A stretch of DNA of 64,000 nt from a virus. Taxonomy: Duplodnaviria; Caudoviricetes. Numbering within the stretch: the stretch's first letter is position 1; each line of letters starts with the position of its first letter. A model generated the notes under the pieces. It was given only the letters and a program-made list of their open reading frames with translations. It did no database searches and was not told the origin of the DNA. Shown here piece after piece: positions 1-64,000 of this stretch. Both the position numbers and the translations under genes were made by a program. The DNA is taken from the IMG/VR virus record IMGVR_UViG_3300029705_000039; one strand, written 5' to 3'.

Positions 1-158
1 ATTGCCTACTGTAAAAGCATATAAAGATGTTGAAGACTATGGCTATTGGATGCCTGGTAGTGGTCTAAAGGTGAAATGTTCCTCATGTAAAGAAGAAACC
101 TATGGCGGCAAAACTAAATTTTGTCCGCACTGCGGCATTGAAATGAAGGAGAAGCAAG

Positions 159-494
159 ATGTATTGGCGAGATTGTGTTAAAGACCCGCCCGCAAATGAT
201 ATCGAATGTGAAGTATTGGTTTTAGACCATAATATTTATCGCGGCACTAGATGGCTTCGAACTTTTGCACGATATAATTCAAAAGATGGTAATTGGGATT
301 TATGGATAGATGGATTTGGTTGGTCGAGTGATTCAGGATATACGCCGTCTTATTGGATAGAATTGCCGTCCCTCCCACCTCTTCCTTATGAAGGACCAAA
401 ATGTGGTTATCTTTATGGTAATAGTTATTGTATGGCTCAAAAAAATATGCCCCGTTGTTATTGTCAAGGGGATAAAAATAAATGTGAAAAGTGA
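159..494 (+). CDS. hypothetical phage protein (DUF551-like)
   Basis: ORF with RBS; W..C...PP start and YWIELP motif typical of small phage proteins. Confidence 0.55.
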   Translation: MYWRDCVKDPPANDIECEVLVLDHNIYRGTRWLRTFARYNSKDGNWDLWIDGFGWSSDSGYTPSYWIELPSLPPLPYEGPKCGYLYGNSYCMAQKNMPRCYCQGDKNKCEK

Positions 495-507
495 GGAAAA
501 TTTTATT

Positions 508-816
508 ATGTCTAATTACAATTATATTATTGGCGGCCGCAGCACTGGTAAAACTCGTAGGCTTCTTGAACACGCTAAAGAAAATAATGCCCTTGTTATT
601 TGTAAAAACCCGGCCGCGATGGCCCGTAAGGCAGAGGCGTATGGCATTTTTGGTCTTGCTTTTGCCAGTTATGAAGATACCTTAAATAATATTTTAGATG
701 TATCTATTGGCAATGCAGAAAATTGTGAAGACGTAGTTGTGGATGAAATGAAGGAATATTTTAAGTATCTTCTTGCGGCTGACTGTATTGGTTTTACGTT
801 GACGGAGGATGATTAA
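508..816 (+). CDS. small P-loop-like protein
   Basis: GAGG RBS before ATG 508; GGRSTGKT Walker A-like, VVVDE Walker B-like. Confidence 0.6.
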   Translation: MSNYNYIIGGRSTGKTRRLLEHAKENNALVICKNPAAMARKAEAYGIFGLAFASYEDTLNNILDVSIGNAENCEDVVVDEMKEYFKYLLAADCIGFTLTEDD

Positions 817-1138
817 TATGTTTGAAAAGCATATTTGTCCGGTCTGTTGGGCTTTTCAAGACCCTGATACTGGAAAGTGTTTAATATGCGGCAAACGCTA
901 TCATATATTAGATATTCCTGAGCCTATTGGTGATTTTATCGTGCCTCTTTCAAATGGCTTTTTAACATTTAAGGCATCAGTAGAAACGAGAATAGAGGAA
1001 AAAGCAGATACCATACTAGACCCCAGATGTGGAGAAATATTAATTCCTCCTACTTATGACGCTAAAATAATTTTTCATTTTCTTGCTGACGATAATAATA
1101 CTTTATATCAATTTTATAGTGGGCGGCACTTTAGTTGA
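809..1138 (+). CDS. zinc-ribbon hypothetical protein
   Basis: CPVC...CLIC pairs; GGAGG RBS. Confidence 0.55.
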   Translation: MINMFEKHICPVCWAFQDPDTGKCLICGKRYHILDIPEPIGDFIVPLSNGFLTFKASVETRIEEKADTILDPRCGEILIPPTYDAKIIFHFLADDNNTLYQFYSGRHFS

Positions 1139-1162
1139 CTAAAGTGTCGCTTATAATAAAAT

Positions 1163-1191
1163 TTGACAAAAATATATTTTTATTGTATAAT
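1163..1191 (+). promoter_or_regulatory. sigma70/sigmaA-type promoter
   Basis: TTGACA-17nt-TATAAT. Confidence 0.8.
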
Positions 1192-1220
1192 TATTATGTT
1201 AAATGAAAGGGGAAAAGAAA

Positions 1221-1937
1221 ATGTCAGTAGCCAAGTCTTACGCAAATCGTGAAATTGTTGGCGAGCCCTATGAACATGACAAACGGCAATATGTGAAAAT
1301 CAAATATCCCTGTTGCCGCAAATCTTCTTGTTCTAAATGTGGCGGCGAAGGCTATTATCTTAAAGAAGTAAGATGGTATGATGAACCTATTATTTTTGAT
1401 GGACGTAAGGGTTTTGGTTTCTTTGAAGCAGGTTATATTACCTTGTTTAAAGGCAATAGTAGCGAAATAGAAGAATTTTGTAAAGAGCACCTTCTTCGGA
1501 AAGCGCGATATAATCTGTTATTTTCTTGGTATTTGCCTTCATCTTATATTATTCCCGACAACCTCCCTTCCTCAATTATTCCTATTAAACTAACTTGGGA
1601 AGAGATTACTCTTAACAATCAATTAAAAGATTATGATATTATCCGTAATTACGTTGGCAGCCTTATAAATAAATCTTTCTGCTCCCAATATGTAGGGGTA
1701 ATAAATGGAAAGATTGAAAAAGATTTTGTTGTAATCGAAGATACCCTTAATTCCGGCTATTATGGTGATACCCATACTTATATTTTAGAAGATGAAGATG
1801 GCAATCGTTATATTTGGAAAACTGCGGCGAGAAAATTAGAAGTAGAAGAAATCTATCATTTAAAAGGCACTATTAAAGAACACAAAAAAATAGAAGAAAT
1901 AAAATATACTGTTTTAACTCGTTGTAGGGAGGGTTAA
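1221..1937 (+). CDS. hypothetical protein, Cys cluster and probable C-terminal OB fold
   Basis: CCRKSSCSKCGGEG; C-terminal LKGTIKEH...TVLTRC. Confidence 0.6.
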   Translation: MSVAKSYANREIVGEPYEHDKRQYVKIKYPCCRKSSCSKCGGEGYYLKEVRWYDEPIIFDGRKGFGFFEAGYITLFKGNSSEIEEFCKEHLLRKARYNLLFSWYLPSSYIIPDNLPSSIIPIKLTWEEITLNNQLKDYDIIRNYVGSLINKSFCSQYVGVINGKIEKDFVVIEDTLNSGYYGDTHTYILEDEDGNRYIWKTAARKLEVEEIYHLKGTIKEHKKIEEIKYTVLTRCREG

Positions 1938-1940
1938 AGA

Positions 1941-2300
1941 ATGGAATTAATTAAGGCAACTGAGGCTTATGCCAGCACGCTTTTAGCGCGGCGTTTAAAG
2001 ATGGAGAAATTAGCTTTATATTTTAATAAAGTCATTACAGGAGCCGCGGCAAAGGGTAATACAACTTGTATTATTCGCTGGAAAGATTTCGATATGGATG
2101 AAGAATTAGCCACCGATGAAGATACTACCATTCAATTAATTGATAGTATTGTGTCCGCAGGTTATGACGCTGAATTTTGTTATAATAATCCATATGCCTT
2201 CAATCCTTGCGGTATTATCATTGCTTGGGGTGAAGGGACCGAGGAACTTCTAAATGAAGTGTTTGCGCAGGTTGAAGGCCAACTTTATAGAGGAGAATAA
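1941..2300 (+). CDS. hypothetical protein
   Basis: ORF in operon with RBS. Confidence 0.6.
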   Translation: MELIKATEAYASTLLARRLKMEKLALYFNKVITGAAAKGNTTCIIRWKDFDMDEELATDEDTTIQLIDSIVSAGYDAEFCYNNPYAFNPCGIIIAWGEGTEELLNEVFAQVEGQLYRGE

Positions 2301-2301
2301 T

Positions 2302-2673
2302 ATGGAGTTTAACAATCTTGAAAGACAATGGATAAAAGAAATTGATACATATGCCTTTAAAGAAGAAATCGAAAGACTTGATATGATTTATTCCTCCGCG
2401 CAAATTGAAACCTATGAGCACACTATGGATAATTTTACATTAGACTCGTCTTTCGGTAAAACCCTACATAATCTCCGAAGTAATGGATATGCTTTTATGG
2501 GCATTGGCCGCGCCCCTTGGATACATAGCGGACGAGAGATGGCAGTAATTTTTGAGGATGTAGATACCTTTCAGAAATATTGGTATCATATCAATGCCTT
2601 TATCATTGAATGGTGGCAAGAACAAGTTGCTTTGTATTTAAGAAAGGAGCCTAATGCGCTAGGAATTCTTTGA
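2302..2673 (+). CDS. hypothetical protein
   Basis: AGGAG RBS before ATG 2302. Confidence 0.6.
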   Translation: MEFNNLERQWIKEIDTYAFKEEIERLDMIYSSAQIETYEHTMDNFTLDSSFGKTLHNLRSNGYAFMGIGRAPWIHSGREMAVIFEDVDTFQKYWYHINAFIIEWWQEQVALYLRKEPNALGIL

Positions 2674-3073
2674 GGCCGCACGAAAATGTGCAGAACAATC
2701 TGATTATAATGGGGCATCGAGTGCAAAAATTGGTGCGGTTGCCGTTTTCCGAAGAACCATTATTGCGCGCGGCCACAATCAAAACAAAACGCATCCCCTA
2801 CAACAGCGTTATAATATTTATAGATATGATGTAAATGGAGATCATTACTATCCCAGTAAAATGCACGCTGAGATAGAATTGATTTCTAAAATTAGATACC
2901 TTGACATTAATTTCAGCGAAGTTGAAATTTATGTATATAGAGAAACCAAGGGCGGCCGCAAGGCATTGGCGAGACCATGTGCGGCTTGTACAAAGGCTTT
3001 GCGGGACCTTGGGATTAAAAAAGTTTGCTATACTACTAATGATGGATATTGTGAAGAAAGGTATGAGGATTAA
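2654..3073 (+). CDS. cytidine/dCMP deaminase-like Zn protein (TAG=Gln at codon 3)
   Basis: RBS AAGGAG, ATG CGC TAG GAA in frame with HAE and PCAAC deaminase motifs. Confidence 0.75.
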
Positions 3074-3075
3074 TT

Positions 3076-3609
3076 ATGGAAAGACAGAAACACGGTTTTG
3101 ATTATCAAGCAGAAGTGATTGAGCGATTTGGATTAGTTAAAGATGAAAATTACACTGGTAAATGGGATGCTTATTGTGAAGGGGTTCCAGTGTCAATTAA
3201 AAGTCCTAAAATTGGTAGTGATATTGAATTAGCAGATTTTTTTAGACAAAGTAATATTAATGAAGATTTTTATATGATCGTAGGTTTTCATGATCACGAA
3301 AATAAAAACAGTATTATTGAAGAATATGTCTTATATATTCCTAAAGAAAAATGGGCCGCACTTTTTAATCCTTCATTTAATGCGCGATTTAAAGAATTAC
3401 TTGATAATTGTTCAAATGAACATTCGTATGATTCAATTTGGGCAGAAAAAGTTAAACTTTTAAAAGCAGATTGGAAGAAGAGTACTTCTAACTTAATTCG
3501 CCCTCGTTTTAAGCGCGACCATAAAACTCAAAGACGTATTCAGTGTGCAATTAATAATAAAGATTTTTATAAGTATTTTATTCCACAGTATGTGGTCGGA
3601 GTTGTTTAA
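3076..3609 (+). CDS. putative restriction-endonuclease-like PD-(D/E)XK protein
   Basis: WD...VSIKS motif; directly upstream of a DNA methyltransferase. Confidence 0.45.
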   Translation: MERQKHGFDYQAEVIERFGLVKDENYTGKWDAYCEGVPVSIKSPKIGSDIELADFFRQSNINEDFYMIVGFHDHENKNSIIEEYVLYIPKEKWAALFNPSFNARFKELLDNCSNEHSYDSIWAEKVKLLKADWKKSTSNLIRPRFKRDHKTQRRIQCAINNKDFYKYFIPQYVVGVV

Positions 3610-3612
3610 TTA

Positions 3613-4428
3613 ATGAAAGGAACAACAAAATCATTAGGACAAAAAGATCTTAATGATAAATTTTATACTAAATCAGCCATTGCTAAACAATTAATTGGTT
3701 ATCTTGATTTACAAAAATATGATTTAATTATAGAACCTTCCGCGGGAAATGGTAGTTTTTCTAAAAACCTGACTAATTGTTTAGCTTTAGACTTATTTCC
3801 GGAAGATGAATCTATTTTGCAACAAGACTTTTTTTCTTTTGTTCCACCTCAAGCGAATAATTGTTTAGTAATAGGAAATCCCCCTTTTGGGCAACAAGCA
3901 AAATTAGCAATTGCTTTTTTCAGATATGCAGCGAGTTTTGCCAATACTATCGCTTTTATTTTGCCAAAATCCTTTAAAAAACATTCTATACAAAATAGAT
4001 TACCGCTTAATTTTCACTTAGAACAAGAATATGAGCTTCCCGAAAACAGTTTTACTTTAATGGGACAAGATTATAACGTTCCCTGTGTTTTTCAGATTTG
4101 GATTAAAAAAGAAAACGAAAGAAAGAAATATATCTATCCCATGAAAACCTCCTTATTTACTTTTACTAAGAATCCTTTAGAAGCTCATTTTCGTGTTCAA
4201 AGAGTTGGTGGTTCCGCAGGAAAAGCTTTTATAGATAAAAACGGTGCTATTTCTTCGAATTATTATTTAATTAATACAAGTGATTACAATGTTGAATATT
4301 TAGTTGATAGCATTAATTCTATTGAATTTCCTTCTATTAGCGATACTGTTGGACCAAAGTCTTTACCAAAAGGCGAATTTATTTATGAAATTGAAAATTT
4401 TTTACAAAAAAATAAAGAGGAAGCCTAA
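3613..4428 (+). CDS. N6-adenine (amino) DNA methyltransferase
   Basis: FYT, IEPSAGNGSF SAM motif I, GNPPF motif IV. Confidence 0.85.
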   Translation: MKGTTKSLGQKDLNDKFYTKSAIAKQLIGYLDLQKYDLIIEPSAGNGSFSKNLTNCLALDLFPEDESILQQDFFSFVPPQANNCLVIGNPPFGQQAKLAIAFFRYAASFANTIAFILPKSFKKHSIQNRLPLNFHLEQEYELPENSFTLMGQDYNVPCVFQIWIKKENERKKYIYPMKTSLFTFTKNPLEAHFRVQRVGGSAGKAFIDKNGAISSNYYLINTSDYNVEYLVDSINSIEFPSISDTVGPKSLPKGEFIYEIENFLQKNKEEA

Positions 4429-4439
4429 GCTTCCTCTTT
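4414..4439. terminator. bidirectional intrinsic terminator
   Basis: AAAGAGGAAGC-CTAA-GCTTCCTCTTT between convergent genes. Confidence 0.75.
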
Positions 4440-4488
4440 GGTTTAACTACTACAACTATTAGCATAACATTCCGGTCCTAGTATGCCT

Positions 4489-5127
4489 TTAACTGGGAGT
4501 GGTCGTTCCTGTAGCATTAGTGCTATTACCTGATTGTCCGCTCCCATTATTGGAACTGCCATTGGAATTTGTTCCTTGTTCGTATTGATTTCTCGGATAT
4601 GTATATTGGTTATATTGGTCTTGCCCACGTCCTCCACGTCCACCACGTTCGTAGCGAAAAGGAGGCATATAATACTCGCCATAGCCCCAATCCATATCAT
4701 CCATGTAATCAGCATCGTCATGAGGGAATGGTAAATAGTGATACTAAGTAGGCATATAATTATAGTTTTGGCGCATTCCACCATTACGTCTCATGCGAGG
4801 GGCCATTGCATAATCATTAGGCTCCCACTCACGACCATACTTATGTGCTTTCTTTTTCATTTTCTTCCATTCTTCTTCCTCATCGTCGTCATCTTCTTCC
4901 TCATCCATATCATAACTATGCGGCATTTTATGCTTCATCTTTTTCATTTTCTTTTTAAGATGCTCTTTGCCGCCACCATTTTCCATTTCTTCTAAGCATT
5001 TTAAACCCATTAGAAGTTCTTCTAAAGCTTCCGCGTGCTTAGGAGTCCATTTCTTTTCATACATAATTTCGTCAATTTCCCGTTCTAAACGGTCTTTAAT
5101 ATGATTAAAATCACGCATCGTTATCAC
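4489..5127 (-). CDS. low-complexity hypothetical protein (one TAG=Gln joins ORFs 4744-5127 and 4489-4704)
   Basis: Both ORFs are in frame across the TAG at 4744-4746; ends TAA. Confidence 0.65.
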
Positions 5128-5128
5128 C

Positions 5129-5539
5129 TCACTTTAGACGGAAAATTACAATGTTGCCACTGGATAGAGTGCCAGGCTCTTCAGAAGTCACTACAAGACG
5201 AAGATTTACTTCATTATCTACATAGCAACAAGAAGGCGCAACATTAACAATTGTTCCTAAAGATAGAGTTTGTTCATCTCCTGCGGCAGTTGATGTAATT
5301 GTAGTTTCTACACCGGGAACGGCAACATTATTCAAATACAAAGCAACTGTAAAAGGAGATGCTGCCGTATTGGAAGCGCCAACGCCGTGGAACTCCACGT
5401 AGTAGCGACCAGGTGTTACAATCCTAAAGGAAGTAGGAGTAGCAGTTGTGATACGGCAGTCACGATAACGAATATCGGTAAAGGCAATCGCAGCATCGGT
5501 TTCATAAACCGCTGATGTAGTTGTATAGGCTTCAAACAT
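5129..5539 (-). CDS. beta-sandwich protein, BclA C-terminal-like
   Basis: PGRYYVEF, FTVALYLNNVAVPG pattern. Confidence 0.5.
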   Translation of the reverse strand: MFEAYTTTSAVYETDAAIAFTDIRYRDCRITTATPTSFRIVTPGRYYVEFHGVGASNTAASPFTVALYLNNVAVPGVETTITSTAAGDEQTLSLGTIVNVAPSCCYVDNEVNLRLVVTSEEPGTLSSGNIVIFRLK

Positions 5540-5617
5540 TTCTCATCTCTCCTTGCGGCTGACCCGCATCTAAAATTGAGGAGAGGGTGGCAACCCTCTC
5601 CTCAAGAAAGGTTCATA

Positions 5618-6505
5618 TTAGGTGAAATAGTTGCCACAGCCGCAAGGATTGGGATTGCAAGTGGGCATCTGATACTGATAGATTCCAAAAGCATAATTGT
5701 TTGCGTACTGTGGAGCAGGATAAGCAGGGATTGGTAACTGAGGAACACGAGCGTCCAAAGAAGCTACACGGTTCATAATAGGAGTTACCGCGGCATTTAC
5801 ATAAGCATTAATCGCGGCAGTCTGATTAGCATTATTAGCAGCGTTCTCAAGAGTAGTAACTTTCTGGCGTAGACCGTCAATCTTTTCAGAAGTTAGATAA
5901 TCTTGTAGACCCTGGAAGCCCGCATCTAAGCGGTTCTGGACGCCGGCGAAGCCCGCATTCATTACGCCAGTTAGATGTTCGGTTTGCTGCATGTTAGCAA
6001 TACGATTTTCATAATTAAGAGTTGTGACTAATTGTTTCATTTCGCAGCAGCAGTTCGCTAACTGGCTAGTGAGTGCGCAATTACCAGACTGGATAGCATT
6101 GATAATTTGCTGTCCGCTCATACCTAACTGGCTGCTTAGTTGTAGAATAGACTTGTCAATACTGCAAATAGCATTGCGTAGGTCACCAATACCGCAATTT
6201 AGAGTAGAAGCAATCTGCGCTAGAGCGGCATCATTGCCATGAATGGCATCAAGAACCACCTGGTCAGATAGGCCAGCAGCGCGAGCTTCAACGACAGCTT
6301 TTTCGACTGCCTGGGGACCAGCACCACCATCACCGTTGCCGCCCCAGCCATTGCCCCAGCGGCCGCCCATCATTAGGAATAGAAGTAGCCAGAGGAAGCC
6401 GTTGCCTCCGCCCCAGCCTTCATCGCCGCCGAAACCGCCGCCTCCACGACAGGCGCTGTTAATAAAAGTAGCAAGATCTAAACCGTTTCCTTCAGTAAAC
6501 ATCAT
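5618..6505 (-). CDS. Gly/Trp-rich membrane plus coiled-coil protein with QLANCCC motif
   Basis: GGWGG tract, hydrophobic helix, CCC, Cys-containing tail; GGAGG RBS. Confidence 0.7.
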   Translation of the reverse strand: MMFTEGNGLDLATFINSACRGGGGFGGDEGWGGGNGFLWLLLFLMMGGRWGNGWGGNGDGGAGPQAVEKAVVEARAAGLSDQVVLDAIHGNDAALAQIASTLNCGIGDLRNAICSIDKSILQLSSQLGMSGQQIINAIQSGNCALTSQLANCCCEMKQLVTTLNYENRIANMQQTEHLTGVMNAGFAGVQNRLDAGFQGLQDYLTSEKIDGLRQKVTTLENAANNANQTAAINAYVNAAVTPIMNRVASLDARVPQLPIPAYPAPQYANNYAFGIYQYQMPTCNPNPCGCGNYFT

Positions 6506-6574
6506 AGAGAAAACCTCCTTAAAAATAAGATTTTGTTGATTTATAATTACGCGCCTAGGTTCGCGGAATTATCA

Positions 6575-6955
6575 TTAAGCATCCCATGGAATGGGCTATT
6601 GAGGGGATTGTTCTTTCGCGGCTCGTGTGTCATTTTTATTTAATGCCGCGATTAAAGAACTTAGTTGTTGTTCCATTGAGGATAAACGTTGTTCTAAGTT
6701 ATTATTGCTGTCATTGGTTTTTACAGGCTCTACATATGGAGTTAGTTTATATGTAGCAGTACCATTATTAGCAGATTTTAAGTATAGTAAATTTTCTTGC
6801 ATATTAATGGCCGCCACAATTCCTGCGGCAACAGGAATAGCATTAACTTCCATACTATTTTGAACCTAATAAACCATACCAGAAGGCTAGAGTGGAGGCG
6901 TTAACGCTCCGAAATAATTTTGATTTCCATATGGATTGTTGTTTTGTCCATACAT
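6575..6955 (-). CDS. hypothetical protein (3 TAG=Gln)
   Basis: ATG at 6955 with AGGGG RBS; frame open to TAA at 6575 if TAG is sense. Confidence 0.65.
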
Positions 6956-7137
6956 TTCTATCACCCCTTTCATACAATAAGTGAAAAAGTTGGAGGGCTA
7001 TTTGGATTTTTAATACTGAAAATTATTAACTTTCACTTATAAAAATCTTTACAAAATTTTTAAAAAAATAACAATTTTATTACAAATTGAAAAGTTGTTT
7101 TTTTAATTTTTTCACTTTATAATTAAATCGTAAAGAG

Positions 7138-7464
7138 GTGATAAAAGTGATTAATCATGCAGTAATTGTTAAGGACGATTTTATTGTAAGCCAAGAAATA
7201 GAATATATTTATGAGGGACAGCTTACAGTACAGTGCAATGCAATTTTAAAAGCGTTCTTAGCAAGTAGGCAAAGTGAAGTCGAGGGTGGCATTTTATTCG
7301 TTACCGGATGTCCAGGGCTAACTTCTGTTAGTCTGATAATCGCGGCAAAGCTATCTAAAGTAGTCTATAACCGTGAGCCAGCTGATTCAGATGAAATGTG
7401 CGCCATTGAATTATTAAGAGAACGAGGAATTGAAACAGTTTGTAATCCTTCAATTATTTTATAA
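7138..7464 (+). CDS. degenerate dCMP-deaminase-like protein
   Basis: LFVTGCP...KVVY...IELLRERGIE resembles the deaminase C-terminus; HAE absent. Confidence 0.45.
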   Translation: MIKVINHAVIVKDDFIVSQEIEYIYEGQLTVQCNAILKAFLASRQSEVEGGILFVTGCPGLTSVSLIIAAKLSKVVYNREPADSDEMCAIELLRERGIETVCNPSIIL

Positions 7465-7473
7465 GGTGATTTT

Positions 7474-7899
7474 ATGGAACTATCTAATATTATCTTTCTT
7501 GTAATTAGCCTTTTATTACTTACTGGTATTGGATTGGCTTATTACTTCAAAAAAGACTATTTATCTTATAGTAAACTCATTACTCCCATCTTAATGGCAT
7601 TACTGGAAGTTCTTAAGGCAGTAGGCGGCCTGTTTCCTAATGAAACTGTATTAAATACTTTAATTGTAGTTATCTCTTCTGCAATCAAAGCCGCTGGCAA
7701 TGCAGAAGATTTATGGTTAAAGGGGGAAATTGATAAAGATAAACGACCAGACCACGCCGCTAATTATATCTATGAAGCTTTAAAAGATGCGAATATTACT
7801 ATTACAGATAATATTTTAACAATTATTAATGGTGTGGTTGCAATTACTTGTTATCTTATGCCGCATCACGATACGGATAAAAAGGAGGAAGAGGTATAA
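7474..7899 (+). CDS. holin, LL-H-like
   Basis: N-terminal TM helices, AIKAA..AE.L motif, upstream of lysin genes. Confidence 0.55.
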   Translation: MELSNIIFLVISLLLLTGIGLAYYFKKDYLSYSKLITPILMALLEVLKAVGGLFPNETVLNTLIVVISSAIKAAGNAEDLWLKGEIDKDKRPDHAANYIYEALKDANITITDNILTIINGVVAITCYLMPHHDTDKKEEEV

Positions 7900-7976
7900 T
7901 TCTCTTCCTTCTTTTTTTATTTGAAGAAAAATTGTTTTACTAAGATGCGCCGGAACTTTACTTATAAAGTGAAAAG

Positions 7977-8684
7977 GTGGTGAAAATAATGAAAATCCGT
8001 CAAGCCCCTGTGGCTGATTTACTGAAATATATTGGAGAATTATATGCTAATCGCAACCATAATAAACAAAAGAGTATTTTTGATGTTATTAATAACTATT
8101 ATTGCTCTTTAAGTAAGCATAAGACTATTATGCCAGTTGCGGGCGACTATTTTAACGATTGGTGCGATTTAAATTGGAGTCCCACTATGAAGAATTGCCC
8201 TAATATTCCTGGTATTATTATTTATAAAGATAATCCAAATGGCACAAGAAAATATGGACTAATCTATCATAGTGGCTATATTATTTCCGAGCCACTTCAA
8301 ACTAATTATATGTCTTTTTATGAAATTGATAATAATGGTCGTGTATCTTCCCATGTTTATTGTAAGGATGATTGGGATGGTTGGGGCGCGCCTATAAGAT
8401 TTTTTAGCTTCCCGCCAGAAGATTATGTTGATAGTAGCACTTGGACTTTAGGTGAACGTGTATTATCAAAAGATGTATTTGGCCACGACGTAAGGCAATT
8501 ATAGGCTTTATTACATAGAGCGCACGAGGAAGTGCCATTACATGGCTACTTTGAAGACCAAACCCTAAAAGCACTACATTTAACGCAATATTGGTGTAAT
8601 ATTCCTCAAACCAATAGCTTCAACTTAAATAGTGTTGAAGGCAAAAAAATTATTGAGTATTTAACCAATGGTAATAAAGATTAA
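7977..8684 (+). CDS. peptidoglycan-binding domain protein (1 TAG=Gln)
   Basis: GHDVRQL*ALL matches PG_binding_1 G.DV..LQ.LL; open to TAA 8684. Confidence 0.7.
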
Positions 8685-10125
8685 ACTATCTAGAGAAGAG
8701 AATATCAATTATTATGGCTCTTCTGAAATTGAACTTGATATTGAGGAATATTTAAAAGGTGTAGTTCCAAGCGAAATTGGTAATGCTCATATTGAAGCGT
8801 GCGCGGCCTAGGCTGTATGCGCTCGCACCTATGCGGTAATTAAAATTAATTCCAAAGGCTATATTACTGATGAGTCCGCAAAAGATTAGGCATTTCGGAC
8901 TTCTCGTTTAACTGGCTATCCCAATGCTTATGAAGGAATTAAAAAGACAGCGGGAGAAATATTATATTATAATAATAAAATTGCTCACTGCTATTATAGT
9001 TCTTCTAATGGCGGCCGCACTACTTCTTCAAAGGAGCGTTGGGGCGGAGACTATCCTTATCTAATTAGTTAGGATGACCCCTATGATAGTGGTAGCGGTA
9101 ATGGCCATGGTGTGGGCATGAGCCAATTAGGAGCAAAGAATCGTGCGGCCGCGGGTCAAACTTATAATGAAATTTTAAGCTTCTATTTTCCCGGCACATA
9201 TGTGCGAGGAGATGAATCTAAAGTAATGACAATCGAACAATTTATTTTAAATTGGTGTAAAGAAAGAGTAGGAAATCCTTATATTTATGGTGCAACTCAA
9301 AAGAAATGTACCGTTTCTTATCGTAAGGAACGCATGGCACAATATCCAAGCTTTGCCGCGAATATTAAAAAATATTGTTATGTCTTAAGTGGCAAGGGCT
9401 CTGCCTGTTCCAACTGTAAATGGTATGACAAAGAGCGCAATACTCATAAATATGCTTATGACTGTGCTCAATTTATTCGTTGGGGCGCAAACGCCGCGGG
9501 CCTGCCACCTGTGAAAAGTGGCGCAACAAGTCAGTGGAAAAGTGATATTTGGCAAGAGAAAGGCGATTTTAAGGATATTCCTACTAATAAGTTATGTTGT
9601 GTTTTCCGTGACAAAAATGGTACAAAAGAACATGTTGGATGGTATTATAATGGCATTGCCTATCACGCCCAAGGACATTCCACTGGTGTGGTAGCGACTG
9701 ATAATAAATAGTACAAATCTTGGACACATTATGCCATTATGACAGGTATTTATACCTCTAATGGTGTTCCTATTGAACTTAGTAATAATATTTAGCCTGA
9801 AACTTAGGATGTGATTAAAGTGCTTTATCAAGCAAAAGTAAAATCTACCGATACAAAATTAAATATGCGCAAGGAGCCTAATAAGTCTTCCGAGCGTATT
9901 ATGTATATTCCACCTCAAGGTATGGTTGATGTTATTGAAGAAACTAATGCAGATTGGTGGAAAGTTATTTATGCTGGCGAGACTGGCTATGTAATGTAGG
10001 AATACTTAACTAAGGAGTTAAGTGATACTTCTAAGGACTATTATATTAAAATAAAATGCGGGAGTGAGGCAGATGCAAGGCTTATAGCAAAAGCGCTCCA
10101 AGGCGCAGCAGTCATAGAGGGGTAA
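8668..10125 (+). CDS. endolysin: SpoIID/LytB + NlpC/P60-like + SH3b (7 TAG=Gln)
   Basis: EEYLKGVVPSE, AA*AVCARTYA, GHGVGMSQLGA; YIYGA..YDCAQF..HVGWY; LNMRKEP..WWKV.Y.GETGYV; single frame, 485 aa. Confidence 0.85.
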
Positions 10126-10420
10126 AGGATTAATTTCTATTCTCCTTGGAAATGCTGAGTTTTCCAAAAAAATGGCAGTTTTTGATACAATTTATTATAT
10201 TGTTTTCGCAATTGCTTCTATAACTTTAGCGTGTATTTGGCAACCCTTTGCCGCGATTTGCCCTGAGTTATTGACCATTTTTACTACTGGTTTAGTAACT
10301 TTGCGGCTCGGCTATGTTGCTAAGGCAGGAGCGGAAAACTTCGCAAAAATTAAGAGCACCTTTGATTCCGCGCGTGGCTTATAGGAAGAGATTAATGCGG
10401 AAGAAGAGGAAGCAGGCTAA
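10073..10420 (+). CDS. holin-like two-TM membrane protein (3 TAG=Gln)
   Basis: GAGG RBS before ATG 10073, EFSKK then two TM helices; follows lysin; start uncertain (alternative 10172). Confidence 0.55.
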
Positions 10421-10486
10421 AAATTGACTTTTTTAAAAAAATGGATTATAATGTATATGTAATAAATAAAAGGAGAGTAATATAAA

Positions 10487-10786
10487 ATGAAGTTCTATTC
10501 GGAATTAACTAACAAACTATATGATACTGCTGATGAATGTAGTGTTGAAGAAGCAAAGTTCCGCCAGGCAAAAGAGGAAGAAGAGAAGACTTACTCTATG
10601 GCTATTGCTGATTTGGACGACATTACCGCTCTATTTAAACAGTGTCAAAAGGAACAGGAAGCAGCTTATAATAAGATGGTAGAAGTTTCTCGTGAAATGC
10701 ATAAGAAATATCGTGATTTCCAGCATAGATTTGGCCGTCTACCGGAAAAGTATTATACAAATTATATAATGTCTAAAATACTTTAA
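10487..10786 (+). CDS. hypothetical coiled-coil protein
   Basis: sigmaA promoter 10424-10452 and AAGGAG RBS. Confidence 0.7.
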   Translation: MKFYSELTNKLYDTADECSVEEAKFRQAKEEEEKTYSMAIADLDDITALFKQCQKEQEAAYNKMVEVSREMHKKYRDFQHRFGRLPEKYYTNYIMSKIL

Positions 10787-10794
10787 TTGTGATT

Positions 10795-10855
10795 GAGGCG
10801 CATACAGCAATCTTTTATGGTATGAATAGCATATTTATAATATAACTGTGCCTCG
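10795..10855 (+). ncRNA. CAGCAA stem module copy 1
   Basis: GAGGCGCA-TA-CAGCAA ... TGTGCCTC-G-TTTT. Confidence 0.6.
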
Positions 10856-10861
10856 TTTTAT

Positions 10862-10956
10862 GGTTGTGTACCCAAGCGGTTATAAGGGGACTGACTCGAA
10901 ATCAGTTAGGGCGGTTCATAGCCGCTGCGTGGGTTCAAATCCCACCGCAACCGCCA
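10862..10956 (+). tRNA. tRNA-Ser(CGA)
   Basis: cloverleaf, long variable arm, loop CTCGAAA, GCCA end. Confidence 0.9.
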
Positions 10957-10968
10957 AATGGAGAAAAA

Positions 10969-11262
10969 ATGGAACATTTAGATACTATTATGAAAGAATC
11001 CGTCTGTGGTAGATGCGGCAATTTACGATATTGGGATGGATATTTTTGCAGTAATTTGCCAGAGGAATTTAATAAATACGTAGAATATACTGAATTAGAT
11101 GAATTATATCATTTTAAATTTGGTATTCAAATTAAAGAGTGTAAGCATTTTATTCCTCGCATTCCTTGTAATGTGGCGCCTGCGAATCACGAATGCCAGT
11201 TCTGGTGCTTGGGATTGCCTGGTAAGAATAAGTGTGTTTATGCTGATTTATTTTTACATTAA
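10969..11262 (+). CDS. Cys-rich hypothetical protein
   Basis: GGAG RBS, multiple Cys motifs. Confidence 0.55.
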   Translation: MEHLDTIMKESVCGRCGNLRYWDGYFCSNLPEEFNKYVEYTELDELYHFKFGIQIKECKHFIPRIPCNVAPANHECQFWCLGLPGKNKCVYADLFLH

Positions 11263-11328
11263 AAATTTGACAAAAATAAAAAATCATTATATAATATATT
11301 TATAAGGTTGAGGAAAACTCAACCATAT

Positions 11329-11415
11329 GCCCGGATGGCGGAATTGGCGAGACGCGCTCGACTCAAAATCGAGTACATTGATACACTGTGGGTTCAAATC
11401 CCACTCTGGGTACCA
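11329..11415 (+). tRNA. tRNA-Leu(CAA)
   Basis: cloverleaf, loop CTCAAAA, ACCA. Confidence 0.9.
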
Positions 11416-11419
11416 TTTT

Positions 11420-11540
11420 TAGACGTTTACAGCAAATTTTGATAGTAATCAAAGTGTCGTTGGTTCGATCCCAACATTGCAAGCCAATAATTTTGCAGTT
11501 CGCCCAGTAGGTAGGGCATTTGACTAAAAAGAACGTCTAG
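11420..11540 (+). ncRNA. circularly permuted tRNA-like RNA inside CAGCAA stem module copy 2
   Basis: T arm and 3' acceptor+GCCA precede 5' acceptor and D arm; enclosed by TAGACGTT/AACGTCTA. Confidence 0.75.
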
Positions 11541-11556
11541 TTTTATATAATTAAAT

Positions 11557-11647
11557 TGGGGATTGGTGTAATGGCAGCACGGCGGACTCTAAATCCGTGA
11601 GCCCCCTGAAGGCGTAAGTCAGGGTTCAAATCCCTGGTCCCCAGCCA
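11557..11647 (+). tRNA. amber-decoding tRNA (CTA), Gln-like
   Basis: GCGGA-CTCTAAA-TCCGT; U1-A72, G73, CCA; extended variable region. Confidence 0.88.
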
Positions 11648-11654
11648 TTATATT

Positions 11655-11718
11655 TAGACACAACCAGCAAGTTATTTGTATTGCTAATAGAGAATTGATA
11701 CGACTAAATTGTGTCTAG
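11655..11718 (+). ncRNA. CAGCAA stem module copy 3
   Basis: TAGACACAA-C-CAGCAA ... TTGTGTCTA-G-TTT. Confidence 0.6.
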
Positions 11719-11775
11719 TTTAAGTAAAAATATAAGCGCCTATATGGCGCTTTCTTTGTATAAGGAGTGATTCCC

Positions 11776-12387
11776 ATGGCTGTTTAGGGTGAAAAAATTT
11801 CATATTCTGAATTATTAAATTGGTATGAAGTATTTAATAATCTTGCTACCAATTATAGTGAAAATGTTACCGCTTTATCAATTCCTGTTTCTGGTAAAAA
11901 GGCTGAGCCTTCAGATATTAATAACCTTCATGAAAAAATTAATCAATTTCGTTCTGATACTTATCTCGGCACAAAGGCAGAATGGTTCCCTATTGGAACT
12001 GATGTAAGTAAAAATGAATATATTCGCGCTATTGACCCTACTGCTATTCTTGGCGTAGTTTCTAATGCTACTTTAGTAAAATGTCGAAATGTAGCTACTA
12101 ATACTTGTGGCGTTCATGGCAGTGGTTCTTTAAGCCACGGCAGTAAAGGGAATGGTACGTGGGGCAATACACAAAAATCTTGTGGCACAAAGTCGCATGG
12201 AGACTGGCACAATGAAGGTAATACCGATGGATGGTATTCTAGTGGTAAGAAAACGAATGGATGGTGGAGCCATAGTACCCGCAGTTGCGGAGAGCATGGT
12301 TGCGGCACTAATAATCATGCCAGCAAAGGCAACACAACTGTAATTGATATTACCTGTGTCCATTCTACAAAAGTTAATCAAGCCTAA
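11776..12387 (+). CDS. putative radical-SAM substrate with pentapeptide G/H/W/C repeats (TAG=Gln at codon 4; absent from ORF track)
   Basis: AAGGAG RBS, 203-aa open frame ending TAA 8 nt before the first rSAM gene. Confidence 0.8.
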
Positions 12388-12395
12388 GGAGTATT

Positions 12396-13772
12396 ATGGA
12401 ACATCTTTATAAAAATCTTTCTACTGTAGTTTTTTATACTTGCGGCACCTGTAATCTTAAATGCCGTTATTGTGGTATTAATAAAAATCCAATATTAAAA
12501 GATATAGATAGTGCTCTTGCCAAAAGTTTTGAAGGAGATTATTACTTTCGACGAGTAAAAGATTATTTCCCCCGTAAAGATATGCTACTTAACTTTGAAA
12601 CTTGGGGCGGCGAACCTTTTCTCCATATGGAGCGTTTATATCCAGTTTTAAAAACTCTATTGGATTATTATCCTTACTTACAAAATGGTTATTCTTCTAC
12701 CAATTTTTCTTTTGAAAATTGGAATGAAAAATTTTTTGGTTTAATGGACTGTTTTGGACAATATCCAAATCGCTTATTTAAATATTGTCTACAGCTTTCA
12801 GTAGATGGCCCTGAATATATTAACGATGCTGGCCGCGGAACAGGTGTAACTAAAAAATGCTTGGCTAATTTTAATAAATTAGTAGCGCTTTTAGCGGCGG
12901 GCCGCCTACCTAAAAATGTAGACCTAACCATTACCCTAAAGGGAACTTTAGATAATGACACTATTAAACAACTTTGTCAAAAAGATAAGATTATAGAGTA
13001 TTTTCAATTTTATGAAAATAATTTTATAAATCCTATCAAACAACTAAATTTATCTAATGTTGATATCATTCCCACAATTCCTAATACTGCGGTCCCTTCT
13101 CCTGTTACTAAAGAAGATGGAAAAATCTTTGCTAAACTAGTTAAGCTTTGTCGCGAAATCGAAGAAGAGAATAAGACTTGTAATTATTTTAATTATTATA
13201 ATATAATTACACCTTATTATAGTAATATCTGCCAAAATTGTTTAACCTACAAATATGGTTGGCATACTTGCGGCACAGGAGATAGCGTTATCGGTTTATT
13301 ACCTGATAATATGGTTTCTACCTGCCATGAGGGTTTTACCCAAATTGTAGAAGAATATCAAAAATTAGCGGCACAAGATAAGAATCTTAATTCTACGATT
13401 ACTTTCGATAAATTTAGAGATGAACAAGCGATTAGTTTATGCGTCGATGACGAAGGATTTTATGAACATCACTATAAAATGTCTTTATATCAACACGATG
13501 ATGCCACAGCACGTGTCGCAACTAGTGCTAGTTTAATTGTAGCATTAGCTCTTGCCAAACAAATTGATGAATGCTATATTAATCAGACTAACGCTTTAAA
13601 GGCCGCGATTTTTATTCAAAGTCATACTTCTTATTGTATTAAAGACAACTACAATAAGACTGGTTCTTACACTCTACCGCCCGTAGGTTTATATAAATTA
13701 TTACTTAACGGTGCGATGGAATACATACAAGGAGAAGGAGAACTAAAAGTTAATGATGTTAGAAAAGACTAA
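12396..13772 (+). CDS. radical SAM protein 1 (SPASM/twitch-like)
   Basis: CNLKCRYC, WGGEP, SVDGP, CGTG...TCH. Confidence 0.9.
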   Translation: MEHLYKNLSTVVFYTCGTCNLKCRYCGINKNPILKDIDSALAKSFEGDYYFRRVKDYFPRKDMLLNFETWGGEPFLHMERLYPVLKTLLDYYPYLQNGYSSTNFSFENWNEKFFGLMDCFGQYPNRLFKYCLQLSVDGPEYINDAGRGTGVTKKCLANFNKLVALLAAGRLPKNVDLTITLKGTLDNDTIKQLCQKDKIIEYFQFYENNFINPIKQLNLSNVDIIPTIPNTAVPSPVTKEDGKIFAKLVKLCREIEEENKTCNYFNYYNIITPYYSNICQNCLTYKYGWHTCGTGDSVIGLLPDNMVSTCHEGFTQIVEEYQKLAAQDKNLNSTITFDKFRDEQAISLCVDDEGFYEHHYKMSLYQHDDATARVATSASLIVALALAKQIDECYINQTNALKAAIFIQSHTSYCIKDNYNKTGSYTLPPVGLYKLLLNGAMEYIQGEGELKVNDVRKD

Positions 13773-15165
13773 AAATATATTTCAAAAGGAGCAAGATGCT
13801 CTTTTACAAACTGTCTTGGGGCTAAGATTCTTAGACCCCTGGACAGATAAAGAATATGATGATTTCTCATTGGTAGCAGATGCTAACCTAGAAATCTTTA
13901 TTACTAGCGCTTGTAATCAAAAATGCGAATATTGCTATCTAATTAAACATAAAGATTTATATCCGCAAGAATTTCGAGATAAAAGTTTAATATTAGATAA
14001 TTTAAGAAAATTATATGATTGGATTTATGATAATAATTATCATATCCCTCTTTGTACTTTTTTCTCTGGTGAAATTTGGCATATCAATTTTGGTTTGGAA
14101 GTATTAGATATTACTTTAGAATATTTAAAGAAGGGAATTAATATCGATAGATTTATGATTCCTTCTAATTGTTCTTTTGTCTTAGATGAATCTCAACTAG
14201 AAAAAATTCAAACCTATATTGATCTATTTGATAAATATGGATATCCTCTACAATTTTCTATTTCAGTAGATGGCGCTATTTTAGAATCTGAAACGAGACC
14301 ATTAAATAATGGAATTGCCAAAACAGAAGATTATTATGATAGATTATTTCTATTTGCTAAACATAATAATTATTATTTTCATCCAATGGTCAGCGCCTTT
14401 AGCGTGGAAAAGTGGATAGAAAATTACAAATGGTGGGAAAAACAATTTAACAAATGGGATATGAATATTTCAGCCTTAATGATGTTAGAGGTTAGAAATG
14501 ATGATTGGACAGAAGAAAAAATCACCGCTTATACATCCTTTCTTAATTTTTTAATTGATAAATATTTTGAAGAAGAATGTGGAAAAAATGTAGAAGTGTT
14601 TTCTAATCGTCTAATGAATATTCGCAATTATATTCCACAAAAAATTCATCCTGCCGAATTAGCCGGTTATACTCCTTGGGCATTACCAGAAACTGACAGT
14701 TTTATTGGTTGTACCTGCGCTAATGAACTAACTGTACGGCTTGGCGATTTGGCAATTATACCTTGCCATAGATTGGGATATAATAAATATAAATATGGCA
14801 ACTTTACATTAAAAAATAATCATATTGACACAATTGAAGCAAATAATCCTCAAATGGCAGTTAAAATCTTAATGAGCAACTTTAATCTTGCTAGTTTTGG
14901 TTGCGATACTTGTTTATTTAATCATTATTGCCTTAAAGGGTGCTATGGTAGCCAATATGAAAATATGGGCGATCCATTTATTCCTGTTCCGAATATTTGT
15001 AACTTCTTTAAAAAGAAATATAGTTTTCTTTTACAAAAGTATAAGGATATGGGAGTATTTGATTATTACAAAACTATTGCACCGCAGGAATTAGAATATC
15101 CGCGTATTAAGAAATTATTAGACCTTTTTGAAGAGTGGGAGGTTTCGCCGCTATGCAATGGATAA
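13753..15165 (+). CDS. radical SAM/SPASM protein 2
   Basis: CNQKCEYC, SISVDG, GC...PCHR...CDTC...C..GC...C. Confidence 0.9.
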   Translation: MMLEKTKNIFQKEQDALLQTVLGLRFLDPWTDKEYDDFSLVADANLEIFITSACNQKCEYCYLIKHKDLYPQEFRDKSLILDNLRKLYDWIYDNNYHIPLCTFFSGEIWHINFGLEVLDITLEYLKKGINIDRFMIPSNCSFVLDESQLEKIQTYIDLFDKYGYPLQFSISVDGAILESETRPLNNGIAKTEDYYDRLFLFAKHNNYYFHPMVSAFSVEKWIENYKWWEKQFNKWDMNISALMMLEVRNDDWTEEKITAYTSFLNFLIDKYFEEECGKNVEVFSNRLMNIRNYIPQKIHPAELAGYTPWALPETDSFIGCTCANELTVRLGDLAIIPCHRLGYNKYKYGNFTLKNNHIDTIEANNPQMAVKILMSNFNLASFGCDTCLFNHYCLKGCYGSQYENMGDPFIPVPNICNFFKKKYSFLLQKYKDMGVFDYYKTIAPQELEYPRIKKLLDLFEEWEVSPLCNG

Positions 15166-15497
15166 ACGGTATGAAAATGTTCCCTTATGGGCGAACTCCA
15201 GTACAAAATATTACTCTAGAACAATTAGAGAATGATAATATAGAAGAAATTAATATGTATCTCTTGAAAATGGCGCGCCAAATGATTATTTATTAGGAAT
15301 TAGTTAGTTGGAAAGCTGATGGAACTCGCTCTAATAAGTATGCTTACAATATTTTCCCTGATGATTTGCCTGATAATGTATCTTGTTTAAGTGCTTATGG
15401 TCAAAAGATGGTTAATGATTGGTATTCTAGAAATAAATACCATGGCGATAAAGGAGTAAAGCAGACAGATGTTGGATTTAATTATACCGGTATATAA
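15153..15497 (+). CDS. hypothetical protein (1 TAG=Gln)
   Basis: GGAGG RBS; 114-aa frame filling the gap between rSAM2 and GT2. Confidence 0.6.
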
Positions 15498-16479
15498 TAA
15501 TTTGGAAGGGTTGTATAGAACTTTGTTATCTATTGGTGCGGAAACTAAGCAAAAAGTTTACGTGACTATTGTAGATGATGCCTCAGATATTAACTATGAT
15601 GAAGTGATTCCGCTATTCCAAAAACTTTTCCCTATTCGTATTCTAAAATTAAGTGAAAATATGGGTCCTGGTGTGGCAAGACAGCAAGGCATACGAGAGA
15701 CTAATAACCCATATTTTTCTTTTATTGATTGCGGCGATACATTTTATTCTCCTTTAATATTGCCTACGATGTTAGAAGCAATAGAAAAGCATCCTCAAGC
15801 AATGATGTTTTCTTGGGCTCATATAGAAGAGAATAGCGATGGAAGTTTGGATATGGTTAATTCTTATCATAATCGCATTCATGGTAAAATTTATAATAGG
15901 GAGTTTATAAATAAACATAATATTACTTTTTCTCAATTATCCCCGTATGCAAACGAAGACATCGGCTTTAATCTTGCGTGTCGTATGATATTAAAATCTT
16001 TATATCCTGAAACAGCATTGTATTCTAATGAAGATGCGGCAGTTGTATGGAAATGGAGCGGTCCTTCTATTGTTCGTGCGAATGACTGTGAATTCTATTA
16101 TAGAAAACAACATTTAGGATTGGCTTTGAACAGTTTACACGCGATTAATATAGCAAAAGAAAATAATGTATTAGAGCGTATAATTATAGAAGAAATATAT
16201 ACAACAATGATATATTTATATATGTTCTATTTACAAACTTTATATGTAAGGCCGCAATTTAAAGATGAGGCTTATATGGGTTGCAAATATTATTATTCAA
16301 AAATTTTTAGAGAATATGGGATAAAAAACCCATCTTTATTTAGAGATTATTACTATAAAGTGCTACTTTCTTTCCTCTCCGATGAAGATGACCCAATGCT
16401 ACAATCTCTTGTAAGTTTTGATGTTCTTAAATTCTTACAAGAATTGGAGGAAAATACGCATGAGGGACTTAAAAATTAA
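15469..16479 (+). CDS. glycosyltransferase family 2
   Basis: IIPVYN, VDDAS, GPGVARQ.G, FIDCGD, NED. Confidence 0.9.
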   Translation: MLDLIIPVYNNLEGLYRTLLSIGAETKQKVYVTIVDDASDINYDEVIPLFQKLFPIRILKLSENMGPGVARQQGIRETNNPYFSFIDCGDTFYSPLILPTMLEAIEKHPQAMMFSWAHIEENSDGSLDMVNSYHNRIHGKIYNREFINKHNITFSQLSPYANEDIGFNLACRMILKSLYPETALYSNEDAAVVWKWSGPSIVRANDCEFYYRKQHLGLALNSLHAINIAKENNVLERIIIEEIYTTMIYLYMFYLQTLYVRPQFKDEAYMGCKYYYSKIFREYGIKNPSLFRDYYYKVLLSFLSDEDDPMLQSLVSFDVLKFLQELEENTHEGLKN

Positions 16480-17221
16480 ATAGGGCTTTGTAACCTTATT
16501 ATCTTCTGAAAATTATATAGAAGCGGTTTTAATTCTGAATGCCAGCCTAAAAGCAGTGCAATCTAAATATCCCTTAATAGTTGCCTGTACTCCTTCTGTA
16601 ATAAAAAATGAACGCATTATTGCGGCTCTGCTAGCAGAAAATTGTATAGTAGAGCCAATAGCACCATTACGTTTTCCAGAAGGTTTAGAACATCTTCTAC
16701 AAAAAGATTATCCTAATTTGCCAAATCTTTTAAATACCGGCGCGAAATTAGAAGTATTTTCTTTGAAACATTATGATAAACTCGTCTTTATCGACGCAGA
16801 TGGATTTTTGGTAAAAAATATAGATTTTTTATTTAATAAAAAAGATGGCTCTTCTACTATTCAAAAAGACGAGCGCGATGAAATTAGTAGTAATTGTAGT
16901 GTTTTTGTTTTTTGCCCTCGTAATCATAATATAAATTTTTATCGAGGCCTAGTATTTAAAATGGGGCACAATGATGGCGCAGTTTTTGAAAGTATGTGGT
17001 TTTAGGTTAAAGACAATGAAGATTATAGAATAAAAGATAATATCTATTATCTTCCTTTTGATGAAAATATACATACTGAAGTCTATGGTTATCATTTATG
17101 GAAACCGCATTTAAAATATTGGTTATTAAAAGATATGCCTAATACAGATTTAGCTAATTTGTATAAAAACTTTTTAATACCAATTAGAGCCAAATATAAA
17201 TTTGACTTTTCTCAAAAATAA
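16460..17221 (+). CDS. glycosyltransferase family 8 (2 TAG=Gln)
   Basis: FVTLLSSENY..., KLEVF.L..YDKLVFIDAD, H...KYW; 253 aa with read-through. Confidence 0.8.
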
Positions 17222-17259
17222 CTTTATAATATATGTAAGATGAAAGAAAGGAGTATTGT

Positions 17260-17511
17260 ATGAATAATCATATTCGTGCCCATATCCAATTAACTACCTT
17301 AGCCGATATTAACAATTTCGTAAATGAACTTAATAAAGATAATTTCACTAATTGTTATACTCTTGAAAATTTCGATGGCTCTCTACGTGTCAATGCACGC
17401 TCAATTCACGGTATAATTTATGCCGCGAGCGATTATAATGATGAAATGTTTTTAGTTAATGAAAGTAATGATGGTGCTTTCCCGTCAAGCATTGATAAAT
17501 ACAGAGTTTAA
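17260..17511 (+). CDS. HPr-fold (PTS phosphocarrier-like) protein
   Basis: FVNEL...VNARSIHGII resembles HPr VNAKSIMG; own sigmaA promoter. Confidence 0.55.
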   Translation: MNNHIRAHIQLTTLADINNFVNELNKDNFTNCYTLENFDGSLRVNARSIHGIIYAASDYNDEMFLVNESNDGAFPSSIDKYRV

Positions 17512-17514
17512 AAT

Positions 17515-17543
17515 TTGACAATTTTAAAAAAATAGTATATAAT
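17515..17543 (+). promoter_or_regulatory. sigmaA promoter driving the tRNA/ncRNA array
   Basis: TTGACA-17-TATAAT. Confidence 0.8.
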
Positions 17544-17581
17544 ATTTATACAAGGTTGAGGGAGATAACTCCCTCAAATAT

Positions 17582-17657
17582 GGGTATATAGTCCAGTTGG
17601 TAGAACGGTAGACTGTTAATCTATATGTCGGGGGTTCGAGTCCCTCTATACCCGCCA
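17582..17657 (+). tRNA. tRNA-Asn(GTT)
   Basis: cloverleaf, loop CTGTTAA. Confidence 0.9.
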
Positions 17658-17916
17658 CTTGTATCATCTAATGATACTAACCCTTAACACGGATTTTGAG
17701 AGTTTAAACTACCACCGGCCAGAACGACAAATGACGGATATGTGGCTAGCGGAAAAGGGTATATAAAGAAGCGAAGCAAAACTCTCAGCTGTACAGCGGG
17801 CTTGGCCCTTACCGATACAAGGCTCCTAATGCGGCTAAGTATGGGAAGAAGCGGACATTAGCGTTATGAGTGATGTGAAAATCACCATCATCCCGGGACG
17901 AGACGCCGGATCATTT

Positions 17917-17992
17917 GCCTGAGTCGAATAAAGGTAAGTTCGCGGGCCTTTCAAGCCCGTAATGTCGGGTTCGAGTCCCACCTCAGGTGCCA
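17917..17992 (+). tRNA. tRNA-Glu(TTC)
   Basis: loop CTTTCAA, GCCA. Confidence 0.85.
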
Positions 17993-17998
17993 ATTTTA

Positions 17999-18064
17999 AG
18001 GCGGCCACAGCAATTTTTCAAGCATCTGTTATTGTAGAACTGATATAACTTGAAAGCCGCCTAG
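17999..18064 (+). ncRNA. CAGCAA stem module copy 4
   Basis: AGGCGGC-CA-CAGCAA ... GCCGCCT-AG-TTTT. Confidence 0.6.
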
Positions 18065-18071
18065 TTTTTAT

Positions 18072-18147
18072 GCCGAATTAGCTCAATTGGCAGAGCAATC
18101 GCCTTGTAAGCGATAGGTTAAGAGTTCAAGTCTCTTATTCGGCTCCA
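18072..18147 (+). tRNA. tRNA-Thr(TGT)
   Basis: cloverleaf, loop CTTGTAA. Confidence 0.9.
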
Positions 18148-18263
18148 TCGTGCGTTGGAACGTAGCGATACGGTTTAGGCGAACCACCCATAAAATCGCT
18201 CACGCAGAAAGGGGTACAAGATGATTCCAACCGTCGAAAGAGACCGTTAGCCTTTCAACTTTT

Positions 18264-18379
18264 TAGGCACATACAGCAAAACAGTAGTCCAATTGGGCCG
18301 GTAGCTCAGATGGTAAGAGCATTAGATTGATAATCTGAAGGTCGTTGGTTCGAGTCCAACCTGTTAAATATGTGTCTAG
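18264..18379 (+). ncRNA. CAGCAA module copy 5 enclosing a tRNA-Ile(GAT)-like body
   Basis: TAGGCACATA-CAGCAA ... TATGTGTCTAG; D, anticodon and T arms inside; no CCA. Confidence 0.7.
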
Positions 18380-18520
18380 CAAAACATAACACTTGAGGTT
18401 ATGTTGAGTAATGAAATAATTCCCCGTCCCAAGCCGCGGTGAATTATGGAACTCTAAGGGGGTTTTAGTGTAGAACCACAACTTGGGTAGGCTTAAATGC
18501 CGAAGGAAAAACACTTTTAT

Positions 18521-18639
18521 GGAAACGTGGTGTAACGGTAGCACTTAAACAAGTCGGTATAGGCCGCGGACCGGTCAGCAATCTTTCTTTAGACGATTCT
18601 GCAAAAATTGAGGAGTTGGTTCGAATCCAACCGTTTCCA
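18521..18639 (+). ncRNA. tRNA-like RNA (GCA loop) with CAGCAA insertion between D and anticodon arms
   Basis: GGAAACG/CGTTTCC acceptor, D and T arms, CGATT-CTGCAAA-AATTG; about 48-nt insert. Confidence 0.7.
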
Positions 18640-18658
18640 AATTAGCGGCATTCATTGT

Positions 18659-18733
18659 GTGGGTATCGTCCAGCGGATAGGGCATGGAGCTTCTACCTCC
18701 ATAACGTGGGTTCGATTCCTACTACCCATACCA
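18659..18733 (+). tRNA. tRNA-Arg(TCT)
   Basis: loop CTTCTAC. Confidence 0.85.
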
Positions 18734-18738
18734 TTCAT

Positions 18739-18814
18739 AGCAGAGTAGAGAAGAGGTCATCTCGCCATGTTCATAACTTGGAGATCGTAGGTTCGAATCC
18801 TACCCCTGCTCCCA
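18739..18814 (+). tRNA. tRNA-Met/Ile2(CAT)
   Basis: loop TTCATAA. Confidence 0.8.
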
Positions 18815-18818
18815 TTAT

Positions 18819-18894
18819 GCTTCCTTTGCCAAGATGGTAAGGCGGCGGATTGCAAATCCGTGATTCATTGGTTCGACTCCAATAGGAAGCTCCA
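18819..18894 (+). tRNA. tRNA-Cys(GCA)
   Basis: loop TTGCAAA, U73. Confidence 0.9.
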
Positions 18895-18898
18895 TTAT

Positions 18899-18974
18899 CT
18901 CCCGTTAGTCTAACTGGATAAAACATATGGCTACGGACCATAGTATGTGGGTTCAAGTCCTGCACGGGAGGCCA
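18899..18974 (+). tRNA. tRNA-Arg(ACG)
   Basis: loop CTACGGA. Confidence 0.9.
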
Positions 18975-18980
18975 ATATAT

Positions 18981-19056
18981 GCCTAGGAAGCTCATAAGGA
19001 TGAGCAGCGGACTCATATCCCGCAGGTAGTTAGTTCGAATCTAACGCTAGGCACCA
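18981..19056 (+). tRNA. tRNA-Met/Ile2(CAT)
   Basis: loop CTCATAT. Confidence 0.75.
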
Positions 19057-19280
19057 AAGGTTTTATGGAGTTCCTTAATAACCATATGACTTATTGCTTC
19101 AATAGGTAAGCAACGTTTTAGAGAAGGTATCATACAACTCCCCACTGAGTTCCGTGAAAACTCGAAGGTGCCGATGTATGCGTTGGGCTAACCCACATGT
19201 AAGTCTGTGGTTAGGGGATAGTCACCAAAAGACATGTAGGAATCAGCTGATGCCTGCGCTAGCAAAGAAGAAAGCTTTTT

Positions 19281-19372
19281 GGAGAGATACCCAAGTTGGT
19301 GAAGGGGCGAGTTTGCTAAACTTGTAGGTCAGCTTGCCTGGCGCGTGGGTTCGAGTCCCACTCTTTCCGCCA
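19281..19372 (+). tRNA. tRNA-Ser(GCT)
   Basis: long variable arm, loop TTGCTAA. Confidence 0.9.
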
Positions 19373-19820
19373 AAGGTTATTTCACCTTGTAATAAAAAGG
19401 AACGCAAAAATCACAATTGGGCGAAACGAAGTAGTGACGCTTCTAGCAGAAAGCGAACAAAGGGACTAATCAACCCATTCTGTAGTCGTAAAAGGTGCGG
19501 CCACACCTATTACGCAAATGCGACGGACAAGGCTTTGGCAGGTGAGACTTGTAATAACCAAAAAGGTCAACAGACTGGTGGGACGCGAGTGGTCGCAAAC
19601 TGTAGGGATTAAAAATCGAGCACTAAGCTGTAATAATGGGATACTTCATATGGGTAAAGTTATAGGCAATTCCCATAGCCTGACTTAGAGGTATGGAGTG
19701 CTGACTTTATGAGCGGTTGGGTCAGCAACCTACAGTTATAGTAAGTTGCAATTTACTAATAATTAACTCTTGAGCGGTACAAAGATTAGAGGCGGCCCAG
19801 CCTATACCGTAGGGCGTATA
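19373..19820 (+). ncRNA. candidate large structured ncRNA
   Basis: about 450 nt, GC-elevated, many hairpins, no credible ORF, between tRNAs. Confidence 0.45.
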
Positions 19821-19821
19821 T

Positions 19822-19898
19822 AGTGCCGTAGAGAAGTTGGAGTTCTCGCCAGTCTGTCACACTGGAGATCGCGGGTCCGAGTCCCGTCGGCACTGCCA
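19822..19898 (+). tRNA. tRNA-Asp(GTC)
   Basis: loop CTGTCAC, GCCA. Confidence 0.9.
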
Positions 19899-19901
19899 TA
19901 T

Positions 19902-19977
19902 GATGTATTAGCTCAGAAGGTAGAGCGCTGGTCGTTAAGAGTTGAGGTCATAGGTTCAAGTCCTATATACATCACCA
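19902..19977 (+). tRNA. tRNA-like gene with disrupted anticodon arm (nominal TTA)
   Basis: perfect acceptor, D and T arms, ACCA; anticodon stem mispaired. Confidence 0.6.
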
Positions 19978-20048
19978 ATAGTATACGTCGGTTCAAACCC
20001 GGCACCGTCAATAGCTGGCGGTTAGTTTAAAAGGTAAAAACATACTAT
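19978..20048 (+). ncRNA. circularly permuted tRNA-like RNA
   Basis: ATAGTAT/ATACTAT stem encloses T arm, loop-closed acceptor stem, D arm. Confidence 0.7.
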
Positions 20049-20088
20049 ACCAGTTCTTACTGCGGTATCCTACGGGGCCGCAGATTTT

Positions 20089-20164
20089 GCTCCAATACCT
20101 CAGTTGGTAGAGGGCGCGCTTGGTAAGTGCGATGTCGCCAGTCCGATTCTGGCTTGGAGCTCCA
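20089..20164 (+). tRNA. tRNA-Thr(GGT)
   Basis: loop TTGGTAA. Confidence 0.85.
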
Positions 20165-20309
20165 GGGGATTAAGCTAACCCTTCTAAAAACACGCGCTGT
20201 GGTAAATAGAGAAGTGAGACGCAAGGGTATCCGGCATAAGGTATCTCTAAGCCTGACCGGTAGAGTAGCGCCCGGAGAGTTTTTACGCCTGTTCTCTCCA
20301 ACTTAATAT

Positions 20310-20395
20310 GGGTAGATATACCGTAAGTGGTAGCGGGGCAGGCTGTAAACTTGCTGTCAATGACTCGGGTGGTTCGACTCCATCTCTGCCCACCA
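20310..20395 (+). tRNA. tRNA-Tyr(GTA)
   Basis: loop CTGTAAA, long variable arm. Confidence 0.9.
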
Positions 20396-20423
20396 ATTTA
20401 AATAAAAGAAAGGAATTAATTTT

Positions 20424-20645
20424 ATGGAAAAGGAAACTAAGTTTGAAACCTATACTTTTACTCATTCTAATGAAAATGATGTTCTTACTTCCCTGAACTT
20501 CACTGTTCCCCCTGTAGGTGTAACTATTGAAACTTTCCTCTCTATGTGTCGCAAATTTGCCTATGCTCTTGGTTATGCTGAAAAGAGTATTGATGAATGG
20601 TTTGGCGAAGATGGAGACGAATCCTTTACAGAGTTTATGGAATGA
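20424..20645 (+). CDS. hypothetical protein
   Basis: AAGGA RBS. Confidence 0.6.
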   Translation: MEKETKFETYTFTHSNENDVLTSLNFTVPPVGVTIETFLSMCRKFAYALGYAEKSIDEWFGEDGDESFTEFME

Positions 20646-20697
20646 CCGCGGCAAAGGAATATATATTCATTTTTATCATAATGGAGAGTGAATAAAT

Positions 20698-21252
20698 ATG
20701 TATTCGCAAGCATTGTCCGCGGGATGTATGTTAGGCTTTGCCGCTCTTCTTTCTTGCTGTGTTGAGAATCAAATTTTAGCGGCGTTATTCTTTTCAATAG
20801 GACTTTTGTATATACGAATAAGTAAATTTTATCTATATACAGGCCAAATTCAAAATCTAAAAGACCATTCTACTTCTTTAAAAGAATTAGGAATTGGCTT
20901 ATTTGGCAATATTAGCGGCGTTACGCTTTTCTTCTCTTTATTTTTCTTCCTTGATTTTCACGCGGCCGCAGATAAATATTTTGCTATTACTGCTGTAAAA
21001 TGGTCTTATCCTTGGTATCATTATATTGCTTCTAGTATGTGTTGCGGTATTTTGATGACAATTGCAACAAAAAAAGAAAGTCCTTTATGGTTAAGTAGTT
21101 TATGTGTAATGGCTTTTATTCTTGCTGGTTTTAATCATTGTGTTGCTGATTGGTTCTATGTTTTCGGAAGCATGAGCCCGTTAAAATATTTCTATTGGTC
21201 TTTAACTGTTATTGGTAATTTTCTTGGTGGTTATTTGGCCGCAACCAAATAA
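20698..21252 (+). CDS. formate/nitrite transporter (FNT) family protein
   Basis: AG..LG, LYTG, GN..G, FILAGFNHCVAD, GNFLGG. Confidence 0.85.
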   Translation: MYSQALSAGCMLGFAALLSCCVENQILAALFFSIGLLYIRISKFYLYTGQIQNLKDHSTSLKELGIGLFGNISGVTLFFSLFFFLDFHAAADKYFAITAVKWSYPWYHYIASSMCCGILMTIATKKESPLWLSSLCVMAFILAGFNHCVADWFYVFGSMSPLKYFYWSLTVIGNFLGGYLAATK

Positions 21253-21261
21253 CCCTTACTT

Positions 21262-21818
21262 CGGGGTGTAGCGCAGTTTGGCTAGCGCATTCGCTTTGGG
21301 AAAAGAGATTTTTGCTGATATAAAATGTTAGATAATACTCAACAAAAAGGAACTATTACTGAATTACACTGTATCTTAGATTTAACTAATTTGGGTTATC
21401 GGTGTTTAAAACCAGTAGATGAAAGTTCTAAATATGATATAGTTGTCGATTTAGGGCAAGGAAAATTTAAACGCATACAATGTAAAACTGCTTCTTGGGC
21501 TAATGATACAAAACAAGAGCATGTTGCGTTTCAAATTAATACTTGCAGTCAAACCACTAATACAAAAACGACTACTCGTCATAAATATTCTAAAGATGAT
21601 ATTGATTATTTTTACACTTGGTTTGAAGGTCAAGGATATTTAGTCTCCATTGAAGAAGCAACGGGAATTGGCTTTAGATGGCGGTATGAATATCCTGAAA
21701 CGAATCAGAAACAGGGAATTCATATCGCTAGTGAATATAAAATTGAGGAGGTTTTAAAGGCAATCTAAGATTTTCCTGGAGCGAAGGGTCGTGAGTTCAA
21801 ATCTCACCTCCCCGACCA
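21262..21818 (+). tRNA. tRNA-Pro(TGG) interrupted by a 479-nt insertion (about 21299-21777)
   Basis: 5' half CGGGGTG...TTCGCTTTG, 3' half GGAGCGAA...CTCCCCGACCA; rejoining gives loop TTTGGGA. Confidence 0.85.
21325..21768 (+). CDS. PD-(D/E)XK endonuclease (PDDEXK_5 / intron-associated type) inside tRNA-Pro
   Basis: KG.ITE...P.....YDIVVD...RIQCKT...Y...DIDYF. Confidence 0.8.
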   Translation: MLDNTQQKGTITELHCILDLTNLGYRCLKPVDESSKYDIVVDLGQGKFKRIQCKTASWANDTKQEHVAFQINTCSQTTNTKTTTRHKYSKDDIDYFYTWFEGQGYLVSIEEATGIGFRWRYEYPETNQKQGIHIASEYKIEEVLKAI

Positions 21819-21949
21819 ATTAAAATTTGACATTTTTCAAATTTTATAATATAATATATACATAAGGTAAGGAACTTAATCAAATGCTCTCACCTCACGC
21901 TACACGCACCTCCTTGGGCTTTGTTCTATTACTTCCTTACCTTTTATGA

Positions 21950-22026
21950 TGCGGAGTGGAGCAGTTGGTAGCTCGTTAGCCCCATAAGCTAAAGGTCGCA
22001 GGTTCGAGTCCTGCCTCTCGCACCCA
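21950..22026 (+). tRNA. initiator-like tRNA-Met(CAT), atypical
   Basis: resembles fMet D and T arms; shortened loop CCATAA and bulged acceptor. Confidence 0.65.
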
Positions 22027-22031
22027 ATAAT

Positions 22032-22205
22032 AATTACAACAAAAAGGTATGCTTAGAAGCAGCAATCCTCTAAGGAGTAGGTCAAGCACCATAAGTGCAA
22101 ATAAAGTAGTGTAATGTCGGGCTGAATCACAGTGGCATATGGCTATGAAGTGCTTGTGGGAAAATGTGAGTAATCTTTTGGCGTAATAGCACATTTGTTG
22201 TAATT
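22032..22205 (+). ncRNA. 23S rRNA L11-binding domain (H43-H44) mimic with about 100-nt insert
   Basis: GCTTAGAAGCAGC and GCGTAATAGC loops in rRNA order, closed by a perfect 12-bp stem. Confidence 0.8.
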
Positions 22206-22710
22206 GCCTATCTACTAGCGTAGAAAAGGTTCCTGGATACGTCTAGGCGTATCCTATATGGAAAGGTTAAGGTCGCTACTTGACCTTTCCACTCACCGAC
22301 TTGCGGACGTAATCCGCTAAGGAAGAAACCGACTTTAGAAGATAAGTAGACGCGCAGGATGGCCACCATGGAGAGTGCGAGGTTCAAGTCCTCGGCGGTT
22401 AAATATACTTTATCTTTGGTTAGTCCTCAGCCAGGCGTTTGCGGAAACGTCGTGACAAACATAGATTATGGCAAAATGGCAAAAGGAATCCGCATTCTTA
22501 GTAGCCTATGGTGGGAAGAGGATGCCCCACTTTAGACGGAAATAGCTACCCGTCGGAGCCGCGTGTGCAGGATTCGCGGCGAATAAAATAAATAAATCGC
22601 TGTATGCGGCGAAGGCCGTTGAAGCACCTGTTAGCTAAAGGTGGTCTTTCGAAAGTCTATCGTAGAATAAATTTCTACGCGGTGCGGAGATAGCCGTATA
22701 AACTCCTTTT
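22206..22710 (+). ncRNA. candidate structured ncRNA(s), including degenerate tRNA-like unit about 22327-22400
   Basis: many hairpins, T-arm GAGGTTCAAGTCCTC, no ORF. Confidence 0.4.
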
Positions 22711-22714
22711 ATAT

Positions 22715-22788
22715 GGGGTCATGATGTAATGGTAACATAATTGCCCTGCAAGCAATTTTTCGGGATTCGAATTCCCGTGGCTCCACCA
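22715..22788 (+). tRNA. tRNA-Ala(TGC)
   Basis: G3-U70, loop CCTGCAA. Confidence 0.85.
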
Positions 22789-22818
22789 TTTAAAATTAAT
22801 GAAAGGAAGTACAATAAT

Positions 22819-22947
22819 ATGACCAATGAAACCAAGGTTGCTCTTCTCACCGCTCGAAAGAATCTTCTTAATGACCGCAATCCCGCGGAAAATATTCATA
22901 TTATTCATAAAATTGAAAGGCTGATTAGAAAATATTCTAAGGAGTGA
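22819..22947 (+). CDS. small hypothetical protein (42 aa)
   Basis: AAGGA RBS, MTNETKVALL... Confidence 0.5.
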   Translation: MTNETKVALLTARKNLLNDRNPAENIHIIHKIERLIRKYSKE

Positions 22948-23135
22948 TTTCAATGGAAAAATTATGGAAATGGTTAAGAGCGCATTTTTGTATTCACGAT
23001 TATGTACATCAAGAAACTCATACCATTCGTAATTTTAAAACTCAACCTCCCTATTTTCTGGCAACCTATAAATGCTCTAAGTGCGGCAAAGTAATTAGCA
23101 AATATATTGGTTAAGCGGCTTTGCCGCCGTTTTAT

Positions 23136-23291
23136 AGCCGAGTAGCCAAGTGGAAAGGCACGGGACTTCGTAAAGTAGTGTAATTGGTAGCAATGTTTCC
23201 GGTTAGCGCGCAGGGGACGGTGTTGGTTCGAATCCAACCTTTACGGCCATGACTCCCGCATTCGCTGGTTCGAGCCCAGCCTCGGCTGCCA
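23136..23291 (+). tRNA. tRNA-Gln(TTG) split in its anticodon by a nested tRNA-like RNA
   Basis: CGGGA-CTT|insert|TGAC-TCCCG; acceptor AGCCGAG/CTCGGCT, GCCA. Confidence 0.85.
23169..23249 (+). ncRNA. nested tRNA-like RNA (81 nt) ending in GCCA
   Basis: CGTAAAG/CTTTACG acceptor, D loop TGGTA, T arm GTTGG-TTCGAAT-CCAAC, 12-nt non-canonical anticodon loop. Confidence 0.85.
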
Positions 23292-23542
23292 AAGGGATAA
23301 CAATGCCCTTGTATGAAAACTTTCTTGCCCCAGTTTGTATAGATGCGGGATAATTCCTTCGTCTTAGTTTTGGACAAGAATCGTGCAAACCTTATAGAAC
23401 TGTAGGTTTATATGGAGGTCCGCGGCTTCCTAATTTAGAACAGTTCTTTTAGATTTGGTGCTTACCAAACTAAACCTATCGAGGACGTGTGAGGCGGGAA
23501 TGTTTGAGCCTGATTAAGTTCAGGGTGTAGATAGGTTTTTAT

Positions 23543-23618
23543 GCGAGGTTAGCTCAGTTGGGAGAGCACCTGCCCTACAAGCAGGGTGTCGGCGGTTCGA
23601 GCCCGTCACTTCGCACCA
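23543..23618 (+). tRNA. tRNA-Val(TAC)
   Basis: loop CCTACAA. Confidence 0.9.
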
Positions 23619-23622
23619 TTAT

Positions 23623-23707
23623 GGGGAGTTGGTGGAATTGGCAGACACGCTAGACTCAGGATCTAGTGCCGCAAAGCATAAGGGTTCAAGTCCCTTACTC
23701 CCTACCA
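23623..23707 (+). tRNA. tRNA-Leu(CAG)
   Basis: loop CTCAGGA. Confidence 0.9.
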
Positions 23708-23713
23708 TTTTAA

Positions 23714-23791
23714 CGGGCATTAGTTCAGTAGGTTTAGAACGCAGTCCTGATAAGACTGAGGTCCCTGGTTCAAATCCATCATCCCCTGCCA
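23714..23791 (+). tRNA. tRNA-Ile(GAT), with mismatched acceptor and T stems
   Basis: loop CTGATAA; possibly degenerate. Confidence 0.6.
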
Positions 23792-23795
23792 ACTT

Positions 23796-23869
23796 GCCGG
23801 CGTAGCTTAATGGCAAAGCTCCTGCCTTCCAAGCAGGCTACGTGGGTTCGATTCCCATCGCTGGCTCCA
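23796..23869 (+). tRNA. tRNA-Gly(TCC)
   Basis: loop CTTCCAA. Confidence 0.9.
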
Positions 23870-23870
23870 T

Positions 23871-23944
23871 GCAGGTATAGTATAGTGGTAATACCCCTCC
23901 TTGCCAAGGAGGTATCGCGGATTCGAATTCCGCTACTTGCTCCA
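23871..23944 (+). tRNA. tRNA-Gly(GCC)
   Basis: loop TTGCCAA. Confidence 0.9.
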
Positions 23945-24031
23945 TTTTGTGAAATTCAAGCCTGTCGACCCTACTGGGCGGACCGTAACAGCCGGTTTAA
24001 TTTTTTAATTTAATACTTAAGGAGTGATTCT

Positions 24032-24331
24032 ATGTACGAGAATGGACGAAAAGTTTCCCGTTATCACCGTATGCGCGAGCACAAACGCCGCCTAAAGGAC
24101 CGCTTCTTAAAGAACTCCTGGCGGCACAAGGGATTATCCTATGAAGAATATTTAGCAAATCTTACTGAAGAAGAACTAAATTATCGTTCAGGCGGGAATA
24201 TGATGCCTTGTTGCCTCCAATACTGGACACATTATTATGGCGGGGAACAGGAGAAAATTGCTAAACGGCAAACCTCTCGTGCTATTCGCAATTACTGGCG
24301 AAAGGAACTTAATAATTGGGAAGAACTTTAA
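24032..24331 (+). CDS. basic hypothetical protein
   Basis: AAGGAG RBS. Confidence 0.65.
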   Translation: MYENGRKVSRYHRMREHKRRLKDRFLKNSWRHKGLSYEEYLANLTEEELNYRSGGNMMPCCLQYWTHYYGGEQEKIAKRQTSRAIRNYWRKELNNWEEL

Positions 24332-24421
24332 TGCTAGTATAAATATTAAAAATATGTTGTTTGGTAAAATTTTAGCGGATAGAGGAATCTATCCGCTTAT
24401 TTTTATAGGTAGGTGAAAAAG

Positions 24422-26284
24422 ATGGTTCCATATTCATAGAATATTTATGGGTATCCCTATAGTGTTATTTTAAAAGGCAGCGACATTCAAGCCCAATCAG
24501 GTCAACTTTTAAATAATTCTGAATCTGGGATACTAGAAAATTATAATATAAGTAGATTTCAAAGAATAATTGATGGCGTGATTTCTAAGCTATAGCGAAT
24601 TATTAATAATTAGCGAAATATTTATGAAGAAATTTAGGGAATGAAAAATGGCAAGGGAGCATAGCTACTTAATGATATTTTACATAATAGAAATATTACT
24701 GTAGATGAAAATGGCAATATTAAAGGAATTGCACAAACTTATGAAGAAATGTTTACTGAAGATATAAAAAAGAGAAAAGCGACATTAAAAGAGATGAATG
24801 ATTATAAAGTTCAATATAATCAAGTTATAGAATATATAAATACAGCCTTAAAAAAAGTCAATGTAAACAACTTAAATCCATCTACTTTATAGGACGTTAT
24901 TTCTAAAATAAAAATTAACAATGATAAACAAAGAGGTATCCAAAAATAGATGCTAACCTTATTTGAAGATGAAAATAATGCGAATAGTTTTAGTAAATTA
25001 TTCATGAAATCCGGAACATTATCTAATGATAATCTACGCAAACAATATGCTACATTAATTAAAGATTATAATAACGTTCGTGAGGATTATAAGCGTATTG
25101 CAAAGGATGAGTTGCCGCAAAAAATAGGAAAAGACCTAAATACAAATTTGCAAAAGTTATCTAAAGATTTAGCAGAAGTCTATGACGTAGAATCTGATGA
25201 ATTACGAGAAGCCCTAATAGATTATTTACAGGCGAATATTGATTCATCAGCTGAATTATCAAGTCCCTAGAATTTTACTTTTACAGTTCCAAGAAAAGCA
25301 AAAGGTTTCGAGGCCGTTGAATATACAGCCTCCTTAAGTGTTCCTATTTTAACGCATAATGATTTAGAAAATATTGTTATTTCTGCTATACAAACTGGTG
25401 CTGTTACTGACCGTGTATCTTCGCAAATAAGATGCGAGGTTAAATTTAAAGATCAAGAAGCTTTAACTCGAATTTCAAGAGAAAGATATGATCAAATAAT
25501 TCAAGGTACTTTAAAATTAGAGAAAGAAATTGATTATTTGGCCCTTGATACAGTAACTACTCATGTATCTAATAAAATAGACGATATTATTACTATAATG
25601 AATGAAGACCCTAAAAATGGAAATAAAAAATATAATTTAAAATTTTCAGACAAATTAATCTTTAATGAAACGTATAATGGAGCGGGCGGTCTAGCTAATG
25701 TTAAAATGGAAGGCGGCACTTTATATTCATTAATTAATTTATTACAGGGCGATAATTTAGGTAAGTTAGGCAAAAACCCAAATAATGACAATTTTGAAGA
25801 ATTAATTTTTACCATCCTCAATATGTCTTCTGTATCTAAATTAGCAGGAGATTTAAATAAAATTGAAGTTGATAATTTTATTAAAGCTTTATTAATTTCT
25901 GAAATCTATACTTTAGCATTTAATCCAGAAAGTTTTATTGTAGATTTAGAAACATTAGATGAACGTAATTTATATTTCCATCATATAGATACAATGATTC
26001 TACCTTCTTATAACTTATTACAAAAAACAATAAATTAGTTAGAAGAAATTAAAGAAACCTTACTGACTTCAGAAGGAGCGTAGAATAATTATATAAAAGC
26101 ATCAATTACTCCTAGCACTTCTTATACGGCCTCGTAGTTATATACTCAATATGTTAAGACTCCTAATTTTTAGAACGATCCAGCAGGACAATGGAAAATT
26201 GTGGCAGATTTAATTGCTTCCGACACCGCTATTTCTGTAATGTTGGATATACCAGCTATTTTAGGTTCAGTCGCGGGAAAATAA
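24422..26284 (+). CDS. 620-aa hypothetical protein (12 TAG=Gln), possibly virion-associated
   Basis: single frame with only TAG interruptions, joining ORFs 24950-25270 and 25538-26038. Confidence 0.75.
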
Positions 26285-26340
26285 ATTTGACTTTTTCCAA
26301 ATTTTATTATACAATAAAAGAAAAAAGGAGTAAAAGTCAA

Positions 26341-26973
26341 ATGACAAACAAAACCCTTCCCTTAGGTTATGTCGGTGGCGATATTATGACCCACGGCAGT
26401 CAACTTGCCCGCCAGGAAGAATGTGATAAGATGGATGCGGCGGGGCTAAAGGTTCAGTATTATAGTCCCGCACAAAATAAGTCTATCAACGATAAATCCA
26501 ATATGACTGAAGAACAGAATAACTGCCTTGCTGAAAAAATTACGGCGGCAGATATTGAGCGTCTTTGGAATAGCGACTTCGCAGTAATGTGTACCGAACA
26601 GTCCGCCATTGGTACGATGTGCGAATTAGGTTGCTTATATGGTTGGAAGTATATGGCAGATAGGCTAATGGAAGTATTGAGTAAAGTTGGCTCGCTAGAG
26701 GATTTTGAAAAATCACAGTTAATTCGCTCTGAGGGATGTATTGCTTTATTCAACGAAATCTATCGTATTGCCAATAAAAATATCTTCGCCCATTACTTTG
26801 ATATTCGTACTAACCATCTAAATGAAAAGGACTGGCGTCGTAGTTTTAGCATCAATCAGCTTCTATATGGTATGATTTTAGATTGCACCACAGACCACAA
26901 ACTTCACGAAAACTTTGATAGTGTCCTTGAAGAACTAAAGAAACTCTATAAGGAGGGCACTACTAATGAGTAA
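26341..26973 (+). CDS. nucleoside 2-deoxyribosyltransferase-like protein
   Basis: YVGG, YSPAQN, D...L..SD, GT.CELG; AAGGAG RBS. Confidence 0.75.
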   Translation: MTNKTLPLGYVGGDIMTHGSQLARQEECDKMDAAGLKVQYYSPAQNKSINDKSNMTEEQNNCLAEKITAADIERLWNSDFAVMCTEQSAIGTMCELGCLYGWKYMADRLMEVLSKVGSLEDFEKSQLIRSEGCIALFNEIYRIANKNIFAHYFDIRTNHLNEKDWRRSFSINQLLYGMILDCTTDHKLHENFDSVLEELKKLYKEGTTNE

Positions 26974-28258
26974 TCTAATTTATCCCATCAACCAAAAACC
27001 CGCAACCGCTCGTGAATGGATTATGTATACAATTCAATTCACCTTCGCAGTTCTAACTGCTACGGTTCTAATTTCCACTATCTGCGGCACTAATATTGCC
27101 GCAGGTATGGTGGCCGCGGGTATTTCTACTTTAGTTTTCCTATGTATTACTAAGTTTAGAGCCCCTATTGTTATTTCCAATTCAGGTGCTACCGTAAGTG
27201 CGGTTTTGGGTGCAATTGCTTTATCTAACGCAGTAGAAACCAACCTACTTGGCGTTGTGCTTGGCGGCCTAACCATTATGATTATTTATAGCGTTGCCGC
27301 GTTCTTGATTAAAAAGTTTGGAATTGCTTGGCTTACAAAGTTAATTCCCCCTGTTATTAGCGGCACAACTATTATCGTAATTGGCGCTACTCTTGCTGGT
27401 TTTATTCCTACTTATGCACAGGTTGCTGGTTCTTATTCTCTTGTCGGTTGTGCTGCCGCAATTTTTACAATGTTGGTAATTGTTCTTTGTATGCACTATG
27501 GTAAAGGTATGGTTAAGACACTACCTTTCCTAATTGGCCTACTTGCCGGCTATGGTTTATCACTAATTTTAACAATTACCGGTGTTGCTCCTCTTGTTAA
27601 TATCGCGGCCCTGGACTTCAATCGTATTATTGCTATGCCAGATTTTGCTTTCCTACATCTAAATTTTGCCGCGTTTGATTGGAGCACTTTGCCGCAAATT
27701 ATTATGCTGTTCGGTCTTGTAAGCCTTGCCGCTATGACGGAACATATTGGCGATATGATGACTGCCTCCGCCGCATCAGAGCGGAAATTACTCGAAGACC
27801 CAGGTTTGCATCGCACTCTACTTGGTGATGGCGTTGGCTCTTTTATTGGCACTTTAATTGGCGCTCAACCTAATACAACTTATTCTGAATATACTTCCAC
27901 GATTGTTGTAAGTAAAGTTGCCAGTGTTTATGTTACTTTTACTACCGCCTGTGCTCTTATTTTACTTGGTATCTTCGGTCCTTTTAATCAGTTTATTACC
28001 AGTTTGCCTAACTGCGTTTTCGCAGGAGTATCTATGGTGGCCTATGGTATGATTGCTATGGCGGGATTAAGAACGATTATTGATAATAAAATTGACTTCT
28101 CTAATAATAAAAACGTCGCTATTTTCGCAACTATGTTGGCTTGTGGCGTAAGTGGTTTTGGTATTACATATGGTTCATTTAATTTAAGCGGCATTGCACT
28201 TGCTATGGTTGTAGGTATTATTCTAAATCTAATCTTAAAAGATTCTAAGAAGGCGTAA
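26966..28258 (+). CDS. uracil/xanthine permease (NCS2, UraA/PyrP family)
   Basis: PPVISG, EHIGD, DPGLHRTLLGDG, PNTTYSE. Confidence 0.92.
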   Translation: MSNLIYPINQKPATAREWIMYTIQFTFAVLTATVLISTICGTNIAAGMVAAGISTLVFLCITKFRAPIVISNSGATVSAVLGAIALSNAVETNLLGVVLGGLTIMIIYSVAAFLIKKFGIAWLTKLIPPVISGTTIIVIGATLAGFIPTYAQVAGSYSLVGCAAAIFTMLVIVLCMHYGKGMVKTLPFLIGLLAGYGLSLILTITGVAPLVNIAALDFNRIIAMPDFAFLHLNFAAFDWSTLPQIIMLFGLVSLAAMTEHIGDMMTASAASERKLLEDPGLHRTLLGDGVGSFIGTLIGAQPNTTYSEYTSTIVVSKVASVYVTFTTACALILLGIFGPFNQFITSLPNCVFAGVSMVAYGMIAMAGLRTIIDNKIDFSNNKNVAIFATMLACGVSGFGITYGSFNLSGIALAMVVGIILNLILKDSKKA

Positions 28259-28320
28259 GCCTTCTTTTTTTTGACTTTTTTTAATTTTTATGTTATACTT
28301 TATATAAAGGAGTGATATAA

Positions 28321-28650
28321 ATGCCAAAAAAGTTTATACCTGATGCCGCATTACTCAAGACAATTCTAACTCGTTATAAGGAAACTAATAGTTATGCCGC
28401 GGTTTCAAGAGAAACAGGACTTAGTGCCGCAATTATTAAGAGAATTATTACAGAAAATACAGAAAAATCTGATGGAGAAGTTAGTGCCCCTTCATTGAAA
28501 AAACCTCAAACCGCTTCTCAAATACTAGGGCAACGAGTTAAATATAATTATTGCGGCCCCGCGCCCATAGAGACATCTTTGCCGCGAAAATTTATGTTTT
28601 ATAATCAATTAATTCAATTGATGAAGGAGCATCTAAATGTTCAAGATTGA
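28321..28650 (+). CDS. HTH-containing protein
   Basis: SYAAVSRETGLSAAIIKRII. Confidence 0.6.
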   Translation: MPKKFIPDAALLKTILTRYKETNSYAAVSRETGLSAAIIKRIITENTEKSDGEVSAPSLKKPQTASQILGQRVKYNYCGPAPIETSLPRKFMFYNQLIQLMKEHLNVQD

Positions 28651-28918
28651 AGAAAAACAAGATAAATATTATGTTATCCCAACGGCAGATTACCTATTGA
28701 AGCATTTTGATAAGTTTGATTTTCCTTATGATTCAAATTGGGAAATTTATAAGTTATTTAACTATTCAGCGGAAGATTTCTTAAAATATATTATCGCGGC
28801 CCATAATGGAACAGTAGTGTTTCAATATGAATTTCCTTATATAAATTTTTATTTTACTAAATATTCAGATGCTGAAATTTTTAAAAATGAATTAATAAAA
28901 CGCGCACAAGCAGCGTGA
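28637..28918 (+). CDS. hypothetical protein
   Basis: overlapping start, AAGGAG RBS. Confidence 0.6.
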   Translation: MFKIEEKQDKYYVIPTADYLLKHFDKFDFPYDSNWEIYKLFNYSAEDFLKYIIAAHNGTVVFQYEFPYINFYFTKYSDAEIFKNELIKRAQAA

Positions 28919-28975
28919 AAAATTTTACCAAACTCACTTACCTAAAATAACCTAAATGGTGAGGAGGTGAGTAAA

Positions 28976-29425
28976 ATGGGCGACAAAGTTATGAAATTTT
29001 TAAAATTCATTAAAGATTTTTTCACCGGCCTCTTTAACTTGGCTTCTTTTTCACAATGGAAAGAATAGGTTGATACCACTTTTACAAGCGTAGCAACGCA
29101 AATGTCTAAAATCTCAAAAGACTTAAAAAAGAATACAACCGCTATGACGACTCTTTCCGGTTAGATTACTACTCTTGGAGAAGAAATTACTAAGATTAAA
29201 GATGGTCTTTAGATTGAACTTTTCGGAAGCCTACAAACACTACACGCACGTTTGGTAGAACAAAAGTTTGCTACTATTGAATAGAAATTAGAAGCCAAAC
29301 TTTATTATGACCAAATCCATAATCTTGGAAAAGATGGATGGAGTCAAAAATATTATGATGAAATTATCGCTATGTCCGAAAGCCGCGCTGAATATTGGGA
29401 ATGGGTAAAGTAGGGTAAGATTTAA
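28976..29425 (+). CDS. hypothetical coiled-coil protein (5 TAG=Gln; absent from ORF track)
   Basis: GGAGG RBS, 149-aa frame; YDQIHNLGKDG resembles a motif of lysis-module proteins. Confidence 0.7.
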
Positions 29426-29513
29426 TATACGAGCCGCTTATAGCGGCTCTTTATTTTTTTGACTTTTTTAAAATTTTGTGTTATAATAAATAAAAGTGGA
29501 GGTTAAATAAAGT

Positions 29514-29993
29514 ATGAATAAATCAGTTATTAATTATGAAATTTATACTGATGGCGCCGCTAAGGGTAATGATGCGGCCCACCGTAGTGGTGGTTGGGCT
29601 TATTGTGTTTTATTCGATGGTGATATTATTCGTAAGGATAGCGGCACAGTATTAGACACTACCAACCAACGTATGGAATTACAAGCAGTGATTGAAGGTT
29701 TAAAGGCTTGCGAATTTTTTTGGAATGAAGATTATGAATATCATTTCTATTGTGATAGTGCCTATGTAATTAATTGCTATCACCAAGGTTGGTATATTAA
29801 TTGGGAACAAAATGGTTATAAAAACGCCAAGAAGCAACCAATTGCCAATATGGATTTGTGGAGCCAAATTATTCCTTATTTTAAACGTAAGTCTTTTTTC
29901 TTCCATAAAGTAGAAGGACACGCAAATAATTATTATAATAATTTCGTAGATAAGATGGCACAGGCGGCCGCGGCTTCTATGAGTAAGAGGTAA
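29514..29993 (+). CDS. rnhA: ribonuclease HI
   Basis: IYTDGA, TTNQRMELQA, DSAYV, N.DLW, KVEGHA, VDKMA. Confidence 0.92.
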   Translation: MNKSVINYEIYTDGAAKGNDAAHRSGGWAYCVLFDGDIIRKDSGTVLDTTNQRMELQAVIEGLKACEFFWNEDYEYHFYCDSAYVINCYHQGWYINWEQNGYKNAKKQPIANMDLWSQIIPYFKRKSFFFHKVEGHANNYYNNFVDKMAQAAAASMSKR

Positions 29994-29994
29994 T

Positions 29995-30336
29995 ATGGAG
30001 ATTAATTTTTCTAAAGATATTGATATTTTTGAAGTAGAAAAACCTGACTATGATGCTTATTTTTATCGTCTTCCCGCAAAAGATTTGATGAAAACTACTC
30101 CGCGTGAAGGATTAACTGTTTATAAGGATGTAATTGAAAACGAACCTATTTGCGGCATCCTGACTGAAAATATAATGGCAACGTCCGCAAATAGATATTT
30201 TATTTTCAATTTTATGGACGAAACGCGACTTGGCTCACATAAAACTTATAAACATATTCATATGTCTGAAGAAGAATATATTAACTTTTTAAAACGACTT
30301 CAAGAAATAATCAAGGAGAAAGGGGAGAATGCTTGA
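29995..30336 (+). CDS. hypothetical protein
   Basis: ORF in operon. Confidence 0.6.
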   Translation: MEINFSKDIDIFEVEKPDYDAYFYRLPAKDLMKTTPREGLTVYKDVIENEPICGILTENIMATSANRYFIFNFMDETRLGSHKTYKHIHMSEEEYINFLKRLQEIIKEKGENA

Positions 30337-30898
30337 AAGAATTTACTTATTACATGCCCATGCGCAAAGCGGTAAAGATACTTGCGCCGCTATTATGAAA
30401 GAAGAATATGAAAAGCGCGGCAAAAGGGTAATTGTAATTGCCTTCGCAGATTATGTAAGATGGTGTTTAGATAAATATTATGGCGTAAAAGATTATAAAA
30501 CTCCCGAAGGCCGCACAATAATCCAGCATTTTGCTACCGACCTTGTGCGTAAAAATGACCCAACTTTCTGGGGCCGCACGGTAGGAGATTTGTTATTAGC
30601 AATTGAAGATGATTTTGATTATGCTATAATTCCTGACTGGCGTTTTTATAATGAATATGATGTGCTTGCTACTCGTTTTGCTCCGCATATTATAGTTCAG
30701 GTTCTAATTGACAGACCCAATAATGAATTAACTGATAATATGACTACTGAACAACGTAGTCATCAATCTGAGTCAGAAATGAATGATTATAAGAACTTTG
30801 ATTATAATATAATTAATGAGTATGGTAAATTAGAAGAAACAAAAAAACAAATAATTAAAATGATAGAAAAAGAAGATAAACTTTTTGAGGGTGATTAA
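30329..30898 (+). CDS. deoxynucleoside monophosphate kinase-like
   Basis: AQSGKDT, AFAD, IIPDWRF.NE, H.SE. Confidence 0.8.
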   Translation: MLERIYLLHAHAQSGKDTCAAIMKEEYEKRGKRVIVIAFADYVRWCLDKYYGVKDYKTPEGRTIIQHFATDLVRKNDPTFWGRTVGDLLLAIEDDFDYAIIPDWRFYNEYDVLATRFAPHIIVQVLIDRPNNELTDNMTTEQRSHQSESEMNDYKNFDYNIINEYGKLEETKKQIIKMIEKEDKLFEGD

Positions 30899-30950
30899 GA
30901 TTTGACTTTTATAATATTTTGAATTATAATATTGTAAAGGAAGTGATGAT

Positions 30951-31739
30951 ATGGGATTAATTTATATGCTAACCAGCCCCAGTGGAAGATCTTATATTGG
31001 ATAGACAAAGCGACCCTTTACTATACGATGGAATCAGCATAAAAGAGAGGCGGAAACTGGAAATGATACTCCTCTTTATAAAGCCATACGAAAATATGGC
31101 GCCGATTCTTTTTAGCATACAATATTAATAGAAACAGATAATGACAAATTAAATGAGTTAGAATAGTATTATATTAAATAGTATAATACGTATAATAATG
31201 GTTATAATTGCACTATCGGTGGCGAAGGAAATTGCAAAATTTCTGATGAGACTATTATTCAACTTTGGGAGAGTGGGTTGTGCTCAGCAGATATAGCACG
31301 GCAATTAAATGTATAGGGACATACTATTGAAAATAGAATTAAAAGTCTTTATTCTGATGCTGAAATATAGGAACGTCGATACGCTTCAATTGGGAAAAAA
31401 CTTCAATTAAAAGATAATAATATAAAAACTCTATGGGATTAGGGCTATAGTGTTACTTAGATTTCGGATATATTATCCTATGATAGACATACAGTAAGCC
31501 GTGTTTTATAGAGACTGGGAATTACTCCTGAACAGTTAGAATATTCTAGAAAGGCCCACAGCGGTGATAAGAAAAATTCTCCCATAATACAATATGATAA
31601 AAATGGTAATTTTATATAGGAATGGTTTTCAATTAGTGAAGCGGCGAGACAATTAAATATTCACGCTGGTAATATTTGCAAAGTTCTAAAAAAAGAAAGA
31701 AAAACTACTGGTGGTTATATATTTAAATATAAGGAGTAA
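30951..31739 (+). CDS. GIY-YIG homing endonuclease with HTH and NUMOD1 (10 TAG=Gln; absent from ORF track)
   Basis: MGLIYMLTSPSGRSYIG*T; GYNCT.GGEG; SISEAAR...GGYIFKY. Confidence 0.85.
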
Positions 31740-31741
31740 TT

Positions 31742-32878
31742 ATGATTAAGATTAATGATGTTGATGAATTATTTGAAATGGAGCCTATGCGCTATTGGAG
31801 TCTGCCTTCTGGTCTTACTGATATCGAACGTCAGGAAAAATTAAATATGGCACTTTCTACGGGTGAATATATTTATAGCCTTAAAACAGATGGCAATCTG
31901 ATTCGTGCTGTTATCACTCCTGACCGTTTTGCTCTTCAAACTCGCGGTAGAGGAAGAAATACCGGTGTATTTGGTGAAATTCAAGATAAAGTTTTTTGGG
32001 CAGACGCTATTGCAAATGCTTTTGAAGATACAACCGTTTTAATCGGTGAAGCGTATATTGAGGGTAAAGTAGACCGAGATGTAGGAGCCGTGCTTCGCTC
32101 ATTAACCGATAAGGCAATTGCCCGACAGAAGGGTAATAATGTTGTAAAGTTCCGCATCTTTGATTGCCTTTACTATAATGGTGAAAATCTTCTTTCTACT
32201 CCCATTATTGAGCGCATTAAGTATCTCCCGCAGGCAGTCGAAGCAATTGGACACGAACTTGTTAGTTATGTAAAGTATTATGAAGCCAAGCCTGAAACTT
32301 TCTGGGATAAACTTTCTACTATCTTTGAAAAAGGCGGCGAAGGCGTAGTTCTTTATAAAAAAAGTATGTTGCCTTGCGAAAACCGCACTCCTGCCTGGCA
32401 GACTATTAAGGTAAAGCAAGTTTTGAAGGAACATATTGATTGTTTTATTTATGGTGTAGAACCTGCGGAAAAGAACTACACTGGCAAAGAACTTCCCACG
32501 TGGCAATACTGGATGGATGATAAGACAGGAGAAAAGTTCCTTGGCTCCTATTATCTTAAGTATTGTGATGGCGGTATGATTATTCCTATTTCTAAGGGAT
32601 ATTATTATAATTGGCCTGGTGCAATTAAGTGCGCAGTTTATGATGAAAATCACAATCCTGTTGTTCTTTGTAAATGCTCTGGCCTTACTGAAGAAATGAA
32701 GGCGGCCTTGCGGGATAACTATGATGAATGGCATATGTGCCCTGTAAAGATTGACGGCATGATGATTTCAAAAGATTCAAAAACTGGCTCAATTAGCGTG
32801 CGACATCCGAAGTTGATTTCTATTAGAGATAATGACATTGATATTAATGATTGTCTATTGTCTAAGGTGGTAAAGTAA
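31742..32878 (+). CDS. ATP-dependent DNA ligase
   Basis: KTDG motif I, GEAY, FRIFD, EGVV, K.K, VRHP. Confidence 0.85.
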   Translation: MIKINDVDELFEMEPMRYWSLPSGLTDIERQEKLNMALSTGEYIYSLKTDGNLIRAVITPDRFALQTRGRGRNTGVFGEIQDKVFWADAIANAFEDTTVLIGEAYIEGKVDRDVGAVLRSLTDKAIARQKGNNVVKFRIFDCLYYNGENLLSTPIIERIKYLPQAVEAIGHELVSYVKYYEAKPETFWDKLSTIFEKGGEGVVLYKKSMLPCENRTPAWQTIKVKQVLKEHIDCFIYGVEPAEKNYTGKELPTWQYWMDDKTGEKFLGSYYLKYCDGGMIIPISKGYYYNWPGAIKCAVYDENHNPVVLCKCSGLTEEMKAALRDNYDEWHMCPVKIDGMMISKDSKTGSISVRHPKLISIRDNDIDINDCLLSKVVK

Positions 32879-32880
32879 CT

Positions 32881-33132
32881 ATGAAATATATAAAGAAACC
32901 TATCCCTGTTGAAGCATTTTGTCCTGCGGAAGAGGCTTGGCCCGAATGGTTTACGAATAATCATATTCGTGTTATATTAGAAGAAAATATGATAATTGAG
33001 ATTGATACATTAGAAGGCACAATGAAATGCTCTGGTGACGACTATATTATCCAAGGCGTAGATGGCGAACTTTACCCCTGTCGCCGCGATATTTTCTTAA
33101 AGACTTATGAAAAATTTGAAGAGGACAATTAA
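32881..33132 (+). CDS. PGDYG-like conserved phage protein
   Basis: TLEG...DYIIQGVDGELYPC..DIF.KTYE. Confidence 0.75.
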   Translation: MKYIKKPIPVEAFCPAEEAWPEWFTNNHIRVILEENMIIEIDTLEGTMKCSGDDYIIQGVDGELYPCRRDIFLKTYEKFEEDN

Positions 33133-33175
33133 AATTTGTCTTTTTTAAAAATTTAATATATAATAAGGAGAACAT

Positions 33176-33382
33176 ATGGATTTTATATTTAACTCTCGTT
33201 AGAAAAAAGTAGAAATTTTTTATGAGAACGAAATAGAACAAAAAGCATTGTTTGAATTTCTTGGTAAGCATATAAAGTTTAAAACTGGCGGCATTCCCGA
33301 CAGCATATATATAAATAGTCCTGAAATTAGTTGGACTACTGTAAATACTTAGCCGCCTTATACTATAAGCACAGCAGATTAA
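33176..33382 (+). CDS. hypothetical protein (2 TAG=Gln)
   Basis: AAGGAG RBS; frame stays open past the TAA to 33547. Confidence 0.45.
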
Positions 33383-34088
33383 GCCATTACTTTAAATAAT
33401 GGTAATGTCTCTACTATTGACACCGCTTCAATAGAAAAAGCAGTTTCTAATTCAATTAATTCCAATTTTCGCGAAGCAAAAATTTCTTTAGAATTAGATA
33501 ACTCCTCTGATGAAGGTGGATATATTACTTGTTCCCCACAAAACTAAATAATAGGTCTCCGCATTATTGACCTTTATAAAAATGCCGTGTGCCGTTACGT
33601 TAAGACAGGGAGGCAGACCCGCCGCAAGAATCTGCTCGCTCATTGACAATCGTCAGGGCGTCAATCCGTAGAACTCTACTACGGGTCAGGAGTAATCCAG
33701 TTAAGTGAGGGATGGTAGCGTAGTTATCGTAGGGCCGCTGATAACCCAGAAGAGCAATCTTCTGGAAGGTAAAATTTTTTTACCTTTGCCGTAGGGATTT
33801 ATTATTTTATAAAAATTATCTTAATATAAACTCGTTGTCGTTCCGCTTCGCGGAACTCCGCACTTCGTTCTTGTGAAGATTGCTTCGTCTCGCACTGCGT
33901 GCTCAACGAACCAACTTCTACAAGAGAGTAAAAGATGAACGAAAAAATGTATATAATTATAAAGGGTTTAAGGATAAATTTGTCCGTAATCAAATTATTA
34001 TCGAGAAAACTTTTATCACAAAATAAATATACTTATTTACTTATAAAAGAGAGAAATCTCTCAAATTATTTTGGAGGATATTCTATAT

Positions 34089-34688
34089 ATGAATGATGGT
34101 TTTTTAACATTAGTTGAGGAGCAATCCACGTTAGACCCAGTAATGTATCAATATTTTAATCATTATAAAAATCATCGAACTATTATTTTTAATCGCGCAG
34201 TAGATGATAGTATTGTAGAGACTGTTATTTTACCGCTATTAGAGTTTGAAAATGATAGTAATATCGAGCCCGTCAAACTTATTCTATCTACACCTGGCGG
34301 CTCCGTAAGTGATGGGTTAATTTTATGTAATGTTATTGATAATTACAAAAAACCTTTAGAAATTTATGTGTATGGATATGCTTGTTCTATGGGCACAATT
34401 ATTTTATGCGCAGGAAATAAGAACCCAAATGTTAAGAAGTATTGCTATCCCTTTTCTTTCGGTCTTTTCCACGCTGGTTATTCGGCCGTAGAAGGTGAAA
34501 GTCTAAGTGTTGAGGACCAAATCGCTTTTAATAAGAAAACCGATAACACTATTCGTGATTATGTCGTAGAAAATACTAAAATTACCGCAGAAGAATATAA
34601 AGCAAATGAACGTCGTCAATGGTATCTGAGTGCCCAAGAAATGAAAGAAAAGGGACTTGTTGATATTATTATTGGCGGAGATGAATAA
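34089..34688 (+). CDS. clpP: ClpP-family protease
   Basis: LSTPGGSV, ACSMG, H, YLSAQE..EKGLVD. Confidence 0.85.
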   Translation: MNDGFLTLVEEQSTLDPVMYQYFNHYKNHRTIIFNRAVDDSIVETVILPLLEFENDSNIEPVKLILSTPGGSVSDGLILCNVIDNYKKPLEIYVYGYACSMGTIILCAGNKNPNVKKYCYPFSFGLFHAGYSAVEGESLSVEDQIAFNKKTDNTIRDYVVENTKITAEEYKANERRQWYLSAQEMKEKGLVDIIIGGDE

Positions 34689-34693
34689 TTATT

Positions 34694-35926
34694 ATGCTTA
34701 AAGAAACAATTCGTTTCTACGACACAAGCGCTCTTCTTGGCGGCGCAACCATTGATGAAAATGCGTATATTAGTTCTATTGTATTAGATGAGATAGAACA
34801 TATTAAAACAAGTGCGGTAAAAGATGAGGAAATAAAGTTCGCGGCGAGGGCATTAGTTCGTAAATTAATGAAAGCCAATAATTTTAAACACGAAATCTTT
34901 TCGCAAGAAGCACTTGAAAAAGTTATGAAGAAGTATCGTTTCTTGGAACGTAAAAATGATAGCCTTCTAATTTGTGAGGCTATTCTATTAACAAAAAAAT
35001 ATCACGTTATTTTTATTACTCAGGATGCTTGCCAATATCTTATTATTAAAGACCGTTTTCCAGAAATAGTGCCAGAGTATTTTGAAGAAGAAAAACATAA
35101 AGAAAATTTATGGAAAGGCTTTATTACTATCACTCCAAGCGAACAAGAATTAAATAAAATCTACTCCAATCCAAATGATAATATCTTAAATTTAGTCAAT
35201 AATGAATATGCTATTATTCAAAATGGTAATGAAATTGCTGATATTATTAAATGGACGGAGGATGGTTATAGAAGTCTAAACTATAAACCAATTCAATCTG
35301 AATACTTTGGTAAAATTAATCCACGAAATATCCAACAAAAGATGTTTTTTGATTTACTCCAAGATAGGAACATTCCTATAAAACTATGTCGCGGGCCTTA
35401 TGGTAGCGGGAAGACTTATTTAGCCTTGGCACAGGCGATGCACCTTATTAAATTTCATAAGTTTGATAAGTTAGTCTTTATTAGAAATAATATTGAAGTC
35501 GCGGGCTCAAAGCAATTAGGCGCGCTACCGGGCGACCAAATTGAAAAATTACTACCTTATTTGATGCCTTTAGCAGATCATTTAGGAGATATAAGTATTT
35601 TAGAACAGTATATCACCGAAGGTATCATTGAACCGATACACGTTGGTTTCCTGCGCGGCCGCAGTTTTAATAATAGCATTATATTTGTCGATGAAGGCGA
35701 AAACCTAACAGATAATATTATGAAACTTATTATTGGACGAGTCGGTGAAGGTAGCGAATTATGGATATTAGGAGATGAAGCGCAAGCGGACCTAAATATC
35801 TTTAAGAAAAATGGCGGCATCGCGGCTTTAGTGAATAGTCTAAAAGGGCACGGAATGTTTGGTACAGTTGAATTACAAAAGACGGAGCGTTCTGCTGTAG
35901 CTCAATTATGCGATTTAATTAAATAA
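34694..35926 (+). CDS. phoH: PIN-PhoH family protein
   Basis: YDTS PIN motif, GPYGSGKT, LGALPG, FLRGRSF, VDE, GD..Q.D. Confidence 0.9.
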   Translation: MLKETIRFYDTSALLGGATIDENAYISSIVLDEIEHIKTSAVKDEEIKFAARALVRKLMKANNFKHEIFSQEALEKVMKKYRFLERKNDSLLICEAILLTKKYHVIFITQDACQYLIIKDRFPEIVPEYFEEEKHKENLWKGFITITPSEQELNKIYSNPNDNILNLVNNEYAIIQNGNEIADIIKWTEDGYRSLNYKPIQSEYFGKINPRNIQQKMFFDLLQDRNIPIKLCRGPYGSGKTYLALAQAMHLIKFHKFDKLVFIRNNIEVAGSKQLGALPGDQIEKLLPYLMPLADHLGDISILEQYITEGIIEPIHVGFLRGRSFNNSIIFVDEGENLTDNIMKLIIGRVGEGSELWILGDEAQADLNIFKKNGGIAALVNSLKGHGMFGTVELQKTERSAVAQLCDLIK

Positions 35927-36012
35927 TAATTAGGGGTAGATTTTCTACCCCTAATTTTTTGACTTCTTTTAAATTTTATTTTATAATATTTATATAAAAG
36001 GAGTGAAGTCAA

Positions 36013-36297
36013 ATGCCGAAAACTGTTTATGTATGTGAATATTGTCATACCGCTTATCCCAATCGTATGGATGCTCGTTGGTGCGAAATTCTCCACGAGC
36101 ATAAGACAGGTCTTGGTTTATATAATGAGCGAGTCATGGCAGAGATAAAGCGTCTTAATCAAAATCCTTGCGATTATTGCCGACGCGCATATTATGTATA
36201 TGGCTCTGAATGGAATTGTGATTGTCAAAAGAATTGTCATAATTTCTCTTTATTCATTGCCAAGGAGAATGAAAATGGTGACTCATTAGTTAATTGA
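36013..36297 (+). CDS. Cys-rich hypothetical protein
   Basis: CEYC..C..H, CDYC; sigmaA promoter. Confidence 0.65.
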   Translation: MPKTVYVCEYCHTAYPNRMDARWCEILHEHKTGLGLYNERVMAEIKRLNQNPCDYCRRAYYVYGSEWNCDCQKNCHNFSLFIAKENENGDSLVN

Positions 36298-36568
36298 CAA
36301 AAATGTATTCTCGCATATGGTAAACGAATTACCGCAAGTAGAATTTAATGGATAGATACTAATTCCTTTAAAACGAATTAATCAAATATTGTCTTTCCTA
36401 CCAATAGAAGTTCGTGGGAGAACTACTATGTAGAAAAATAGTTATAATACAATTCGATGCACCTATTGTGGAGAATTTTTACCTAATAGCGAAATGGAAG
36501 TAGCACATTTTAAATACTGCCCGTATTGCGGATTAGATATTGAAGAATTAAAATTTGACAATTATTAA
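36275..36568 (+). CDS. zinc-ribbon protein (3 TAG=Gln)
   Basis: CTYCG...YCPYCG in read-through frame; AAGGAG RBS. Confidence 0.65.
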
Positions 36569-36620
36569 AAATCGTATTATAATATAATGTAAAGAAAAGT
36601 GAGAAAAGGAGTTTAAGTAT

Positions 36621-38489
36621 ATGAATTATACCGCTAATGACCTTCAAACACTTTCCGCAGGACGAGCATACCGAGAGAAGATTGGTATGTATTTGTCTGC
36701 TGATAGACAGGAAGCAATTGACCTTGGTTTAAGAGAATTGATTTATAACGCTCAAGACGAATTCGAAGCAACTCATCAAAAGAATGCTTTTGTAAAGGTT
36801 TCTATTGATACTGACGCGCAGGAAATTCAAGTTGAAGATAATATGCGTGGTATTCCAGTTGCTATTCGTGATGACGGTATTAATTCCTTAACTGCGGCTT
36901 TCCTTATTCCCCACAGCGGAGCCAAGCATAAAGAAGGCGTATATCAAGCCGCGGTAGGTGTTAATGGTCAGGGCAATAAGATTGTGTGTCATACTTCAAA
37001 GTGGTTAAGAGTCCAAGTTTGCCGCGATGGTAAAATTTATCAGCAGTCTTTTCACGAGACTGACGAAGGTGCTGTCCCAGATGGAGATATTCAAGTAATT
37101 GGTAAAACCGCGGCAACAGGCACCAAAATTACTTATGTTCCCAGTGAGAAAGTATACCAAGGTGCGAAGATTGATATTGAAAATCTAATTGACAGTCTTA
37201 CAATGCTTTCATACTTTACCAAAGGTTTAAAGATTATTCTTAATGTCGATGGCGATACAATGGAGTTCTATTCCGCGAATGGACTTGCGGATGGGCTTAA
37301 AGCAGAAGAGCGTATTCATAAGAATATTATTCATTTTGTAAAAGACTATGAAGATTGCTCCGTTGAACTCGCTCTTCAATGGAATAAAAAGAAAGGTGAA
37401 ATTAAGCCTTATGCCAACAATCTTTATGTAAAAGATGGTGGTGCATTCATCAGCGGTTTTAAGAGTTCTCTGACTAAAACCTTTAATACTATTTGCGGCG
37501 GTTCTTTTACTGGCGAACAAATTCGTAAAGGACTGGACGGTTTCGTAAGCGTTAAAGTTCATAACGTTCAATTTACAAACCAGCAAAAAAGTTCTCTTGC
37601 TAATCCTGAAGCAAGGACCGCTACTTCCGCCGCGATTACAGAAGCCTTAAAGATTTTTGCCGCGAATAATCACGATGATTTCTATAAAATTGTGGCTATC
37701 CTTTCTAAAGAGCAGAAAGCAGACGAAGCCGCAGAACGAGCCCGCAATGCTATTCTAAATCAAGAAAAAAAAGAAGCCGCCTCTAAAAAGCGTAAAGTCC
37801 AAATGCCCGATAAGTTTAAGGACTGTGAAAGGCACGGCGAAGATAGTATCCTTATTATCTGCGAAGGTAATTCCGCTCTTGCTGGTCTAATGCCTGCTCG
37901 TGATGTTAATACCGAAGCTCTATATGCGGTTCGTGGTAAGGTGAAAAATCTTCTAAAACATCCGCTTGAAGAGTGCCTTGAAAATCAGGAAATTAGCGAT
38001 ATCATCTGTGCTCTTGGTTGCGGCATTCAGGAAAAGTATAATCCTAAGAAACTTAATTATGGTAAGGTCGCAATCGCAACTGATGGTGATGCGGACGGTT
38101 TTAACATTATGTGTCTAATTGCTACGATGTTTTCTGTCCTTATGCCGGAATTTTTAACCGAAGGTCGTCTTTGTTGGTTGCGCGCTCCATTATTTAAACT
38201 TGAAAATGGTAGCCAAAAAGTATTTGCTTATACCGAAGAAGAGCTTAATGACATTCGTAAAGATAAAAGCTCTTGGAATCAAGTGCGTTTTAAAGGGTTG
38301 GGCGAGCTCTCCGCCGATGATATGGAACGATCTATGCTTCATAAGGAAAATCGTCGTCTTGAGGTTTTAACAGTAGATGACTTTGATTCTGCTATGGAGA
38401 GCCTTAACATTCTAATGGGTGCTGGACGGGTTAAGGAACGTAGAGATTTTTTGTTTGAGAATGTAGATTTCGGAGCATTGTATGAGTAA
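36621..38489 (+). CDS. gyrB: type IIA topoisomerase B subunit (GyrB/ParE-like)
   Basis: ELIYNAQDE, DNMRGIP, EGNSA, RGK, TDGDADG, RFKGLGE. Confidence 0.9.
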   Translation: MNYTANDLQTLSAGRAYREKIGMYLSADRQEAIDLGLRELIYNAQDEFEATHQKNAFVKVSIDTDAQEIQVEDNMRGIPVAIRDDGINSLTAAFLIPHSGAKHKEGVYQAAVGVNGQGNKIVCHTSKWLRVQVCRDGKIYQQSFHETDEGAVPDGDIQVIGKTAATGTKITYVPSEKVYQGAKIDIENLIDSLTMLSYFTKGLKIILNVDGDTMEFYSANGLADGLKAEERIHKNIIHFVKDYEDCSVELALQWNKKKGEIKPYANNLYVKDGGAFISGFKSSLTKTFNTICGGSFTGEQIRKGLDGFVSVKVHNVQFTNQQKSSLANPEARTATSAAITEALKIFAANNHDDFYKIVAILSKEQKADEAAERARNAILNQEKKEAASKKRKVQMPDKFKDCERHGEDSILIICEGNSALAGLMPARDVNTEALYAVRGKVKNLLKHPLEECLENQEISDIICALGCGIQEKYNPKKLNYGKVAIATDGDADGFNIMCLIATMFSVLMPEFLTEGRLCWLRAPLFKLENGSQKVFAYTEEELNDIRKDKSSWNQVRFKGLGELSADDMERSMLHKENRRLEVLTVDDFDSAMESLNILMGAGRVKERRDFLFENVDFGALYE

Positions 38490-38877
38490 TAAATATAAGT
38501 TTGAAACATTGGAAGAACTGCAATTAGCATTTCCAATCCATTCTGTTTTTTCAGAACAAAAAGTAATTAACGAAATTACTTGTTATAATGTTTATGATTT
38601 TGATACAGAATTAATTAATATGTTAAAAGAAGAATCTATCAGTTTAAAAAAGATTGATGATGGAACTTATTTACGTATTACCGCTAAAATGAATACAATT
38701 TCTGTTGATGGTTATATATACGATGGAACATATTGGTATCCAGCACAAAGAACTCTTGATACATATAAACGACTTAATGAATATGATATTTTTCGAGATA
38801 AAGAAATTATTCGTGAAGGAAAAGAGTGCCATTATCGTCCTGGTATAAATATGAAAATTATTTATCCATCAGAATAA
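38482..38877 (+). CDS. hypothetical protein
   Basis: overlapping ORF. Confidence 0.55.
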   Translation: MSNKYKFETLEELQLAFPIHSVFSEQKVINEITCYNVYDFDTELINMLKEESISLKKIDDGTYLRITAKMNTISVDGYIYDGTYWYPAQRTLDTYKRLNEYDIFRDKEIIREGKECHYRPGINMKIIYPSE

Positions 38878-38933
38878 ATTACTTTGGATAATGCCAAATA
38901 TAAGAGACAATATCTTTAAGGAGGCTTTTCATT

Positions 38934-39401
38934 TTGGCTAATTATTGGTATATAGATATTAATAGTAATAATTTAACCGCAGAAGTAGCCAGCGAAATTT
39001 TAAAATATACTGGTGAAAATCATTTTATTCGTAGTTTTAGTTATCAGCACGGTGATTGTGTAAATAGAAAAGTTGGCGGAAAACTTTATATGAATACTCG
39101 CGGCCTGCCCAATATCATCGATATTCTTAAAAAATATGATATTGCAGAGAGTGAAATAAAGTGTGAAGATGAGTTTGAGAGCGCTTGGACTGCGATTTTC
39201 GAACAGTATTTCGCCGACTTGCCCGTTACCAGGGAGTATCATTCTATTCTCGAAAAGAATATAAATGAAAAGATAATTGAGTTAGATTGGGATGGAAAAA
39301 ATTGGGACAAACTTGAAGATTACTTTAAAACTTGTTGGGGAAGTAGAAGTTTTCAATTCGAGCCTGAAAATTGGACGATTATTGGAATTAAAGAAGAATA
39401 A
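38934..39401 (+). CDS. hypothetical protein
   Basis: AGGAGG RBS, TTG start. Confidence 0.6.
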   Translation: MANYWYIDINSNNLTAEVASEILKYTGENHFIRSFSYQHGDCVNRKVGGKLYMNTRGLPNIIDILKKYDIAESEIKCEDEFESAWTAIFEQYFADLPVTREYHSILEKNINEKIIELDWDGKNWDKLEDYFKTCWGSRSFQFEPENWTIIGIKEE

Positions 39402-39429
39402 TATTGTTATTATAACAATGGAGGATTCT

Positions 39430-40065
39430 ATGAAACAAGGCGAAAGATATGGCGCTTTGACTCTAAGATACAAGGAAGGTAATTATTGGGTTTGTTCTTG
39501 TGATTGTGGAAATTAGAACGTAATAGCCGAAGCAAAAAATTTATTAAATCATTGTTATCCTTGCTGTGGCAAATGTAGGCGTTTAGGCACTTGGGCAATA
39601 AAAGAGGCAGGATTGCGTAAATAGAAAGCATTAAATATTGAGCATCAAGAAGTCGTGAAGAAAAATAAAAAACATTATTATTCTGAGACTTCCCGGGGCT
39701 ATATTAAGAGTTCTAAGAAAGAAACTATAATTTATAAAAAATTAACTCAACTAGGAAAAATATTTGAAACTGAAAAAGAGTTTGGTGTTTGCTACCCAGG
39801 AAGTTATACTCCTTTTAGATTTGATTTCTGTGTCGCTTCTTCTGAAAGTCCAGTTGGATTTTATTTAATTGAATATGACGGATAGCAACATCAAAAACCA
39901 ATTAAAATATTTGGTGGAGAAGCGCAATTTAAAAAGCAGCAATGGCGAGATCAGTATAAAAACCAATGGTGTAAAAATAATAACATTCCTTTAATTCGAA
40001 TTACGGGGAACGTTATTTCCGATGCTGATTTAGAACTTAAAACTACAGAATTCCGTGCGGTTTAA
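39430..40065 (+). CDS. free-standing endonuclease, Zn finger + Vsr/DUF559-like domain (3 TAG=Gln)
   Basis: W.CSCDCGN; RFDF...LIEYDG*QH...D..KN.WC..NNIPLIRI. Confidence 0.8.
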
Positions 40066-40126
40066 AATTGACAAAATTTAAATTTTATCATATAATAAAT
40101 AAAGAAAGAAAGGAGTAAAGCAACCT

Positions 40127-42067
40127 ATGAATTATAATGTAGATTTTCAAAAAACTATTGAAGATGCTTTCCTTATTTATGGCGGAAGCGTCGCACAAGA
40201 GCGTTCTGTCCCTGATGTGCGTGATGGCTTAAAAATTGGTTTGCGGCAGGGACTTTATTCTCAGTATCATAGCAAGCTTACTCATTCCCATAAATTCCAA
40301 AAGGCTCAGAAGTCTGTCGCAGCAGCAATGAGTCTTTGTTATGTTCATGGCGACGCTGCTATGTATGATACCTTCATTCGCGCGGCAAAGCCTTGGGCAT
40401 ATCGGTATCCTCTTGAAGAAGCTCAAGGTGCCGTTGGCAGCCAAGCTTCTCCCGATGACCATTCTGCCGCTCGATATGTTGAAATGCGTAGCAGCGAACT
40501 GGCAGATTATTTATTCGCAGGTTTGAAGAAGAATGCAGTCAAGGATTGGTATAATAACTATGACGATACCGAAAAAATCCCCAGTGTTCTCTGCCCTGTT
40601 GGTTTTTGGCCGCTGATTAATGGCTGTCAGGGTATTGCTGTTAGTTTTTCTACAAGTTCTCCGCAGTATAATCTTCGAGAAGTAAATGCGGCTCTTGAAA
40701 AACTTATCCTCAATCCTGACGCCGATTTTAATAGCATTTATTGTGCTCCCGATTTTGCTACTGGTGGCATTGTGGTAAATGCACAAGAAACCAAAGAAAG
40801 CATTAAAAATGGTAGCGGTAAGGCTTGCCGCATTAGAGCAAAGCTTGAATATATGGGCAAGGAAAATTGTATTAAGGCAACGGAACTTCCTTACGGTGTT
40901 TATACCAATACCGTTATTGCCCAGCTTGCCGCTCTTACTGAGGAAGATGAAAATTATGGTATTGCGAAAGTAATCGACCATACAAAGAAAACCGCAGATA
41001 TTCGTATTTATCTAAATAAGGATGCTAATCCCGCAGTTATGATGCGGAAGCTTTACGCAGATACTTCTCTTGAAAGTTCTTTTGCGATTAATCAAATCTT
41101 TCTTGACCAAGGCCGCTTTCCGCGTGTATTCGGTTGGCGAGATGCTTGCCTTGCTTATATCGCTCATATGAATGAATGTAAGCGACGCGAACTGAAATTC
41201 GATATGGATGCTCTTATTCATCGCAATCATATCCTTGATGGCCTCAAAATTGCCCTCGCCAATATCGATGATGTTGTAGCCCTTATTCGCAACAGTGAAA
41301 ACGCGGCAAAGGCTAAGATTGGTCTAATGGAACGTTATGGTTTGGATGACGAGCAGGCCAAGGCAATTCTGGATATGAAGCTTCAGCGACTTGCTAATCT
41401 TGAGGCGATTAAGGTTAATACAGAGTTTGAAGAAAACGCCGCGAAAATCGACTATCTTGGCAACATTCTCGGCAGTCAGGATGAAGTTAATAAACTTCTA
41501 ATTGCGGCCTTGCGAGAAGTTGCGGAAAAGTTTGGCGATGCCCGCCGCACTCAGTTGATGAATCTGTCTGAACAGGTAGAAGAAATTAAGGAAGAAGAAG
41601 TAATTCTTAGTGTAAGTGGCAATACTATTAAGGTTGTTAAGCGTGGCGTAAAAGATATTATTAAAACCACCAATCTTAGCACTATTGTTTTCGTCACTGA
41701 TGAAGCAAAGATGTATAAGGTTCCTGTTGCTAATATTATCGAAGCAGGTAGCGCGAAAATTTCTACTCTTATCAAGGACAGTGCCACTATTGTATTTGTT
41801 GGCGATTTAGCACAAATCCAATTAAATAAATATTGGATGTTTGCTACAAAAGATGGTATGATTAAAAAGAGCGCCGTCGGAGAATATAATTATAACGGTC
41901 GCCAAGGCAATAAAATGATGAAGTTGCGGGAAAAAGATTCTATCATTTCTTGTGGAGTTTTCACTTCAGATTTGGAGAGTTTCAACTTTTTTGGCGGTGG
42001 TTCTGTTTTAGTGGGCAATGTAAAAGTCACCACTAAAACCGCAATGGGTAATAAAATGATTAAATGA
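40127..42067 (+). CDS. gyrA: type IIA topoisomerase A subunit (GyrA/ParC-like)
   Basis: PDVRDGLK, HGD, AARYVE catalytic Tyr, PDFATGG. Confidence 0.9.
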   Translation: MNYNVDFQKTIEDAFLIYGGSVAQERSVPDVRDGLKIGLRQGLYSQYHSKLTHSHKFQKAQKSVAAAMSLCYVHGDAAMYDTFIRAAKPWAYRYPLEEAQGAVGSQASPDDHSAARYVEMRSSELADYLFAGLKKNAVKDWYNNYDDTEKIPSVLCPVGFWPLINGCQGIAVSFSTSSPQYNLREVNAALEKLILNPDADFNSIYCAPDFATGGIVVNAQETKESIKNGSGKACRIRAKLEYMGKENCIKATELPYGVYTNTVIAQLAALTEEDENYGIAKVIDHTKKTADIRIYLNKDANPAVMMRKLYADTSLESSFAINQIFLDQGRFPRVFGWRDACLAYIAHMNECKRRELKFDMDALIHRNHILDGLKIALANIDDVVALIRNSENAAKAKIGLMERYGLDDEQAKAILDMKLQRLANLEAIKVNTEFEENAAKIDYLGNILGSQDEVNKLLIAALREVAEKFGDARRTQLMNLSEQVEEIKEEEVILSVSGNTIKVVKRGVKDIIKTTNLSTIVFVTDEAKMYKVPVANIIEAGSAKISTLIKDSATIVFVGDLAQIQLNKYWMFATKDGMIKKSAVGEYNYNGRQGNKMMKLREKDSIISCGVFTSDLESFNFFGGGSVLVGNVKVTTKTAMGNKMIK

Positions 42068-42077
42068 GGAGAAAAGA

Positions 42078-42446
42078 ATGAATAAGCAGTATTAGGAATT
42101 ATTTCAAATGGTAGCCCGCAACGGCGCGTTGAATGCGGAAAAAGCAATGGAAACATTAGGTGAGAATGCGGATGCCGAAAAGATAGACGTATTGGTTGAG
42201 ATGCGAGACCGTTTTAATCTTTTAGAGGATAAGTTTCTAAAAGGAGAAAGTGATTTTGAATTAACTGATTTTATGCAGTTATATGCGGGCGCGATGGTAT
42301 CTCGTAATATTATTCAGAAAAATATTGATACCTGGGCCGCGATTGTAAAGGAATATGACGATAATCTAATTCCCAAATTATATGAAGTAGCAAGCACTAC
42401 AGAAGATGCTAAACGTGCTTCATTAATTGAAGAATATTTTTCATAA
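42078..42446 (+). CDS. hypothetical protein (1 TAG=Gln)
   Basis: GAGGAG RBS before ATG 42078, TAG at codon 6. Confidence 0.6.
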
Positions 42447-42502
42447 TTTGACAAAACTAAAATTTTAATATATAATATTTATGTAATGAGGTAAATCAAA
42501 TT

Positions 42503-42859
42503 ATGACTGAAAATGCTAAAAAGGTTTTAAACTTTCTACAGAAAAATTATGGTAAAGAATTTACAAAACACGAAATTGTTGAAAAAATCGATATTAATAT
42601 GTCCGCGGTAAGTGGCTCTGTTAATGGATTAGTTAGTAGAGGGCTTGCGACTGAGCGAAGAGAACTCATTCAGGGGCGCTTTAAGGGTGAAAAAGATACT
42701 GAAATTCGTTATGTGAAATTAACTGAAAAAGGTAAAGAATATGACCCTGATGAAGAAGAACGTCGTCAAGCGGAAGCCCATCTTGAACTGGTCGCGGCAC
42801 GAAAGAAAGAACGAGCAAGGCTTAAAGCCGAACGTGCTAAATTAAATTCTGTACTATAA
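42503..42859 (+). CDS. winged-HTH protein
   Basis: AVSGSVNGLVSRGL...YVKLTEKG. Confidence 0.7.
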   Translation: MTENAKKVLNFLQKNYGKEFTKHEIVEKIDINMSAVSGSVNGLVSRGLATERRELIQGRFKGEKDTEIRYVKLTEKGKEYDPDEEERRQAEAHLELVAARKKERARLKAERAKLNSVL

Positions 42860-42901
42860 ATAATAAAATAATTAAAAGATATTTTGGAGGAAAAAGAAAT
42901 T

Positions 42902-43861
42902 ATGTATAAGTCTATTGATACCCCTGCTCTAAATAGTGTTGTAATTAATGGTGCTCTACTCGGTCTGGATATGCGTGAAGGCAAGAGCGCGCCTTCTAAG
43001 GGAAGCAAGCCTTATCGTTCTGTAAATGCTACTGTTCGTGTAAATCAGACTTATGGCGGCAAGAGCGAAGTAAGCGAACTTCCTGTAAGTTTTATTGCTA
43101 TGAAGCATAAGAAGGATGGCACTGATAACCCCGTATATGAAACTCTTGGCAAGTATGCTACTGAGTATCATACTGCTCAGAAGGATGGCATTGAGAATGC
43201 GACTAATGTAAATGTCAATGGCCGTCGTGGCAATGGCTCTCTAAGTGAGAATATGTTTGCCACTCCTCAGAATCCCGAAACTGTTGTTTCTGGTTGGAAT
43301 ATTAATGCCTCTTTCCTAAACGAAAATCGCAATGTTGCTCCTGGCAACAGTGGTGATTGTGCTACTTTTGATATTGAAATTTTCATCCTCAATCTAGACC
43401 GTGAAGTTTCTCCCGAAGGCGAAGAGACTGGACGTCTAAAGATTCGCGGCGGCGTAGTTAAGTTCGGTCGTAAGTTAGATTGTTTGGATTTCTTTGTAGA
43501 AGATAAGGGCGCGATTGATTATATCGAGCGCAACTATAATGTAAATGATACTGCTCACTTTGTTGGCCGCATTCGTTTCACTTCTGAAACTGTGTCTTAC
43601 GAAACCTCCAATACTTGGGGTGAATCCATTCCTCAGACTTCTACTCGTAAGAAGCGTGAGCTAATCATTACTGGTCCTGGTGTCGGCGGCGAAGATGGTC
43701 CCTATGATGAGGAACGTTCCTATGACCCTGAAGATATTCGTGTTCTGGTTGCCGACCGCAACGCTCTAAAGGAACAGAAGAAGATGGAAGCTCGTGCCAA
43801 GGCTTCCAAGCCCACAGCAAGCGCGGCAGCACCTAAGCCCACTTACGGTTGGGAAGAGTAA
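42902..43861 (+). CDS. single-stranded DNA-binding protein (putative)
   Basis: OB-like strands, flexible tail, position before AAA ATPase and helicase. Confidence 0.65.
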   Translation: MYKSIDTPALNSVVINGALLGLDMREGKSAPSKGSKPYRSVNATVRVNQTYGGKSEVSELPVSFIAMKHKKDGTDNPVYETLGKYATEYHTAQKDGIENATNVNVNGRRGNGSLSENMFATPQNPETVVSGWNINASFLNENRNVAPGNSGDCATFDIEIFILNLDREVSPEGEETGRLKIRGGVVKFGRKLDCLDFFVEDKGAIDYIERNYNVNDTAHFVGRIRFTSETVSYETSNTWGESIPQTSTRKKRELIITGPGVGGEDGPYDEERSYDPEDIRVLVADRNALKEQKKMEARAKASKPTASAAAPKPTYGWEE

Positions 43862-43926
43862 TCTCTTCCCACCGTCCCCTCGTAGAATAAATAAGAAAGA
43901 TATAAGAAAGGAGAATATAATTAATT

Positions 43927-44919
43927 ATGGCTAATATTGATATTTTTAACATTCAACCTACACAGCTATGTAAGGACCTACGAGGTCGTTTTGTAATGTT
44001 ATATGGTCAGGCTAAGAGTGGTAAGACTTCTATGTCCGCAATGTGGCCTAAGCCCCTACTGGTTGCTTTTGAGAAAGGCTATAACGCTCTGGTTGGTGTG
44101 CGGCCTGCTGACGTTGCTTCTTGGGCAGATTTTAAGTCCATTTGCCGCCAGCTAAAGAAGCCTGAAGCAAAAGAACTTTATGAAACCATTGTAATTGATA
44201 CTATCGCTATTGCTTATGCTCTCTGCGAAAAGTACATTCTAAATCGCGAAGGTGTCCAGGCAATTGGTGATATTGGTTATGGTAAGGGCTGGGGTATGCT
44301 AAAGGACGAGTTTGAAACTACTTTCCGTGAGTTAACCCAGTTGGGTTATGCTATTGTATTCATTGCTCACTCTAAGACTAAGAAAACTGAATATACTGAT
44401 GAAGAGGGCAATGAACTTGATGCTTTGGCTCCTGACCTGCCCAATGCTGCTTATCAGATTGTAAACCGAATGGTTGACGTTATTGGTTATATCGGCGTTG
44501 AATATGACCTAAAGAGCGGTCAGTCTTATCGCTACCTCTATACTCGCGGCACGCCCACTATTTTTGCGGGTAGTCGTTATAAGTACCTGGCTCCTAAGAT
44601 TGAACTTGGTTATAAGCAGTTGGTAGATGCTATTGCGGAAGCCATGGAAAAGGAAGCGGAACTAACTGGCACTGGTTTTGTAAGTGAGCAGGAAATCAAT
44701 TATAATGTTGGTATTCCGAAGCGTTCTTTTGAAGAGACTATGACCGAAGCAAAGGACCTATGGAATAAGATTATTAAGGCTAAGGGTGAGGAAGGCCGCG
44801 AAGCCATTAAAAACGCAATTTCTCAGGTATTCGGCCACGATATGCAGCTCTCTCGCGCCACTCCTGAACAGCAGGATATGGTAGAGTTGGTAATTGAAGA
44901 CCTGCGTAAAATCCTATAA
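43927..44919 (+). CDS. AAA_24 / Sak4-like ATPase
   Basis: LYGQAKSGKTS, TIVIDT, IVFIAH. Confidence 0.85.
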   Translation: MANIDIFNIQPTQLCKDLRGRFVMLYGQAKSGKTSMSAMWPKPLLVAFEKGYNALVGVRPADVASWADFKSICRQLKKPEAKELYETIVIDTIAIAYALCEKYILNREGVQAIGDIGYGKGWGMLKDEFETTFRELTQLGYAIVFIAHSKTKKTEYTDEEGNELDALAPDLPNAAYQIVNRMVDVIGYIGVEYDLKSGQSYRYLYTRGTPTIFAGSRYKYLAPKIELGYKQLVDAIAEAMEKEAELTGTGFVSEQEINYNVGIPKRSFEETMTEAKDLWNKIIKAKGEEGREAIKNAISQVFGHDMQLSRATPEQQDMVELVIEDLRKIL

Positions 44920-45020
44920 TAGAGGTTAGATAGATAATAACCCCGGTAGTTATACCGGGGTTTTATTTGACAAAAGTTAAATTTTATTATATAATGGTTA
45001 TAGAAAGGTGGTATATAAAT

Positions 45021-45503
45021 ATGCTTAGATGTAAAACTTGTCGCAAACAATGTCCAGAAAATACAGTGATTACTCATAATGGTTTGTATTTTTGTTGTGA
45101 AGAATGTTTTACGTCTTTTTTGATTAAAGAAAAGGAACAAGAAGATAGGAATTATTGTTATGCTACAATTAGCCGCATATTTGGAGTAAGGCCGCTTACA
45201 CCAAAATTATTTACAGAAGTAAAGCGGACTTGCGAAAATGAAAAACTTACATACAAAAATCTTGCGGCGGTACTTCATTATATGTATGAAGTAAAGCAAA
45301 TTCCTATTTATAGTCCTACTTTATTTTATGTGCCACAATATGTAGAGGAAGCAAAAGGATATTATCAAACAATTCAGACTAGAATTGACCAAGCAGAAGA
45401 GCTAATCAAAAAGGACAAAAAAAGAAATAGTGTTGTTGTGAAACCTAATTATAAAAATAATAAACGAACTTTGGGTATCAAAATTAATCTAGAAGATGTA
45501 TAA
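45021..45503 (+). CDS. Zn-binding replication-associated hypothetical protein
   Basis: CKTC...CCEEC, upstream of helicase. Confidence 0.6.
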   Translation: MLRCKTCRKQCPENTVITHNGLYFCCEECFTSFLIKEKEQEDRNYCYATISRIFGVRPLTPKLFTEVKRTCENEKLTYKNLAAVLHYMYEVKQIPIYSPTLFYVPQYVEEAKGYYQTIQTRIDQAEELIKKDKKRNSVVVKPNYKNNKRTLGIKINLEDV

Positions 45504-45515
45504 AGGAGTAGGCCA

Positions 45516-47102
45516 ATGACTTTTAATAATACTGATTTGTATTGCCAGGTTCTTGGCAGTATTATGAAAGAACCGTCAGTGTTAGGTAATTTGCCTATGC
45601 CTATTGCCATAGACGATTTTAGCACAGAAAACCAAATTACTCGGGTAGTTTATTTCTCACTATCAAATCTAATTGAGGGCGGCACGGTAACTATTAATGC
45701 TGTTACCATTGAGGCATTTTTGCAAGGTTATCCTTCACTATTACAAACTTATAATAAAAACAACGGGCGTCAATTTGTTCTAATGTGCTTAGATAAAGGA
45801 CAGCCTGAAAATTTTATGGCATTCTATAGTAGACTAAAAAAGAATGCCTTACTGCGCGAACTAAGTCTTAAGGGATATGATATTTCTCCTTATGACTTTG
45901 AATCGGCTTCCCCTGGTAGCCGGCAAGAATTTGAATGTATTACACGTTATGAAGAAGCAACTGAAGAAGATATTCTTGCCTATGTAGAAAAAACATTTGC
46001 ATCTATTCGTTCTAAATATACTTATGGAGCTTCAGGATATATCAATGCAGCAGATGGACTTGAAGAGTTGCTTGAAGAATTAAAAGTAAGTCCTGAAATT
46101 GGTCCGGAATTGAATGGAGCCTATTATAATTCTATTGTTGGTGGCGCATTGCGCGGCCGTATGTATCTTCGTTCTGGCGGCACCAATGTAGGTAAGACTC
46201 GTTGGGCAGTATTCGATGCTTGTAGTATTATTTATCCTATCAGATATGATGAAAACGCAAAGAACTTTATATGGATTAAAGATAAAGTTCCTCAAAAGGT
46301 TTTATTTGTTACTACAGAAATGACCGCGAAAGAAATACAAACAATTATTTTGGCTTACGTTTCTGGTGTAGAAGAACAACATATTAAACGAAATGCTTGT
46401 ACAACAGAAGAAGCCGAACGCGTAAAGATTGGTCTAGAAATTATGAAAAAATATAATCAATTTTTCTTTTTGGAAATGATTGAAAATCCAAATCTTACGA
46501 ATGTACAGAGTACGATTAAAAAACATATTTTGCTTAATGATGTAGGATATATATTTTATGACTACATCTTTACTTCACCTTCTCTAATTAGTCAATTTAG
46601 TTCTAGTGGTATTCGAGAAGATGTGGCCCTAGGATTGTTGAGTAATCAATTAAAAGAAATTGCGGCAAATTATAATGTATTTGTAGCGACAAGTACGCAG
46701 GTAAATGGCGATGGTTTAAAAGCGGGAGAAAAACGTGACCAACGGGCATTAAGAGGTTCAAAAGCCATTGCTGATAAAGCAGATGTCGGCTGTCTTATTG
46801 CAAAAGTAACTCCTGAAGAATTAGAGCAAATTCATCCATATATTAAGGAATACGGTTCTCCAACTCATGTAACAGATATTTACAAATTACGTAGTGGTAC
46901 ATATAAAGGATGCCGCATTTGGTCAAAAATAAATCTTGGTACTGGCCATAAAATTGATTTGTTTTTGACTGATGAGGCAGGTAATTTAATTACTATGGAA
47001 GATTATGAGTATCTTCCTCCGCTTCCAGGTGAAACAATTTGGATTAATAAGCAGTTTTTAGATTCTATCCCAATAGATGATGAAAGGAATGATGAATTTT
47101 AA
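45516..47102 (+). CDS. dnaB: DnaB-like replicative helicase
   Basis: GGTNVGKTR, FVTTEM, FYDYI, TSTQVN, LRGSKAIADKAD. Confidence 0.88.
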   Translation: MTFNNTDLYCQVLGSIMKEPSVLGNLPMPIAIDDFSTENQITRVVYFSLSNLIEGGTVTINAVTIEAFLQGYPSLLQTYNKNNGRQFVLMCLDKGQPENFMAFYSRLKKNALLRELSLKGYDISPYDFESASPGSRQEFECITRYEEATEEDILAYVEKTFASIRSKYTYGASGYINAADGLEELLEELKVSPEIGPELNGAYYNSIVGGALRGRMYLRSGGTNVGKTRWAVFDACSIIYPIRYDENAKNFIWIKDKVPQKVLFVTTEMTAKEIQTIILAYVSGVEEQHIKRNACTTEEAERVKIGLEIMKKYNQFFFLEMIENPNLTNVQSTIKKHILLNDVGYIFYDYIFTSPSLISQFSSSGIREDVALGLLSNQLKEIAANYNVFVATSTQVNGDGLKAGEKRDQRALRGSKAIADKADVGCLIAKVTPEELEQIHPYIKEYGSPTHVTDIYKLRSGTYKGCRIWSKINLGTGHKIDLFLTDEAGNLITMEDYEYLPPLPGETIWINKQFLDSIPIDDERNDEF

Positions 47103-48220
47103 TGTGTCAATTTTCTGCTGATTTTAATGATGAATTAGCCCGCAGAAATGGATATAGTGATGATATCATTATTCAGTCTTTTACTTTAGATGATGTAGAA
47201 CGTTTTTTGCGTAGCCTTGGTGTAGAAGAAATTGACAAACAAGATGAATATCTAATTTGTCCCACAATTTGTCATAATCCGCTTGACCAGGCGGAAACAA
47301 TGAAGTTATATTATTATAATAAAACTAAAAACTTCCATTGTTATACCCAATGTAGTGAGAATTTTTCCATTATAACTTTATATCAACGTTATATGGAACT
47401 TAATCATCAAAAAATTACTTTTGATGAAGCAATTGATTATCTTCGTCGTTTTGTTTCTTTAAGGAACTATAATGAAGAAGATGTGCGGCCTAGTAATATT
47501 ACTTATGATTTTAGTATCGAAGAAAAGCAAGATATTATTACTTTGCCGCGTATTAATCCTAATGTAATGGATATGTTTATTCCTATGAGTCATCCCCTAT
47601 GGTTAAGTGAAGGAATTGACAGAGTAGTTCAAGAACAATTTAACATAAGGTTTTCATATCAGCAAAATAAAATTATTATTCCTCATTATGATATTAATGG
47701 CAATTTGGTTGGTATTAGAAGTAGAGCCATTGATAAGGAAGATTTAGCTTTTGGCAAATACCGTCCGGTACAAATCGGTACTGAGATGTATAACCATCAG
47801 TTAGGTTTTAATTTATATGGAATATGGGAACATAAGAAAGCGATTCAACGCACGAAAAGGGCAGTTATCTATGAAGGAGAAAAAAGCGTAATGCGCGATA
47901 GTTCTTTTTATGGCCCTTATAGTGTTGCAGTCGCGACTTGTGGTTCTCAATTAAATAGATTTCAAATTAATCTATTAATAAAAGAACTTGGCGTTAATGA
48001 AATTATTCTTGCCTATGATAAAGAGTATGAAAAAACTTTTGATACTGATGGTAAGAAATATAGACAGCGATTGATAAGTAAATGCGAAAAATATCGTGGC
48101 CTTGCAAATTTTTATTATATTTTTGATGAACACAATTTGCTTGATAGAAAAGATGCGCCTTGTGATAAAGGACAAGAAATATTAGAAACGTTAATGAAAA
48201 GGAGAATTAAAATTAAATGA
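47102..48220 (+). CDS. DNA primase
   Basis: CH...CYTQC Zn finger, IIIPH, YEGEKSV, LAYD TOPRIM. Confidence 0.85.
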   Translation: MCQFSADFNDELARRNGYSDDIIIQSFTLDDVERFLRSLGVEEIDKQDEYLICPTICHNPLDQAETMKLYYYNKTKNFHCYTQCSENFSIITLYQRYMELNHQKITFDEAIDYLRRFVSLRNYNEEDVRPSNITYDFSIEEKQDIITLPRINPNVMDMFIPMSHPLWLSEGIDRVVQEQFNIRFSYQQNKIIIPHYDINGNLVGIRSRAIDKEDLAFGKYRPVQIGTEMYNHQLGFNLYGIWEHKKAIQRTKRAVIYEGEKSVMRDSSFYGPYSVAVATCGSQLNRFQINLLIKELGVNEIILAYDKEYEKTFDTDGKKYRQRLISKCEKYRGLANFYYIFDEHNLLDRKDAPCDKGQEILETLMKRRIKIK

Positions 48221-49950
48221 AATATAAGCTAAAATGGGAACTACCCCATGATGCCGCGACCTGTCTAGGATGGTTATTAGACGCACGCGGCGTAGAAGAT
48301 ATTGAAGGTTATGTATATCCAAGTAAAGATTATGAATTAAATCCTCGTCTACTTGATAATATTGATAGAGGCGCGAATTTGCTAAAGAAGCATCTTGATA
48401 ATGATAGTAATATTCTATTAGTTCAAGACTGTGATACAGATGGCATTATGAGTTCGGCGATGCTGTGGCTGTATATTAAAGATTTTTATCCAAATGCTAA
48501 GTTAGAGTATGTTTGCCACGAACATAAGCAGCATGGCCTAGAAGATATTATTGATGATATCGAAGAAAGTGATTATGATTTAATCATTCTTCCCGATGCC
48601 AGTAGCAACGATTATGATTATCATGAACGACTACATAATGCTCATAAAGATATCTTAGTAATTGATCACCATGAAGCAGAAAAATATAGCTATTATGCCG
48701 TTGTTGTAAATAATCAGTTATCTACAAATTATTCTAATAAATCCTTTAGCGGCGCAGGCATTGTTTATAAGTTTCTAATGGTAATGGATGAATTAATGGG
48801 TAAGCCGGGCCATTGCGAAAAATATATGGACCTATGTGCGCTAGCCAATGTTGCCGATTGTATGAGTATGAAGCATCCTGAAACTCGTTATTACATCATA
48901 GAAGGTTTAAAGCGAGTTCAGAATGATGGTTTCAAGGCTTTTATTAATCAGCAATCTTATTCTTTATTTAAAGAAACCAAAGAGCTTGGCTACATTGGAG
49001 TGGCTTTTTATATTGCTCCTCTACTAAATGCGGTAGTTCGTGTAGGCACAATGGAAGAAAAACGACTATTATTTGAAGCTTTTATTAACCCTAATAAGCT
49101 TATCCAGTCTGACAAGCGCGGAGCCAAGCCAGGCGATATGGAACGAGTTGCAGTTGAAATGGCTCGGCGTGCCTCCAATGCTCGTAATCGTCAGAATAAA
49201 ACGAAAGAGCGGGCAACAGAACTACTTGATATGCGGGTTCATAAGTACGATTTACTAGATAACAAAATTCTAATTATTCAGGTAGATGATAAAGACAATA
49301 TTCCCCAGGAACTGCGCGGTCTTATCTGCGCTCAATTTGTAAATCGCTATCATCGTCCTTGCGCGATTGTAGCACGAAATGATGAAGGTTTCCTCCGCGG
49401 CAGTATTCGTGGCAATGATTCGTTCGAAGAAGTTCCTGATTTCAAAGCGTTTCTAGAAAAGTCTGGTTTAATGGATTATGTCCAAGGCCATGCTAATGCG
49501 GCAGGTATGAGTATTCATGAAAGTAATCTGGAAGATTTACTTGCTTATGCGAATACACATATTTCAAATGAGGGCCTTTCAAATGTATATTATGTAGATT
49601 ATATCTTTAATGAAGATGAAGATTTTTCTGCTTTATTATTAAATATTGCGGCCCAACCTAATCTATGGGGCAATGATATTGAAGAGCCTATGGTTGTTGT
49701 AGAACGCATTCCTTATTATCGTGAGCAATTATTCGTAATGGGCGAAAATAAGGATTCTTCTAAATTTAATCATAATGGTGTGGAATACGTGAAATTTAAG
49801 GATTCTGATTATATTCAGGAAATGACCGCCTATGAACGCGGCTATATTACCGTTTATGGTAGCATTAAGCAGAATACTTGGGCTGGCCGCACCACTCCAC
49901 AAATTCTTATTCAAGATTACATTATTGAAGACGCTACCTATGATTTTTGA
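48217..49950 (+). CDS. recJ: RecJ-like DHH exonuclease
   Basis: DCDTDG, HG, IDHH, SGAG, GHANAAG. Confidence 0.9.
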   Translation: MKYKLKWELPHDAATCLGWLLDARGVEDIEGYVYPSKDYELNPRLLDNIDRGANLLKKHLDNDSNILLVQDCDTDGIMSSAMLWLYIKDFYPNAKLEYVCHEHKQHGLEDIIDDIEESDYDLIILPDASSNDYDYHERLHNAHKDILVIDHHEAEKYSYYAVVVNNQLSTNYSNKSFSGAGIVYKFLMVMDELMGKPGHCEKYMDLCALANVADCMSMKHPETRYYIIEGLKRVQNDGFKAFINQQSYSLFKETKELGYIGVAFYIAPLLNAVVRVGTMEEKRLLFEAFINPNKLIQSDKRGAKPGDMERVAVEMARRASNARNRQNKTKERATELLDMRVHKYDLLDNKILIIQVDDKDNIPQELRGLICAQFVNRYHRPCAIVARNDEGFLRGSIRGNDSFEEVPDFKAFLEKSGLMDYVQGHANAAGMSIHESNLEDLLAYANTHISNEGLSNVYYVDYIFNEDEDFSALLLNIAAQPNLWGNDIEEPMVVVERIPYYREQLFVMGENKDSSKFNHNGVEYVKFKDSDYIQEMTAYERGYITVYGSIKQNTWAGRTTPQILIQDYIIEDATYDF

Positions 49951-50007
49951 CAAAATTTAAATTTTAGTGTATAATATAAATAATTAGAGGAAGGAGAAAG
50001 TTGAAAG

Positions 50008-53000
50008 ATGGTAAAGCAATACCCTGGTACTTTGCATGCTCATACGGATTTTAGCAATCTTCGTCTTCGAGACTCGATTAATAAAGTCCCTACACTAATT
50101 AATAAAGCAATTGAACTTGGCCATACTTGTGTAGCAATTACCGACCACGAAACAATTAGTAGTTTCGTACAGGTTGAAGAATACGCGGCCAAGGTAAAGG
50201 ATAAGATTAAGGTTATTCGTGGCAATGAGATTTATCTTACTCGTAATAATCTTAATAGTTCTAACTTCAATAAGGAACGTGGCGATGATTACTTTCACTT
50301 TATCCTTCTTGCTAAGGATATCGAAGGGTATCATCAGATTTGCGAACTTTCTACGAGAGCCTGGATGCGTTCTTATGTTTCTCGTAGAATGCGTCGTGTT
50401 CCTACTTATTATAGAGACTTAAAGGAAATTGTGGCGCCGAATCCCGGACATCTGGTAGCAAGTACGGCTTGTCTGGGCGGTCAGCTTCCTAAGTTTATTC
50501 TTAAATATCGTGAAACCGGTGATATGAATTATATTGATACTGCGAAGAACTGGTGTCAATATATGACTGGTATTTTTGGAAAGGGTAATTTTTATTTGGA
50601 GATGCAACCTTCCAATAATGCTGAACAGGTTTATGTAAATAAAACTCTATTAAAGTTCAGTGAAGAACTTGACATTCCATATATTATTACAACTGACGCT
50701 CATTATCTTTCTAAAGAAGATGCCAATATTCACGAAAAATATCTAAATTCACAAGATGGCGACCGTGAGGTAAAGTCATTCTACGAGACAACTTATATGA
50801 TGGGCACAGAAGAAATTGAAGGCTTCTTTAAGTATTTTAGTAAGTCTCAAATTGACGCGGCTTATGATAGTATTAATCATATCGTCTCTATGTGCGAAGA
50901 GTTTAGTATTAAGCGCCCGCTTCGTATTCCGGAACTTCCTTGGTTAGAGTATAATCATGACGTTCCTAATCTTGAGTTTTACTTAACTAAAATGCCTACT
51001 CTTCGTAAGTTCCAGACTTCTAGTCGTAATGCAGATCGAGAAATGGTTTATGCAGTTATTGACGGTATTCATCGTCATAAAGATTTGCAGAATGATGCCG
51101 CTTATGCCGCACTTGAGGAATGTTTGGATATGACTTGGGTTTCAAGTGAAATCAATAACGCAAGTTGGAGCGCTTATTGTTTGAATCTTCAAAAGATTAT
51201 CGAGGAATGTTGGAACTCCGGAACTATTGTGGGTCCCGCCCGTGGTTCTGGTGGTGGCTTTATTCTTCTGTATTGTTTGGATATTATTCAGATGAATGCA
51301 CTTCGTGAAAAGACGACCATGTATCCTTGGCGTTTCTTGAACCCGCAACGTGTTAGCCCGTTGGATGTTGACTTTGATATTTCTGGTTTAAAACGCGCTT
51401 CAACTCTTGAGCATCTTCGTAAAGTGTATGGTCAAGATCGTGTTTGTAATGTTCTTACCTTGAGAACTGAAAAGTCTAAGAGTGCTATTTTAACTGCGGC
51501 TCGTGGTTTGGAAATGTCTCCCGAAGAAGGTCAGTATCTTTCTTCTTTAGTTAGCGCCGAGCGCGGCCAGCTATATACTCTTAAGCAGATGTATTATGGC
51601 GATGAAGAAAATGGTATCGCACCGAGTTCCACTTTCGTGGAGGAAATGAATAATCATCCTGACCTTTGGGCGATTGCTCAGCGAATTGAAGGTTTGGTAT
51701 GCGGCGCAGGCATCCACGCGGGCGGCATTATTTTTAATGATGAACCTTTCACTAATACGGCATCTTTGATGCGGGCACCTGATGGAACAGTAATTAGTGG
51801 ATTCGAACTTCATGACGCGGAAAAACTTTCACTGATTAAGTATGATGCTTTGTCCGTTGAAGGTATGGATAAGATTCAGATTTGTTTAGAGTTGCTTATT
51901 GAAAATGGTTTTGTAAAACCGGAGGCAACTTTAAAAGAAACCTATGAAAAGGTAATTGGTATTTATAATATTGAGCGTGATGACCCGACGATGTGGAAAA
52001 AAGTTTGGAATCACGATATCATCAGTCTATTCCAAATGGAACAGCAAAGTGGTATTCAAGGTATTGCGGCCACCAAGCCGAATAATGTTGATGACCTTGC
52101 CTCATTGAACTCCGTTATTCGTCTAATGGCGCAGGAAAAAGGTGCAGAAACTCCTATTGAGAAATATGCGCGTTTTAGAAAGAATCCTATGGCGTGGGAA
52201 CAGGAAATGAAGGCTGCGGGTTTAAGCGAAGAGGAACGCAAACTTCTTCACAAAGAGCTGGATGTTTCATCTGGTCTATGCATTGCTCAGGAACAGTTTA
52301 TGATGTTGGTTCAACTTCCGGAAATTGGCGGTTTTGATCTTCAGTGGGCAGACCGACTTCGTAAGTCCATTGCGAAAAAGAATCCAAAGGAATATGATAA
52401 GCTAACTACTGAGTTTTATGAAAATATGCGGCAAAAGAATCTTTCTGAAAATTTGTGTGCATATGTTTGGAATACTCTAATTGCTATGAACCGCGGCTAT
52501 GGCTTCAATGCCGCCCATACCCTTGGCTATTCATTGGTTGCACTACAAGAAATGAACCTCGCGCATAAGTATCCAATTATCTTCTGGAATACAGCGAATC
52601 TTATTGTTGATAGCGCCGGTGTTGCTGAAACAGATGAAGGCGATGAAGAAACTTTAGTTGTTGAACTGGAAGATTCTGAAGAAGTAGAGGAAATTGTAGA
52701 CATCTATGAGCCGGAAGAATGGGAAGAGTATGAATATGAAGATCTTCCTGATCGTTCTGCGAAAAAGAAAAAGAAAACAAAGTCTATTAACTTCGGTAAG
52801 ATTGCAACTGCAATTGGTAAATTCCAAATGGCGGGCATTAAAGTAACTCCTCCGAATATCAACGAAAGTGGTTTTACTTTTACTCCTCTGGTAAAAGAAA
52901 ATGCAATTGCAAGCGGTTTGCGTAATATTACCCGTATTTCCGCAGATTTGGTTAATCAGATTATTGCGAATCGTCCATATACTTCTATGGATGATTTCCA

Positions 53001-53979
53001 GGCAAAGGTAAAAGTGAATCGCACTCAGATGTTGAACCTTCTAAAGTGTGGAGCTTTTGATAGTTTGCATCCCGACCGAATGGCGGCCATCCAGAGCTAT
53101 CTATCTAGCAAAGCCGCGACCAAAGAAAAATTAACCTTGGCAAATGTACCGATGTTAATTAAATATGGTATTCTCGATGAAGAAGCCGCGAAATATTGTG
53201 AGTTATATTCTTTTAATAAGTTTTTAAGAAAGAATATTAAAGATGATGTTATCGTATTTCCCAATGAAAATGCATTAAATTATTATTGCGATCGATATGA
53301 CATTGATTTACTAATTAATGGAGAAAGCATTAGTGTAAAAGTTTGGGAAAAGATTTATAAAAAGAATATTGCTCCGCTAAGTGATTTCATCAAAGACAAT
53401 ATGGATGAATTGCTTGATAGGTTAAATGAAGCATTAATTCAAGAACAATTTGAGAATTATGCCAAAGGAACGATTTCTCATTATGAGATTGAATCTATGT
53501 CTTTCTATTATCATGAGCACGAGCTTCAAAATGTAAATCGTATGATTTATGATATTCAGGACTTTAATCGCCTTCCAGAGAAGCCAACTGTTGAGCGAGT
53601 TATTCCCACAAAAGATGGAAAGTCTATTGAATTACTAGAACTTTCTCATATTTGTGGCACAGTTTTAGATAAAAATAAAATGAAAAATTCCATCTCACTT
53701 CTAACACCTACTGGTGTGGTAACTGTGAAAATTTGGAAAAATCAGTTTGCCAAGTATGACAAACAAATCTCCGAAATCCAATCTGACGGAAAAAAGAAAG
53801 TTCGAGAAAAGTCTTGGTTTAGTCGCGGCAATCTTTTATATCTACAAGGTATTCGTCGTGGTGATACTTTTATTCCCAAGGCATATAAAAATAGCCTACA
53901 TAGAATTCCCATTATGAAAATTACATCAGTTGAAGGAGATAGGATAACTTATACTGACAAGAGGTATGATGAGGAATGA
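50008..53979 (+). CDS. dnaE: DNA polymerase III alpha subunit
   Basis: PHP HAHT/TDH, ARGSGGG, DVDFD, GIHAGG, GFNAAH. Confidence 0.95.
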   Translation: MVKQYPGTLHAHTDFSNLRLRDSINKVPTLINKAIELGHTCVAITDHETISSFVQVEEYAAKVKDKIKVIRGNEIYLTRNNLNSSNFNKERGDDYFHFILLAKDIEGYHQICELSTRAWMRSYVSRRMRRVPTYYRDLKEIVAPNPGHLVASTACLGGQLPKFILKYRETGDMNYIDTAKNWCQYMTGIFGKGNFYLEMQPSNNAEQVYVNKTLLKFSEELDIPYIITTDAHYLSKEDANIHEKYLNSQDGDREVKSFYETTYMMGTEEIEGFFKYFSKSQIDAAYDSINHIVSMCEEFSIKRPLRIPELPWLEYNHDVPNLEFYLTKMPTLRKFQTSSRNADREMVYAVIDGIHRHKDLQNDAAYAALEECLDMTWVSSEINNASWSAYCLNLQKIIEECWNSGTIVGPARGSGGGFILLYCLDIIQMNALREKTTMYPWRFLNPQRVSPLDVDFDISGLKRASTLEHLRKVYGQDRVCNVLTLRTEKSKSAILTAARGLEMSPEEGQYLSSLVSAERGQLYTLKQMYYGDEENGIAPSSTFVEEMNNHPDLWAIAQRIEGLVCGAGIHAGGIIFNDEPFTNTASLMRAPDGTVISGFELHDAEKLSLIKYDALSVEGMDKIQICLELLIENGFVKPEATLKETYEKVIGIYNIERDDPTMWKKVWNHDIISLFQMEQQSGIQGIAATKPNNVDDLASLNSVIRLMAQEKGAETPIEKYARFRKNPMAWEQEMKAAGLSEEERKLLHKELDVSSGLCIAQEQFMMLVQLPEIGGFDLQWADRLRKSIAKKNPKEYDKLTTEFYENMRQKNLSENLCAYVWNTLIAMNRGYGFNAAHTLGYSLVALQEMNLAHKYPIIFWNTANLIVDSAGVAETDEGDEETLVVELEDSEEVEEIVDIYEPEEWEEYEYEDLPDRSAKKKKKTKSINFGKIATAIGKFQMAGIKVTPPNINESGFTFTPLVKENAIASGLRNITRISADLVNQIIANRPYTSMDDFQAKVKVNRTQMLNLLKCGAFDSLHPDRMAAIQSYLSSKAATKEKLTLANVPMLIKYGILDEEAAKYCELYSFNKFLRKNIKDDVIVFPNENALNYYCDRYDIDLLINGESISVKVWEKIYKKNIAPLSDFIKDNMDELLDRLNEALIQEQFENYAKGTISHYEIESMSFYYHEHELQNVNRMIYDIQDFNRLPEKPTVERVIPTKDGKSIELLELSHICGTVLDKNKMKNSISLLTPTGVVTVKIWKNQFAKYDKQISEIQSDGKKKVREKSWFSRGNLLYLQGIRRGDTFIPKAYKNSLHRIPIMKITSVEGDRITYTDKRYDEE

Positions 53980-55034
53980 TTGGAATATATGATAATGACT
54001 TTATGGCGGTGAAGAGAGGACTTCCCTCTCCTTCACTAGCCGCGATGAAAATGTCGGCTTTTTTAAAAACAAACGAAGAAGATAACGTATATTTAATTAC
54101 TTCTTTAGAAACCGCGGCCCAGTGTAATAAGGTTTATTTTTTTAGTGATAGAATTATAGATAAACTTCCTAAAGAAATATTCACAATGGATAACATTGAA
54201 CTATATGGAAAGTATTTAGAAAAACTTCCTAAGATAGTAGAACACATGGTGCCTGATATTACATTATATCATGATGTGGTTCAAGACCGTTTAGTGAATA
54301 AAATTACTGCTACAAATAGAGCACTACAATTTTTGGATAGCATTTATTATCAAGCATATGGTTCAGAAGGAGAAAGATTGCCTTTGCCGCCTTCTTCTAC
54401 AAGAAAAAGATTTTATATTTATGATGAAGATTTTTTAGGGTATGAAGATTGTTGGGATATTTTAAATGAGCTATTAGAACGTGCTCCTTCTGGTATTTAT
54501 ATGACACAACCAATCCAATGCCATACTGTAAAACAGTTTTTTACATTGCGTGAGGATTATGAAAAAGTTAGCCGCAGTAATAAAGTAATATTAGATTATT
54601 TTGTTCCACTTCATCACTTTGATATGTATTTTAGTAAATATAAATTGAGGTTGCTTGGTGAAATTACCAAAACCTCGGAGGTTTATATTTACTTAGGTAA
54701 AAATTATTCTAATAATGCTTATGGGGACACCTTTTATATAAAGAACTTGTATTATTGTTTAAACCTTATTTTCAGTTATTGGTCCCGCAATATTCCCATT
54801 AAAGCAGAGATGTTTGAAAAAGAAGACGCAATTAACCCATATAAAGATATTTATAACTGTATAAGACTTTGGACTAATAGTGAAAATCAAAATATGAAAT
54901 TAAAAGAAAGTTTCAACTCTAAAAAACTTAAGACCAAATTAGAAGAATTTCTTAAAGAACATTCTGTGATGGAGCAATTCTTTGAGAAAAGCAAAAATGA
55001 CTTAATTACTACAAGGGGGATATGGAGAATATGA
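53976..55034 (+). CDS. hypothetical protein
   Basis: 352-aa ORF coupled to dnaE. Confidence 0.7.
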   Translation: MIGIYDNDFMAVKRGLPSPSLAAMKMSAFLKTNEEDNVYLITSLETAAQCNKVYFFSDRIIDKLPKEIFTMDNIELYGKYLEKLPKIVEHMVPDITLYHDVVQDRLVNKITATNRALQFLDSIYYQAYGSEGERLPLPPSSTRKRFYIYDEDFLGYEDCWDILNELLERAPSGIYMTQPIQCHTVKQFFTLREDYEKVSRSNKVILDYFVPLHHFDMYFSKYKLRLLGEITKTSEVYIYLGKNYSNNAYGDTFYIKNLYYCLNLIFSYWSRNIPIKAEMFEKEDAINPYKDIYNCIRLWTNSENQNMKLKESFNSKKLKTKLEEFLKEHSVMEQFFEKSKNDLITTRGIWRI

Positions 55035-55249
55035 GACAAAATGAGGATATTCGTGCTGAGATGCAGGAAATTCAATTAAAACTCCAAAAGAAATTAGCAG
55101 AATGTTGCGCTACATTTGAACTACATCCTGAAATTAATGCTTTAAGACAGCAAATTGATGCTCTCCGCAAGGAATGCACGCATCTTAATACGAATCACGA
55201 AATTGAACTTTATAATGGACGCTGTATCTACTGTGGAAAAAAGATGTGA
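55031..55249 (+). CDS. small coiled-coil / Zn protein
   Basis: C.H...CIYCG. Confidence 0.55.
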   Translation: MRQNEDIRAEMQEIQLKLQKKLAECCATFELHPEINALRQQIDALRKECTHLNTNHEIELYNGRCIYCGKKM

Positions 55250-55260
55250 GGTGATAAGAT

Positions 55261-56508
55261 ATGGAATATGTAATCAAACGTGATGGTTCTCAGGTCTTAT
55301 ATAATAAAGATAAAATTTATGAAGCTATTAATGCCGCGAATGAAGAATGTATTCTTAAAGAAGAAGGGTATTTAACATTAGAATCTCTCTATGATGCCTT
55401 AGAGGATATTGATAGTCGTTGCAACGACCATGTGTCTGATATTGGTGTAGAAGAAATTCAGAACATTGTTGAACGTGTATTAATGTCCTATGAACCTGAT
55501 GTTGCTCGTGCTTATATTCGCTATCGTTATATGAAAGAAGTCGCTCGTGAATATAAGGCAGACTTTTTTGAAGCGATTGGCGATAAACTCGCGGCTAAGA
55601 ATGTAGTCAACCAAAATGCCAACGTAGACGAGCATTCCTTCGGCGGCCGCGTAGGCGAAGCATCTGATGCTATGATGAAAGAGTATGCACTTAACTTCTG
55701 CATGTCCAAGATGGCGCGCGAAAATCATTTAAATAATGAAATTTATATTCATGACCTAAGTGCTTATGCAGTTGGGATGCACAATTGCCTTACTGTTCCT
55801 TTTGACCATCTACTTGAAAAAGGCTTCAATACTCGTCAAGTTGATATTCGTCCCGCTAATAGTGTAGATACTGCTTTCCAGTTAGTTGCTGTTATTTTCC
55901 AACTACAATCTCTAATGCAGTTTGGCGGCGTAAGTGCTTCTCATATTGACTGGACTATGGTACCTTATGTAAGAAAGAGTTTTAGAAAACATTGGAACAA
56001 TGGATTAAAATATTTAGCATTTTGGGAAGTAAAAGATGAAGACTATGAAACTGAAAATAAGCCCTTGGATGAATATCCCAATTTTGATGATTATCAAGAT
56101 ATTTATCGGTATGCTATGGAAATGACTGAAAAAGAACTATCCCAAGCCGCAGAAGGCTTATATCATAACCTCAATTCTCTCCAAAGCCGCAGCGGAAACC
56201 AGTTGCCCTTTACCTCCCTTAACTATGGAACTTGCACTCTTCCTGAAGGTCGCATGGTAATTAAGGCTCTACTTGAAGGCTCCATTAAAGGCGTAGGCAA
56301 GCATCATCGCACTCCTATCTTCCCTTGCGGTATTTTCCAAGTCGGCGAAGGAATCAACAAGCATCCTGGCGACCCTAATTATGATTTATTCCAGCTGGCA
56401 CTAAAATCAACTTCTTTACGTCTATATCCCAATTATGCTAATATTGATTGGTCTGGTAATGCAGGATATGATAAAAACGACCCAAAAACTTATTTCTCTA
56501 CCATGGGT
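55261..56508 (+). CDS. nrdD: anaerobic ribonucleoside-triphosphate reductase, exon 1
   Basis: ATP cone VIKRDG, IYIHDL, HNC, QLPFTS; ends ...STMG. Confidence 0.92.
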
Positions 56509-57334
56509 AAGTGCAAACTACAGCTCATGTAAAATCTTTTGAACCTCGCCCGAGGGTGTCTGCGTAAGCAGGCTAACGGTTAGGTCCCACGAGGATGAGA
56601 CCGTGCGAAGATTCGTTATAATATTCATCTCTGTGAGGTGAATATATGGAAGTTTATAAGATTACTAACCTAATAAATGATAAAGTTTATATTGGTTAGA
56701 CAATTCGACCTATTTAGTAGCGTTTTCATCGGCATATAAGCGATGCTATGAATAATATACTTGATACACATTTTGCAAGAGCAATAAGAAAATACGGTCC
56801 AGATAATTGGAAAATAGAAAGTATAGACATCGCTAAAACATAGGAAGAATTAAATCAAAAAGAACAGTATTGGATTAATTATTATAATTCTGTTATAGAT
56901 GGATATAATGAAACAAATGCCATTAGCAAGTGCGGTGGAAATACTTATCAATCTAAAACAGAAGAAGAAATGAAAATTATTAAGGAAAAGATACGAAAAA
57001 CTAAACTTGGTGGTAAAAATCCCATGGCACGAAAAATAAAAAGAACAAATATACAAACTGGAGAAACCGATATTTTTGAAACAGTTATATCTTGTGCCAA
57101 AGCTTGCGGGATACAAAATGGAAAAACATCAATTACCACCCGGCTAAATAAACAAATAACTTCTCCTTATAAAAATACTTGGACTTTTGAATATTATAAC
57201 GAATAACGTGTATCGACTATCCCTGATGAATGTAAGGGAGTAGGACAGGAGATAGGCACCTGTCCGAAGCGGAAGACTATCTTGACAAAGATAGAAGATA
57301 TAGTCAGTGCTGATGGCAACATCAGATAAACATG
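56509..57334 (+). mobile_element. group I intron in nrdD
   Basis: exon ends in U, intron ends in G; splicing restores TMG|CRT; P7-type CGACTA / GATATAGTC. Confidence 0.9.
56646..57206 (+). CDS. intron-encoded GIY-YIG homing endonuclease (4 TAG=Gln)
   Basis: MEVYKITNLINDKVYIG*T...GYN; NUMOD-like tail. Confidence 0.85.
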
Positions 57335-58339
57335 TGTAGAACGGCGAACGGCTGGGATGTAAATGGTTTGGGTCAGCAAAAGGACGGCCGCGGTAATATT
57401 TGTCCTGTAACGATTATTATGCCTACGCTTGCAATGATGGCTTTGGGTGGTGGAGGAGGTCCTTGTGAGGAATTGACACTAGAACACCCAGTAATAGAAG
57501 AGCGTATTAAGAAATTTATGACTCTTCTTGATAAGAAAATCCACGAAGCCAAAGATATGCTAATTGAGCGCTTTGAATATATTTGCCGCCAAAGTCCTGA
57601 CTCAGCCAAGTTTATGTATGAAAATAATACTATGGCAGGCTATGTGCCAGAAGAAGGTATTCGCTCTGCCTTAAAGCATGGAACAGTTGTAATTGGACAA
57701 CTTGGTTTAGCAGAAACCTTAGAAATTTTAATCGGTAAGAATCACACTACTCCCGAAGGTATGGAACTTGCAAAGCGTATTGAGCAGTTATTTAAAGATA
57801 GATGTGCTGAATTTAAGCAACAGTATAAATTGAACTTTGGTGTATATTATACGCCTGCTGAAAACCTCTGCTATACTGCTATGAAGAAGTTCCAAGATAA
57901 ATATGGAACTATTCCTCATGTAAGCGACCATGAATACTTCACTAATAGTATCCACGTTCCTGTTTGGGAAAAGGTTAATGTTCTTGAAAAAATCGATATT
58001 GAAAGCGAACTAACTGGTTATAGTTCCGCAGGCTGCATTACTTATGTTGAACTTGAAAGCGGCATTAAAAATAACCTATCCGCCTTGGAACAAATTGTTA
58101 TCTATGCTATGGATAAAGATATTCCTTATCTTGCTATCAATGTCCCCAATGATACTTGCCTTGATTGCGGCTATACTGATGAATTTAACGACAAGTGTCC
58201 TGAGTGCGGCAGTACCAATATTCAGCAGCTTCGCCGCGTAACAGGCTACTTAACAGGCGACTATAAAACCGCCTTCAATAAAGGTAAACAATATGAAACT
58301 GAAGACCGAGTAAAACATACCGGAAGGATGGAACAGTAA
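57335..58339 (+). CDS. nrdD: anaerobic ribonucleoside-triphosphate reductase, exon 2
   Basis: CRT, TPAENL, YFTNS, CLDC/CPEC, RRVTGYL glycyl loop. Confidence 0.92.
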   Translation, partial: CRTANGWDVNGLGQQKDGRGNICPVTIIMPTLAMMALGGGGGPCEELTLEHPVIEERIKKFMTLLDKKIHEAKDMLIERFEYICRQSPDSAKFMYENNTMAGYVPEEGIRSALKHGTVVIGQLGLAETLEILIGKNHTTPEGMELAKRIEQLFKDRCAEFKQQYKLNFGVYYTPAENLCYTAMKKFQDKYGTIPHVSDHEYFTNSIHVPVWEKVNVLEKIDIESELTGYSSAGCITYVELESGIKNNLSALEQIVIYAMDKDIPYLAINVPNDTCLDCGYTDEFNDKCPECGSTNIQQLRRVTGYLTGDYKTAFNKGKQYETEDRVKHTGRMEQ

Positions 58340-58341
58340 TT

Positions 58342-58935
58342 ATGAAATACGCAGGAATTATTTATGATGATACCGCCGCGGCCCCTGGTTTAAGTCTATC
58401 CTTCTACACTCAAGGTTGCCCTATCCACTGTCCTGGTTGCCATAACCAGGATATGTGGGATTTTGAAGGCGGATATGAATTTACAGACGAAGTAAGAGAT
58501 AAAGTTATTGCTAAACTCAATGAAAACGGAGTTCTCCGCAATCTTTGTATTATTGGCGGCGAACCACTTTGTCCGCAAAATGCTCATATGACAGAATTGC
58601 TTTGCGGCTTTGCAAGAGTAGAATATCCAGATATTAAGATTTATGTTTGGACTGGTTATACTTTAGAAGAATTATGCAAACGCGAGCAAGATATAGATAC
58701 GCTTGATGGTAAGCATATTCGTAATATTCTAGAATGTGTTGATGTTCTAATTGCTAATCCATTTGATATCTCCAAACGAGACATCACATTAGAATTACGC
58801 GGTTCTTCTAATCAGGAGATTTATAAATTCGTCACTGAAAATGAGTTCGCTGATGGCGGCAAACAATTTGGGTTTGAACGCGCAAACAAAATCTATCCTT
58901 ATGTTATTAAGGAAGGAAAATTTAAAGAGGGCTAA
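58342..58935 (+). CDS. nrdG: NrdD activating radical SAM enzyme
   Basis: GCPIHCPGCHN, GGEP, WTGY, RGSSNQ. Confidence 0.92.
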   Translation: MKYAGIIYDDTAAAPGLSLSFYTQGCPIHCPGCHNQDMWDFEGGYEFTDEVRDKVIAKLNENGVLRNLCIIGGEPLCPQNAHMTELLCGFARVEYPDIKIYVWTGYTLEELCKREQDIDTLDGKHIRNILECVDVLIANPFDISKRDITLELRGSSNQEIYKFVTENEFADGGKQFGFERANKIYPYVIKEGKFKEG

Positions 58936-59031
58936 GCCCTCTTTATTTTTTTGCTTAAAATTTGACAAAAATATTTTTTTAGCTTATAATTAATACATAA
59001 GAAATACAGGAGTAGTGAAGTTTAGGATAGT

Positions 59032-60033
59032 ATGGATATCTTTATTATTATATGTCTAATTGGTTTATCTCTTTACCTTGCTTATAAATATACTCAATTA
59101 CAAAAGTAGCAATCTAGTTATAAGGAACTATAGACGGATATTTAGAACGCGAATAGTATCTTAGACGATATTAAAGCATAGACTAAAACCGCCACAGAAG
59201 AGCTACAAGATATATAGCAATCTTAGACTAGTCATCAGTTTGAATTGGTTGCTCTACTTGCTAAAGAAGACGAATTACGCAAAAATATTGATAGTAATTA
59301 GGCAATCGTAGCAAGCCAAACCGAAATTATTAATAACTATCGAGAGCAATACAGTGCCCTAAAAGATGAGTAGGATAAAAAATGTCTACAAATCATTTAG
59401 GATACTTCCTTAAAAATTAATTAGATTGAAGCAAGTTATAAATTAACTATTGAATAGAAGGAACAAGAAACCAAAGCGATTATTGAATAGTTAGCTGCCA
59501 ATCTTGAGGAAGAGCGGCAAAAATATCTTTCTATTATCGAAACTGTCTAGAATGCTTAGACAGAAGATGAAAAAGATGCCAATAGGCATATTAAAATTCG
59601 TGATGCCACAAAAGATGATATTAATTATCTTTTAAATAATGTTGCCAATAAACTATCTAATCCTGATATTTTATATAAGCTTATTTGGTCTGAATATATT
59701 CAAAAACCTACTAATGAGATGTTAGACTTTATTTTACCACAACGTGATTGCCCGGGTATTTATAAAATCACTAACGATAAAAATAAAAAAGCGTATATCG
59801 GTCGTTCCACTTCTGTCCGTAAACGTCTAACCGACCACATCAAAAGCGCGGTTGGCATAAGCACCATCGCGGATTAGCGAGTTCATCAAGCAATGCGGGA
59901 AGAAGGCTTATGGAATTTTACTTTTGAACTGATAGAAGAATGCGATAAAGACAAGCTTAATGAGCGAGAAAAATTTTATATCCAATTCTTCTCAACCGAA
60001 CAACTTGGATATAATCAGAAAGCAGGAGGCTAA
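59032..60033 (+). CDS. membrane-anchored coiled-coil GIY-YIG nuclease (15 TAG=Gln; absent from ORF track)
   Basis: N-terminal TM, long coiled coil, GIYKITN...YIGRS...R...H...E..GYN. Confidence 0.85.
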
Positions 60034-60035
60034 TT

Positions 60036-60431
60036 GTGTTAGTAAATCAAATTATTCCCACCGAAATGCGTGAGCGTATATGCGTGCATTGCGACCATCA
60101 CGATAATGATACTGGCGACCCAATGACCTATCTAATCGCTGGGCCGCGGCAGGGTAAATCAACAGAAACCATTCGTCAAGCAGTCTTTCGCCGCAATACG
60201 ATTCTTTCTACCGAATATGATTTTTATAGAAGCGCGGGAATGAAGCACGTGAGTGAAGCCCGACCAGGAGAAGTGTCATACTTAGGTTTGCGCGACATAT
60301 TCGCTAATGAGCTAAAATTAACTGAACCTCTAAATTTATGTGTAGATAATGCTCGGACTGTCTTGGAAGAACTCTTAACCGAAAGGTTTAATGTCCCAGT
60401 AAAAATTAACTTTATGTCCTTGGAGGCTTAA
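60036..60431 (+). CDS. small P-loop-like protein
   Basis: GPRQGKST; similar architecture to 508-816. Confidence 0.5.
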   Translation: MLVNQIIPTEMRERICVHCDHHDNDTGDPMTYLIAGPRQGKSTETIRQAVFRRNTILSTEYDFYRSAGMKHVSEARPGEVSYLGLRDIFANELKLTEPLNLCVDNARTVLEELLTERFNVPVKINFMSLEA

Positions 60432-60433
60432 TC

Positions 60434-60775
60434 ATGGACGATAAAATGCTAAAAGATATGGAAAAAGTTAAAGTCACCGCCGCGGCGCAAGATTTATGGG
60501 AGCCCGCAAAACCTGGCGAGACTTTAGATAATATTTGGATACCTAATCGTCGCGAACGCAGAAAGATGTTAAAAGCTAAAGGCAAAAAACGTCATATGCG
60601 CGTTATGGGTAAAATCCTGCAAGAAGCGGAAAATTGCGCAAAAGGTAGCCCTGAATTTAAAAAAGAAATCTACAAGGCCCTTTATGATAATCTTAAAAAA
60701 ATGACTGAAAATATTGAAGAAGAACTAAAAGAAAAGAACGAAAAGGAGAACACTGAAAATGTTGGAACTGATTAA
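60434..60775 (+). CDS. hypothetical protein
   Basis: NRRERR motif, GGAGG RBS. Confidence 0.65.
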   Translation: MDDKMLKDMEKVKVTAAAQDLWEPAKPGETLDNIWIPNRRERRKMLKAKGKKRHMRVMGKILQEAENCAKGSPEFKKEIYKALYDNLKKMTENIEEELKEKNEKENTENVGTD

Positions 60776-60959
60776 GGAAACTAAGGTATGGCGCGTAAGC
60801 TCTGAAGATGCGGCTGTTGATATGATTAATGAAGAGAAAGAAAAGGCCGCAGGCTATACTATCACTAAAGCCGCTTATGTAATTAAGATTAAGAAATCTA
60901 AGGGAGAAATTGTAGATTCTTGGTGTATTGTAACGATTGAATATTCTTATGAGGTGTAA
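60759..60959 (+). CDS. hypothetical protein
   Basis: AAGGAG RBS. Confidence 0.6.
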   Translation: MLELIKETKVWRVSSEDAAVDMINEEKEKAAGYTITKAAYVIKIKKSKGEIVDSWCIVTIEYSYEV

Positions 60960-60963
60960 ATAA

Positions 60964-61758
60964 ATGCCCACTAATGATTGGACTGAATTATTTGATAGTT
61001 TTCAAGAACTATTTGCTATGACAGACGAAGATTTAGAACGAGTAAAACCTATTATTCTACGCGAAATTTCTGAAAATATTAGCGGCCCTAATTCTCTTGT
61101 CAGTATTGAGAATTATATTAAGGAATGCGATTTAATGGGATATGATATTAATCGATATAATGAAGATATCGAAAATAGTCGTATCTTAATCTATAATACT
61201 ATGATGGAACTAAAAGAGAAATATGCCGATTCCGAAATGAAGGCAGAATTAATTGATAATATCTATAGCCTTATGGAATCTTATTTAGCCTTAGTTGCTC
61301 TTAAAGTAGCCAATCGTGAAAGCGCGAATATTGGTATTGAATTGATTCATCCTGCTGCTAAGATTCCTACTTACGCCCATGATGGCGACCAGGGTGCTGA
61401 TATTTATGTTCCTGAGGATAACATTATCCCTGCCAATGCACGCGGCCATATGGTTCATACTGGCATCAAACTCTTAATCCCTCGCGGCTGGGCAATTTCT
61501 ATTCGACCTCGTAGTGGTATGAGTAAGAATACCCCCTTGCGCATTTCCAATTCTCCTGCGACTATCGACCAGCAGTATCGCGGAGAAGTTAATATTCTTT
61601 TTGATAATTTGAGTGATGAACCTTATGAAATTAAGGCTGGCGAACGAATTGCTCAATTTATCTTAGAAAAGAATTATAAGGCAGATTATAGTCAGGTTGA
61701 TACTGTTGAGCCTGATACCGACCGCGGCGAAGGCGGCTTTGGAAGTTCTGGCAACTAA
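60964..61758 (+). CDS. dut: dUTPase with about 120-aa N-terminal extension
   Basis: GADI, RPRSG, TIDQQYRGE, ERIAQ, RGEGGFGSSG. Confidence 0.92.
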   Translation: MPTNDWTELFDSFQELFAMTDEDLERVKPIILREISENISGPNSLVSIENYIKECDLMGYDINRYNEDIENSRILIYNTMMELKEKYADSEMKAELIDNIYSLMESYLALVALKVANRESANIGIELIHPAAKIPTYAHDGDQGADIYVPEDNIIPANARGHMVHTGIKLLIPRGWAISIRPRSGMSKNTPLRISNSPATIDQQYRGEVNILFDNLSDEPYEIKAGERIAQFILEKNYKADYSQVDTVEPDTDRGEGGFGSSGN

Positions 61759-62498
61759 TGGCAATTAATATTTTCACGGTTTAGTCAGACCTTGAAAATG
61801 CTGGTTGGTAGTTATTATCTACTACATATAAAAATTTAAAAACTCCTCTTGAAATGGTATGTCCTAAAGGGCATATCATTCAAGAGACTTATGAAGTTTG
61901 GCGTAAAAAACACGAATGCTCTGAATGCGCAAAGTTGGCGGCCAAGGCATCAAAAAGAAATAAATTACCATAGAAAAATAATAATGTTTATCGTATTTTA
62001 GCCCTGGACGCCGCCACCGGTACAACAGGCTATTCAATTTATGACGATAAACAATTAGTTGCTTATGGAACATTTACTACACAATATAGTGATGATTCTA
62101 CTGATAAAATTAATTAGGTAAAAAAATGGGTAGATGAAGTTTGCCAAGTTTGTGCGCCAGATGCTATTGGTATTGAAAATATTTAGTATCAAAAAGAACA
62201 CGGTGTAAAAACATTTTAGACACTTGCCAATTTATAGGGCGTCCTATTAGATTTCTGTTTTGAAAATCGCGATAAATATAAATATGGCTTGGCCGCGTCT
62301 TCTACTTGGCGCTCATATCTAGGAATTAATCACGGCGATTAGCGCGAAAGTGCAAAGAAGTAGGCATAGTCCTATGTAAAACTTATGTTTGGAATTGATG
62401 CCACACAAGATGAAGCGGATGCTATTTGTTTAGGTAAATATTTTACAAGTAAATTTATAGAAAAGCGAAAAATCGCTTGGGGAGAAGATATTTTATGA
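61758..62498 (+). CDS. RuvC-like Holliday junction resolvase with N-terminal Zn finger (10 TAG=Gln; absent from ORF track)
   Basis: CPKGH...CSEC; ILALDAATGTTGY, IE, WR, DEADAI. Confidence 0.85.
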
Positions 62499-62875
62499 TT
62501 ACTCTAACTGTTAAAGATTTATTGAATATGAAAGATGTCCTTCAGGTTATGGCAAATACTCCTATGGCCGCGAAAGATAGTTTAAATATGTATCGTATGC
62601 TTAAGGTATTTGATAAAGAATATGAAGGCATTAGTGAAACTCAAGCTAATCTACTAAAGAAATATGTTGCCAAAGAGGGTGAAGAATACCTTACCGATAA
62701 GAATGGTAATTATGTAATTACTGCGGATAAGATGGAAGATTATAATAAGGAAGCAATTGAATTTTTAAATACTACTATTGAATTTAATATTAATCCTTTG
62801 TCTTGGAATGCGGTAGAAAGTATGAAACTAACTCCTAATCAGATTTCTACTTTAGAAAAGATTATGGAAGAGTAA
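62495..62875 (+). CDS. hypothetical protein (DUF1617-like)
   Basis: ATG overlaps the RuvC stop; L...P.QI..L tail. Confidence 0.55.
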   Translation: MITLTVKDLLNMKDVLQVMANTPMAAKDSLNMYRMLKVFDKEYEGISETQANLLKKYVAKEGEEYLTDKNGNYVITADKMEDYNKEAIEFLNTTIEFNINPLSWNAVESMKLTPNQISTLEKIMEE

Positions 62876-62888
62876 GATAGGTAAAAAG

Positions 62889-62916
62889 AAAAAGAGGGCG
62901 AAAGCCCTCTTTTATT
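62889..62916. terminator. bidirectional intrinsic terminator
   Basis: AAAAGAGGGC-GAAA-GCCCTCTTTT between convergent genes. Confidence 0.8.
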
Positions 62917-62917
62917 T

Positions 62918-64000
62918 TTATAGATAAACATACATAACATAAGCGTTCGACCACGTATGGTCCTCACCTTCATTCAAACCTTCCAAATTTACTGTCATTT
63001 TTATAATAGAGCCCGCGGGAATATTATGAACATAATTGCCGGAACTCTGATTATGAATCTAAAATTCAATACCTAATTGTGTTGAATTTACCAAATTAGT
63101 AATTGTTGTTTTATCTGTTGAAGTGAAGGTAAAAGAATATTCTCTAGTACCGCCAGAGGTAGCCAATGTTATACCGCCATTTAAAGAACTAGAAAATAAT
63201 TTTATGTATTTACCAGTAGACTCTTGCCACCATCCAATAGCGCATCTAAGTCTACGTGGATCATAGCCAGACGAGGAGCAATTAATGGGGACTTTAACCG
63301 TTACAGACATACTAGTCGCGCCAGCATCGGAAGCATTCACTTTATTATTATATAATGTATAACCACAATGACGGTTCTCTGCTGCGCCTCCATCAGTAAA
63401 AAGATAATACTCACTCGTAGTGCTTTTCGACGTAAAAGTTTTCTTGGCTTCAGTACCAGTATTTTGATAAATTTTTGTGCTAGAACCAGAAGGACAAATC
63501 CATATATTCCCTAGTTCAGCAGGAGGTTCGTCTGGGCCAACATAAATTTTTTTCTATAACATTAACTCTTCGCCATTTAATAACAAAGATAAAGCATTAA
63601 TATTGGCATTTTCTATTGTAACAGTACCAGATTCGGGAGTAATCTCAATATCTTCAGCCTAAGTAGATAATTGAGTATTATCCTATATGGTAAAAAGCGG
63701 AGAAACTAAATTTAAACTATTAGCTATAATACGAACATCAGGAGCCTATTCATAATCAGAAGGTTCAAACGTTAATTTTTCATCCTCATCAGTTTCACCA
63801 ATATAATTGCCTGTGACTCTGAAAATCTCACCAGCTTTAAAATCCGCTTTCGTACCTTTTGTAAAAATGCCCTCCTAACTAATAGACAAAGATGTTAATA
63901 TTATATCATTATTGTATTGATTTAATTCTATCGCTAACTGCGAACTCTCGTCTTGGCCTAAAAGAATTACAGAGTGGTATCCGGAATCTTCTCCTGTTTT
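62918..64000 (-). CDS. 3' part of a recoded tail/structural-type protein (runs off window)
   Basis: minus frame interrupted by TAG codons, S/T/G-rich, IYVGPDEP...IWI motif; ends TAA 62918. Confidence 0.6.

Follow-up and report, generated by a model that had tools for sequence, protein, structure and literature searches.

Y RNAs and the Ro60 proteins that bind them are found in animals, in some bacteria and in a few mycobacteriophages; what they do is still debated. Permuted tRNA genes are known from Cyanidioschyzon merolae, some green algae and Thermofilum pendens. In the C. merolae type of maturation, the transcript is cut at a bulge-helix-bulge motif and ligated into a circle, which RNase P and tRNase Z then open to yield decoding tRNAs.

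In the bacterial YrlA RNAs, the 5′ strand of the Ro-binding helix carries the motif GNCGAAN0-1G (PMC4201824). Only the YrlA of Mycobacterium smegmatis has a 7-bp acceptor stem; RNase P cuts this RNA, which gains a CCA in vivo while bound to Rsr (PMC4201824). A survey of jumbo phages reported only TROVE proteins with a tRNA-like partner, and these in a few phages (PMC7824862).

We analyzed a 122-nt element in a 64,000-nt stretch of Caudoviricetes DNA (IMG/VR record IMGVR_UViG_3300029705_000039; hereafter the window). An earlier note, made from the sequence of the window, had described it as a circularly permuted tRNA retaining an internal CCA, and had likened it both to algal and archaeal permuted tRNA genes and to YrlA RNAs. 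Based on the structural, comparative and genomic analyses presented below, the element is best understood as a YrlA-like variant and not as a member of YrlA itself.

Genomic context of the element

The window is a phage-like contig that is TAG-recoded and rich in tRNAs, with 24 of them, including a CUA suppressor, predicted by ARAGORN; many of the ORFs are open only when TAG is read as sense. The element is the second gene of an RNA operon in which tRNA-Leu(CAA), the element, an amber suppressor tRNA and a short RNA with the same kind of terminal stem (the 'handle' described below) are bracketed by a promoter and a terminator:

11267..11295, + strand: sigma-70 consensus promoter, TTGACA-17-TATAAT, matching at 12/12 positions and heading the four-gene RNA operon
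11329..11415, + strand: tRNA-Leu(CAA) with encoded CCA; its 3′ processing would make the 5′ end of the element
11419-11540, + strand: phage Y-like RNA element, 122 nt, with a permuted tRNA-like interior clamped by a terminal stem
11557..11647, + strand: amber suppressor tRNA(CUA), 91 nt, with a long extra arm; an operon neighbor outside the element
11654..11718, + strand: second handle RNA of the operon, TTAGACACAA ... TTGTGTCTAG, with CAGCAA and a short non-tRNA interior
11734..11752, + strand: intrinsic-terminator-like hairpin ending the operon

The adjacency to the amber tRNA to which the earlier note drew attention is real here, but it is not kept in relatives; the homologue at locus L002 sits between tRNA-Pro and tRNA-Gln.

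Several other features of the window deserve mention. ARAGORN predicts a tRNA with a four-base anticodon (agcg) at 23169-23249 that scores only 36 bits with the Rfam tRNA model and may be of the frameshift type or degenerate. The anaerobic ribonucleotide reductase NrdD is encoded in two ORFs (55261-56532 and 57332-58339) that lie about 800 nt apart and correspond to positions 2-268 and 264-562 of the Pfam NRDD model, a layout that points to an intron or to the insertion of a mobile element. A homing endonuclease gene of the GIY-YIG plus NUMOD type, read through 10 TAG codons in frame (30951-31739), is directly followed by a gene for an ATP-dependent ligase-fold protein (31742-32878).

Structure of the element

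Direct reading of positions 11400-11560 recovered every segment of the proposed permuted tRNA, from TCAAA through the final CT, in the places given for them. It also revealed a terminal stem, an unpaired CAGCAA and an upstream TTTGA hairpin, which had gone unremarked. The parts of the element are:

11420..11427, + strand: 5′ strand of the handle terminal stem, TAGACGTT (direct reading, fold and covariation of helix 1)
11430..11435, + strand: unpaired CAGCAA, the handle signature, 2 nt past the 5′ strand of the stem (reading and family comparison)
11438..11453, + strand: anticodon-arm remnant hairpin TTTGA-TAGTAA-TCAAA with a 6-nt loop, UAGUAA; the upstream TTTGA is at 11438-42
11449-53, + strand: 3′ strand of the anticodon stem, TCAAA, pairing with 11438-42 or alternatively with 11519-23
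11454..11458, + strand: variable loop GTGTC, 5 nt (G44, G46, C48; direct reading)
11459..11475, + strand: T arm GTTGG-TTCGATC-CCAAC (reading, alignment to the YrlA model and covariation)
11476..11499, + strand: closed acceptor hairpin, ATTGCAA-G-CCA-ATAATT-TTGCAGT
11476-82, + strand: 3′ strand of the acceptor, ATTGCAA, followed by the discriminator G73 (11483) and CCA (11484-86)
11487-92, + strand: acceptor linker ATAATT, 6 nt (direct reading)
11493-99, + strand: 5′ strand of the acceptor, TTGCAGT, forming 7/7 pairs, one of them G-U
11500..11518, + strand: U8-C9, the D arm GCCC-AGTAGGTA-GGGC (11502-17) and A26
11519..11531, + strand: second copy of the 5′ strand of the anticodon stem, TTTGA (11519-23), then CU and the A-rich 3′ junction
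11532..11544, + strand: 3′ strand of the handle terminal stem, AACGTCTA (11532-39), then G and a U-run (reading, fold and covariation)

The two strands of the terminal stem, TAGACGTT and AACGTCTA, form a helix that is extensible by U11419-G11540 and U11428-G11531, giving 8-10 bp, and the A-rich CUAAAAAG precedes its 3′ strand. Within this clamp, the proposed topology is present: a tRNA-like domain, circularly permuted and with NCCA in its interior, in which the acceptor is fully paired (11476-82 with 11493-99). The set of positions that builds the tRNA elbow is complete on direct reading: U8, A14, G15-C48, G18G19, A21, G46, U54-U55-C56, A58 and G53-C61. RNAfold gives -34.5 kcal/mol for the element (z = -4.24), a value equaled by 0/200 shuffles. 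The element is a tRNA fold with rearranged chain order, in which the end that would be charged is closed into a loop.

The chain break had been assigned to the anticodon loop. It lies instead in the 5′ strand of the anticodon stem, and a closed anticodon-arm hairpin remains upstream. Because TTTGA is present twice, the anticodon stem can be drawn with either copy; nearest-neighbor energies are -28.0 for the upstream hairpin versus -23.9 for the downstream anticodon stem, and both are feasible.

Comparison with YrlA RNAs and permuted tRNA genes

YrlA (RF02553) is the sole non-tRNA Rfam family that aligns to the element, module by module and in the same order, in agreement with the YrlA-like layout seen in the earlier note, although in a permissive search over 501 nt it scored 22.1 bits (E = 0.028), where the threshold is 69. 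In both RNAs the paired chain ends form a stem on the anticodon side, which in YrlA binds protein, and a T arm, a closed acceptor-like hairpin and a D arm follow one another in the same 5′ to 3′ order. Several different Y RNAs occur per genome in both cases, and the partner, here a candidate, has a Ro60 fold, here a predicted one. The 7-bp acceptor of the M. smegmatis YrlA, which is opened by RNase P and gains a CCA, is a precedent for the internal CCA of the element (PMC4201824). The element differs from YrlA in that its score is far below the gathering threshold of 69 bits and its handle, TAGACGTT/AACGTCTA with CAGCAA, does not contain GNCGAAN0-1G. In addition, CCA is already encoded in the element, and the handle family to which it belongs retains the anticodon arm with the nick in the 5′ strand of the stem, has as its partner candidate a DUF2828-vWA protein that is not TROVE by Pfam, and has its genes inside phage tRNA arrays instead of beside rsr/rtcB.

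The likeness to C. merolae-type genes is that the 3′ half lies upstream of the 5′ half, that a short linker (here with CCA) joins the acceptor ends and that the termini pair. However, the termini of the element form a continuous 8-10 bp stem with an unpaired CAGCAA and an A-rich strand, with no 3-4-3 bulge-helix-bulge, and the conserved handle is shared with RNAs that are not tRNA-like. In this case the host is a bacterium, the anticodon loop has degenerated and CCA is lacking in most members of the family.

Homologues and covariation

A search with neighboring proteins identified six related IMG/VR loci. Searches with nhmmer and with a covariance model derived solely from the window detected permuted homologues in L002, L004, L007 and L009. 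A pattern scan of IMG/VR followed by a covariance model (R2) yielded 55 matches at E < 1e-6. As R2 also gives tandem ordinary tRNAs 25-50 bits, raw lists over-count, and matches were filtered for a handle and for acceptor complementarity. After removal of tandem ordinary tRNAs, 32 distinct IMG/VR sequences with a handle and a complementary acceptor stem remained. Homologues thus number about 30, from diverse IMG/VR phages, and the covariance models detect full-length ones in many phage contigs. A second pattern scan detected no further members of the window's own clade beyond L002 and L007. Exact-match scans with the element junction found no copy in the viral or metagenome contig collections, and the sole blastn match to GenBank phages was to the neighboring tRNA-Leu.

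The earlier note had named a lack of conserved pairing in related phages as grounds for rejecting the structure. Pairing is kept, with many compensatory changes. In a model-fitted alignment of 53 distinct homologues, 92.9% of cells are paired, versus 35-45% when partners are slid by 1-3 columns, and 27/29 pairs show changes on both sides. Pairing is 90% in the outer stem, 82% in the anticodon stem, 99% in the T arm, 94% in the acceptor and 100% in the D arm. Double changes occur at all 7 acceptor pairs and at all 8 pairs of helix 1, in which the pair at column 4/189 is G-C in 45/53 homologues. Given that a model-fitted alignment leans towards its model, we carried out an independent check on ten sequences with MAFFT and RNAalifold; the outer stem, the T and D arms and the acceptor hairpin were all recovered, and 18/23 pairs were compensatory. 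These data demonstrate both the fold and that it is conserved. In about 30 diverged phages, each of the five helices has undergone compensatory change, which indicates selection on the tRNA shape itself.

Anticodon arm and chain break

Across 30 family members the 7 nt that precede the 3′ strand of the anticodon stem resemble a genuine anticodon loop, with U33 in 24/30 and a purine at position 37 in 29/30. The 5-bp anticodon stem is usually shared between two strands: the one upstream supplies 2-3 distal pairs and the one that follows the D arm 2-3 proximal pairs, 5-6 in sum. Family members thus amount to complete tRNAs whose acceptor end is sealed and whose anticodon stem is nicked in its 5′ strand; from this nick both chain ends lead into the handle. 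Anticodon loops vary among members and correspond to Gly, Ile, Pro, Trp, Asn, Thr and Asp.

The clade of the window is different in that the loop has shrunk, to 6 nt in the window and to 5 and 4 nt in L007 and L002, respectively. In all three sequences both the upstream and the downstream strand can pair over their full length with the 3′ strand of the anticodon stem, and the three segments co-vary (UUUGA twice with UCAAA, AAAGA twice with UCUUU and UAAGA twice with UCUUA). The homologues that show the doubled strand are:

L007:1501-1622: window-clade homologue with doubled anticodon-stem strand
L002:9691-9813: window-clade homologue with doubled anticodon-stem strand

The doubled complement could be a switch, a site of branch migration or a relic of a tandem duplication (positions 27-76, spacer, positions 1-33). 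Joining the downstream CU to AGUAA gives a canonical loop in the window only, not in L002 or L007.

The CAGCAA handle family

The handle, a terminal stem with an unpaired CAGCAA, is present on at least five elements of the window, including the one studied here, and their interiors differ. We define it as a terminal stem of 7-11 bp whose 5′ strand is followed, after 0-3 nt, by an unpaired CWGCAA and whose 3′ strand is preceded by an A-rich stretch, a description that the element fits. The other handle RNAs in the window are at:

10794-10855: handle RNA
11654-11718: handle RNA, the last gene of the operon
~17999-18064: handle RNA
18263-18379: handle RNA

Dozens more were identified in related phages, always on the strand of the tRNAs and usually followed by G and a U-run. 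The handle stems differ in sequence yet stay paired, and their outer pairs are conserved as (U/A)AGRC...GYCU(U/A)G. Terminal stem, CAGCAA, A-rich 3′ junction, U-run, strand and location in tRNA arrays are common to the element and to the other handle RNAs, which differ in their interiors: short AT-rich hairpins, a permuted tRNA or an unpermuted tRNA-Ile-like body, some only ~40 nt.

The unpermuted body (18264-18378) resembles tRNA-Ile(GAU), has only three acceptor pairs and is enclosed by the handle TAGGCACATA/TATGTGTCTA (18263-18379); it matches positions 5-66 of the Rfam tRNA model at 52 bits, and ARAGORN makes no call there. Nearby, a tRNA at 18521-18639 (Rfam 41.9 bits) has normal acceptor, D and T arms, and a 59-nt insert with CAGCAAUC replaces its anticodon arm, so that the handle motif is grafted into a tRNA in the opposite topology. 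A drum RNA (RF02958; 75.8 bits against a threshold of 43) is located between these two tRNA-like handle RNAs, at 18406-18519. Two complete phages without DUF2828 encode permuted tRNA-like RNAs with closed 7-bp acceptor stems (L136, G011:39627-39747; L137, G014:53220-53347), which have a different terminal stem and no CAGCAA and may be another Y-RNA class.

The CAGCAA-handle family is absent from Rfam 15, and no Rfam model matched at gathering thresholds over 11419-11544. Accordingly, its genes will have been left unannotated or mistaken for tRNA pseudogenes. A full-text literature search returned nothing on permuted tRNA genes in phages, on the CAGCAA handle or on a link between DUF2828 and Y RNAs. 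The handle RNAs are apparently an undescribed, widespread family of phage small RNAs.

The internal CCA and the origin of the tRNA module

NCCA directly follows the 7-bp acceptor stem in 12/32 family members, versus 0.5 expected by chance, and is separated from the other strand by linkers of 4-19 nt. In the remaining 20/32 the loop has 3-12 nt and no CCA, examples being CUUCGG and a loop of just 3 nt, and UUCG and GNRA caps are also seen in relatives with divergent handles. As these 20 members close the acceptor with non-CCA loops, we consider the sealed acceptor end to be a trait of the family. The NCCA enrichment hints at a role for a free or recognizable acceptor end, which a pure 'sealed bait' model leaves unexplained.

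The ordinary tRNA genes of the phage encode CCA and are spaced by 4-8 nt; the NCCA junction therefore resembles an inter-tRNA spacer and fits an origin from tandem tRNAs. The module probably goes back to a pair of tRNA copies in tandem (27-76, spacer, 1-33; tRNA positions), which would explain both the internal NCCA and the 6-nt linker. When re-ordered, the element reaches no more than 75% identity to any of 980 tRNAs from the sampled phages, with best matches to Asn, Thr and Ile. Cues to the parent are mixed, the U1-A72/G73 pattern being Asn-like and the UAGUAA loop Thr(AGU)-like. The window clade keeps the CCA though its acceptor, T and anticodon stems differ completely. Given this divergence and the low identity to tRNAs, the CCA is not simply young, and it may be selected.

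By analogy with the M. smegmatis RNA, RNase P might open the acceptor loop to give a two-piece, CCA-ended mimic. The 7-bp stem, the G73-CCA and the U at position -1 would allow such a cut, which we put forward tentatively and with the odds somewhat against it.

A candidate partner protein

All four near-complete relatives encode a DUF2828 protein of 483-547 residues; no DUF2828 was detected among the larger ORFs of the window. The AlphaFold model of the DUF2828 protein of one relative is of modest quality (pLDDT 64.7). In a Foldseek search of the PDB with this model, the top 13 matches were all Ro60/Rsr/TROVE structures, and the next were at E > 0.05. The leading match was the Deinococcus Rsr (2nvo; E = 1.8e-5, TM about 0.5), and the further Ro60 matches included proteins of Thermus phage phiLo, Xenopus and human. 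A DUF2828 sequence profile found no Ro60 match among PDB chains. From the structural model, we predict a Ro60-like fold for the DUF2828-vWA protein.

Among 47 IMG/VR records, DUF2828 is encoded in 10/11 with a true family member versus 4/36 without one (Fisher p = 1.9e-6, in a small sample and with phage relatedness ignored). The sole family-member record without DUF2828 is a 14%-complete fragment. Of the four apparent exceptions with DUF2828 (the 4/36), two have CAGCAA-handle RNAs directly 3′ of the DUF2828 gene and on the same strand, an arrangement like that of rsr and YrlA:

L146, G020:94916-95182, - strand: short handle RNA after DUF2828-vWA
L147, G035:42421-42478, + strand: short handle RNA after DUF2828-vWA

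Other candidates were also considered. A 623-aa ORF just after the tRNA array (24413-26284), taken as a Ro60 candidate, has no Pfam match. A TROVE Ro60 was rejected as the partner, as TROVE (PF05731) is absent from the four near-complete relatives. A retron-like RNA, an idea raised by the 'AGC' after an a1/a2-type stem, and healing based on RtcB were likewise set aside, as neither a reverse transcriptase nor RtcB was found in the four relatives.

Proposed function and alternatives

We propose that the element is a Y-RNA-like partner RNA, in which a CAGCAA handle for a Ro60-shaped DUF2828-vWA protein carries a permuted tRNA mimic, and assign this reading a probability of about 0.6. As judged from the sequence, the element would be transcribed from the consensus promoter within the operon of tRNA-Leu, element, suppressor tRNA and short handle RNA, and released by ordinary tRNA processing of its neighbors. 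As the covariation shows, its ends pair into the handle, from which the complete tRNA elbow (T arm, D arm, closed 7-bp acceptor and anticodon remnant) grows. The handle is the putative binding site of the DUF2828-vWA protein. The tRNA-shaped module may act as a bait or adaptor that tethers tRNA-handling enzymes or damaged tRNAs to this protein, a role that would parallel that of bacterial YrlA with Rsr.

Alternatively, the element may be a free-standing tRNA decoy or sponge that works without a Ro60-like protein, soaking up host nucleases that target tRNAs, modifying enzymes or an aminoacyl-tRNA synthetase, with a handle that only guards the ends from exonucleases. An intact elbow with all tertiary contacts, a location in a tRNA operon beside the suppressor tRNA on which the phage depends, and anticodon loops that differ from member to member, as a decoy array would show, are all consistent with such a role. 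However, the part of a tRNA that anticodon nucleases usually attack, its anticodon loop, is degenerate in the window clade, the conserved unpaired CAGCAA and outer pairs are superfluous for a mere clamp, and the handle tracks the DUF2828 gene and adjoins it in two records. We consider a decoy of this kind unlikely.

Elements of the partner-RNA reading and of tRNA maturation may also be combined. NCCA-bearing members would be cut by RNase P at 11492/11493 and the linker trimmed to CCA, leaving a two-piece tRNA mimic, possibly aminoacylated, held by the handle on the Ro60-like protein. Members with a full anticodon arm would be sealed at the nick by a phage ligase, and the co-varying doubled strand of the window clade would be a strand-exchange switch between the two states. 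We regard this combination as quite improbable; if true, the ligase-sealed members with a full anticodon arm would be the first permuted tRNA genes on record from a bacteriophage.

A further alternative is that the stem and CAGCAA are an RNase entry site or transcript punctuation, making the element a processing or insulating element of the tRNA operon whose interior is a functionless leftover of tandem duplication. The position of such elements between tRNAs, their U-run flanks and invariable tRNA strand, their highly variable interiors (down to ~40 nt) and the spacer-like NCCA and linker would suit this role. Against it stand the compensatory changes, seen in every one of the five helices among the 30 or so diverged phages, and the 99-100% pairing of the T and D arms; the best identity of 75% among 980 phage tRNAs excludes a recent duplicate. 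We give it little credence.

Finally, we judge very improbable the proposal that this is a true permuted tRNA gene, in which the handle is a cut-and-join signal, the ends are trimmed, a phage RNA ligase seals the nick to form a circle, and RNase P and 3′ trimming open it at the CCA to yield a decoding tRNA. In its favor, algal permuted tRNA genes have exactly this order of parts and this junction of NCCA and linker, the 5-bp stem across the nick in the full anticodon arm of the wider family is an ideal substrate for a duplex-nick ligase, NCCA is enriched (12/32) and an ATP-dependent ligase-fold protein is encoded at 31742-32878. Against it, a bulge-helix-bulge motif is lacking, four relatives yielded no RtcB, anticodon loops of 6, 5 and 4 nt in the window and its two closest homologues give no decoding tRNA, the joining of CU to the loop is canonical only in the window, 20/32 members have no CCA and several of them are capped by UUCG or GNRA tetraloops or a 3-nt loop, and the same handle clamps RNAs without tRNA content. 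The affiliation with algal and archaeal permuted genes suggested in the earlier note is not upheld on these grounds, and we conclude that the element is not a working tRNA gene.

If the partner-RNA reading is correct, the family would offer natural variants with which to probe the purpose of the tRNA module, namely sealed versus CCA-bearing acceptors and full versus degenerate anticodon arms. It would also widen the Ro60/Y RNA system to many phages of gut, rumen and environmental habitats, and would place this system amid phage tRNA operons, here beside the suppressor tRNA of a TAG-recoded phage.

Follow-up and report, generated by a model that had tools for sequence, protein, structure and literature searches.

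Results

An amber suppressor tRNA gene in a short transcription unit

The window, that is, the whole stretch of 64,000 nucleotides of phage DNA that was analysed, represents a part of the genome of a large phage. It contains 24 tRNA genes according to ARAGORN and a module for replication and nucleotide metabolism with genes for gyrase B and A, DnaB, RecJ, Pol III alpha, ligase, PhoH and a split NrdD; no near relative of the phage was found in INPHARED. At 11557-11647, on the plus strand, lies the gene for an amber suppressor, a tRNA(CUA) of 91 nt with an encoded CCA end, which was recovered by ARAGORN, by the Rfam tRNA model and by the covariance model R1 that is described below.

The suppressor belongs to a unit in which a promoter, tRNA-Leu(CAA), a structured spacer, the suppressor, a second spacer and a terminator follow one another. 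The promoter that heads this tRNA-Leu/tRNA-Sup unit (TTGACA-17-TATAAT; 11267-11295, plus strand) is of the sigma-70/sigmaA type and agrees with the consensus at 12 of 12 positions, in line with the initial annotation, which had placed the suppressor downstream of a sigmaA promoter. The first gene of the unit, tRNA-Leu(CAA) (11329-11415, plus strand), was found by both ARAGORN and the Rfam model, and the unit ends with an intrinsic terminator consisting of a 7-bp G+C-rich stem and a T run (11734-11752, plus strand). The first gene 3' of the terminator (11776-12387, plus strand; ribosome-binding site AAGGAG at 11762-11767, ATG at 11776) has TAG as its fourth codon (11785-11787), and one homolog has CAA at this position. 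The stretch directly downstream of the suppressor, at 12396-16479, contains two radical-SAM-like genes and a gene for a family 2 glycosyltransferase.

Two CAGCAA modules had been described as flanking the suppressor, and TAGAC-N5-CAGCAA is indeed found at 11420 and 11655; a copy with one mismatch starts at 18264. With up to one mismatch the motif has five matches in the window compared with 0.87 expected, and none of 100 shuffles reached five. The three copies are structured RNAs that begin with UAGRC-N5-CAGCAA and end with GYCUAG (11420-11540, 11655-11716 and 18264-18380), are closed by stems of 10-11 bp and have fold z-scores of -3.8, -1.2 and -3.1. They enclose parts of tRNAs (a T arm and a D arm, to which one copy adds an Ile-like anticodon arm); one of them has a weak Rfam YrlA match (22 bits), and 28 further copies of the module occur in the tRNA arrays of related phages. 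The modules are separate small structured RNAs and no part of the suppressor. No Ro60-like gene was present among the 30 window ORFs that were scanned against Pfam. At a permissive threshold, Rfam gave no ribozyme or intron family next to the suppressor, and the theta ribozyme is absent there. Neither this result nor the simple series of promoter, tRNA-Leu, tRNA-Sup and terminator supports the earlier idea that processing of this tRNA may time the switch of the code.

Fold and identity elements of the suppressor

ARAGORN placed the anticodon CTA at position 33 of the tRNA (11589-11591). The cloverleaf scored 50.6 bits with the Rfam tRNA model (RF00005; span 11557-11644), well above the gathering score of 29 and in agreement with ARAGORN, and its variable region forms an 18-nt insertion relative to this model. 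The R1 score of 92.7 bits is not independent, because the suppressor is one of the seed sequences of that model. In single-sequence folding the energy of the suppressor was no better than that of shuffles (z = -0.5); this fold is uninformative, and therefore the reality and the function of the gene rest on the covariance model and on the comparative data.

The acceptor stem (UGGGGAU/GUCCCCA) contains the pairs U1-A72, G2-C71, G3-C70 and U7-G66 and is followed by the discriminator G73 (11644) and the CCA (11645-11647). In the D arm, with the stem GUGU/GCAC and a normal GG in the loop, G10 and C25 (G at 11566, C at 11580) are paired. The decoding anticodon arm, on which sequence, ARAGORN and the Rfam model agree, occupies 11582-11598 (plus strand; stem GCGGA/UCCGU, loop CUCUAAA), and the T arm is CAGGG-UUCAAAU-CCCUG. 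Between these two arms lies a variable region of 21 nt (GAGCCCCCUGAAGGCGUAAGU, 11599-11619), in which the fold and the alignment of 29 relatives define a second hairpin (11601-11613, plus strand), referred to as the extra arm or pseudo-anticodon arm, with the stem GCC/GGC and the 7-nt loop CCCUGAA (11604-11610), which contains CUG at 11606-11608. The 6-nt linker GUAAGU (11614-11619, plus strand) from the extra hairpin to the T stem is as long as an ordinary variable loop, and its length is nearly constant in the relatives. All elements that the initial annotation had listed, that is, the CUA anticodon, the first three acceptor pairs, G73 and a variable region of about 21 nt, are thus present.

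Judged from its canonical place after the D arm, its 5-bp stem, U33 and A37, the CUA hairpin is most probably the decoding arm. Its loop equals that of phage tRNA-Trp (CUCCAAA) with the change C35U, and the 5' acceptor strand UGGGGAU is identical in tRNA-Gln(UUG) genes of related phages. Compared with phage tRNA-Trp, tRNA-Gln and other isotypes, the body shows an identity of 0.6-0.78 in every case, which leaves descent from tRNA-Trp or from tRNA-Gln undecided.

Of the identity set of GlnRS, as defined for E. coli, the suppressor has the weak pair U1-A72, G2-C71, G3-C70, G73, G10-C25 and U35 (11590). It does not have G36: the decoding anticodon contains A36 (11591), and an equivalent of G36 is found only in the loop of the extra arm (11608). 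A variable region of 21 nt departs from the 4-5 nt of a class I tRNA-Gln, and it has the length and, with its 3-bp stem, the stem-loop form of the long arm of the class II tRNAs for Ser, Leu and Tyr. The isotype features of that class, G1-C72 for Ser, A73 for Leu and Tyr, and the decoded residue, are absent, as the suppressor has U1-A72 and G73 and TAG corresponds to Gln (see below). The extra arm is of class II length without being an arm of the Ser/Leu/Tyr type.

ARAGORN labelled the gene as tRNA-Pyl because of the anticodon alone. Typical tRNA-Pyl have a very short variable loop, an elongated anticodon stem and a small D loop, and pyl genes are located nearby; the label was rejected in view of the 21-nt variable region, the 5-bp anticodon stem and the normal GG D loop. 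As tRNA finders label such genes 'Pyl', 'Sup' or 'undetermined', the arm is missed in annotation.

In-frame TAG codons and the encoded residue

When TAG is read as a sense codon, the gaps in the gene map of the window close. Nine genes contain a total of 70 in-frame TAGs, corresponding to 2.6% of their codons; no TAG occurs within the 12,168 codons of the 40 other genes, all of which end with TAA (32) or TGA (8), never with TAG. Clear family matches were obtained for six of the nine: four free-standing homing endonuclease genes, three of the GIY-YIG type and one HNH-like (30951-31739, 39277-40065, 56646-57206 and 59032-60033), the gene for a SpoIID/SH3 lysin (8668-10125) and the gene for a RuvC-like resolvase (61758-62498, plus strand), which has 10 in-frame TAGs. 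The remaining three (24413-26284, 28967-29425 and 36194-36568) have weak matches or none, and no clear function.

In-frame TAGs cluster in the free-standing homing endonuclease genes, with up to 15 TAGs in 333 codons, and in the genes for the lysin and the RuvC resolvase; the neighbouring replication genes have zero in-frame TAGs. The TAG-rich GIY-YIG gene at 56646-57206 interrupts the anaerobic NrdD, which is encoded by two ORFs (55261-56532 and 57332-58339), and an HNH-like endonuclease gene is located between gyrB and gyrA.

The assignment of TAG to Gln is based on the RuvC-like gene. An alignment query retrieved 74 related phage loci from IMG/VR, which were aligned with the window gene at the codon level of the DNA; a scan of IMG/VR with a single protein had given no matches. 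Three TAG positions have solely CAA, CAG or TAG in the 74 homologs, i.e., position 143 (CAA 31, TAG 25, CAG 18), position 160 (CAA 56, TAG 16, CAG 2) and position 204 (CAA 53, TAG 16, CAG 5), and 16 homologs are entirely devoid of TAG. Since TAGs of the window fall on invariant CAA/CAG positions, UAG is, on these codon counts, read as glutamine in this phage, which agrees with the Gln identity that had been proposed for the amber tRNA. With a phage tRNA(CUA) and in-frame TAGs at Gln positions of the homologs, the phage has the features of a code-15 suppressor system.

For all TAG genes taken together, the sense codons aligned to TAGs were Q 404, K 198, E 113, R 109, S 51, L 36, Y 26 and W 4. 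The homologs often have K, E or R besides Q at these sites, as if the TAGs had been seeded at tolerant sites. Two further comparisons were not used to identify the residue. The protein-level RuvC homologs have Q at every TAG position, but their genes had been called with TAG=Q, so that this evidence is circular and was replaced by the codon counts in the DNA. The amino-acid composition of TAG-rich versus TAG-free genes does not identify the residue either: it is only CAG, and not Q, that is depleted.

The extra arm in related phages

IMG/VR was scanned for tRNA(CUA) with a query consisting of the anticodon arm and the T loop only, and thus the scan was blind to the content of the extra arm. 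It yielded 49 distinct long-armed tRNA(CUA), and 29 distinct sequences were aligned with the covariance model R1. The tRNA(CUA) genes of the relatives are 85-98 nt long. Their acceptor stems vary (UGGGGAU, AGCCCCG, UGCCCCG, AGGGGAG and others), and positions 1 and 72 are mismatched in 17 of the 29 and form U-A or A-U in 11. In the extra stem, all three pairs change on both sides (C-G, G-C, U-A and A-U), and 93.8% of the cells are paired. The seven columns of the extra loop read Y-U-[C/U]-U-G-A-N, in which the equivalents of U35 and G36 never vary and are preceded by either C or U.

The loops of the related phages' own tRNA-Gln are CUUUGAC and CUCUGAC, and the extra loop is a conserved mimic of the tRNA-Gln anticodon loop, with either CUG or UUG. 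The loop of the window, CCCUGAA, has C in place of U33, and its hairpin has only 3 bp. The suppressor shows the features of this unnamed R1 type, i.e., a covarying second hairpin, a loop of the N-U-Y-U-G-A-N type, a linker of 5-6 nt and a weak or mismatched 1-72 pair. An alternative pairing of the arm, with a GAA triloop, was rejected (75.9% versus 93.8% paired cells, mostly one-sided changes); in many relatives it can nevertheless bury part of YUG, which counts against the reading by GlnRS that is favoured below.

Among the 38 long-armed tRNA(CUA) with U or A as their first base, 29 contain YYUGA. In the comparison set from loci in common, which comprises Ser/Leu/Tyr arms as well as long-armed tRNA(CUA) that start with G or C, it was found in 3 of 96 (Fisher p ~3e-18, in statistics that ignore shared ancestry). 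U-G is invariant and position 34 is C or U only, although stems and acceptors have diverged and covary, which argues that the loop sequence is selected. These data show selection on the extra arm for the sequence of a Gln anticodon loop, presented on a covarying stem. This fits the idea of the initial annotation that the arm may be an identity tag, but a phage synthetase as the reader of the tag found no support (see below).

Other phages have Gln-type tRNA(CUA) of normal length. In phAss-1 (OQ749652.1), a long-armed tRNA(CUA) at 62445-62532 adjoins a normal Gln-type one of 72 nt, and both are annotated as tRNA-Sup-CTA; the existence of such genes means that the arm is not indispensable. The two phAss-1 genes (L311 2914-3079, equal to OQ749652.1 62445-62610) follow a tRNA-Leu gene and offer a natural pair for the contribution of the arm.

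In addition, IMG/VR contains long-armed tRNA(CUA) with Ser-type acceptors (GGAGAGA-like, G73) and ordinary Ser arms, at the loci L143, L142, L157 and L179, which are candidates for a reading of TAG as serine. In the Ser-type genes with GGAGAG acceptors the arm contains no anticodon mimic. SerRS does not read the anticodon, and the mimic-free arms fit this property.

A parallel in tRNA(UCA)

When tRNA(UCA) with a long variable region were sought in a similar scan, 10 distinct genes were obtained. In eight of them, from other phages, the loop of the extra hairpin contains UCCAA(A), the anticodon loop of tRNA-Trp, and at least three of these eight have a clear Trp-type acceptor with A1-U72 and G73; the other two of the 10 resemble tRNA-Sec. 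The mimic design recurs independently, as a Trp loop on tRNA(UCA).

Charging enzyme and host

Five complete relatives that carry a like tRNA have no match to PF00749, the core of GlnRS and GluRS, and none to PF00472, the class I release factors, so that the genome search proposed at the outset for such enzymes gave a negative answer in these phages. No synthetase was detected among the large ORFs of the window, and the authors of the phAss-1 study likewise found none (PMC10607447). Taken together, these results imply that a host enzyme charges the suppressor, and they lend no support to the proposal that the extra arm serves as an identity tag for a synthetase of the phage.

How host enzymes are brought to charge phage suppressors has been called an open question in the survey of Borges et al. 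(10.1101/2021.08.26.457843). E. coli GlnRS accepts phage tRNA(CUA) as substrates (10.1101/2025.10.30.685624). A xanthine/uracil permease gene in the window (26966-28258; 195 bits) has its nearest cellular homologs, with 32-35% identity, in Oscillospiraceae, which is a weak hint of a host from this family. A full glnS was found in three of the five Oscillospiraceae MAGs that hold these homologs.

Discussion

Phage suppressor tRNAs and TAG-to-Gln recoding are already well described. Code-15 phages that read TAG as Gln and have a suppressor tRNA(CUA) include crAss-like phages, Lak, Garnet/Amethyst/Topaz and phAss-1 (10.1101/2021.08.26.457843; PMC9523058; PMC10607447). The phage of the window shares with them a phage CUA tRNA, in-frame TAGs at Gln positions of some genes, among which are lysis genes and a homing endonuclease gene, and the lack of a phage synthetase. 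The code-15 papers treat these tRNAs as ordinary tRNA-Sup and do not mention an extra arm with a Gln anticodon loop; the word 'variable' does not occur in PMC10607447 and occurs once, in an unrelated context, in Borges et al. Neither full-text literature searches nor the key papers turned up an account of the arm or of any pseudo-anticodon of natural origin.

The reading that we favour, with a probability of slightly above one half, is that the tRNA is a functional UAG-to-Gln suppressor, the extra arm of which re-supplies the G36 identity to the host GlnRS. GlnRS recognizes the acceptor stem (weak 1-72, G2-C71, G3-C70), G73, the 10-25 pair, U35 and G36 (PMC9976931). The change of the anticodon to CUA would destroy the G36 determinant, and the extra arm would offer an intact YUG loop to the anticodon-binding domain of the host enzyme. 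Because the hairpin is set off from the anticodon stem by 2 nt and from the T stem by 6 nt, it could lie alongside the decoding arm, or an alternative conformer could put it at the position of the anticodon arm. The suppressor would be co-transcribed with tRNA-Leu(CAA) from the consensus host-type promoter, the host GlnRS would charge it efficiently and specifically, and the ribosome would read UAG via the CUA arm, which would permit translation of the TAG genes, that is, those for the homing endonucleases, the lysin, the RuvC resolvase and others. We infer that the extra loop is read by the host GlnRS, which is the best-supported mechanism. Several points count against it, among them the 3-bp stem of the window's hairpin and its C in place of U33. 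GlnRS is a monomer and approaches the tRNA from the face away from the variable region, so that the arm would have to be folded down beside the anticodon arm or a conformer switch would be required. Furthermore, a host that lacks GlnRS would have to rely on a non-discriminating GluRS as the reader, and an enzyme of that kind gives less reason to expect an invariant G36.

Several other explanations have to be weighed against recognition of the extra loop by GlnRS. It is possible, albeit unlikely, that the hairpin is what remains of a tandemly duplicated anticodon arm, or is neutral or stabilizing, and that for Gln charging the acceptor stem, G10 and U35 suffice, as they do in supE and su+7. A linker of 5-6 nt, as long as an ordinary variable loop, is what a duplicated anticodon arm would leave behind, and the normal-length Gln-type tRNA(CUA) show that some phages can dispense with the arm. 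In addition, amber tRNA-Trp accepts Gln, and a long-armed amber tRNA-Ser became Gln-accepting by changes in the acceptor, so that both are charged without a mimic; as the latter case shows, a long arm does not prevent charging by GlnRS (PMC9976931). A relic, however, would not be expected to keep an invariant U-G and only C or U at position 34 in 29 sequences with diverged, covarying stems and diverged acceptors, nor would its CCA version be expected to recur in tRNA(UCA). We consider it improbable that the YUG loop is read by a factor other than GlnRS, which might be a non-discriminating GluRS acting with GatCAB, an enzyme that modifies the loop, or a phage or host factor (e.g., with the arm as a decoy for an anticodon nuclease), or that it is a signal for processing or timing. 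In its favour, U1-A72 is also a mark of the indirect pathway via GluRS2 and GatCAB (PMC9976931), and the suppressor is located among Y-RNA-like CAGCAA modules that display parts of tRNAs. Yet the invariant G36 suits GlnRS better than a GluRS, for which tRNA-Glu (UUC) must be a substrate as well, the parallel for Trp suggests synthetases that recognize anticodons, and Rfam detected no processing element.

The remaining alternatives carry little weight. Some recoded phages (Jade) encode a TrpRS beside the suppressor (Borges preprint), and the 64 kb are the only visible part of this phage; nevertheless, given that PF00749 is absent from five complete relatives with this tRNA type, that the large ORFs of the window contain no synthetase and that none was found for phAss-1, a tag for a phage-encoded synthetase is very improbable. 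It is hardly more than conceivable that the tRNA is a two-headed decoder, the conformers of which read UAG with the CUA arm and CAG/CAA with the YUG arm. Both hairpins do have 7-nt loops that resemble anticodon loops, and ARAGORN found no sense tRNA-Gln in the window, but the second stem has only 2-5 bp (3 bp here), whereas a decoding arm requires 5 bp, and the relatives have separate tRNA-Gln genes. A class II identity, in which the long arm would mark a suppressor inserting Ser, Leu or Tyr, is contradicted by the codon data and scarcely tenable, because the TAG sites align with Gln; the length of the arm is that of class II, G73 and G2-C71 occur also in tRNA-Ser, and the IMG/VR scan revealed Ser-type tRNA(CUA) in other phages, but the first pair is U1-A72 instead of G1-C72, and the arm does not resemble those of tRNA-Ser, -Leu and -Tyr in the same phages.

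The E. coli amber suppressors supE (tRNA-Gln CUA) and su+7 (tRNA-Trp CUA, which receives Gln) are recognized and charged by GlnRS via U35, a weak 1-72 pair, G2-C71, G3-C70 and G73 (PMC9976931), all of which the suppressor described here has as well. Those two are single-base anticodon mutants of short-armed tRNAs and, in contrast to the present suppressor, have no second anticodon-like hairpin. As in the class II tRNAs (Ser, Leu, bacterial Tyr, Sec), its anticodon arm and T arm are separated by a long stem-loop; it differs in the 3-bp stem, the anticodon-like loop of 7 nt, the 6-nt 3' linker and the Gln identity, and the Ser/Leu/Tyr arms of the same phages mostly lack the YUG motif, as seen in the above-mentioned set, which includes G/C-starting tRNA(CUA) and has the motif in 3 of 96. 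[quoted passage not shown] That system is man-made, uses a HisRS fused to an extra anticodon-binding domain and has a modest effect (PMC7590224), whereas the arm of the phage tRNAs is natural and conserved and would have to function with a host enzyme that is unmodified.

The more general proposition, to which we give even odds, is that stop-reassigning phages use a natural pseudo-anticodon arm, with YUG on tRNA(CUA) and CCA on tRNA(UCA), that is read by the unmodified GlnRS or TrpRS of the host. If true, this would be a new tRNA architecture, with two naturally evolved anticodon-like arms, and a new kind of identity element, and it would account for the reassignments of phages being TAG-to-Gln and TGA-to-Trp. 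An arm that re-supplies a lost identity element of the anticodon would be a concrete, testable answer to the charging question of Borges et al., and, if confirmed, it would give genetic-code engineers a ready-made means to keep suppressors good substrates of anticodon-reading synthetases.

Other tRNA-like and structured RNAs

The window contains further tRNA-like and structured RNAs. A full-length match to drum RNA (RF02958; 75.8 bits versus 43) lies within the tRNA array at 18406-18519. At 18537-18650 there is a tRNA-like body, not called by ARAGORN, with the acceptor stem GGAAACG/CGUUUCC, a D arm and a T arm, in which an insert of about 70 nt with UCAGCAA and UAGAC replaces the anticodon arm. 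For 23169-23249, ARAGORN predicts a tRNA with a four-base anticodon (agcg), and the Rfam tRNA model gives 36 bits. In related phages, matches of 115-189 nt span the whole tRNA model and represent tRNA genes with large insertions, either introns or modules; examples are G005:C1:100955-101143, G004:C1:177722-177884 and G003:C1:117463-117582, among others.

Follow-up and report, generated by a model that had tools for sequence, protein, structure and literature searches.

What does a phage make with two radical SAM (rSAM) enzymes encoded directly behind a repeat protein that can only be read if an amber codon is decoded? This question is raised by a cluster of six genes in a stretch of 64,000 nucleotides from a virus of the Caudoviricetes (IMG/VR record IMGVR_UViG_3300029705_000039), referred to here as the window. 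The virus is a large gut phage in which the stop codon TAG is read as an amino acid. Contigs from several runs of faecal metagenomes reproduce the sequence without differences; the source samples may be among these runs. According to the analysis presented below, the cluster is probably a RiPP-like cassette, in which the two rSAM enzymes and a partner protein would cross-link the tail of a whole protein made late, and glycosyltransferases would add sugars to it.

The six genes span positions 11776-17221 of the plus strand and are translationally coupled, in agreement with the tight coupling described in an earlier note on this DNA: every reading frame was recovered at its position (Table 1), a Shine-Dalgarno-like motif is found at each gene, and the junctions consist of one 8-nt gap and otherwise overlaps of 13-29 nt. 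Between the terminator-like hairpin that precedes the cluster and position 11776, no good sigma-70-like promoter was found; the nearest 12/12 consensus promoter is located at 11267-11295. The cluster sits among tRNA genes and near genes for nucleotide metabolism, a tRNA neighbourhood that is not conserved in its relatives.

Table 1. Features of the cluster and of its upstream region (coordinates in the window).
Feature	Position	Strand	Description
Suppressor tRNA, anticodon CUA	11557..11647	+	ARAGORN; Rfam tRNA 50.6 bits
Terminator-like GC hairpin with T-run	11734..11752	+	Between tRNA and substrate ribosome-binding site
Precursor (candidate substrate) protein	11776..12387	+	203 aa; readable only with the TAG at codon 4 decoded
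Pentad-repeat tail	12106..12360	+	17 units of [C/H/N/S/D]-G-x-[K/W/H..]-[S/G/T]
rSAM1	12396..13772	+	CX3CX2C (C19, C23, C26), WGGE motif; extra invariant Cys C292, C310, C414
rSAM2	13753..15165	+	CX3CX2C (C54, C58, C61), SGE; 7 SPASM Cys
114-aa conserved partner	15153..15497	+	TAG at codon 48 (15294); homologues directly after rSAM2 in 23 loci
Family 2 glycosyltransferase (GT2)	15469..16479	+	336 aa, no TAG; PF00535
GT8-like (glycogenin-like) putative glycosyltransferase	16460..17221	+	253 aa; TAG at codon 8 (16481) and 17003

The translation of the first gene depends on how TAG is read. Its fourth codon (11785-11787) is a TAG, and no ATG, GTG or TTG occurs in frame among the 199 codons after it (naive p of about 1.4e-4), so that the precursor cannot be made without amber suppression. 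Both the hidden repeat protein proposed earlier and its dependence on TAG decoding are thus borne out. The gene for the suppressor tRNA, which supplies this decoding, lies 129 nt before the start of the substrate gene, and the codon-4 TAG aligns with CAA (Gln) in two related loci (L010 and L013). Gut phages recoded from TAG to Gln carry suppressor tRNAs, and a delay in the translation of late genes has been proposed for them (e.g., PMC10879173, PMC11210395, PMC10607447). The window resembles these phages in combining a suppressor tRNA(CUA) with in-frame TAG codons in a subset of genes, but differs from them in that one TAG at codon 4, directly behind the tRNA gene, gates a protein without an alternative start.

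The distribution of TAG within the cluster is as first reported: it is present in the genes for the substrate, the small partner and the GT8-like protein, where it accounts for 4 of the 17 Gln-type codons, and absent from those for rSAM1, rSAM2 and GT2 (0 of 42; Fisher p = 0.005, for a grouping of genes chosen post hoc). However, a scheme with early enzymes and a late substrate is not general, as the rSAM genes of recoded relatives (L007, L024, L025 and L067) carry 3-15 TAGs. The TAG-rich genes of the window encode mostly homing endonucleases, a RuvC-like protein and a lysin. Of the possible roles named in the earlier note (virion fibre, toxin or anti-defence factor), an early anti-defence role is one that late gating would speak against.

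The 203-aa protein has no PHROG, Pfam or fold match. It comprises a helical N-terminal domain (N-domain; residues 1-110), 17 pentads (residues 111-195) and a C-terminal strand, VIDIT, for which AF2 predicts pairing with the strand KCRNV. This C-terminal strand is conserved, and its predicted pairing with the end of the N-domain closes the tail into a loop on the folded domain. The five-residue period of the tail is real: identity at lags of 5, 10 and 15 residues is 0.21, versus 0.095 ± 0.018 in shuffled sequences, and was reached by none of 20,000 shuffles. Pentad position 1 is occupied by C, H, N, D or S and position 2 by Gly in 11 of the 17 units, and the tail contains 6 Cys, 8 His and 5 Trp. 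Counted by eye, S, N, D or T stands at +2 of 11 of 14 aromatic residues. AF2 assigns the tail a pLDDT below 50 and offers no confident structure for it.

In pentapeptide-repeat proteins, which are built from A(D/N)LXX repeats, the central Leu or Phe forms the core of a quadrilateral beta-helix. The Pfam Pentapeptide families were rejected for the window's protein, which has Gly where the core residue is expected (the same 11 of 17 units), no Pfam hit and no helix in the AF2 model.

The N-domain, about 110 residues long, characterises a family that lacks annotation and comprises 616 clusters at 50% identity (E<=1e-3). It is always found at the N-terminus, with fast-changing, low-complexity tails behind it that reach about 450 aa (L021). 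Between the window's protein and P0002, for instance, the N-domain is 94% and the tail 70% identical. Among relatives, dN/dS is 0.06-0.26, which shows that the coding frame is under purifying selection, although the tails change fast. Within one clade, the most invariant tail residues are G, F, Y and C. Family-wide, aromatic residues are followed by an enrichment of G or S at +1 and of S, T or A at +2, and the unit C-S-N-G-T, followed by another Cys, yields an N-x-x-C spacing. Many tails, however, lack Cys and His and are rich in Phe, Tyr, Asn and Ser instead; the tail of L070 has no Cys, and the whole proteins of L050 and L057 have 1-2. A model based on thioethers only was therefore rejected for the family, and one common chemistry is not obvious.

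The pentad tail is likely the region that is modified. It could instead be an unmodified metal-binding or adhesive low-complexity domain, with the rSAM enzymes making a single local change, such as a formylglycine or an epimerised residue. This would suit the residues at pentad position 1, the His found by eye 2-5 residues downstream of Cys in the tail, and the weak matches of rSAM1 to anaerobic sulfatase maturase and twitch-domain families. Nevertheless, such an arrangement is very improbable given the many family tails without Cys and His, the retention in every case of two different rSAM enzymes, often plus further enzymes, and the repeats themselves, which suggest repeated sites.

The repeat protein is a candidate substrate on account of its gene neighbours. 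About 60 related phage-like loci share the core of repeat protein, rSAM1 and rSAM2, and the order of the three genes is kept over rSAM2 identities from 58% down to 28% (50 viral and 12 MAG loci). Of 61 related loci, 52 have an N-domain repeat protein immediately before rSAM1 according to an HMM, and inspection by eye adds 8 of the remaining 9; in all three informative contigs reached in the opposite direction, starting from the protein, it is followed by an rSAM1 homologue. The earlier note had regarded homologous rSAM genes lacking an adjacent repeat protein as evidence against its proposal; examined across the related loci, the genes did not show this pattern. Several phage contigs bear two or three modules with different tails, and a YcaO joins the module in 10 loci. 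Since dozens of related phage contigs contain the core, it is very probable that these viruses modify a protein of their own and, judged from sequence and gene order, the adjacent rSAM enzymes very probably act on the repeat protein.

The module has no uniform surroundings: of 136 flanking genes, only about 4 are related to tails, while others encode PhoH, topoisomerase, a sigma factor, holin or lysin. In a few loci (L017, L014 and L001), its neighbours include tail or baseplate genes. The flanks do not put the cassette in a tail module, and a role in the virion is therefore unsupported by position.

Both enzymes exhibit the motifs of the radical SAM superfamily (CX3CX2C and a GGE-type motif). 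The Cys residues of CX3CX2C are invariant in every one of the 49 homologues of rSAM1 and, for rSAM2, in at least 98% of 57 homologues, while Pfam PF04055 stays below its cut-off for both (15.5 bits for rSAM1 and 26.4 for rSAM2, versus 29.5). A SPASM domain, taken as the motif CX9-15GX4C ... CX2CX5CX3C ... C with seven Cys and two auxiliary clusters, is present in rSAM2 (C320, C338, C384, C387, C393, C397 and C416, invariant in 57 sequences), with TIGR04085 scoring 22.3 bits against a cut-off of 27. It was rejected for rSAM1, where only the three extra Cys of Table 1 are further invariant among 49 sequences; this points to one auxiliary cluster, twitch-like at most. Of the two rSAM/SPASM enzymes originally described, both are thus radical SAM enzymes, but only rSAM2 holds a SPASM domain.

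Since neither enzyme comes near the cut-off of any curated NCBIfam model, their chemistry cannot be taken over from a known family. The nearest curated families, also far below cut-off, are all peptide or protein maturases (QhpD, nif11-type, PapB, ScmE, HxsB and SCIFF). Among Protein Data Bank sequences, the best match of rSAM1 is the ChlB rSAM (9gm3, E 2e-3), and the rSAM2 profile retrieves only the peptide maturase CteB, whose entry 5wgg resembles its SPASM region (E 3e-5). In addition, rSAM2 matches phrog_1802.

The rSAM enzymes and glycosyltransferases might also have other targets (bases in DNA or tRNA, a sugar nucleotide, a cofactor, or polymers of the host wall), in which case the repeat protein would be a scaffold or chaperone, or else an unrelated late protein that travels along with them. 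The tRNA and nucleotide-metabolism genes around the cluster could be read in this way, as could the position of the rSAM enzymes outside the curated peptide-maturase families, the lack of a Pfam hit to an RRE/PqqD-like element in the six proteins, and the fact that phage GT2 enzymes often modify host glycans (the window's GT2 matches phrog_22739, GtrB-like). However, the tRNA surroundings are not conserved in relatives, the SPASM region is closest to the peptide maturases CteB and QhpD, and YcaO, a peptide-backbone enzyme, has also been recruited. Together with the near-universal, tightly coupled synteny with a protein whose repeat tail, the one feature shared apart from the N-domain, is rich in the residues that rSAM cross-linkers use, this makes a target other than the repeat protein quite improbable.

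The small protein encoded behind rSAM2 has a homologue in L010 that is modelled by AF2 (pLDDT 86.6) as a beta-meander plus a helix, and Foldseek and VIA found no known fold for this model (VIA best Z 3.1, rmsd 2.9 Å over 42 residues). The next protein is a family 2 glycosyltransferase, with PF00535 at 65.7 bits over residues 4-127 (cut-off 23.3) and DDASD and DCGD motifs in its translation. GT2 is found at the same position in the closest relatives (L010, L013 and L060) and as rSAM-GT2 fusions in distant ones (L057, L070 and L050); outside the window it thus joins the module either free or fused to a third rSAM, a recurrence that supports its proposed membership in the pathway. The assignment of the last gene to GT8 could not be confirmed: PF01501 gives 20.0 bits against a cut-off of 24.3 (E 5.7e-4, profile positions 2-124 of 253), and no homologue occurs in 71 related loci. 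A DAD (DxD) motif was seen in it by eye.

No publication describing a phage repeat protein-rSAM cassette was found in the literature. A precedent for a docking domain on a protein-sized substrate is CrpA/CrpC of Methanococcus voltae (2026), in which an rSAM/SPASM enzyme acts on a protein whose N-terminal domain aids enzyme binding and whose C-terminal, Cys-rich repeats are poorly predicted by AlphaFold; its biological role is unknown (PMC13692751). The window's candidate substrate shares the layout of N-terminal domain and C-terminal repeat tail, but the substrates are unrelated in sequence and, unlike CrpA, many tails of the phage family lack Cys. CrpC belongs to TIGR04463 and holds an RRE, whereas the window encodes two rSAM enzymes of no curated family, with no RRE detected, and the phage cassette adds a conserved small protein and glycosyltransferases. 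The His-Xaa-Ser system (HxsA, HxsB/HxsC; TIGR03978), which is bacterial and uncharacterised, also places a repeat precursor beside two different rSAM enzymes, and the window's tail, although not family tails in general, holds His-x-Ser triplets (HGS twice, HAS). Membership of the phage-borne cassette was rejected, as rSAM2 scores 19.2 bits against 370 for HxsB and neither HxsC nor HxsA is matched.

The seven-Cys SPASM domain is shared with the maturases of ranthipeptides and sactipeptides (CteB/SCIFF, PapB/freyrasin and NxxcB) and with QhpD, which likewise acts on a protein-sized target, a protein subunit. Ranthipeptide and sactipeptide substrates present repeated Cys near Asn, Asp or Thr, comparable to the N-x-x-C spacing of the family; in contrast, the window's own Cys lie outside N-x-x-C or C-x3-D motifs. 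Scores against these maturases and QhpD are 15-36 bits for cut-offs of 340-453, and membership was rejected (PapB, SCIFF and others at 15-26 bits versus 340-425, besides the Cys-free tail of L070). Triceptide synthases (XyeB/YhhB, GrrM/OscB, FxsB and HaaB/HtkB) act on repeat substrates of aromatic-x-polar triplets (PMC11499958). Such triplets are found in the window's protein, which is not a membership criterion, but the precursors of triceptides are short peptides that lose a leader by cleavage, unlike the window's whole protein. Matches to these enzyme families have E values of 0.003-0.08, and membership was rejected here too (YhhB, GrrM/OscB, FxsB and AmcB models at 11.9-17.8 bits versus 310-445).

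Would the product be a true RiPP, in which the N-domain is a large leader to be removed, and a small peptide, cross-linked and perhaps glycosylated, is freed at lysis to act as toxin, signal or inhibitor? A conserved N-part followed by a hypervariable C-part is also seen in proteusin or Nif11-type precursors, the rSAM matches are maturase-like, YcaO is present in some loci, and isolated protease genes exist (a C39-like peptidase two genes past GT2 in L060 and a ClpP-like protease after GT2 in L010). Yet no protease or exporter is conserved across 71 related loci, as leader removal and export would demand, and the substrate has no NHLP or Nif11 leader match among curated families. With tails of up to about 450 aa and a C-terminal strand predicted to pair with the N-domain, this classical form of the pathway is unlikely, while the synteny of substrate and enzymes supports the RiPP-like pathway of the earlier note in a broader sense. 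Because neither a conserved protease or exporter nor a recognised leader-binding element was found, the cassette is read as maturing a whole protein.

In the proposed pathway, an active amber suppressor tRNA would permit translation of the 203-aa precursor, whose conserved helical N-domain may act as a leader-like docking domain. rSAM1, with one auxiliary cluster, and rSAM2, with a full SPASM domain, would then modify the pentad tail, helped by the 114-aa partner. The changes would most likely be intramolecular: thioethers from Cys and/or C-C bonds that join Trp, His, Tyr or Phe to a residue close by. GT2 and, in the window's phage, probably also the GT8-like enzyme may glycosylate the Ser/Thr/Asn/Cys-rich tail. 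The product would remain a protein, available late, on the virion surface or freed at lysis, as a compact, protease-resistant and variable module.

A more far-reaching picture, possible but tentative, is that of a new viral material built by large gut phages: a full-length protein with its low-complexity repeat tail stapled by two rSAM enzymes, in some lineages heterocyclised or thioamidated (by YcaO) and glycosylated, which would serve as a protease-proof, rapidly diversifying module for the surface or for use after lysis, and whose production in the window's phage would be gated by the code change through its codon-4 amber. On this picture, no virus-encoded RiPP-like system for protein maturation with a defined code-switch gate would have preceded it. 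If the enzymes do modify the repeat protein, radical-SAM-matured proteins would be made by phages as well as by bacteria and archaea. It would also be a concrete case of control by recoding, in which one amber codon decides whether a maturation pathway has its substrate. New chemistry could then be mined from a substrate family, new as well, with over 600 sequence clusters, from the new conserved partner protein and from two enzyme families that are not yet curated. Stapled, glycosylated phage proteins could explain stability in the protease-rich gut, or new variation in host or mucus recognition.

RiPP-like maturation of a whole protein is the best-supported explanation of the six-gene cassette, which consists of genes for a repeat-containing substrate, the radical SAM enzymes rSAM1 and rSAM2, a small protein, the glycosyltransferase GT2 and a GT8-like protein. 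Reading of this region with translation table 11 yields only three long ORFs, those of rSAM1, rSAM2 and GT2, and the other three genes (of 203, 114 and 253 aa) appear when TAG is read as a residue. Each of the six genes is preceded by an AGGAG/GGAGG-like motif, and they are joined through a gap of 8 nt or through overlaps of 13-29 nt. The cassette lies between a gene for a SpoIID-SH3 lysin and the tRNA array, and the stretch has been found without differences in contigs of several faecal metagenome runs. An Rfam scan of 10400-17700 returned tRNAs and nothing else. In the comparison with phage records, blastn gave no DNA match, while tblastn gave nothing for rSAM2 and one weak match for rSAM1, and no cultured relative was seen in these searches.

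In the window, the phage genome is TAG-recoded and has 24 tRNA genes, and many of its plus-strand genes hold up to 15 in-frame TAGs. A tRNA-like gene with the four-base anticodon 'agcg' was also predicted by ARAGORN (23169-23249). The substrate gene opens with ATG GCT GTT TAG, and its other 199 codons include no ATG, GTG or TTG. As TAG is codon 4 and no later start codon of these types exists, no part of the substrate can be translated unless TAG is decoded. In the related loci L010 and L013, this TAG is aligned opposite CAA (Gln), which led to a Ser-type assignment of the suppressor tRNA (based on its long variable arm and G73) being given up for Gln.

The uneven distribution of TAG that the earlier note reported holds on counting: it accounts for 4 of 17 Gln-type codons in the substrate, small protein and GT8-like genes, and for 0 of 42 in rSAM1, rSAM2 and GT2 (p = 0.005). 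The related proposal that enzyme synthesis precedes the code switch is consistent with the phage of the window, but not with those relatives whose rSAM genes hold many TAGs. Within the window, TAG is most frequent (4-15 per gene) in the genes of three GIY-YIG homing endonucleases, of a RuvC-like resolvase and of the SpoIID-SH3 lysin, and in this stretch recoding is as much a mark of mobile nucleases as of late genes. With respect to transcription, a terminator-like hairpin precedes the cluster and a scan for sigma-70-type promoters found no good one between the two; therefore, the cluster may owe its transcription to read-through from the tRNA unit or to a phage-specific promoter that such a scan does not recognise.

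Positions of the features in the window and, where a locus is named, in related loci
Feature	Position	Strand	Remark
SpoIID-SH3 lysin gene	8668-10125		one of the most TAG-rich genes
Sigma-70-like promoter	11267-11295		perfect (12/12); before tRNA-Leu
Suppressor tRNA, anticodon CUA	11557-11647		129 nt 5' of substrate
Terminator-like hairpin	11734-11752		between suppressor tRNA and ribosome-binding site of substrate
Substrate	11776-12387	+	203-aa ORF, visible only with TAG decoded
rSAM1	12396-13772	+	
rSAM2	13753-15165	+	
Small protein	15153-15497	+	114-aa ORF, visible only with TAG decoded
GT2	15469-16479	+	
GT8-like protein	16460-17221	+	253-aa ORF, visible only with TAG decoded
Sigma-70-like promoter	17202-17230		11/12 match; at end of GT8-like gene
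Sigma-70-like promoter	17515-17543		perfect (12/12); before tRNA-Asn
Other most TAG-rich genes	30951-31739, 56646-57206, 59032-60033, 61758-62498		
rSAM-GT2 fusions	L057:66-2069, L070:438-2420, L050:7134-9221		
~290-aa three-Cys proteins	L057:6782-8549, L070:6828-8581, L036:7038-8865, L034:7059-8835, L052:6539-8316, L003:8261-9151		

The N-terminal domain of the substrate (N-domain) belongs to no family in Pfam, NCBIfam or PHROG, and it has no match among Protein Data Bank sequences. AlphaFold2, with 26 homologues, predicts residues 5-110 as a confident helical domain and a strand at 105-109 paired with another at 187-191, leaving residues 111-184 without confident structure. Foldseek comparison of the N-domain model with the PDB and BFVD gave nothing at E<=0.001. 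In the VIA wide structure search the best Z was 5.7, a value that carries no weight for a helical domain, and the weak TssK/IglD rows were set aside. A search for longer fused forms of the N-domain found none, which counts as weak evidence, and a Pfam scan of the long family members detected no domain except a C-terminal Hint/intein domain in the member P0117. A reversed domain order is observed in L068:2690-3517, with Phe/Ser repeats first and the conserved domain at the C-terminus.

The tail of the window substrate is composed of 17 pentads of the form [C/H/N/S/D]-G-x-[K/W/H..]-[S/G/T], and its five-residue periodicity is highly significant. Since Gly occupies the second pentad position, at which a core residue is expected in classical pentapeptide-repeat proteins, the substrate is not one of these. 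Depending on the lineage, the repeat period is 5, 8, 9, 11 or 12 residues. S (15.5%), N (13.7%), G (11.8%) and T (10.8%) are abundant in the family tails, together with F, C, Y and H. The usual sequence around Cys is C-S-N-G-T, and after an aromatic residue G or S is typical at the next position and S, T or A at the one after that. C, F, G and Y vary least among the tail residues of one clade. The products of cross-linking radical SAM enzymes are thioethers, built on Cys, or cyclophanes, built on aromatic residues, and the tail composition fits substrates of such enzymes. In L070, L050 and L057, the tails consist of Phe/Tyr/Asn/Ser/Arg units and have one or two Cys or none; judging from these compositions, a single chemistry would not fit the whole family.

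The tails also change faster than the rest of the protein: between the window substrate and an 86% relative, identity is 94% in the N-domain, 70% in the tail and 100% at the C-terminal end. Codon-level comparison within four groups of close relatives gave dN/dS values of 0.08-0.21 for the N-domain, 0.06-0.26 for the tail and 0.04-0.11 for rSAM1 and rSAM2. The tail values indicate that its frame is a selected coding sequence and rule out positive selection on the tails, the diversity of which seems to originate from repeat turnover.

Both radical SAM enzymes hold CX3CX2C and GGE-type motifs, and the radical SAM core is all that they have in common. The heading of the earlier note had called the two of them radical SAM/SPASM enzymes. 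This stands for rSAM2, which has seven additional Cys with canonical SPASM spacing, kept across 57 homologues, but not for rSAM1, in which only three further Cys (C292, C310 and C414) are kept across 49 homologues. Among Protein Data Bank sequences, the SPASM region of rSAM2 resembles CteB (5wgg), and rSAM1 weakly resembles the rSAM domain of 'ChlB' (9gm3). Both enzymes match phrog_1802 ('radical SAM domain-containing protein'), and their NCBIfam matches are mainly peptide or protein maturases (QhpD, nif11-type, PapB, ScmE, HxsB, SCIFF, YhhB and anSME), with scores of 12-36 bits versus cut-offs of 170-520. The rSAM2 homologue of L060 (3729-6200) has 823 aa, some 350 aa above the usual length. 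A further rSAM2-like ORF in L007 (11318-13477) shows intein and LAGLIDADG matches; Hint/intein elements thus occur within the system (P0117, L007).

Searching with rSAM2, and then with a four-sequence profile, retrieved 50 IMG/VR loci, mostly on contigs of 120-197 kb, and 12 loci on MAG contigs labelled Faecalibacterium, Clostridium, Oscillospiraceae or Bacilli and probably of phage origin. The gene order rSAM1-rSAM2 is found in nearly all the loci retrieved. The adjacency of a repeat protein, on which the earlier note had made its proposal depend, is confirmed: HMM search places a gene for an N-domain protein of 150-560 aa 5' of rSAM1 in 52 of 61 loci, and inspection does so in eight of the other nine (frames merged under the TAG=Q reading, or a gene ~1.6 kb upstream), leaving only L066 unassigned. 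From the protein side, an N-domain profile matched 616 clusters at 50% identity (322 with E<=1e-10), always at the N-terminus. In a reverse look-up of four arbitrarily chosen family members, an rSAM1 homologue was found directly 3' of the N-domain gene in all three contigs that reach far enough downstream. Several phage contigs carry two or three modules with different tails. The IMG/VR contigs 3300045988_177309 (L022/L031/L038) and 3300045988_175607 (L023/L033/L035) each hold three substrate-rSAM1-rSAM2 modules with unrelated tails.

A homologue of the 114-aa protein is encoded directly 3' of rSAM2 in 23 loci, all of the window's clade. The TAG-free L010 homologue, modelled in its place with confidence (pLDDT 86.6), matched no known fold, which gives no ground for calling the protein an RRE. 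GT2 is clearly assigned to PF00535, and the order small protein-GT2 is kept in the closest relatives (L010, L013 and L060); in L061, a GT2 lies close 3' of rSAM2. The GT8 label has as its basis a sub-threshold PF01501 match, and no homologue of this gene was found among the related loci. In three distant clades, one or two genes off the module, a fusion protein combines a third radical SAM domain, N-terminal and of the NrdG/QueE-like type, with a GT2 domain, which links glycosylation to the system independently.

Other accessory genes vary among the modules. YcaO directly adjoins the substrate gene, with no recognisable partner protein, in 10 loci, among them L007 (5212-6996; PF02624, E 7e-30). 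Distant modules encode tandem paralogous proteins of ~290 aa with three invariant Cys (one copy in L003). U32-like proteins include oxygen-independent hydroxylases; a U32-peptidase identity for the ~290-aa pair was set aside, given one weak Pfam match (Peptidase_U32, E 0.0065) and none in PDB or NCBIfam. No protease or exporter is conserved across the related loci. A C39-like peptidase (L060:7842-8393) and a ClpP-like protease (L010:8140-8778), encoded shortly 3' of GT2 in these loci and not conserved elsewhere, could be leads for precursor processing.

Scanning 136 ORFs around 32 non-redundant loci against PHROGs revealed heterogeneous flanks (PhoH, topoisomerase, sigma factor, a few tail proteins, holin and endolysin), so that the cassette behaves as a movable accessory block and a tail-module location is ruled out as a general rule. 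Tail or baseplate genes are found immediately 5' of the module in L017, L014 and L001, and the window's lysin gene shows no homology to the tail-fibre-like gene preceding the L001 module. A virion role for the product is possible, with no support from position.

In the proposed RiPP-like maturation, the N-domain would act as a docking module, the two radical SAM enzymes and the small partner would modify the repeat tail, the glycosyltransferases would decorate it, and the product would appear late. The closest experimentally studied precedent is CrpA/CrpC, in which a Cys-repeat protein with an N-terminal binding domain and a biological role that is unknown receives ranthionine links from an rSAM/SPASM enzyme (PMC13692751). 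In its pairing of enzymes, the cassette is reminiscent of the uncharacterised His-Xaa-Ser system, and in its tail motifs of ranthipeptide and triceptide substrates. Both radical SAM enzymes fall outside every curated enzyme family of these systems by a wide margin, and the similarity is one of logic, not of family. Literature searches for phage systems combining radical SAM enzymes and repeat proteins found no description. Radical SAM maturation of ribosomal peptides and proteins is already known; what is new is the substrate family, two uncurated enzyme families, the partner protein, the viral carrier and the amber-codon gate.

Follow-up and report, generated by a model that had tools for sequence, protein, structure and literature searches.

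A phage cassette of two divergent radical SAM enzymes and a hidden pentad-repeat protein that is probably its substrate

The window, a 64,000-nt stretch of phage DNA, encodes a 203-aa protein (P0001) whose hypervariable core consists of 16 five-residue units. Gene order and the predicted folds of the neighboring enzymes make it probable that this core belongs to the dedicated substrate of a phage radical SAM maturation cassette, in which case P0001 may be called a "protein-sized RiPP." A conserved leader followed by a variable core is the typical pattern of RiPPs. The cassette has this RiPP-like arrangement, with a precursor gene beside maturase genes, a conserved leader, and a hypervariable core. 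Its features and the elements upstream are as follows.

11557–11647, plus strand: amber-suppressor tRNA, anticodon CTA, 91 nt, with a long extra arm (ARAGORN), directly upstream of the P0001 gene.
11734–11752, plus strand: terminator-like GC hairpin followed by a T-run (consensus scan, pattern match only).
11776–12387, plus strand: repeat-protein gene P0001, 203 aa, with ATG start, TAG at codon 4, and TAA stop.
11776–12105, plus strand: N-terminal leader-like helical domain, residues 1–110, ending in V-K-C-R-N (AlphaFold2 and motif statistics).
12106–12345, plus strand: hypervariable core of 16 in-register pentads, residues 111–190, the putative modification target.
12331–12384, plus strand: conserved C-terminal frame, residues 186–203, with the motif T-V-I-D-I-T-C (motif table and AlphaFold2 strands).
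12396–13772, plus strand: rSAM-A, 458 aa, with CxxxCxxC at 19–26, a GGE motif, and four further invariant Cys.
13753–15165, plus strand: rSAM-B, 470 aa, with CxxxCxxC at 54–61 and seven invariant Cys in the SPASM pattern.
15153–15497, plus strand: small conserved partner protein, 114 aa, with one TAG codon (aligned with the gene at the same position in five other loci).
15469–16479, plus strand: family-2 glycosyltransferase (GT2), 336 aa (PF00535, E 6e-18).
16421–17221, plus strand: GT8-like glycosyltransferase, about 254–267 aa, with two TAG codons (PF01501, E 6e-4, below the Pfam cutoff); its start is uncertain (ATG at 16421 or 16460).

The P0001 gene is preceded by a ribosome-binding site (AGGAG, 11763–11767), and the translation of 11776–12387 gives the full 203 residues only when TAG is read as Gln. 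What hides the gene is the TAG at codon 4, with no ATG, GTG, or TTG in frame after it. Stop-codon recoding thus conceals genes, and under the standard code this one is not called. The suppressor tRNA was aligned with the other long-arm tRNAs of the window, and the terminator-like hairpin separates the tRNA/ncRNA block from the ribosome-binding site of P0001. With 149 clusters of homologous sequences, the P0001 frame is a real gene. The TAG near the start was considered as a conserved translational gate and rejected: it lies at codon 3–5 in only four of the eight loci compared, is absent there from L004, L005, L006, and L008, and is not a family feature.

A strict five-residue periodicity had been reported for 12106–12345 in the earlier note, and the letters are exactly as given there, forming 16 pentads with no indels. 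The proposed unit, (C/H/N/S/D)-G-x-x-(G/S), describes position 1 in 16/16 pentads, and Gly at position 2 and Gly or Ser at position 5 are each found in 11/16. When the 80 core residues were shuffled 20,000 times, no shuffle concentrated Gly in one phase of the period as strongly as observed, and 0.2% of 20,000 shuffles reached the observed lag-5 autocorrelation of Gly. P0001 also has a 15-residue super-period, in which a unit of the form (H/C)-G-(S/T)-(K/R)-(G/S) returns at each third pentad, and the conserved C-terminal motif continues this super-period in register. No tandem repeat was detectable at the DNA level in 12050–12400, and the pentad periodicity is therefore kept at the protein level.

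The core is flanked by conserved segments. The leader-like, nonrepetitive domain of about 100 residues noticed earlier was recovered in an AlphaFold2 model of P0001 built with an 88-sequence alignment, in which residues 11–100 fold with block-mean pLDDT values of 93–98 and the domain forms four helices. Cys103 and Asn105 of the KCRN motif at its end are nearly invariant across the family. At the other end, the IDI(T)(C/N) motif has the Asp in 68 of 79 members, followed by Cys or Asn. The model pairs the strand of residues 105–109 with that of residues 187–191, and this pairing would close the core into a loop. Outside the N-terminal domain, the only invariant or nearly invariant side chains are Cys103, Asn105, and Asp191.

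The P0001 family comprises 149 clusters at E ≤ 1e-3 and 100 clusters at E ≤ 1e-10. It is metagenomic and apparently restricted to phages, with all relatives coming from metagenome protein collections; INPHARED phage genomes gave no matches (tblastn with P0001 and blastn with both enzyme genes), and a pattern scan of IMG/VR with P0001 gave no confirmed relatives. The members share one plan: a confidently folded helical N-terminal domain of about 105 residues ending in KCRN, a hypervariable core rich in Asn, Ser, Gly, and Thr, and the C-terminal IDI(T)(C/N) motif. P0001 and its relative P0002 are 86% identical; the N-terminal domains agree at 94% of positions and the cores at 71%, and the last 18 residues are 100% identical. 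The strongest period is 5, 10, or 15 in 75/98 members, so that periodicity holds in most homologs; as the frame is also real, neither an untranslated frame nor a loss of periodicity in homologs, the two findings that were to speak against the earlier note, was obtained. Repeat number varies among homologs by whole pentads, and in two near-identical phages whose rSAM-A is identical, the precursors are set apart by a single pentad (CGTNS). The consensus from a logo of 582 units is (N/H/S/C)-G-(T/S/N)-(N/C/H/K)-(S/G/T). Two further ideas about the core were rejected. Its length between the flanking frames shows no preference modulo 5 (uniform, p = 0.53), so that the core is not register-locked between the frames, and a strict register of the enzymes along the entire core does not characterize the family. 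Sequons for N-glycosylation are not enriched (4.2 observed versus ~4.3 expected per 100 residues, the latter a rough estimate from composition). Some Cys-rich family members contain CXXX runs.

The repeat-protein gene directly precedes rSAM-A in all nine loci examined, the window included. The loci fetched via precursors (L001, L004, L005, and L006) all carry rSAM-A downstream, and those fetched via rSAM-A (L008, L010, L011, and L012) all carry a family member upstream. L012 is a contig from a Faecalibacterium MAG, which gives a lead to a host. The genes of rSAM-B and the small protein come next wherever the contig runs on. This strictly conserved synteny makes P0001 the likely substrate of the two downstream radical SAM enzymes. 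The "hidden substrate protein" of the earlier note is thus a real hidden gene with the periodic core and the leader-like domain described, and its role as substrate, which we infer from synteny, is likely. Translational coupling is suggested by the close packing of the cassette genes in the window, which overlap or adjoin one another: the ribosome-binding site of rSAM-A overlaps the stop codon of the repeat-protein gene, rSAM-B overlaps rSAM-A by 20 nt, and the gene of the small protein overlaps both rSAM-B and GT2. YcaO and/or GT2 genes are optional in the cassettes. A GT2 gene occupies the same position in L010/L011 and L012, and no YcaO gene lies beside the cassette of the window. The YcaO genes found in relatives have their best scores with the stand-alone Escherichia coli type and not with SagD-type cyclodehydratases; in the few loci compared, YcaO seems to accompany Cys-rich cores. 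With Pfam and NCBIfam, no RRE or PqqD-like domain was detected in either enzyme or in the small protein, the small protein had no matches at all, and the cassette showed neither a leader protease nor an exporter. The cassette lies near late genes (lysis and tail-fiber-like).

The rSAM-A enzymes of the relatives are 52–74% identical, with C19, C23, C26, and W70-G-G-E-P74 invariant. The AlphaFold2 model of rSAM-A (pLDDT 87.6) has the predicted fold of a radical SAM peptide or protein maturase; Foldseek placed it closest to CteB (5wgg, E 1e-8) and anSME (4k37, E 4e-8), followed by SuiB, ChlB, SkfB, PqqE, and EpeE. In rSAM-B, Cys54, Cys58, and Cys61 as well as Cys320, Cys338, Cys384, Cys387, Cys393, Cys397, and Cys416 are invariant in six orthologs. 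The enzyme thus combines CxxxCxxC with a seven-Cys auxiliary-cluster motif, including Cx2Cx5Cx3C, as SPASM enzymes do, and it scores 22.3 bits against the SPASM domain profile TIGR04085, just under the cutoff of 27. Against every named maturase family, the two enzymes reach at most 31–36 bits, which means that their chemistry is not transferable by homology. An ordinary anaerobic sulfatase maturase from Trabulsiella (L059) served as a calibrator: this typical SPASM enzyme scores 60–480 bits against dozens of named families, versus ≤36 bits for the phage enzymes. Searching the sequences of solved structures with the two enzymes produced no meaningful match, and paralogy between rSAM-A and rSAM-B is not detectable beyond the cluster motif.

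Several known systems resemble the cassette. The HXS anti-phage system consists of a repeat effector (HxsA), two radical SAM enzymes (HxsB and HxsC), and a small protein (HxsD); HxsA is matured by HxsB, HxsC, and HxsD, HxsD binds HxsC, and 99.7% of the systems are in Pseudomonadota (Li et al., Nat Commun 2026, PMC13128918). The phage cassette holds the same four-gene set, a match of architecture only: a repeat protein of ~200 aa as the dedicated (in the phage, probable) substrate, a pair of neighboring radical SAM enzymes, and a small partner. In both, the enzymes would work on a whole protein and not on a short peptide, and P0001 contains His-x-Ser triplets. The two differ in that HXS is bacterial whereas the P0001 cassette is phage-borne, in gene order (HxsD-B-C-A in HXS versus A-rSAM-rSAM-small in the phage), in the repeat unit (five HxS units versus an Asn/Gly/Ser/Thr-rich pentad), and in the glycosyltransferases and YcaO that can join the phage cassette. 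The other analogue is found in Methanococcus voltae, where the SPASM radical SAM enzyme CrpC installs ranthionine thioethers on the repeat protein CrpA, whose structured N-terminal domain helps enzyme engagement (Dieter et al. 2026, PMC13692751). CrpA is likewise of protein size; its N-terminal domain is structured, short repeats follow in a long C-terminal array, and a SPASM maturase is encoded alongside. The CrpA repeats, however, are 17 residues long with C-x-x-Q/D motifs, and the protein is rich in Cys, whereas two phage members lack Cys in the core; CrpC carries an RRE, whereas none was detected in the phage cassette; and Crp has one enzyme, whereas the phage cassette has two. Neither phage enzyme matched the CrpC family (TIGR04463) at E ≤ 0.1. 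HXS and CrpA/CrpC are the closest analogues by architecture only, and by profile the cassette falls outside both.

More distant likenesses are found in NCBIfam, where CefA/CefB (NF038108/NF038107), the CXXX-repeat family (TIGR04115), and GrrA/GrrM (TIGR04261) also place short periodic repeats beside a radical SAM/SPASM maturase, and CefA shares the period of five. Only one of the 88 members touches CefA (E 0.08), neither enzyme matches CefB at E ≤ 0.1, and rSAM-A scores 16.8 bits against TIGR04115 (cutoff 350). Position 1 of the family pentads is mostly Asn and is Cys in only 9%, and the family falls outside the Cys-every-fifth RiPPs. Compared with the CefA, CXXX, and GrrA systems, the folded 105-aa N-terminal domain and the C-terminal frame are unique to the P0001 family. 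Proteusins (with NHLP/Nif11 leaders and PoyD-type epimerases) and TOMM/microcin B17 have long structured leaders and hydrophilic Asn/Gly/Ser/Thr/Cys cores that are also hypervariable beside conserved enzymes, and YcaO is likewise present in many relatives of the P0001 cassette; the N-terminal domain has no NHLP or Nif11 match. Classical pentapeptide-repeat proteins have the motif A(D/N)LXX and fold into a quadrilateral β-helix. They share only the five-residue period with the P0001 family, which lacks the hydrophobic residue at the center position; no Pfam family, the Pentapeptide profiles included, matched P0001 or any of the 88 members, and no β-helix was predicted. Literature searches on radical SAM, YcaO, and RiPP systems in phages turned up no description of one like this.

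The resemblance to HXS raises the question of whether the cassette is its phage counterpart, whose mature repeat protein would keep the DNA of competing phages from entering (superinfection exclusion). Both comprise the same four parts, and HxsD binds HxsC (PMC13128918); the core of P0001 has seven His and four H-x-S triplets and is mildly basic, and one of 88 family members matches the HxsA4 profile (E 2.5e-5). However, the gene order differs, rSAM-B scores 19.2 bits against HxsB (TIGR03978, cutoff 370), and neither enzyme matches HxsC (TIGR03977) at E ≤ 0.1. The HxsA effector is marked by HxS repeats, a peptidoglycan-binding domain, and N-terminal export or processing; P0001 has no Pfam or NCBIfam domain, hence no detected peptidoglycan-binding domain, and its N terminus does not look like a signal peptide by eye. 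Across the family, H-x-S occurs only 0.5 times per 100 core residues, and His is missing from 7/78 cores. We regard a phage version of HXS as quite unlikely. It is highly improbable that the two enzymes form three-residue cyclophanes by bridging aromatic-x-small triplets (WGN, WHN, WYS, and WWS) in the pentads, as the earlier note had supposed. SPASM radical SAM enzymes of the XyeB, GrrM, and FxsB type do act on repeated motifs, and the core of P0001 has five Trp and one Tyr. An aromatic residue nevertheless occurs in only 5/16 units of P0001, and the aromatic expected at the first position of a three-residue motif is not a feature of the family repeats. Trp is missing from 23/78 cores and present at most once in 46, the core of P0091 has no aromatic residue at all, and the residues common to all cores are just Gly, Asn, Ser, and Thr. 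That rSAM-A remains 52–74% identical across such diverse substrates points to a common chemistry with no need of aromatics. The N-terminal matches to cyclophane maturases are weak and lie mostly in the cluster-binding motif: rSAM-A scores 17.8 bits against YhhB (cutoff 445), and rSAM-B scores 16.3 against YhhB (445), 14.1 against AmcB (425), 13.6 against GrrM (310), and 11.9 against FxsB (370). Neither enzyme reached the NCBIfam cutoff of any cyclophane maturase family (XyeB, GrrM/OscB, FxsB, YhhB, or AmcB).

The two remaining alternatives leave the pentads largely or wholly to themselves. In one, the repeats fold alone as a solenoid or β-spiral of 15 residues per turn with ladders of Asn, His, and Cys, possibly metal-binding, and serve as a structural or virion protein that the enzymes at most staple. 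Asn-Gly turns and Asn ladders are typical of solenoids in general, and the 15-residue super-period of P0001 includes an H/C/D/H/H column, the C-terminal motif being in register with it. The CrpA repeats have been modeled as a β-helix, at low confidence (PMC13692751), and the cassettes of relatives often adjoin tail-fiber-like or adhesin genes (Mtd_N, CBM_5_12, and LRR_5) and a lysin. This alternative is nonetheless improbable, and its metal-binding form, which the earlier note had put forward, gained no support. The AlphaFold2 model gives the repeats pLDDT values below 50 with no strands in residues 112–185, position 1 is family-wide mostly Asn, not a metal ligand, residues that could fill a hydrophobic core are nearly absent (medians of Ile, Leu, and Met below 1%), and no Pfam repeat family matched. 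The single-pentad indels and the absence of a modulo-5 preference fit a flexible loop better than a register-locked solenoid. In the other alternative, the enzymes act on the frames only, for example by a thioether from Cys103 to the Asp or the Cys/Asn of the C-terminal IDI-x-(C/N), and the pentads are an unmodified, hypervariable loop displayed as a diversified binding surface. It agrees with Cys103, Asn105, and Asp191 being the sole conserved side chains outside the N-terminal domain, with the predicted pairing of strands 105–109 and 187–191, and with the Cys-free cores of P0049 and P0277, the latter from a locus (L008) that still carries both enzymes. The SPASM enzymes PapB and QhpD make Cys-to-Asp or Cys-to-Glu thioethers, and they are among the best, though weak, matches of rSAM-B. 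Modification of the frames alone would, however, leave unexplained why the pentad periodicity is kept without DNA repeats, why two enzymes are needed, and why the cassettes include YcaO and glycosyltransferases, enzymes that require Cys, Ser, Thr, or Asn. We consider it unlikely.

Here, we propose a mechanism for the preferred reading, that P0001 is the dedicated substrate and its core the target. The folded N-terminal domain of ~105 residues, up to KCRN, is probably the handle recognized by the enzymes, and the C-terminal IDI-x-(C/N) strand would pair with the strand after KCRN to present the core as a closed loop. The conserved machinery would be the two very divergent radical SAM enzymes and the small partner, of which rSAM-A folds like a peptide maturase and probably carries a single auxiliary cluster, whereas rSAM-B is putatively of the three-cluster SPASM type. 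The two glycosyltransferases of the window and the YcaO of relatives may provide optional tailoring steps. The core evolves rapidly, both through point changes and through whole pentads being gained or lost; the frames and the enzymes remain conserved. The conserved chemistry must target Gly, Asn, Ser, Thr, the backbone, or Cys103/Asn105/Asp191, because nothing else is present in every member. Candidate reactions are epimerization, oxidation of Ser or Cys, a thioether from Cys103 to the C-terminal frame, and, in Cys-rich members, Asn-x-x-Cys thioethers. By analogy with HXS, the product may be a conflict or exclusion effector, or else a virion or surface factor.

A broader hypothesis, which we put forward tentatively, is that large TAG-recoded phages of the gut and rumen possess a maturation system of their own, in which two phage-specific radical SAM enzymes and a small partner convert a hypervariable pentad protein with a new loop-clamping fold into an effector. 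Its chemistry would be unlike the known radical SAM crosslinks of peptides and might act on the Asn/Gly/Ser/Thr pentads or staple Cys103 to the C-terminal frame; its role might lie in phage–phage or phage–host conflict, such as an HXS-like exclusion of incoming DNA, or in a diversifiable binding module. If true, it would be the first virus-encoded protein effector matured by radical SAM enzymes. Radical SAM maturation of whole proteins, as distinct from short peptides, was demonstrated only very recently, with HXS in bacteria (2026) and with Crp in archaea (2026), and the cassette would extend it to viruses. The family is also a large natural library, with no fewer than 149 clusters of precursors and over 400 variants of the enzymes, on contigs of up to 361 kb, whose substrates keep the pentad grammar while nearly every residue changes. 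With enzymes so far from the named families, it is a tractable system in which to search for new peptide chemistry and for a novel type of phage effector.

As to the N-terminal domain itself, no convincing fold relative was found in the PDB, BFVD, or a wide VIA-align search. The best Foldseek match in the PDB had an E-value of 0.44, the best BFVD matches were uncharacterized phage proteins (E 5e-3 to 1e-2), and the best VIA-align Z score was 6.3, for helical proteins at noise level. Longer, fused forms of the domain were not found either, which is weak evidence. In the ESM Atlas, the domain retrieved viral clusters without names only; a sub-threshold lead (0.83) was a viral cluster, 25% of which carries the Pfam family "rSAM target Cxxx repeat."

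The segment 12106–12345 lies in frame 1 of the plus strand, and the standard-code ORF listing contains no gene over it. When TAG is read as Gln, an ATG at 11776 with AGGAG eight bases before it opens a frame that runs to a TAA at 12385–12387 and encodes a 203-residue protein, P0001. Codon 4 of this frame is TAG; from there to the TAA, the frame lacks ATG, GTG, and TTG codons as well as any further stop. The standard code misses the gene because of this early TAG and the lack of a later in-frame start. The gene and its surroundings in the window are as follows.

8668–10125: lysin-like frame of 485 aa that includes seven in-frame TAG codons; its match is a PHROG amidase family (lysis category)
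11557–11647: suppressor tRNA with a CTA anticodon, directly upstream of the P0001 gene; 91 nt with a long extra arm
11734–11752: GC-rich hairpin with a perfect 7-bp stem and a T-run, 11 nt before the ribosome-binding site of the precursor
11776–12387, plus strand: repeat-protein gene (P0001, the putative precursor)
12396–13772: rSAM-A, a radical SAM enzyme; its ribosome-binding site is on the stop codon of the repeat-protein gene
13753–15165: rSAM-B, a second radical SAM enzyme, overlapping rSAM-A
15153–15497: small protein, 114 aa
15469–16479: GT2 glycosyltransferase
about 16421–17221: GT8-like glycosyltransferase
59032–60033: frame of 333 aa with 15 TAG codons; its C-terminal 90 residues match GIY-YIG-type homing endonucleases (PHROG 314, E 9e-22)

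The window comes from a large phage in which TAG is a sense codon. Its genes include one for a 1323-aa DNA polymerase and 24 for tRNAs, one of which has the CTA anticodon, and many long frames open solely with TAG as Gln. In the ARAGORN span of the suppressor tRNA, a G precedes CCA and the first pair would be U–A, which is odd for a Gln tRNA. Within the cassette, TAG codons are found in the precursor, small protein, and GT8-like genes and are absent from rSAM-A, rSAM-B, and GT2. Judging from its sequence, the hairpin at 11734–11752 may terminate an upstream tRNA or noncoding RNA transcript, and the cassette would then need its own promoter or read-through.

Residues 111–190 of P0001 are exactly the 16 pentads listed in the earlier note, and the five-residue periodicity described there is confirmed. 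Every unit has Cys, His, Asn, Ser, or Asp at position 1; 11 of the 16 have Gly at position 2, and 11 have Gly or Ser at position 5. In 20,000 shuffles, Gly was never gathered into a single phase of period 5 to the observed degree, and its lag-5 autocorrelation was reached in only 0.2%. The top autocorrelation is at 15 residues, not 5; a H/C-G-S/T-K/R-G/S unit recurs at every third pentad, and the conserved C-terminal motif keeps the same register. There is no detectable DNA tandem repeat at the core, and the periodicity is therefore held at the protein level. By eye, the N terminus does not look like a signal peptide.

A word-indexed search with P0001 found only three relatives; with a profile, 149 clusters at E ≤ 1e-3 (100 at E ≤ 1e-10) were found among 1.84 billion representatives. 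No family in Pfam, NCBIfam, or PHROG covers them. All full-length members have a three-part layout. The N-terminal domain (~100 aa) terminates in (V/I)-K-C-R-N, with Cys in 113 of 113 motif-bearing members and Asn in 112, and A-T-N-S-x-G comes next. The core, 53–287 residues long, is made up largely of Asn (16%), Ser (15%), Gly (13%), and Thr (12%), with smaller shares of Cys (7%), His and Tyr (4.6% each), and Trp (1.5%). The C-terminal motif, T-x-(I/V)-D-(I/L)-x-(C/N), has the Asp in 68 of 79 members and ends with Cys in 37 and Asn in 42. The earlier note would have given up its reading had the periodicity been lost in homologs; it is retained, as the strongest autocorrelation is at period 5, 10, or 15 in 75 of 98 members (9 in 11, 8 in four, and 4 in three others). 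The consensus of 582 Gly-anchored units, in which G at position 2 is the anchor, is N (41%), H (14%), S (12%), or C (9%) at position 1; T (32%), S (15%), or N (14%) at position 3; N (30%), C (15%), H (12%), or K (12%) at position 4; and S (41%), G (16%), or T (11%) at position 5. The units of the window agree with it.

The core changes faster than the two conserved regions (frames) that flank it. Between P0001 and its 86%-identical relative P0002, identity is 94% in the N-terminal domain and 71% in the core, and the last 18 residues are identical. Two ~195-kb contigs from different samples, L010 and L011, have identical rSAM-A, and their precursors (L010:8324–8989, 221 aa; L011:8309–8989, 226 aa) differ solely by one CGTNS unit of 15 nt; perfect 15-nt DNA repeats occur there. 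This is live repeat-number variation, and the pentad is therefore the unit of gain and loss. Core length shows no modulo-5 preference (p = 0.53); phase shifts are therefore tolerated across the family, and the unbroken 16-unit register is a trait of P0001 itself.

The cassette genes of the window abut or overlap. rSAM-A was directly downstream of the precursor in the four loci fetched with diverse precursors (L001, L004, L005, and L006), and a precursor-family member was directly upstream in the four fetched with rSAM-A (L008, L010, L011, and L012), giving this order in nine of nine loci with the window. rSAM-B and the small protein come next wherever the contig extends far enough. Downstream, L010/L011 and L012 share a GT2 gene with the window. 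YcaO genes, one or two per locus, are found ahead of the precursor in L001, L004, L005 (a tandem pair of 593 and 592 aa, L005:53–3605), and L012; the tRNA genes occupy this place in the window. The top match of all cassette YcaOs is the stand-alone Escherichia coli type, which assists RimO in its action on ribosomal protein S12, and not the SagD-type cyclodehydratases. Among 185,579 species genomes scanned with rSAM-A, a single close match emerged, L012, a 35-kb contig that is binned with a Faecalibacterium MAG and has the entire cassette. The system therefore appears confined to phages, and L012 gives the sole host lead.

Homologs of rSAM-A number more than 400, all metagenomic, on contigs of up to 361 kb; the best 120 are 52–74% identical. 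CxxxCxxC (residues 19–26), W-G-G-E-P, Cys155, Cys292, Cys310, and Cys414 are invariant. Its predicted model (pLDDT 87.6) resembles peptide and protein maturases, with CteB best (E 1e-8), followed by anSME, SuiB, ChlB, SkfB, PqqE, and EpeE. rSAM-B has CxxxCxxC and a seven-Cys SPASM set, invariant in six orthologs, and its top profile matches, to QhpD, a Nif11 maturase, and PapB, are weak. Neither enzyme exceeded 36 bits against named families, whereas an ordinary anaerobic sulfatase maturase from Trabulsiella scored 60–480 bits against dozens. By sequence, the two appear to be new, deeply divergent maturase families. In L012, rSAM-B (L012:7358–9829, 823 aa) has an intein with a homing-endonuclease-like insert right after the cluster motif, and the flanks rejoin as a normal rSAM-B. 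Such an insertion site is typical of genes that are conserved and important. Downstream of its cassette, the 102-kb relative has a third radical SAM/SPASM-like gene (L001:14171–16477, 768 aa with TAG as Gln), which has Pfam intein-splicing and LAGLIDADG matches.

In an AlphaFold2 model of P0001 built with 88 family sequences, residues 11–100 form four helices (block-mean pLDDT 93–98), and most of residues 112–185 are below 50. Strands are predicted at 105–109 and 187–191 (pLDDT about 70–80), so that the frames would meet and shut the core into a loop. The N-terminal domain had no convincing relative in the PDB by Foldseek (best E 0.44), matched uncharacterized phage proteins in BFVD, and reached at best Z 6.3 by VIA-align, which is noise for helical proteins.

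That the repeat protein is a hidden substrate of radical SAM enzymes, as first proposed, is well supported by the conserved synteny and the folds, from which we infer the modification itself. The suggested chemistry, three-residue cyclophanes, is not supported, and neither is the alternative of a metal-binding β-solenoid. Only Gly, Asn, Ser, and Thr are common to every core. Trp is missing from 23 of 78, one core is free of aromatic residues, and two are free of Cys, including that of P0277 in L008, where both enzymes are still present; a reaction conserved across the family can therefore be neither an aromatic cyclophane nor a core-Cys thioether. Matches to the profiles of the cyclophane families, HxsB, HxsC, CefB, TIGR04463, and the CXXX-repeat maturase were all far below cutoff or absent, and the profiles of HxsA4 or CefA touched single precursor-family members only. 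Candidates are backbone chemistry such as epimerization and Ser or Cys oxidation of the anSME kind; EpeE and anSME are both among the fold matches. A reaction at invariant frame residues is another option, for example, a PapB- or QhpD-like thioether that spans the predicted hairpin from Cys103 to Asp191. The many N-G-T-C-S units may carry Asn-x-x-Cys thioethers as a substrate-dependent extra. Optional tailoring could comprise azoles or thioamides where YcaO occurs and, in the window, glycosylation of Asn, Ser, Thr, or Cys by GT2 and the GT8-like enzyme.

A full-text literature search found no description of a phage system combining a repeat protein with a radical SAM cassette. The nearest known system by architecture is the HXS anti-phage system, in which HxsA with five HxS repeats is accompanied by HxsB, HxsC, and a small HxsD that binds HxsC (PMC13128918). 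The nearest biochemical precedent is CrpC, which puts ranthionines on the repeat protein CrpA with engagement helped by the CrpA N-terminal domain (PMC13692751). Both are resemblances of design. The cassette is in a late-gene neighborhood: it follows a lysin-like gene amid tRNA genes in the window and tail-fiber-like or adhesin genes (Mtd_N, CBM_5_12, LRR_5) in relatives, where a SpoIID/NlpC-P60/SH3 lysin is nearby (SpoIID/NlpC-P60/SH3_3 in L008). The protein could act in conflict, like the HXS effector; it could belong to the virion or a surface; or it could be freed at lysis. A small charged coiled-coil-like protein of 99–113 aa, alike by eye, is encoded upstream of the cassette in the window (10487–10786) and L001 (7345–7686); it is followed by a 117-aa gene and YcaO in L001 and by tRNA-Ser, tRNA-Leu, the suppressor tRNA, and small RNAs in the window.
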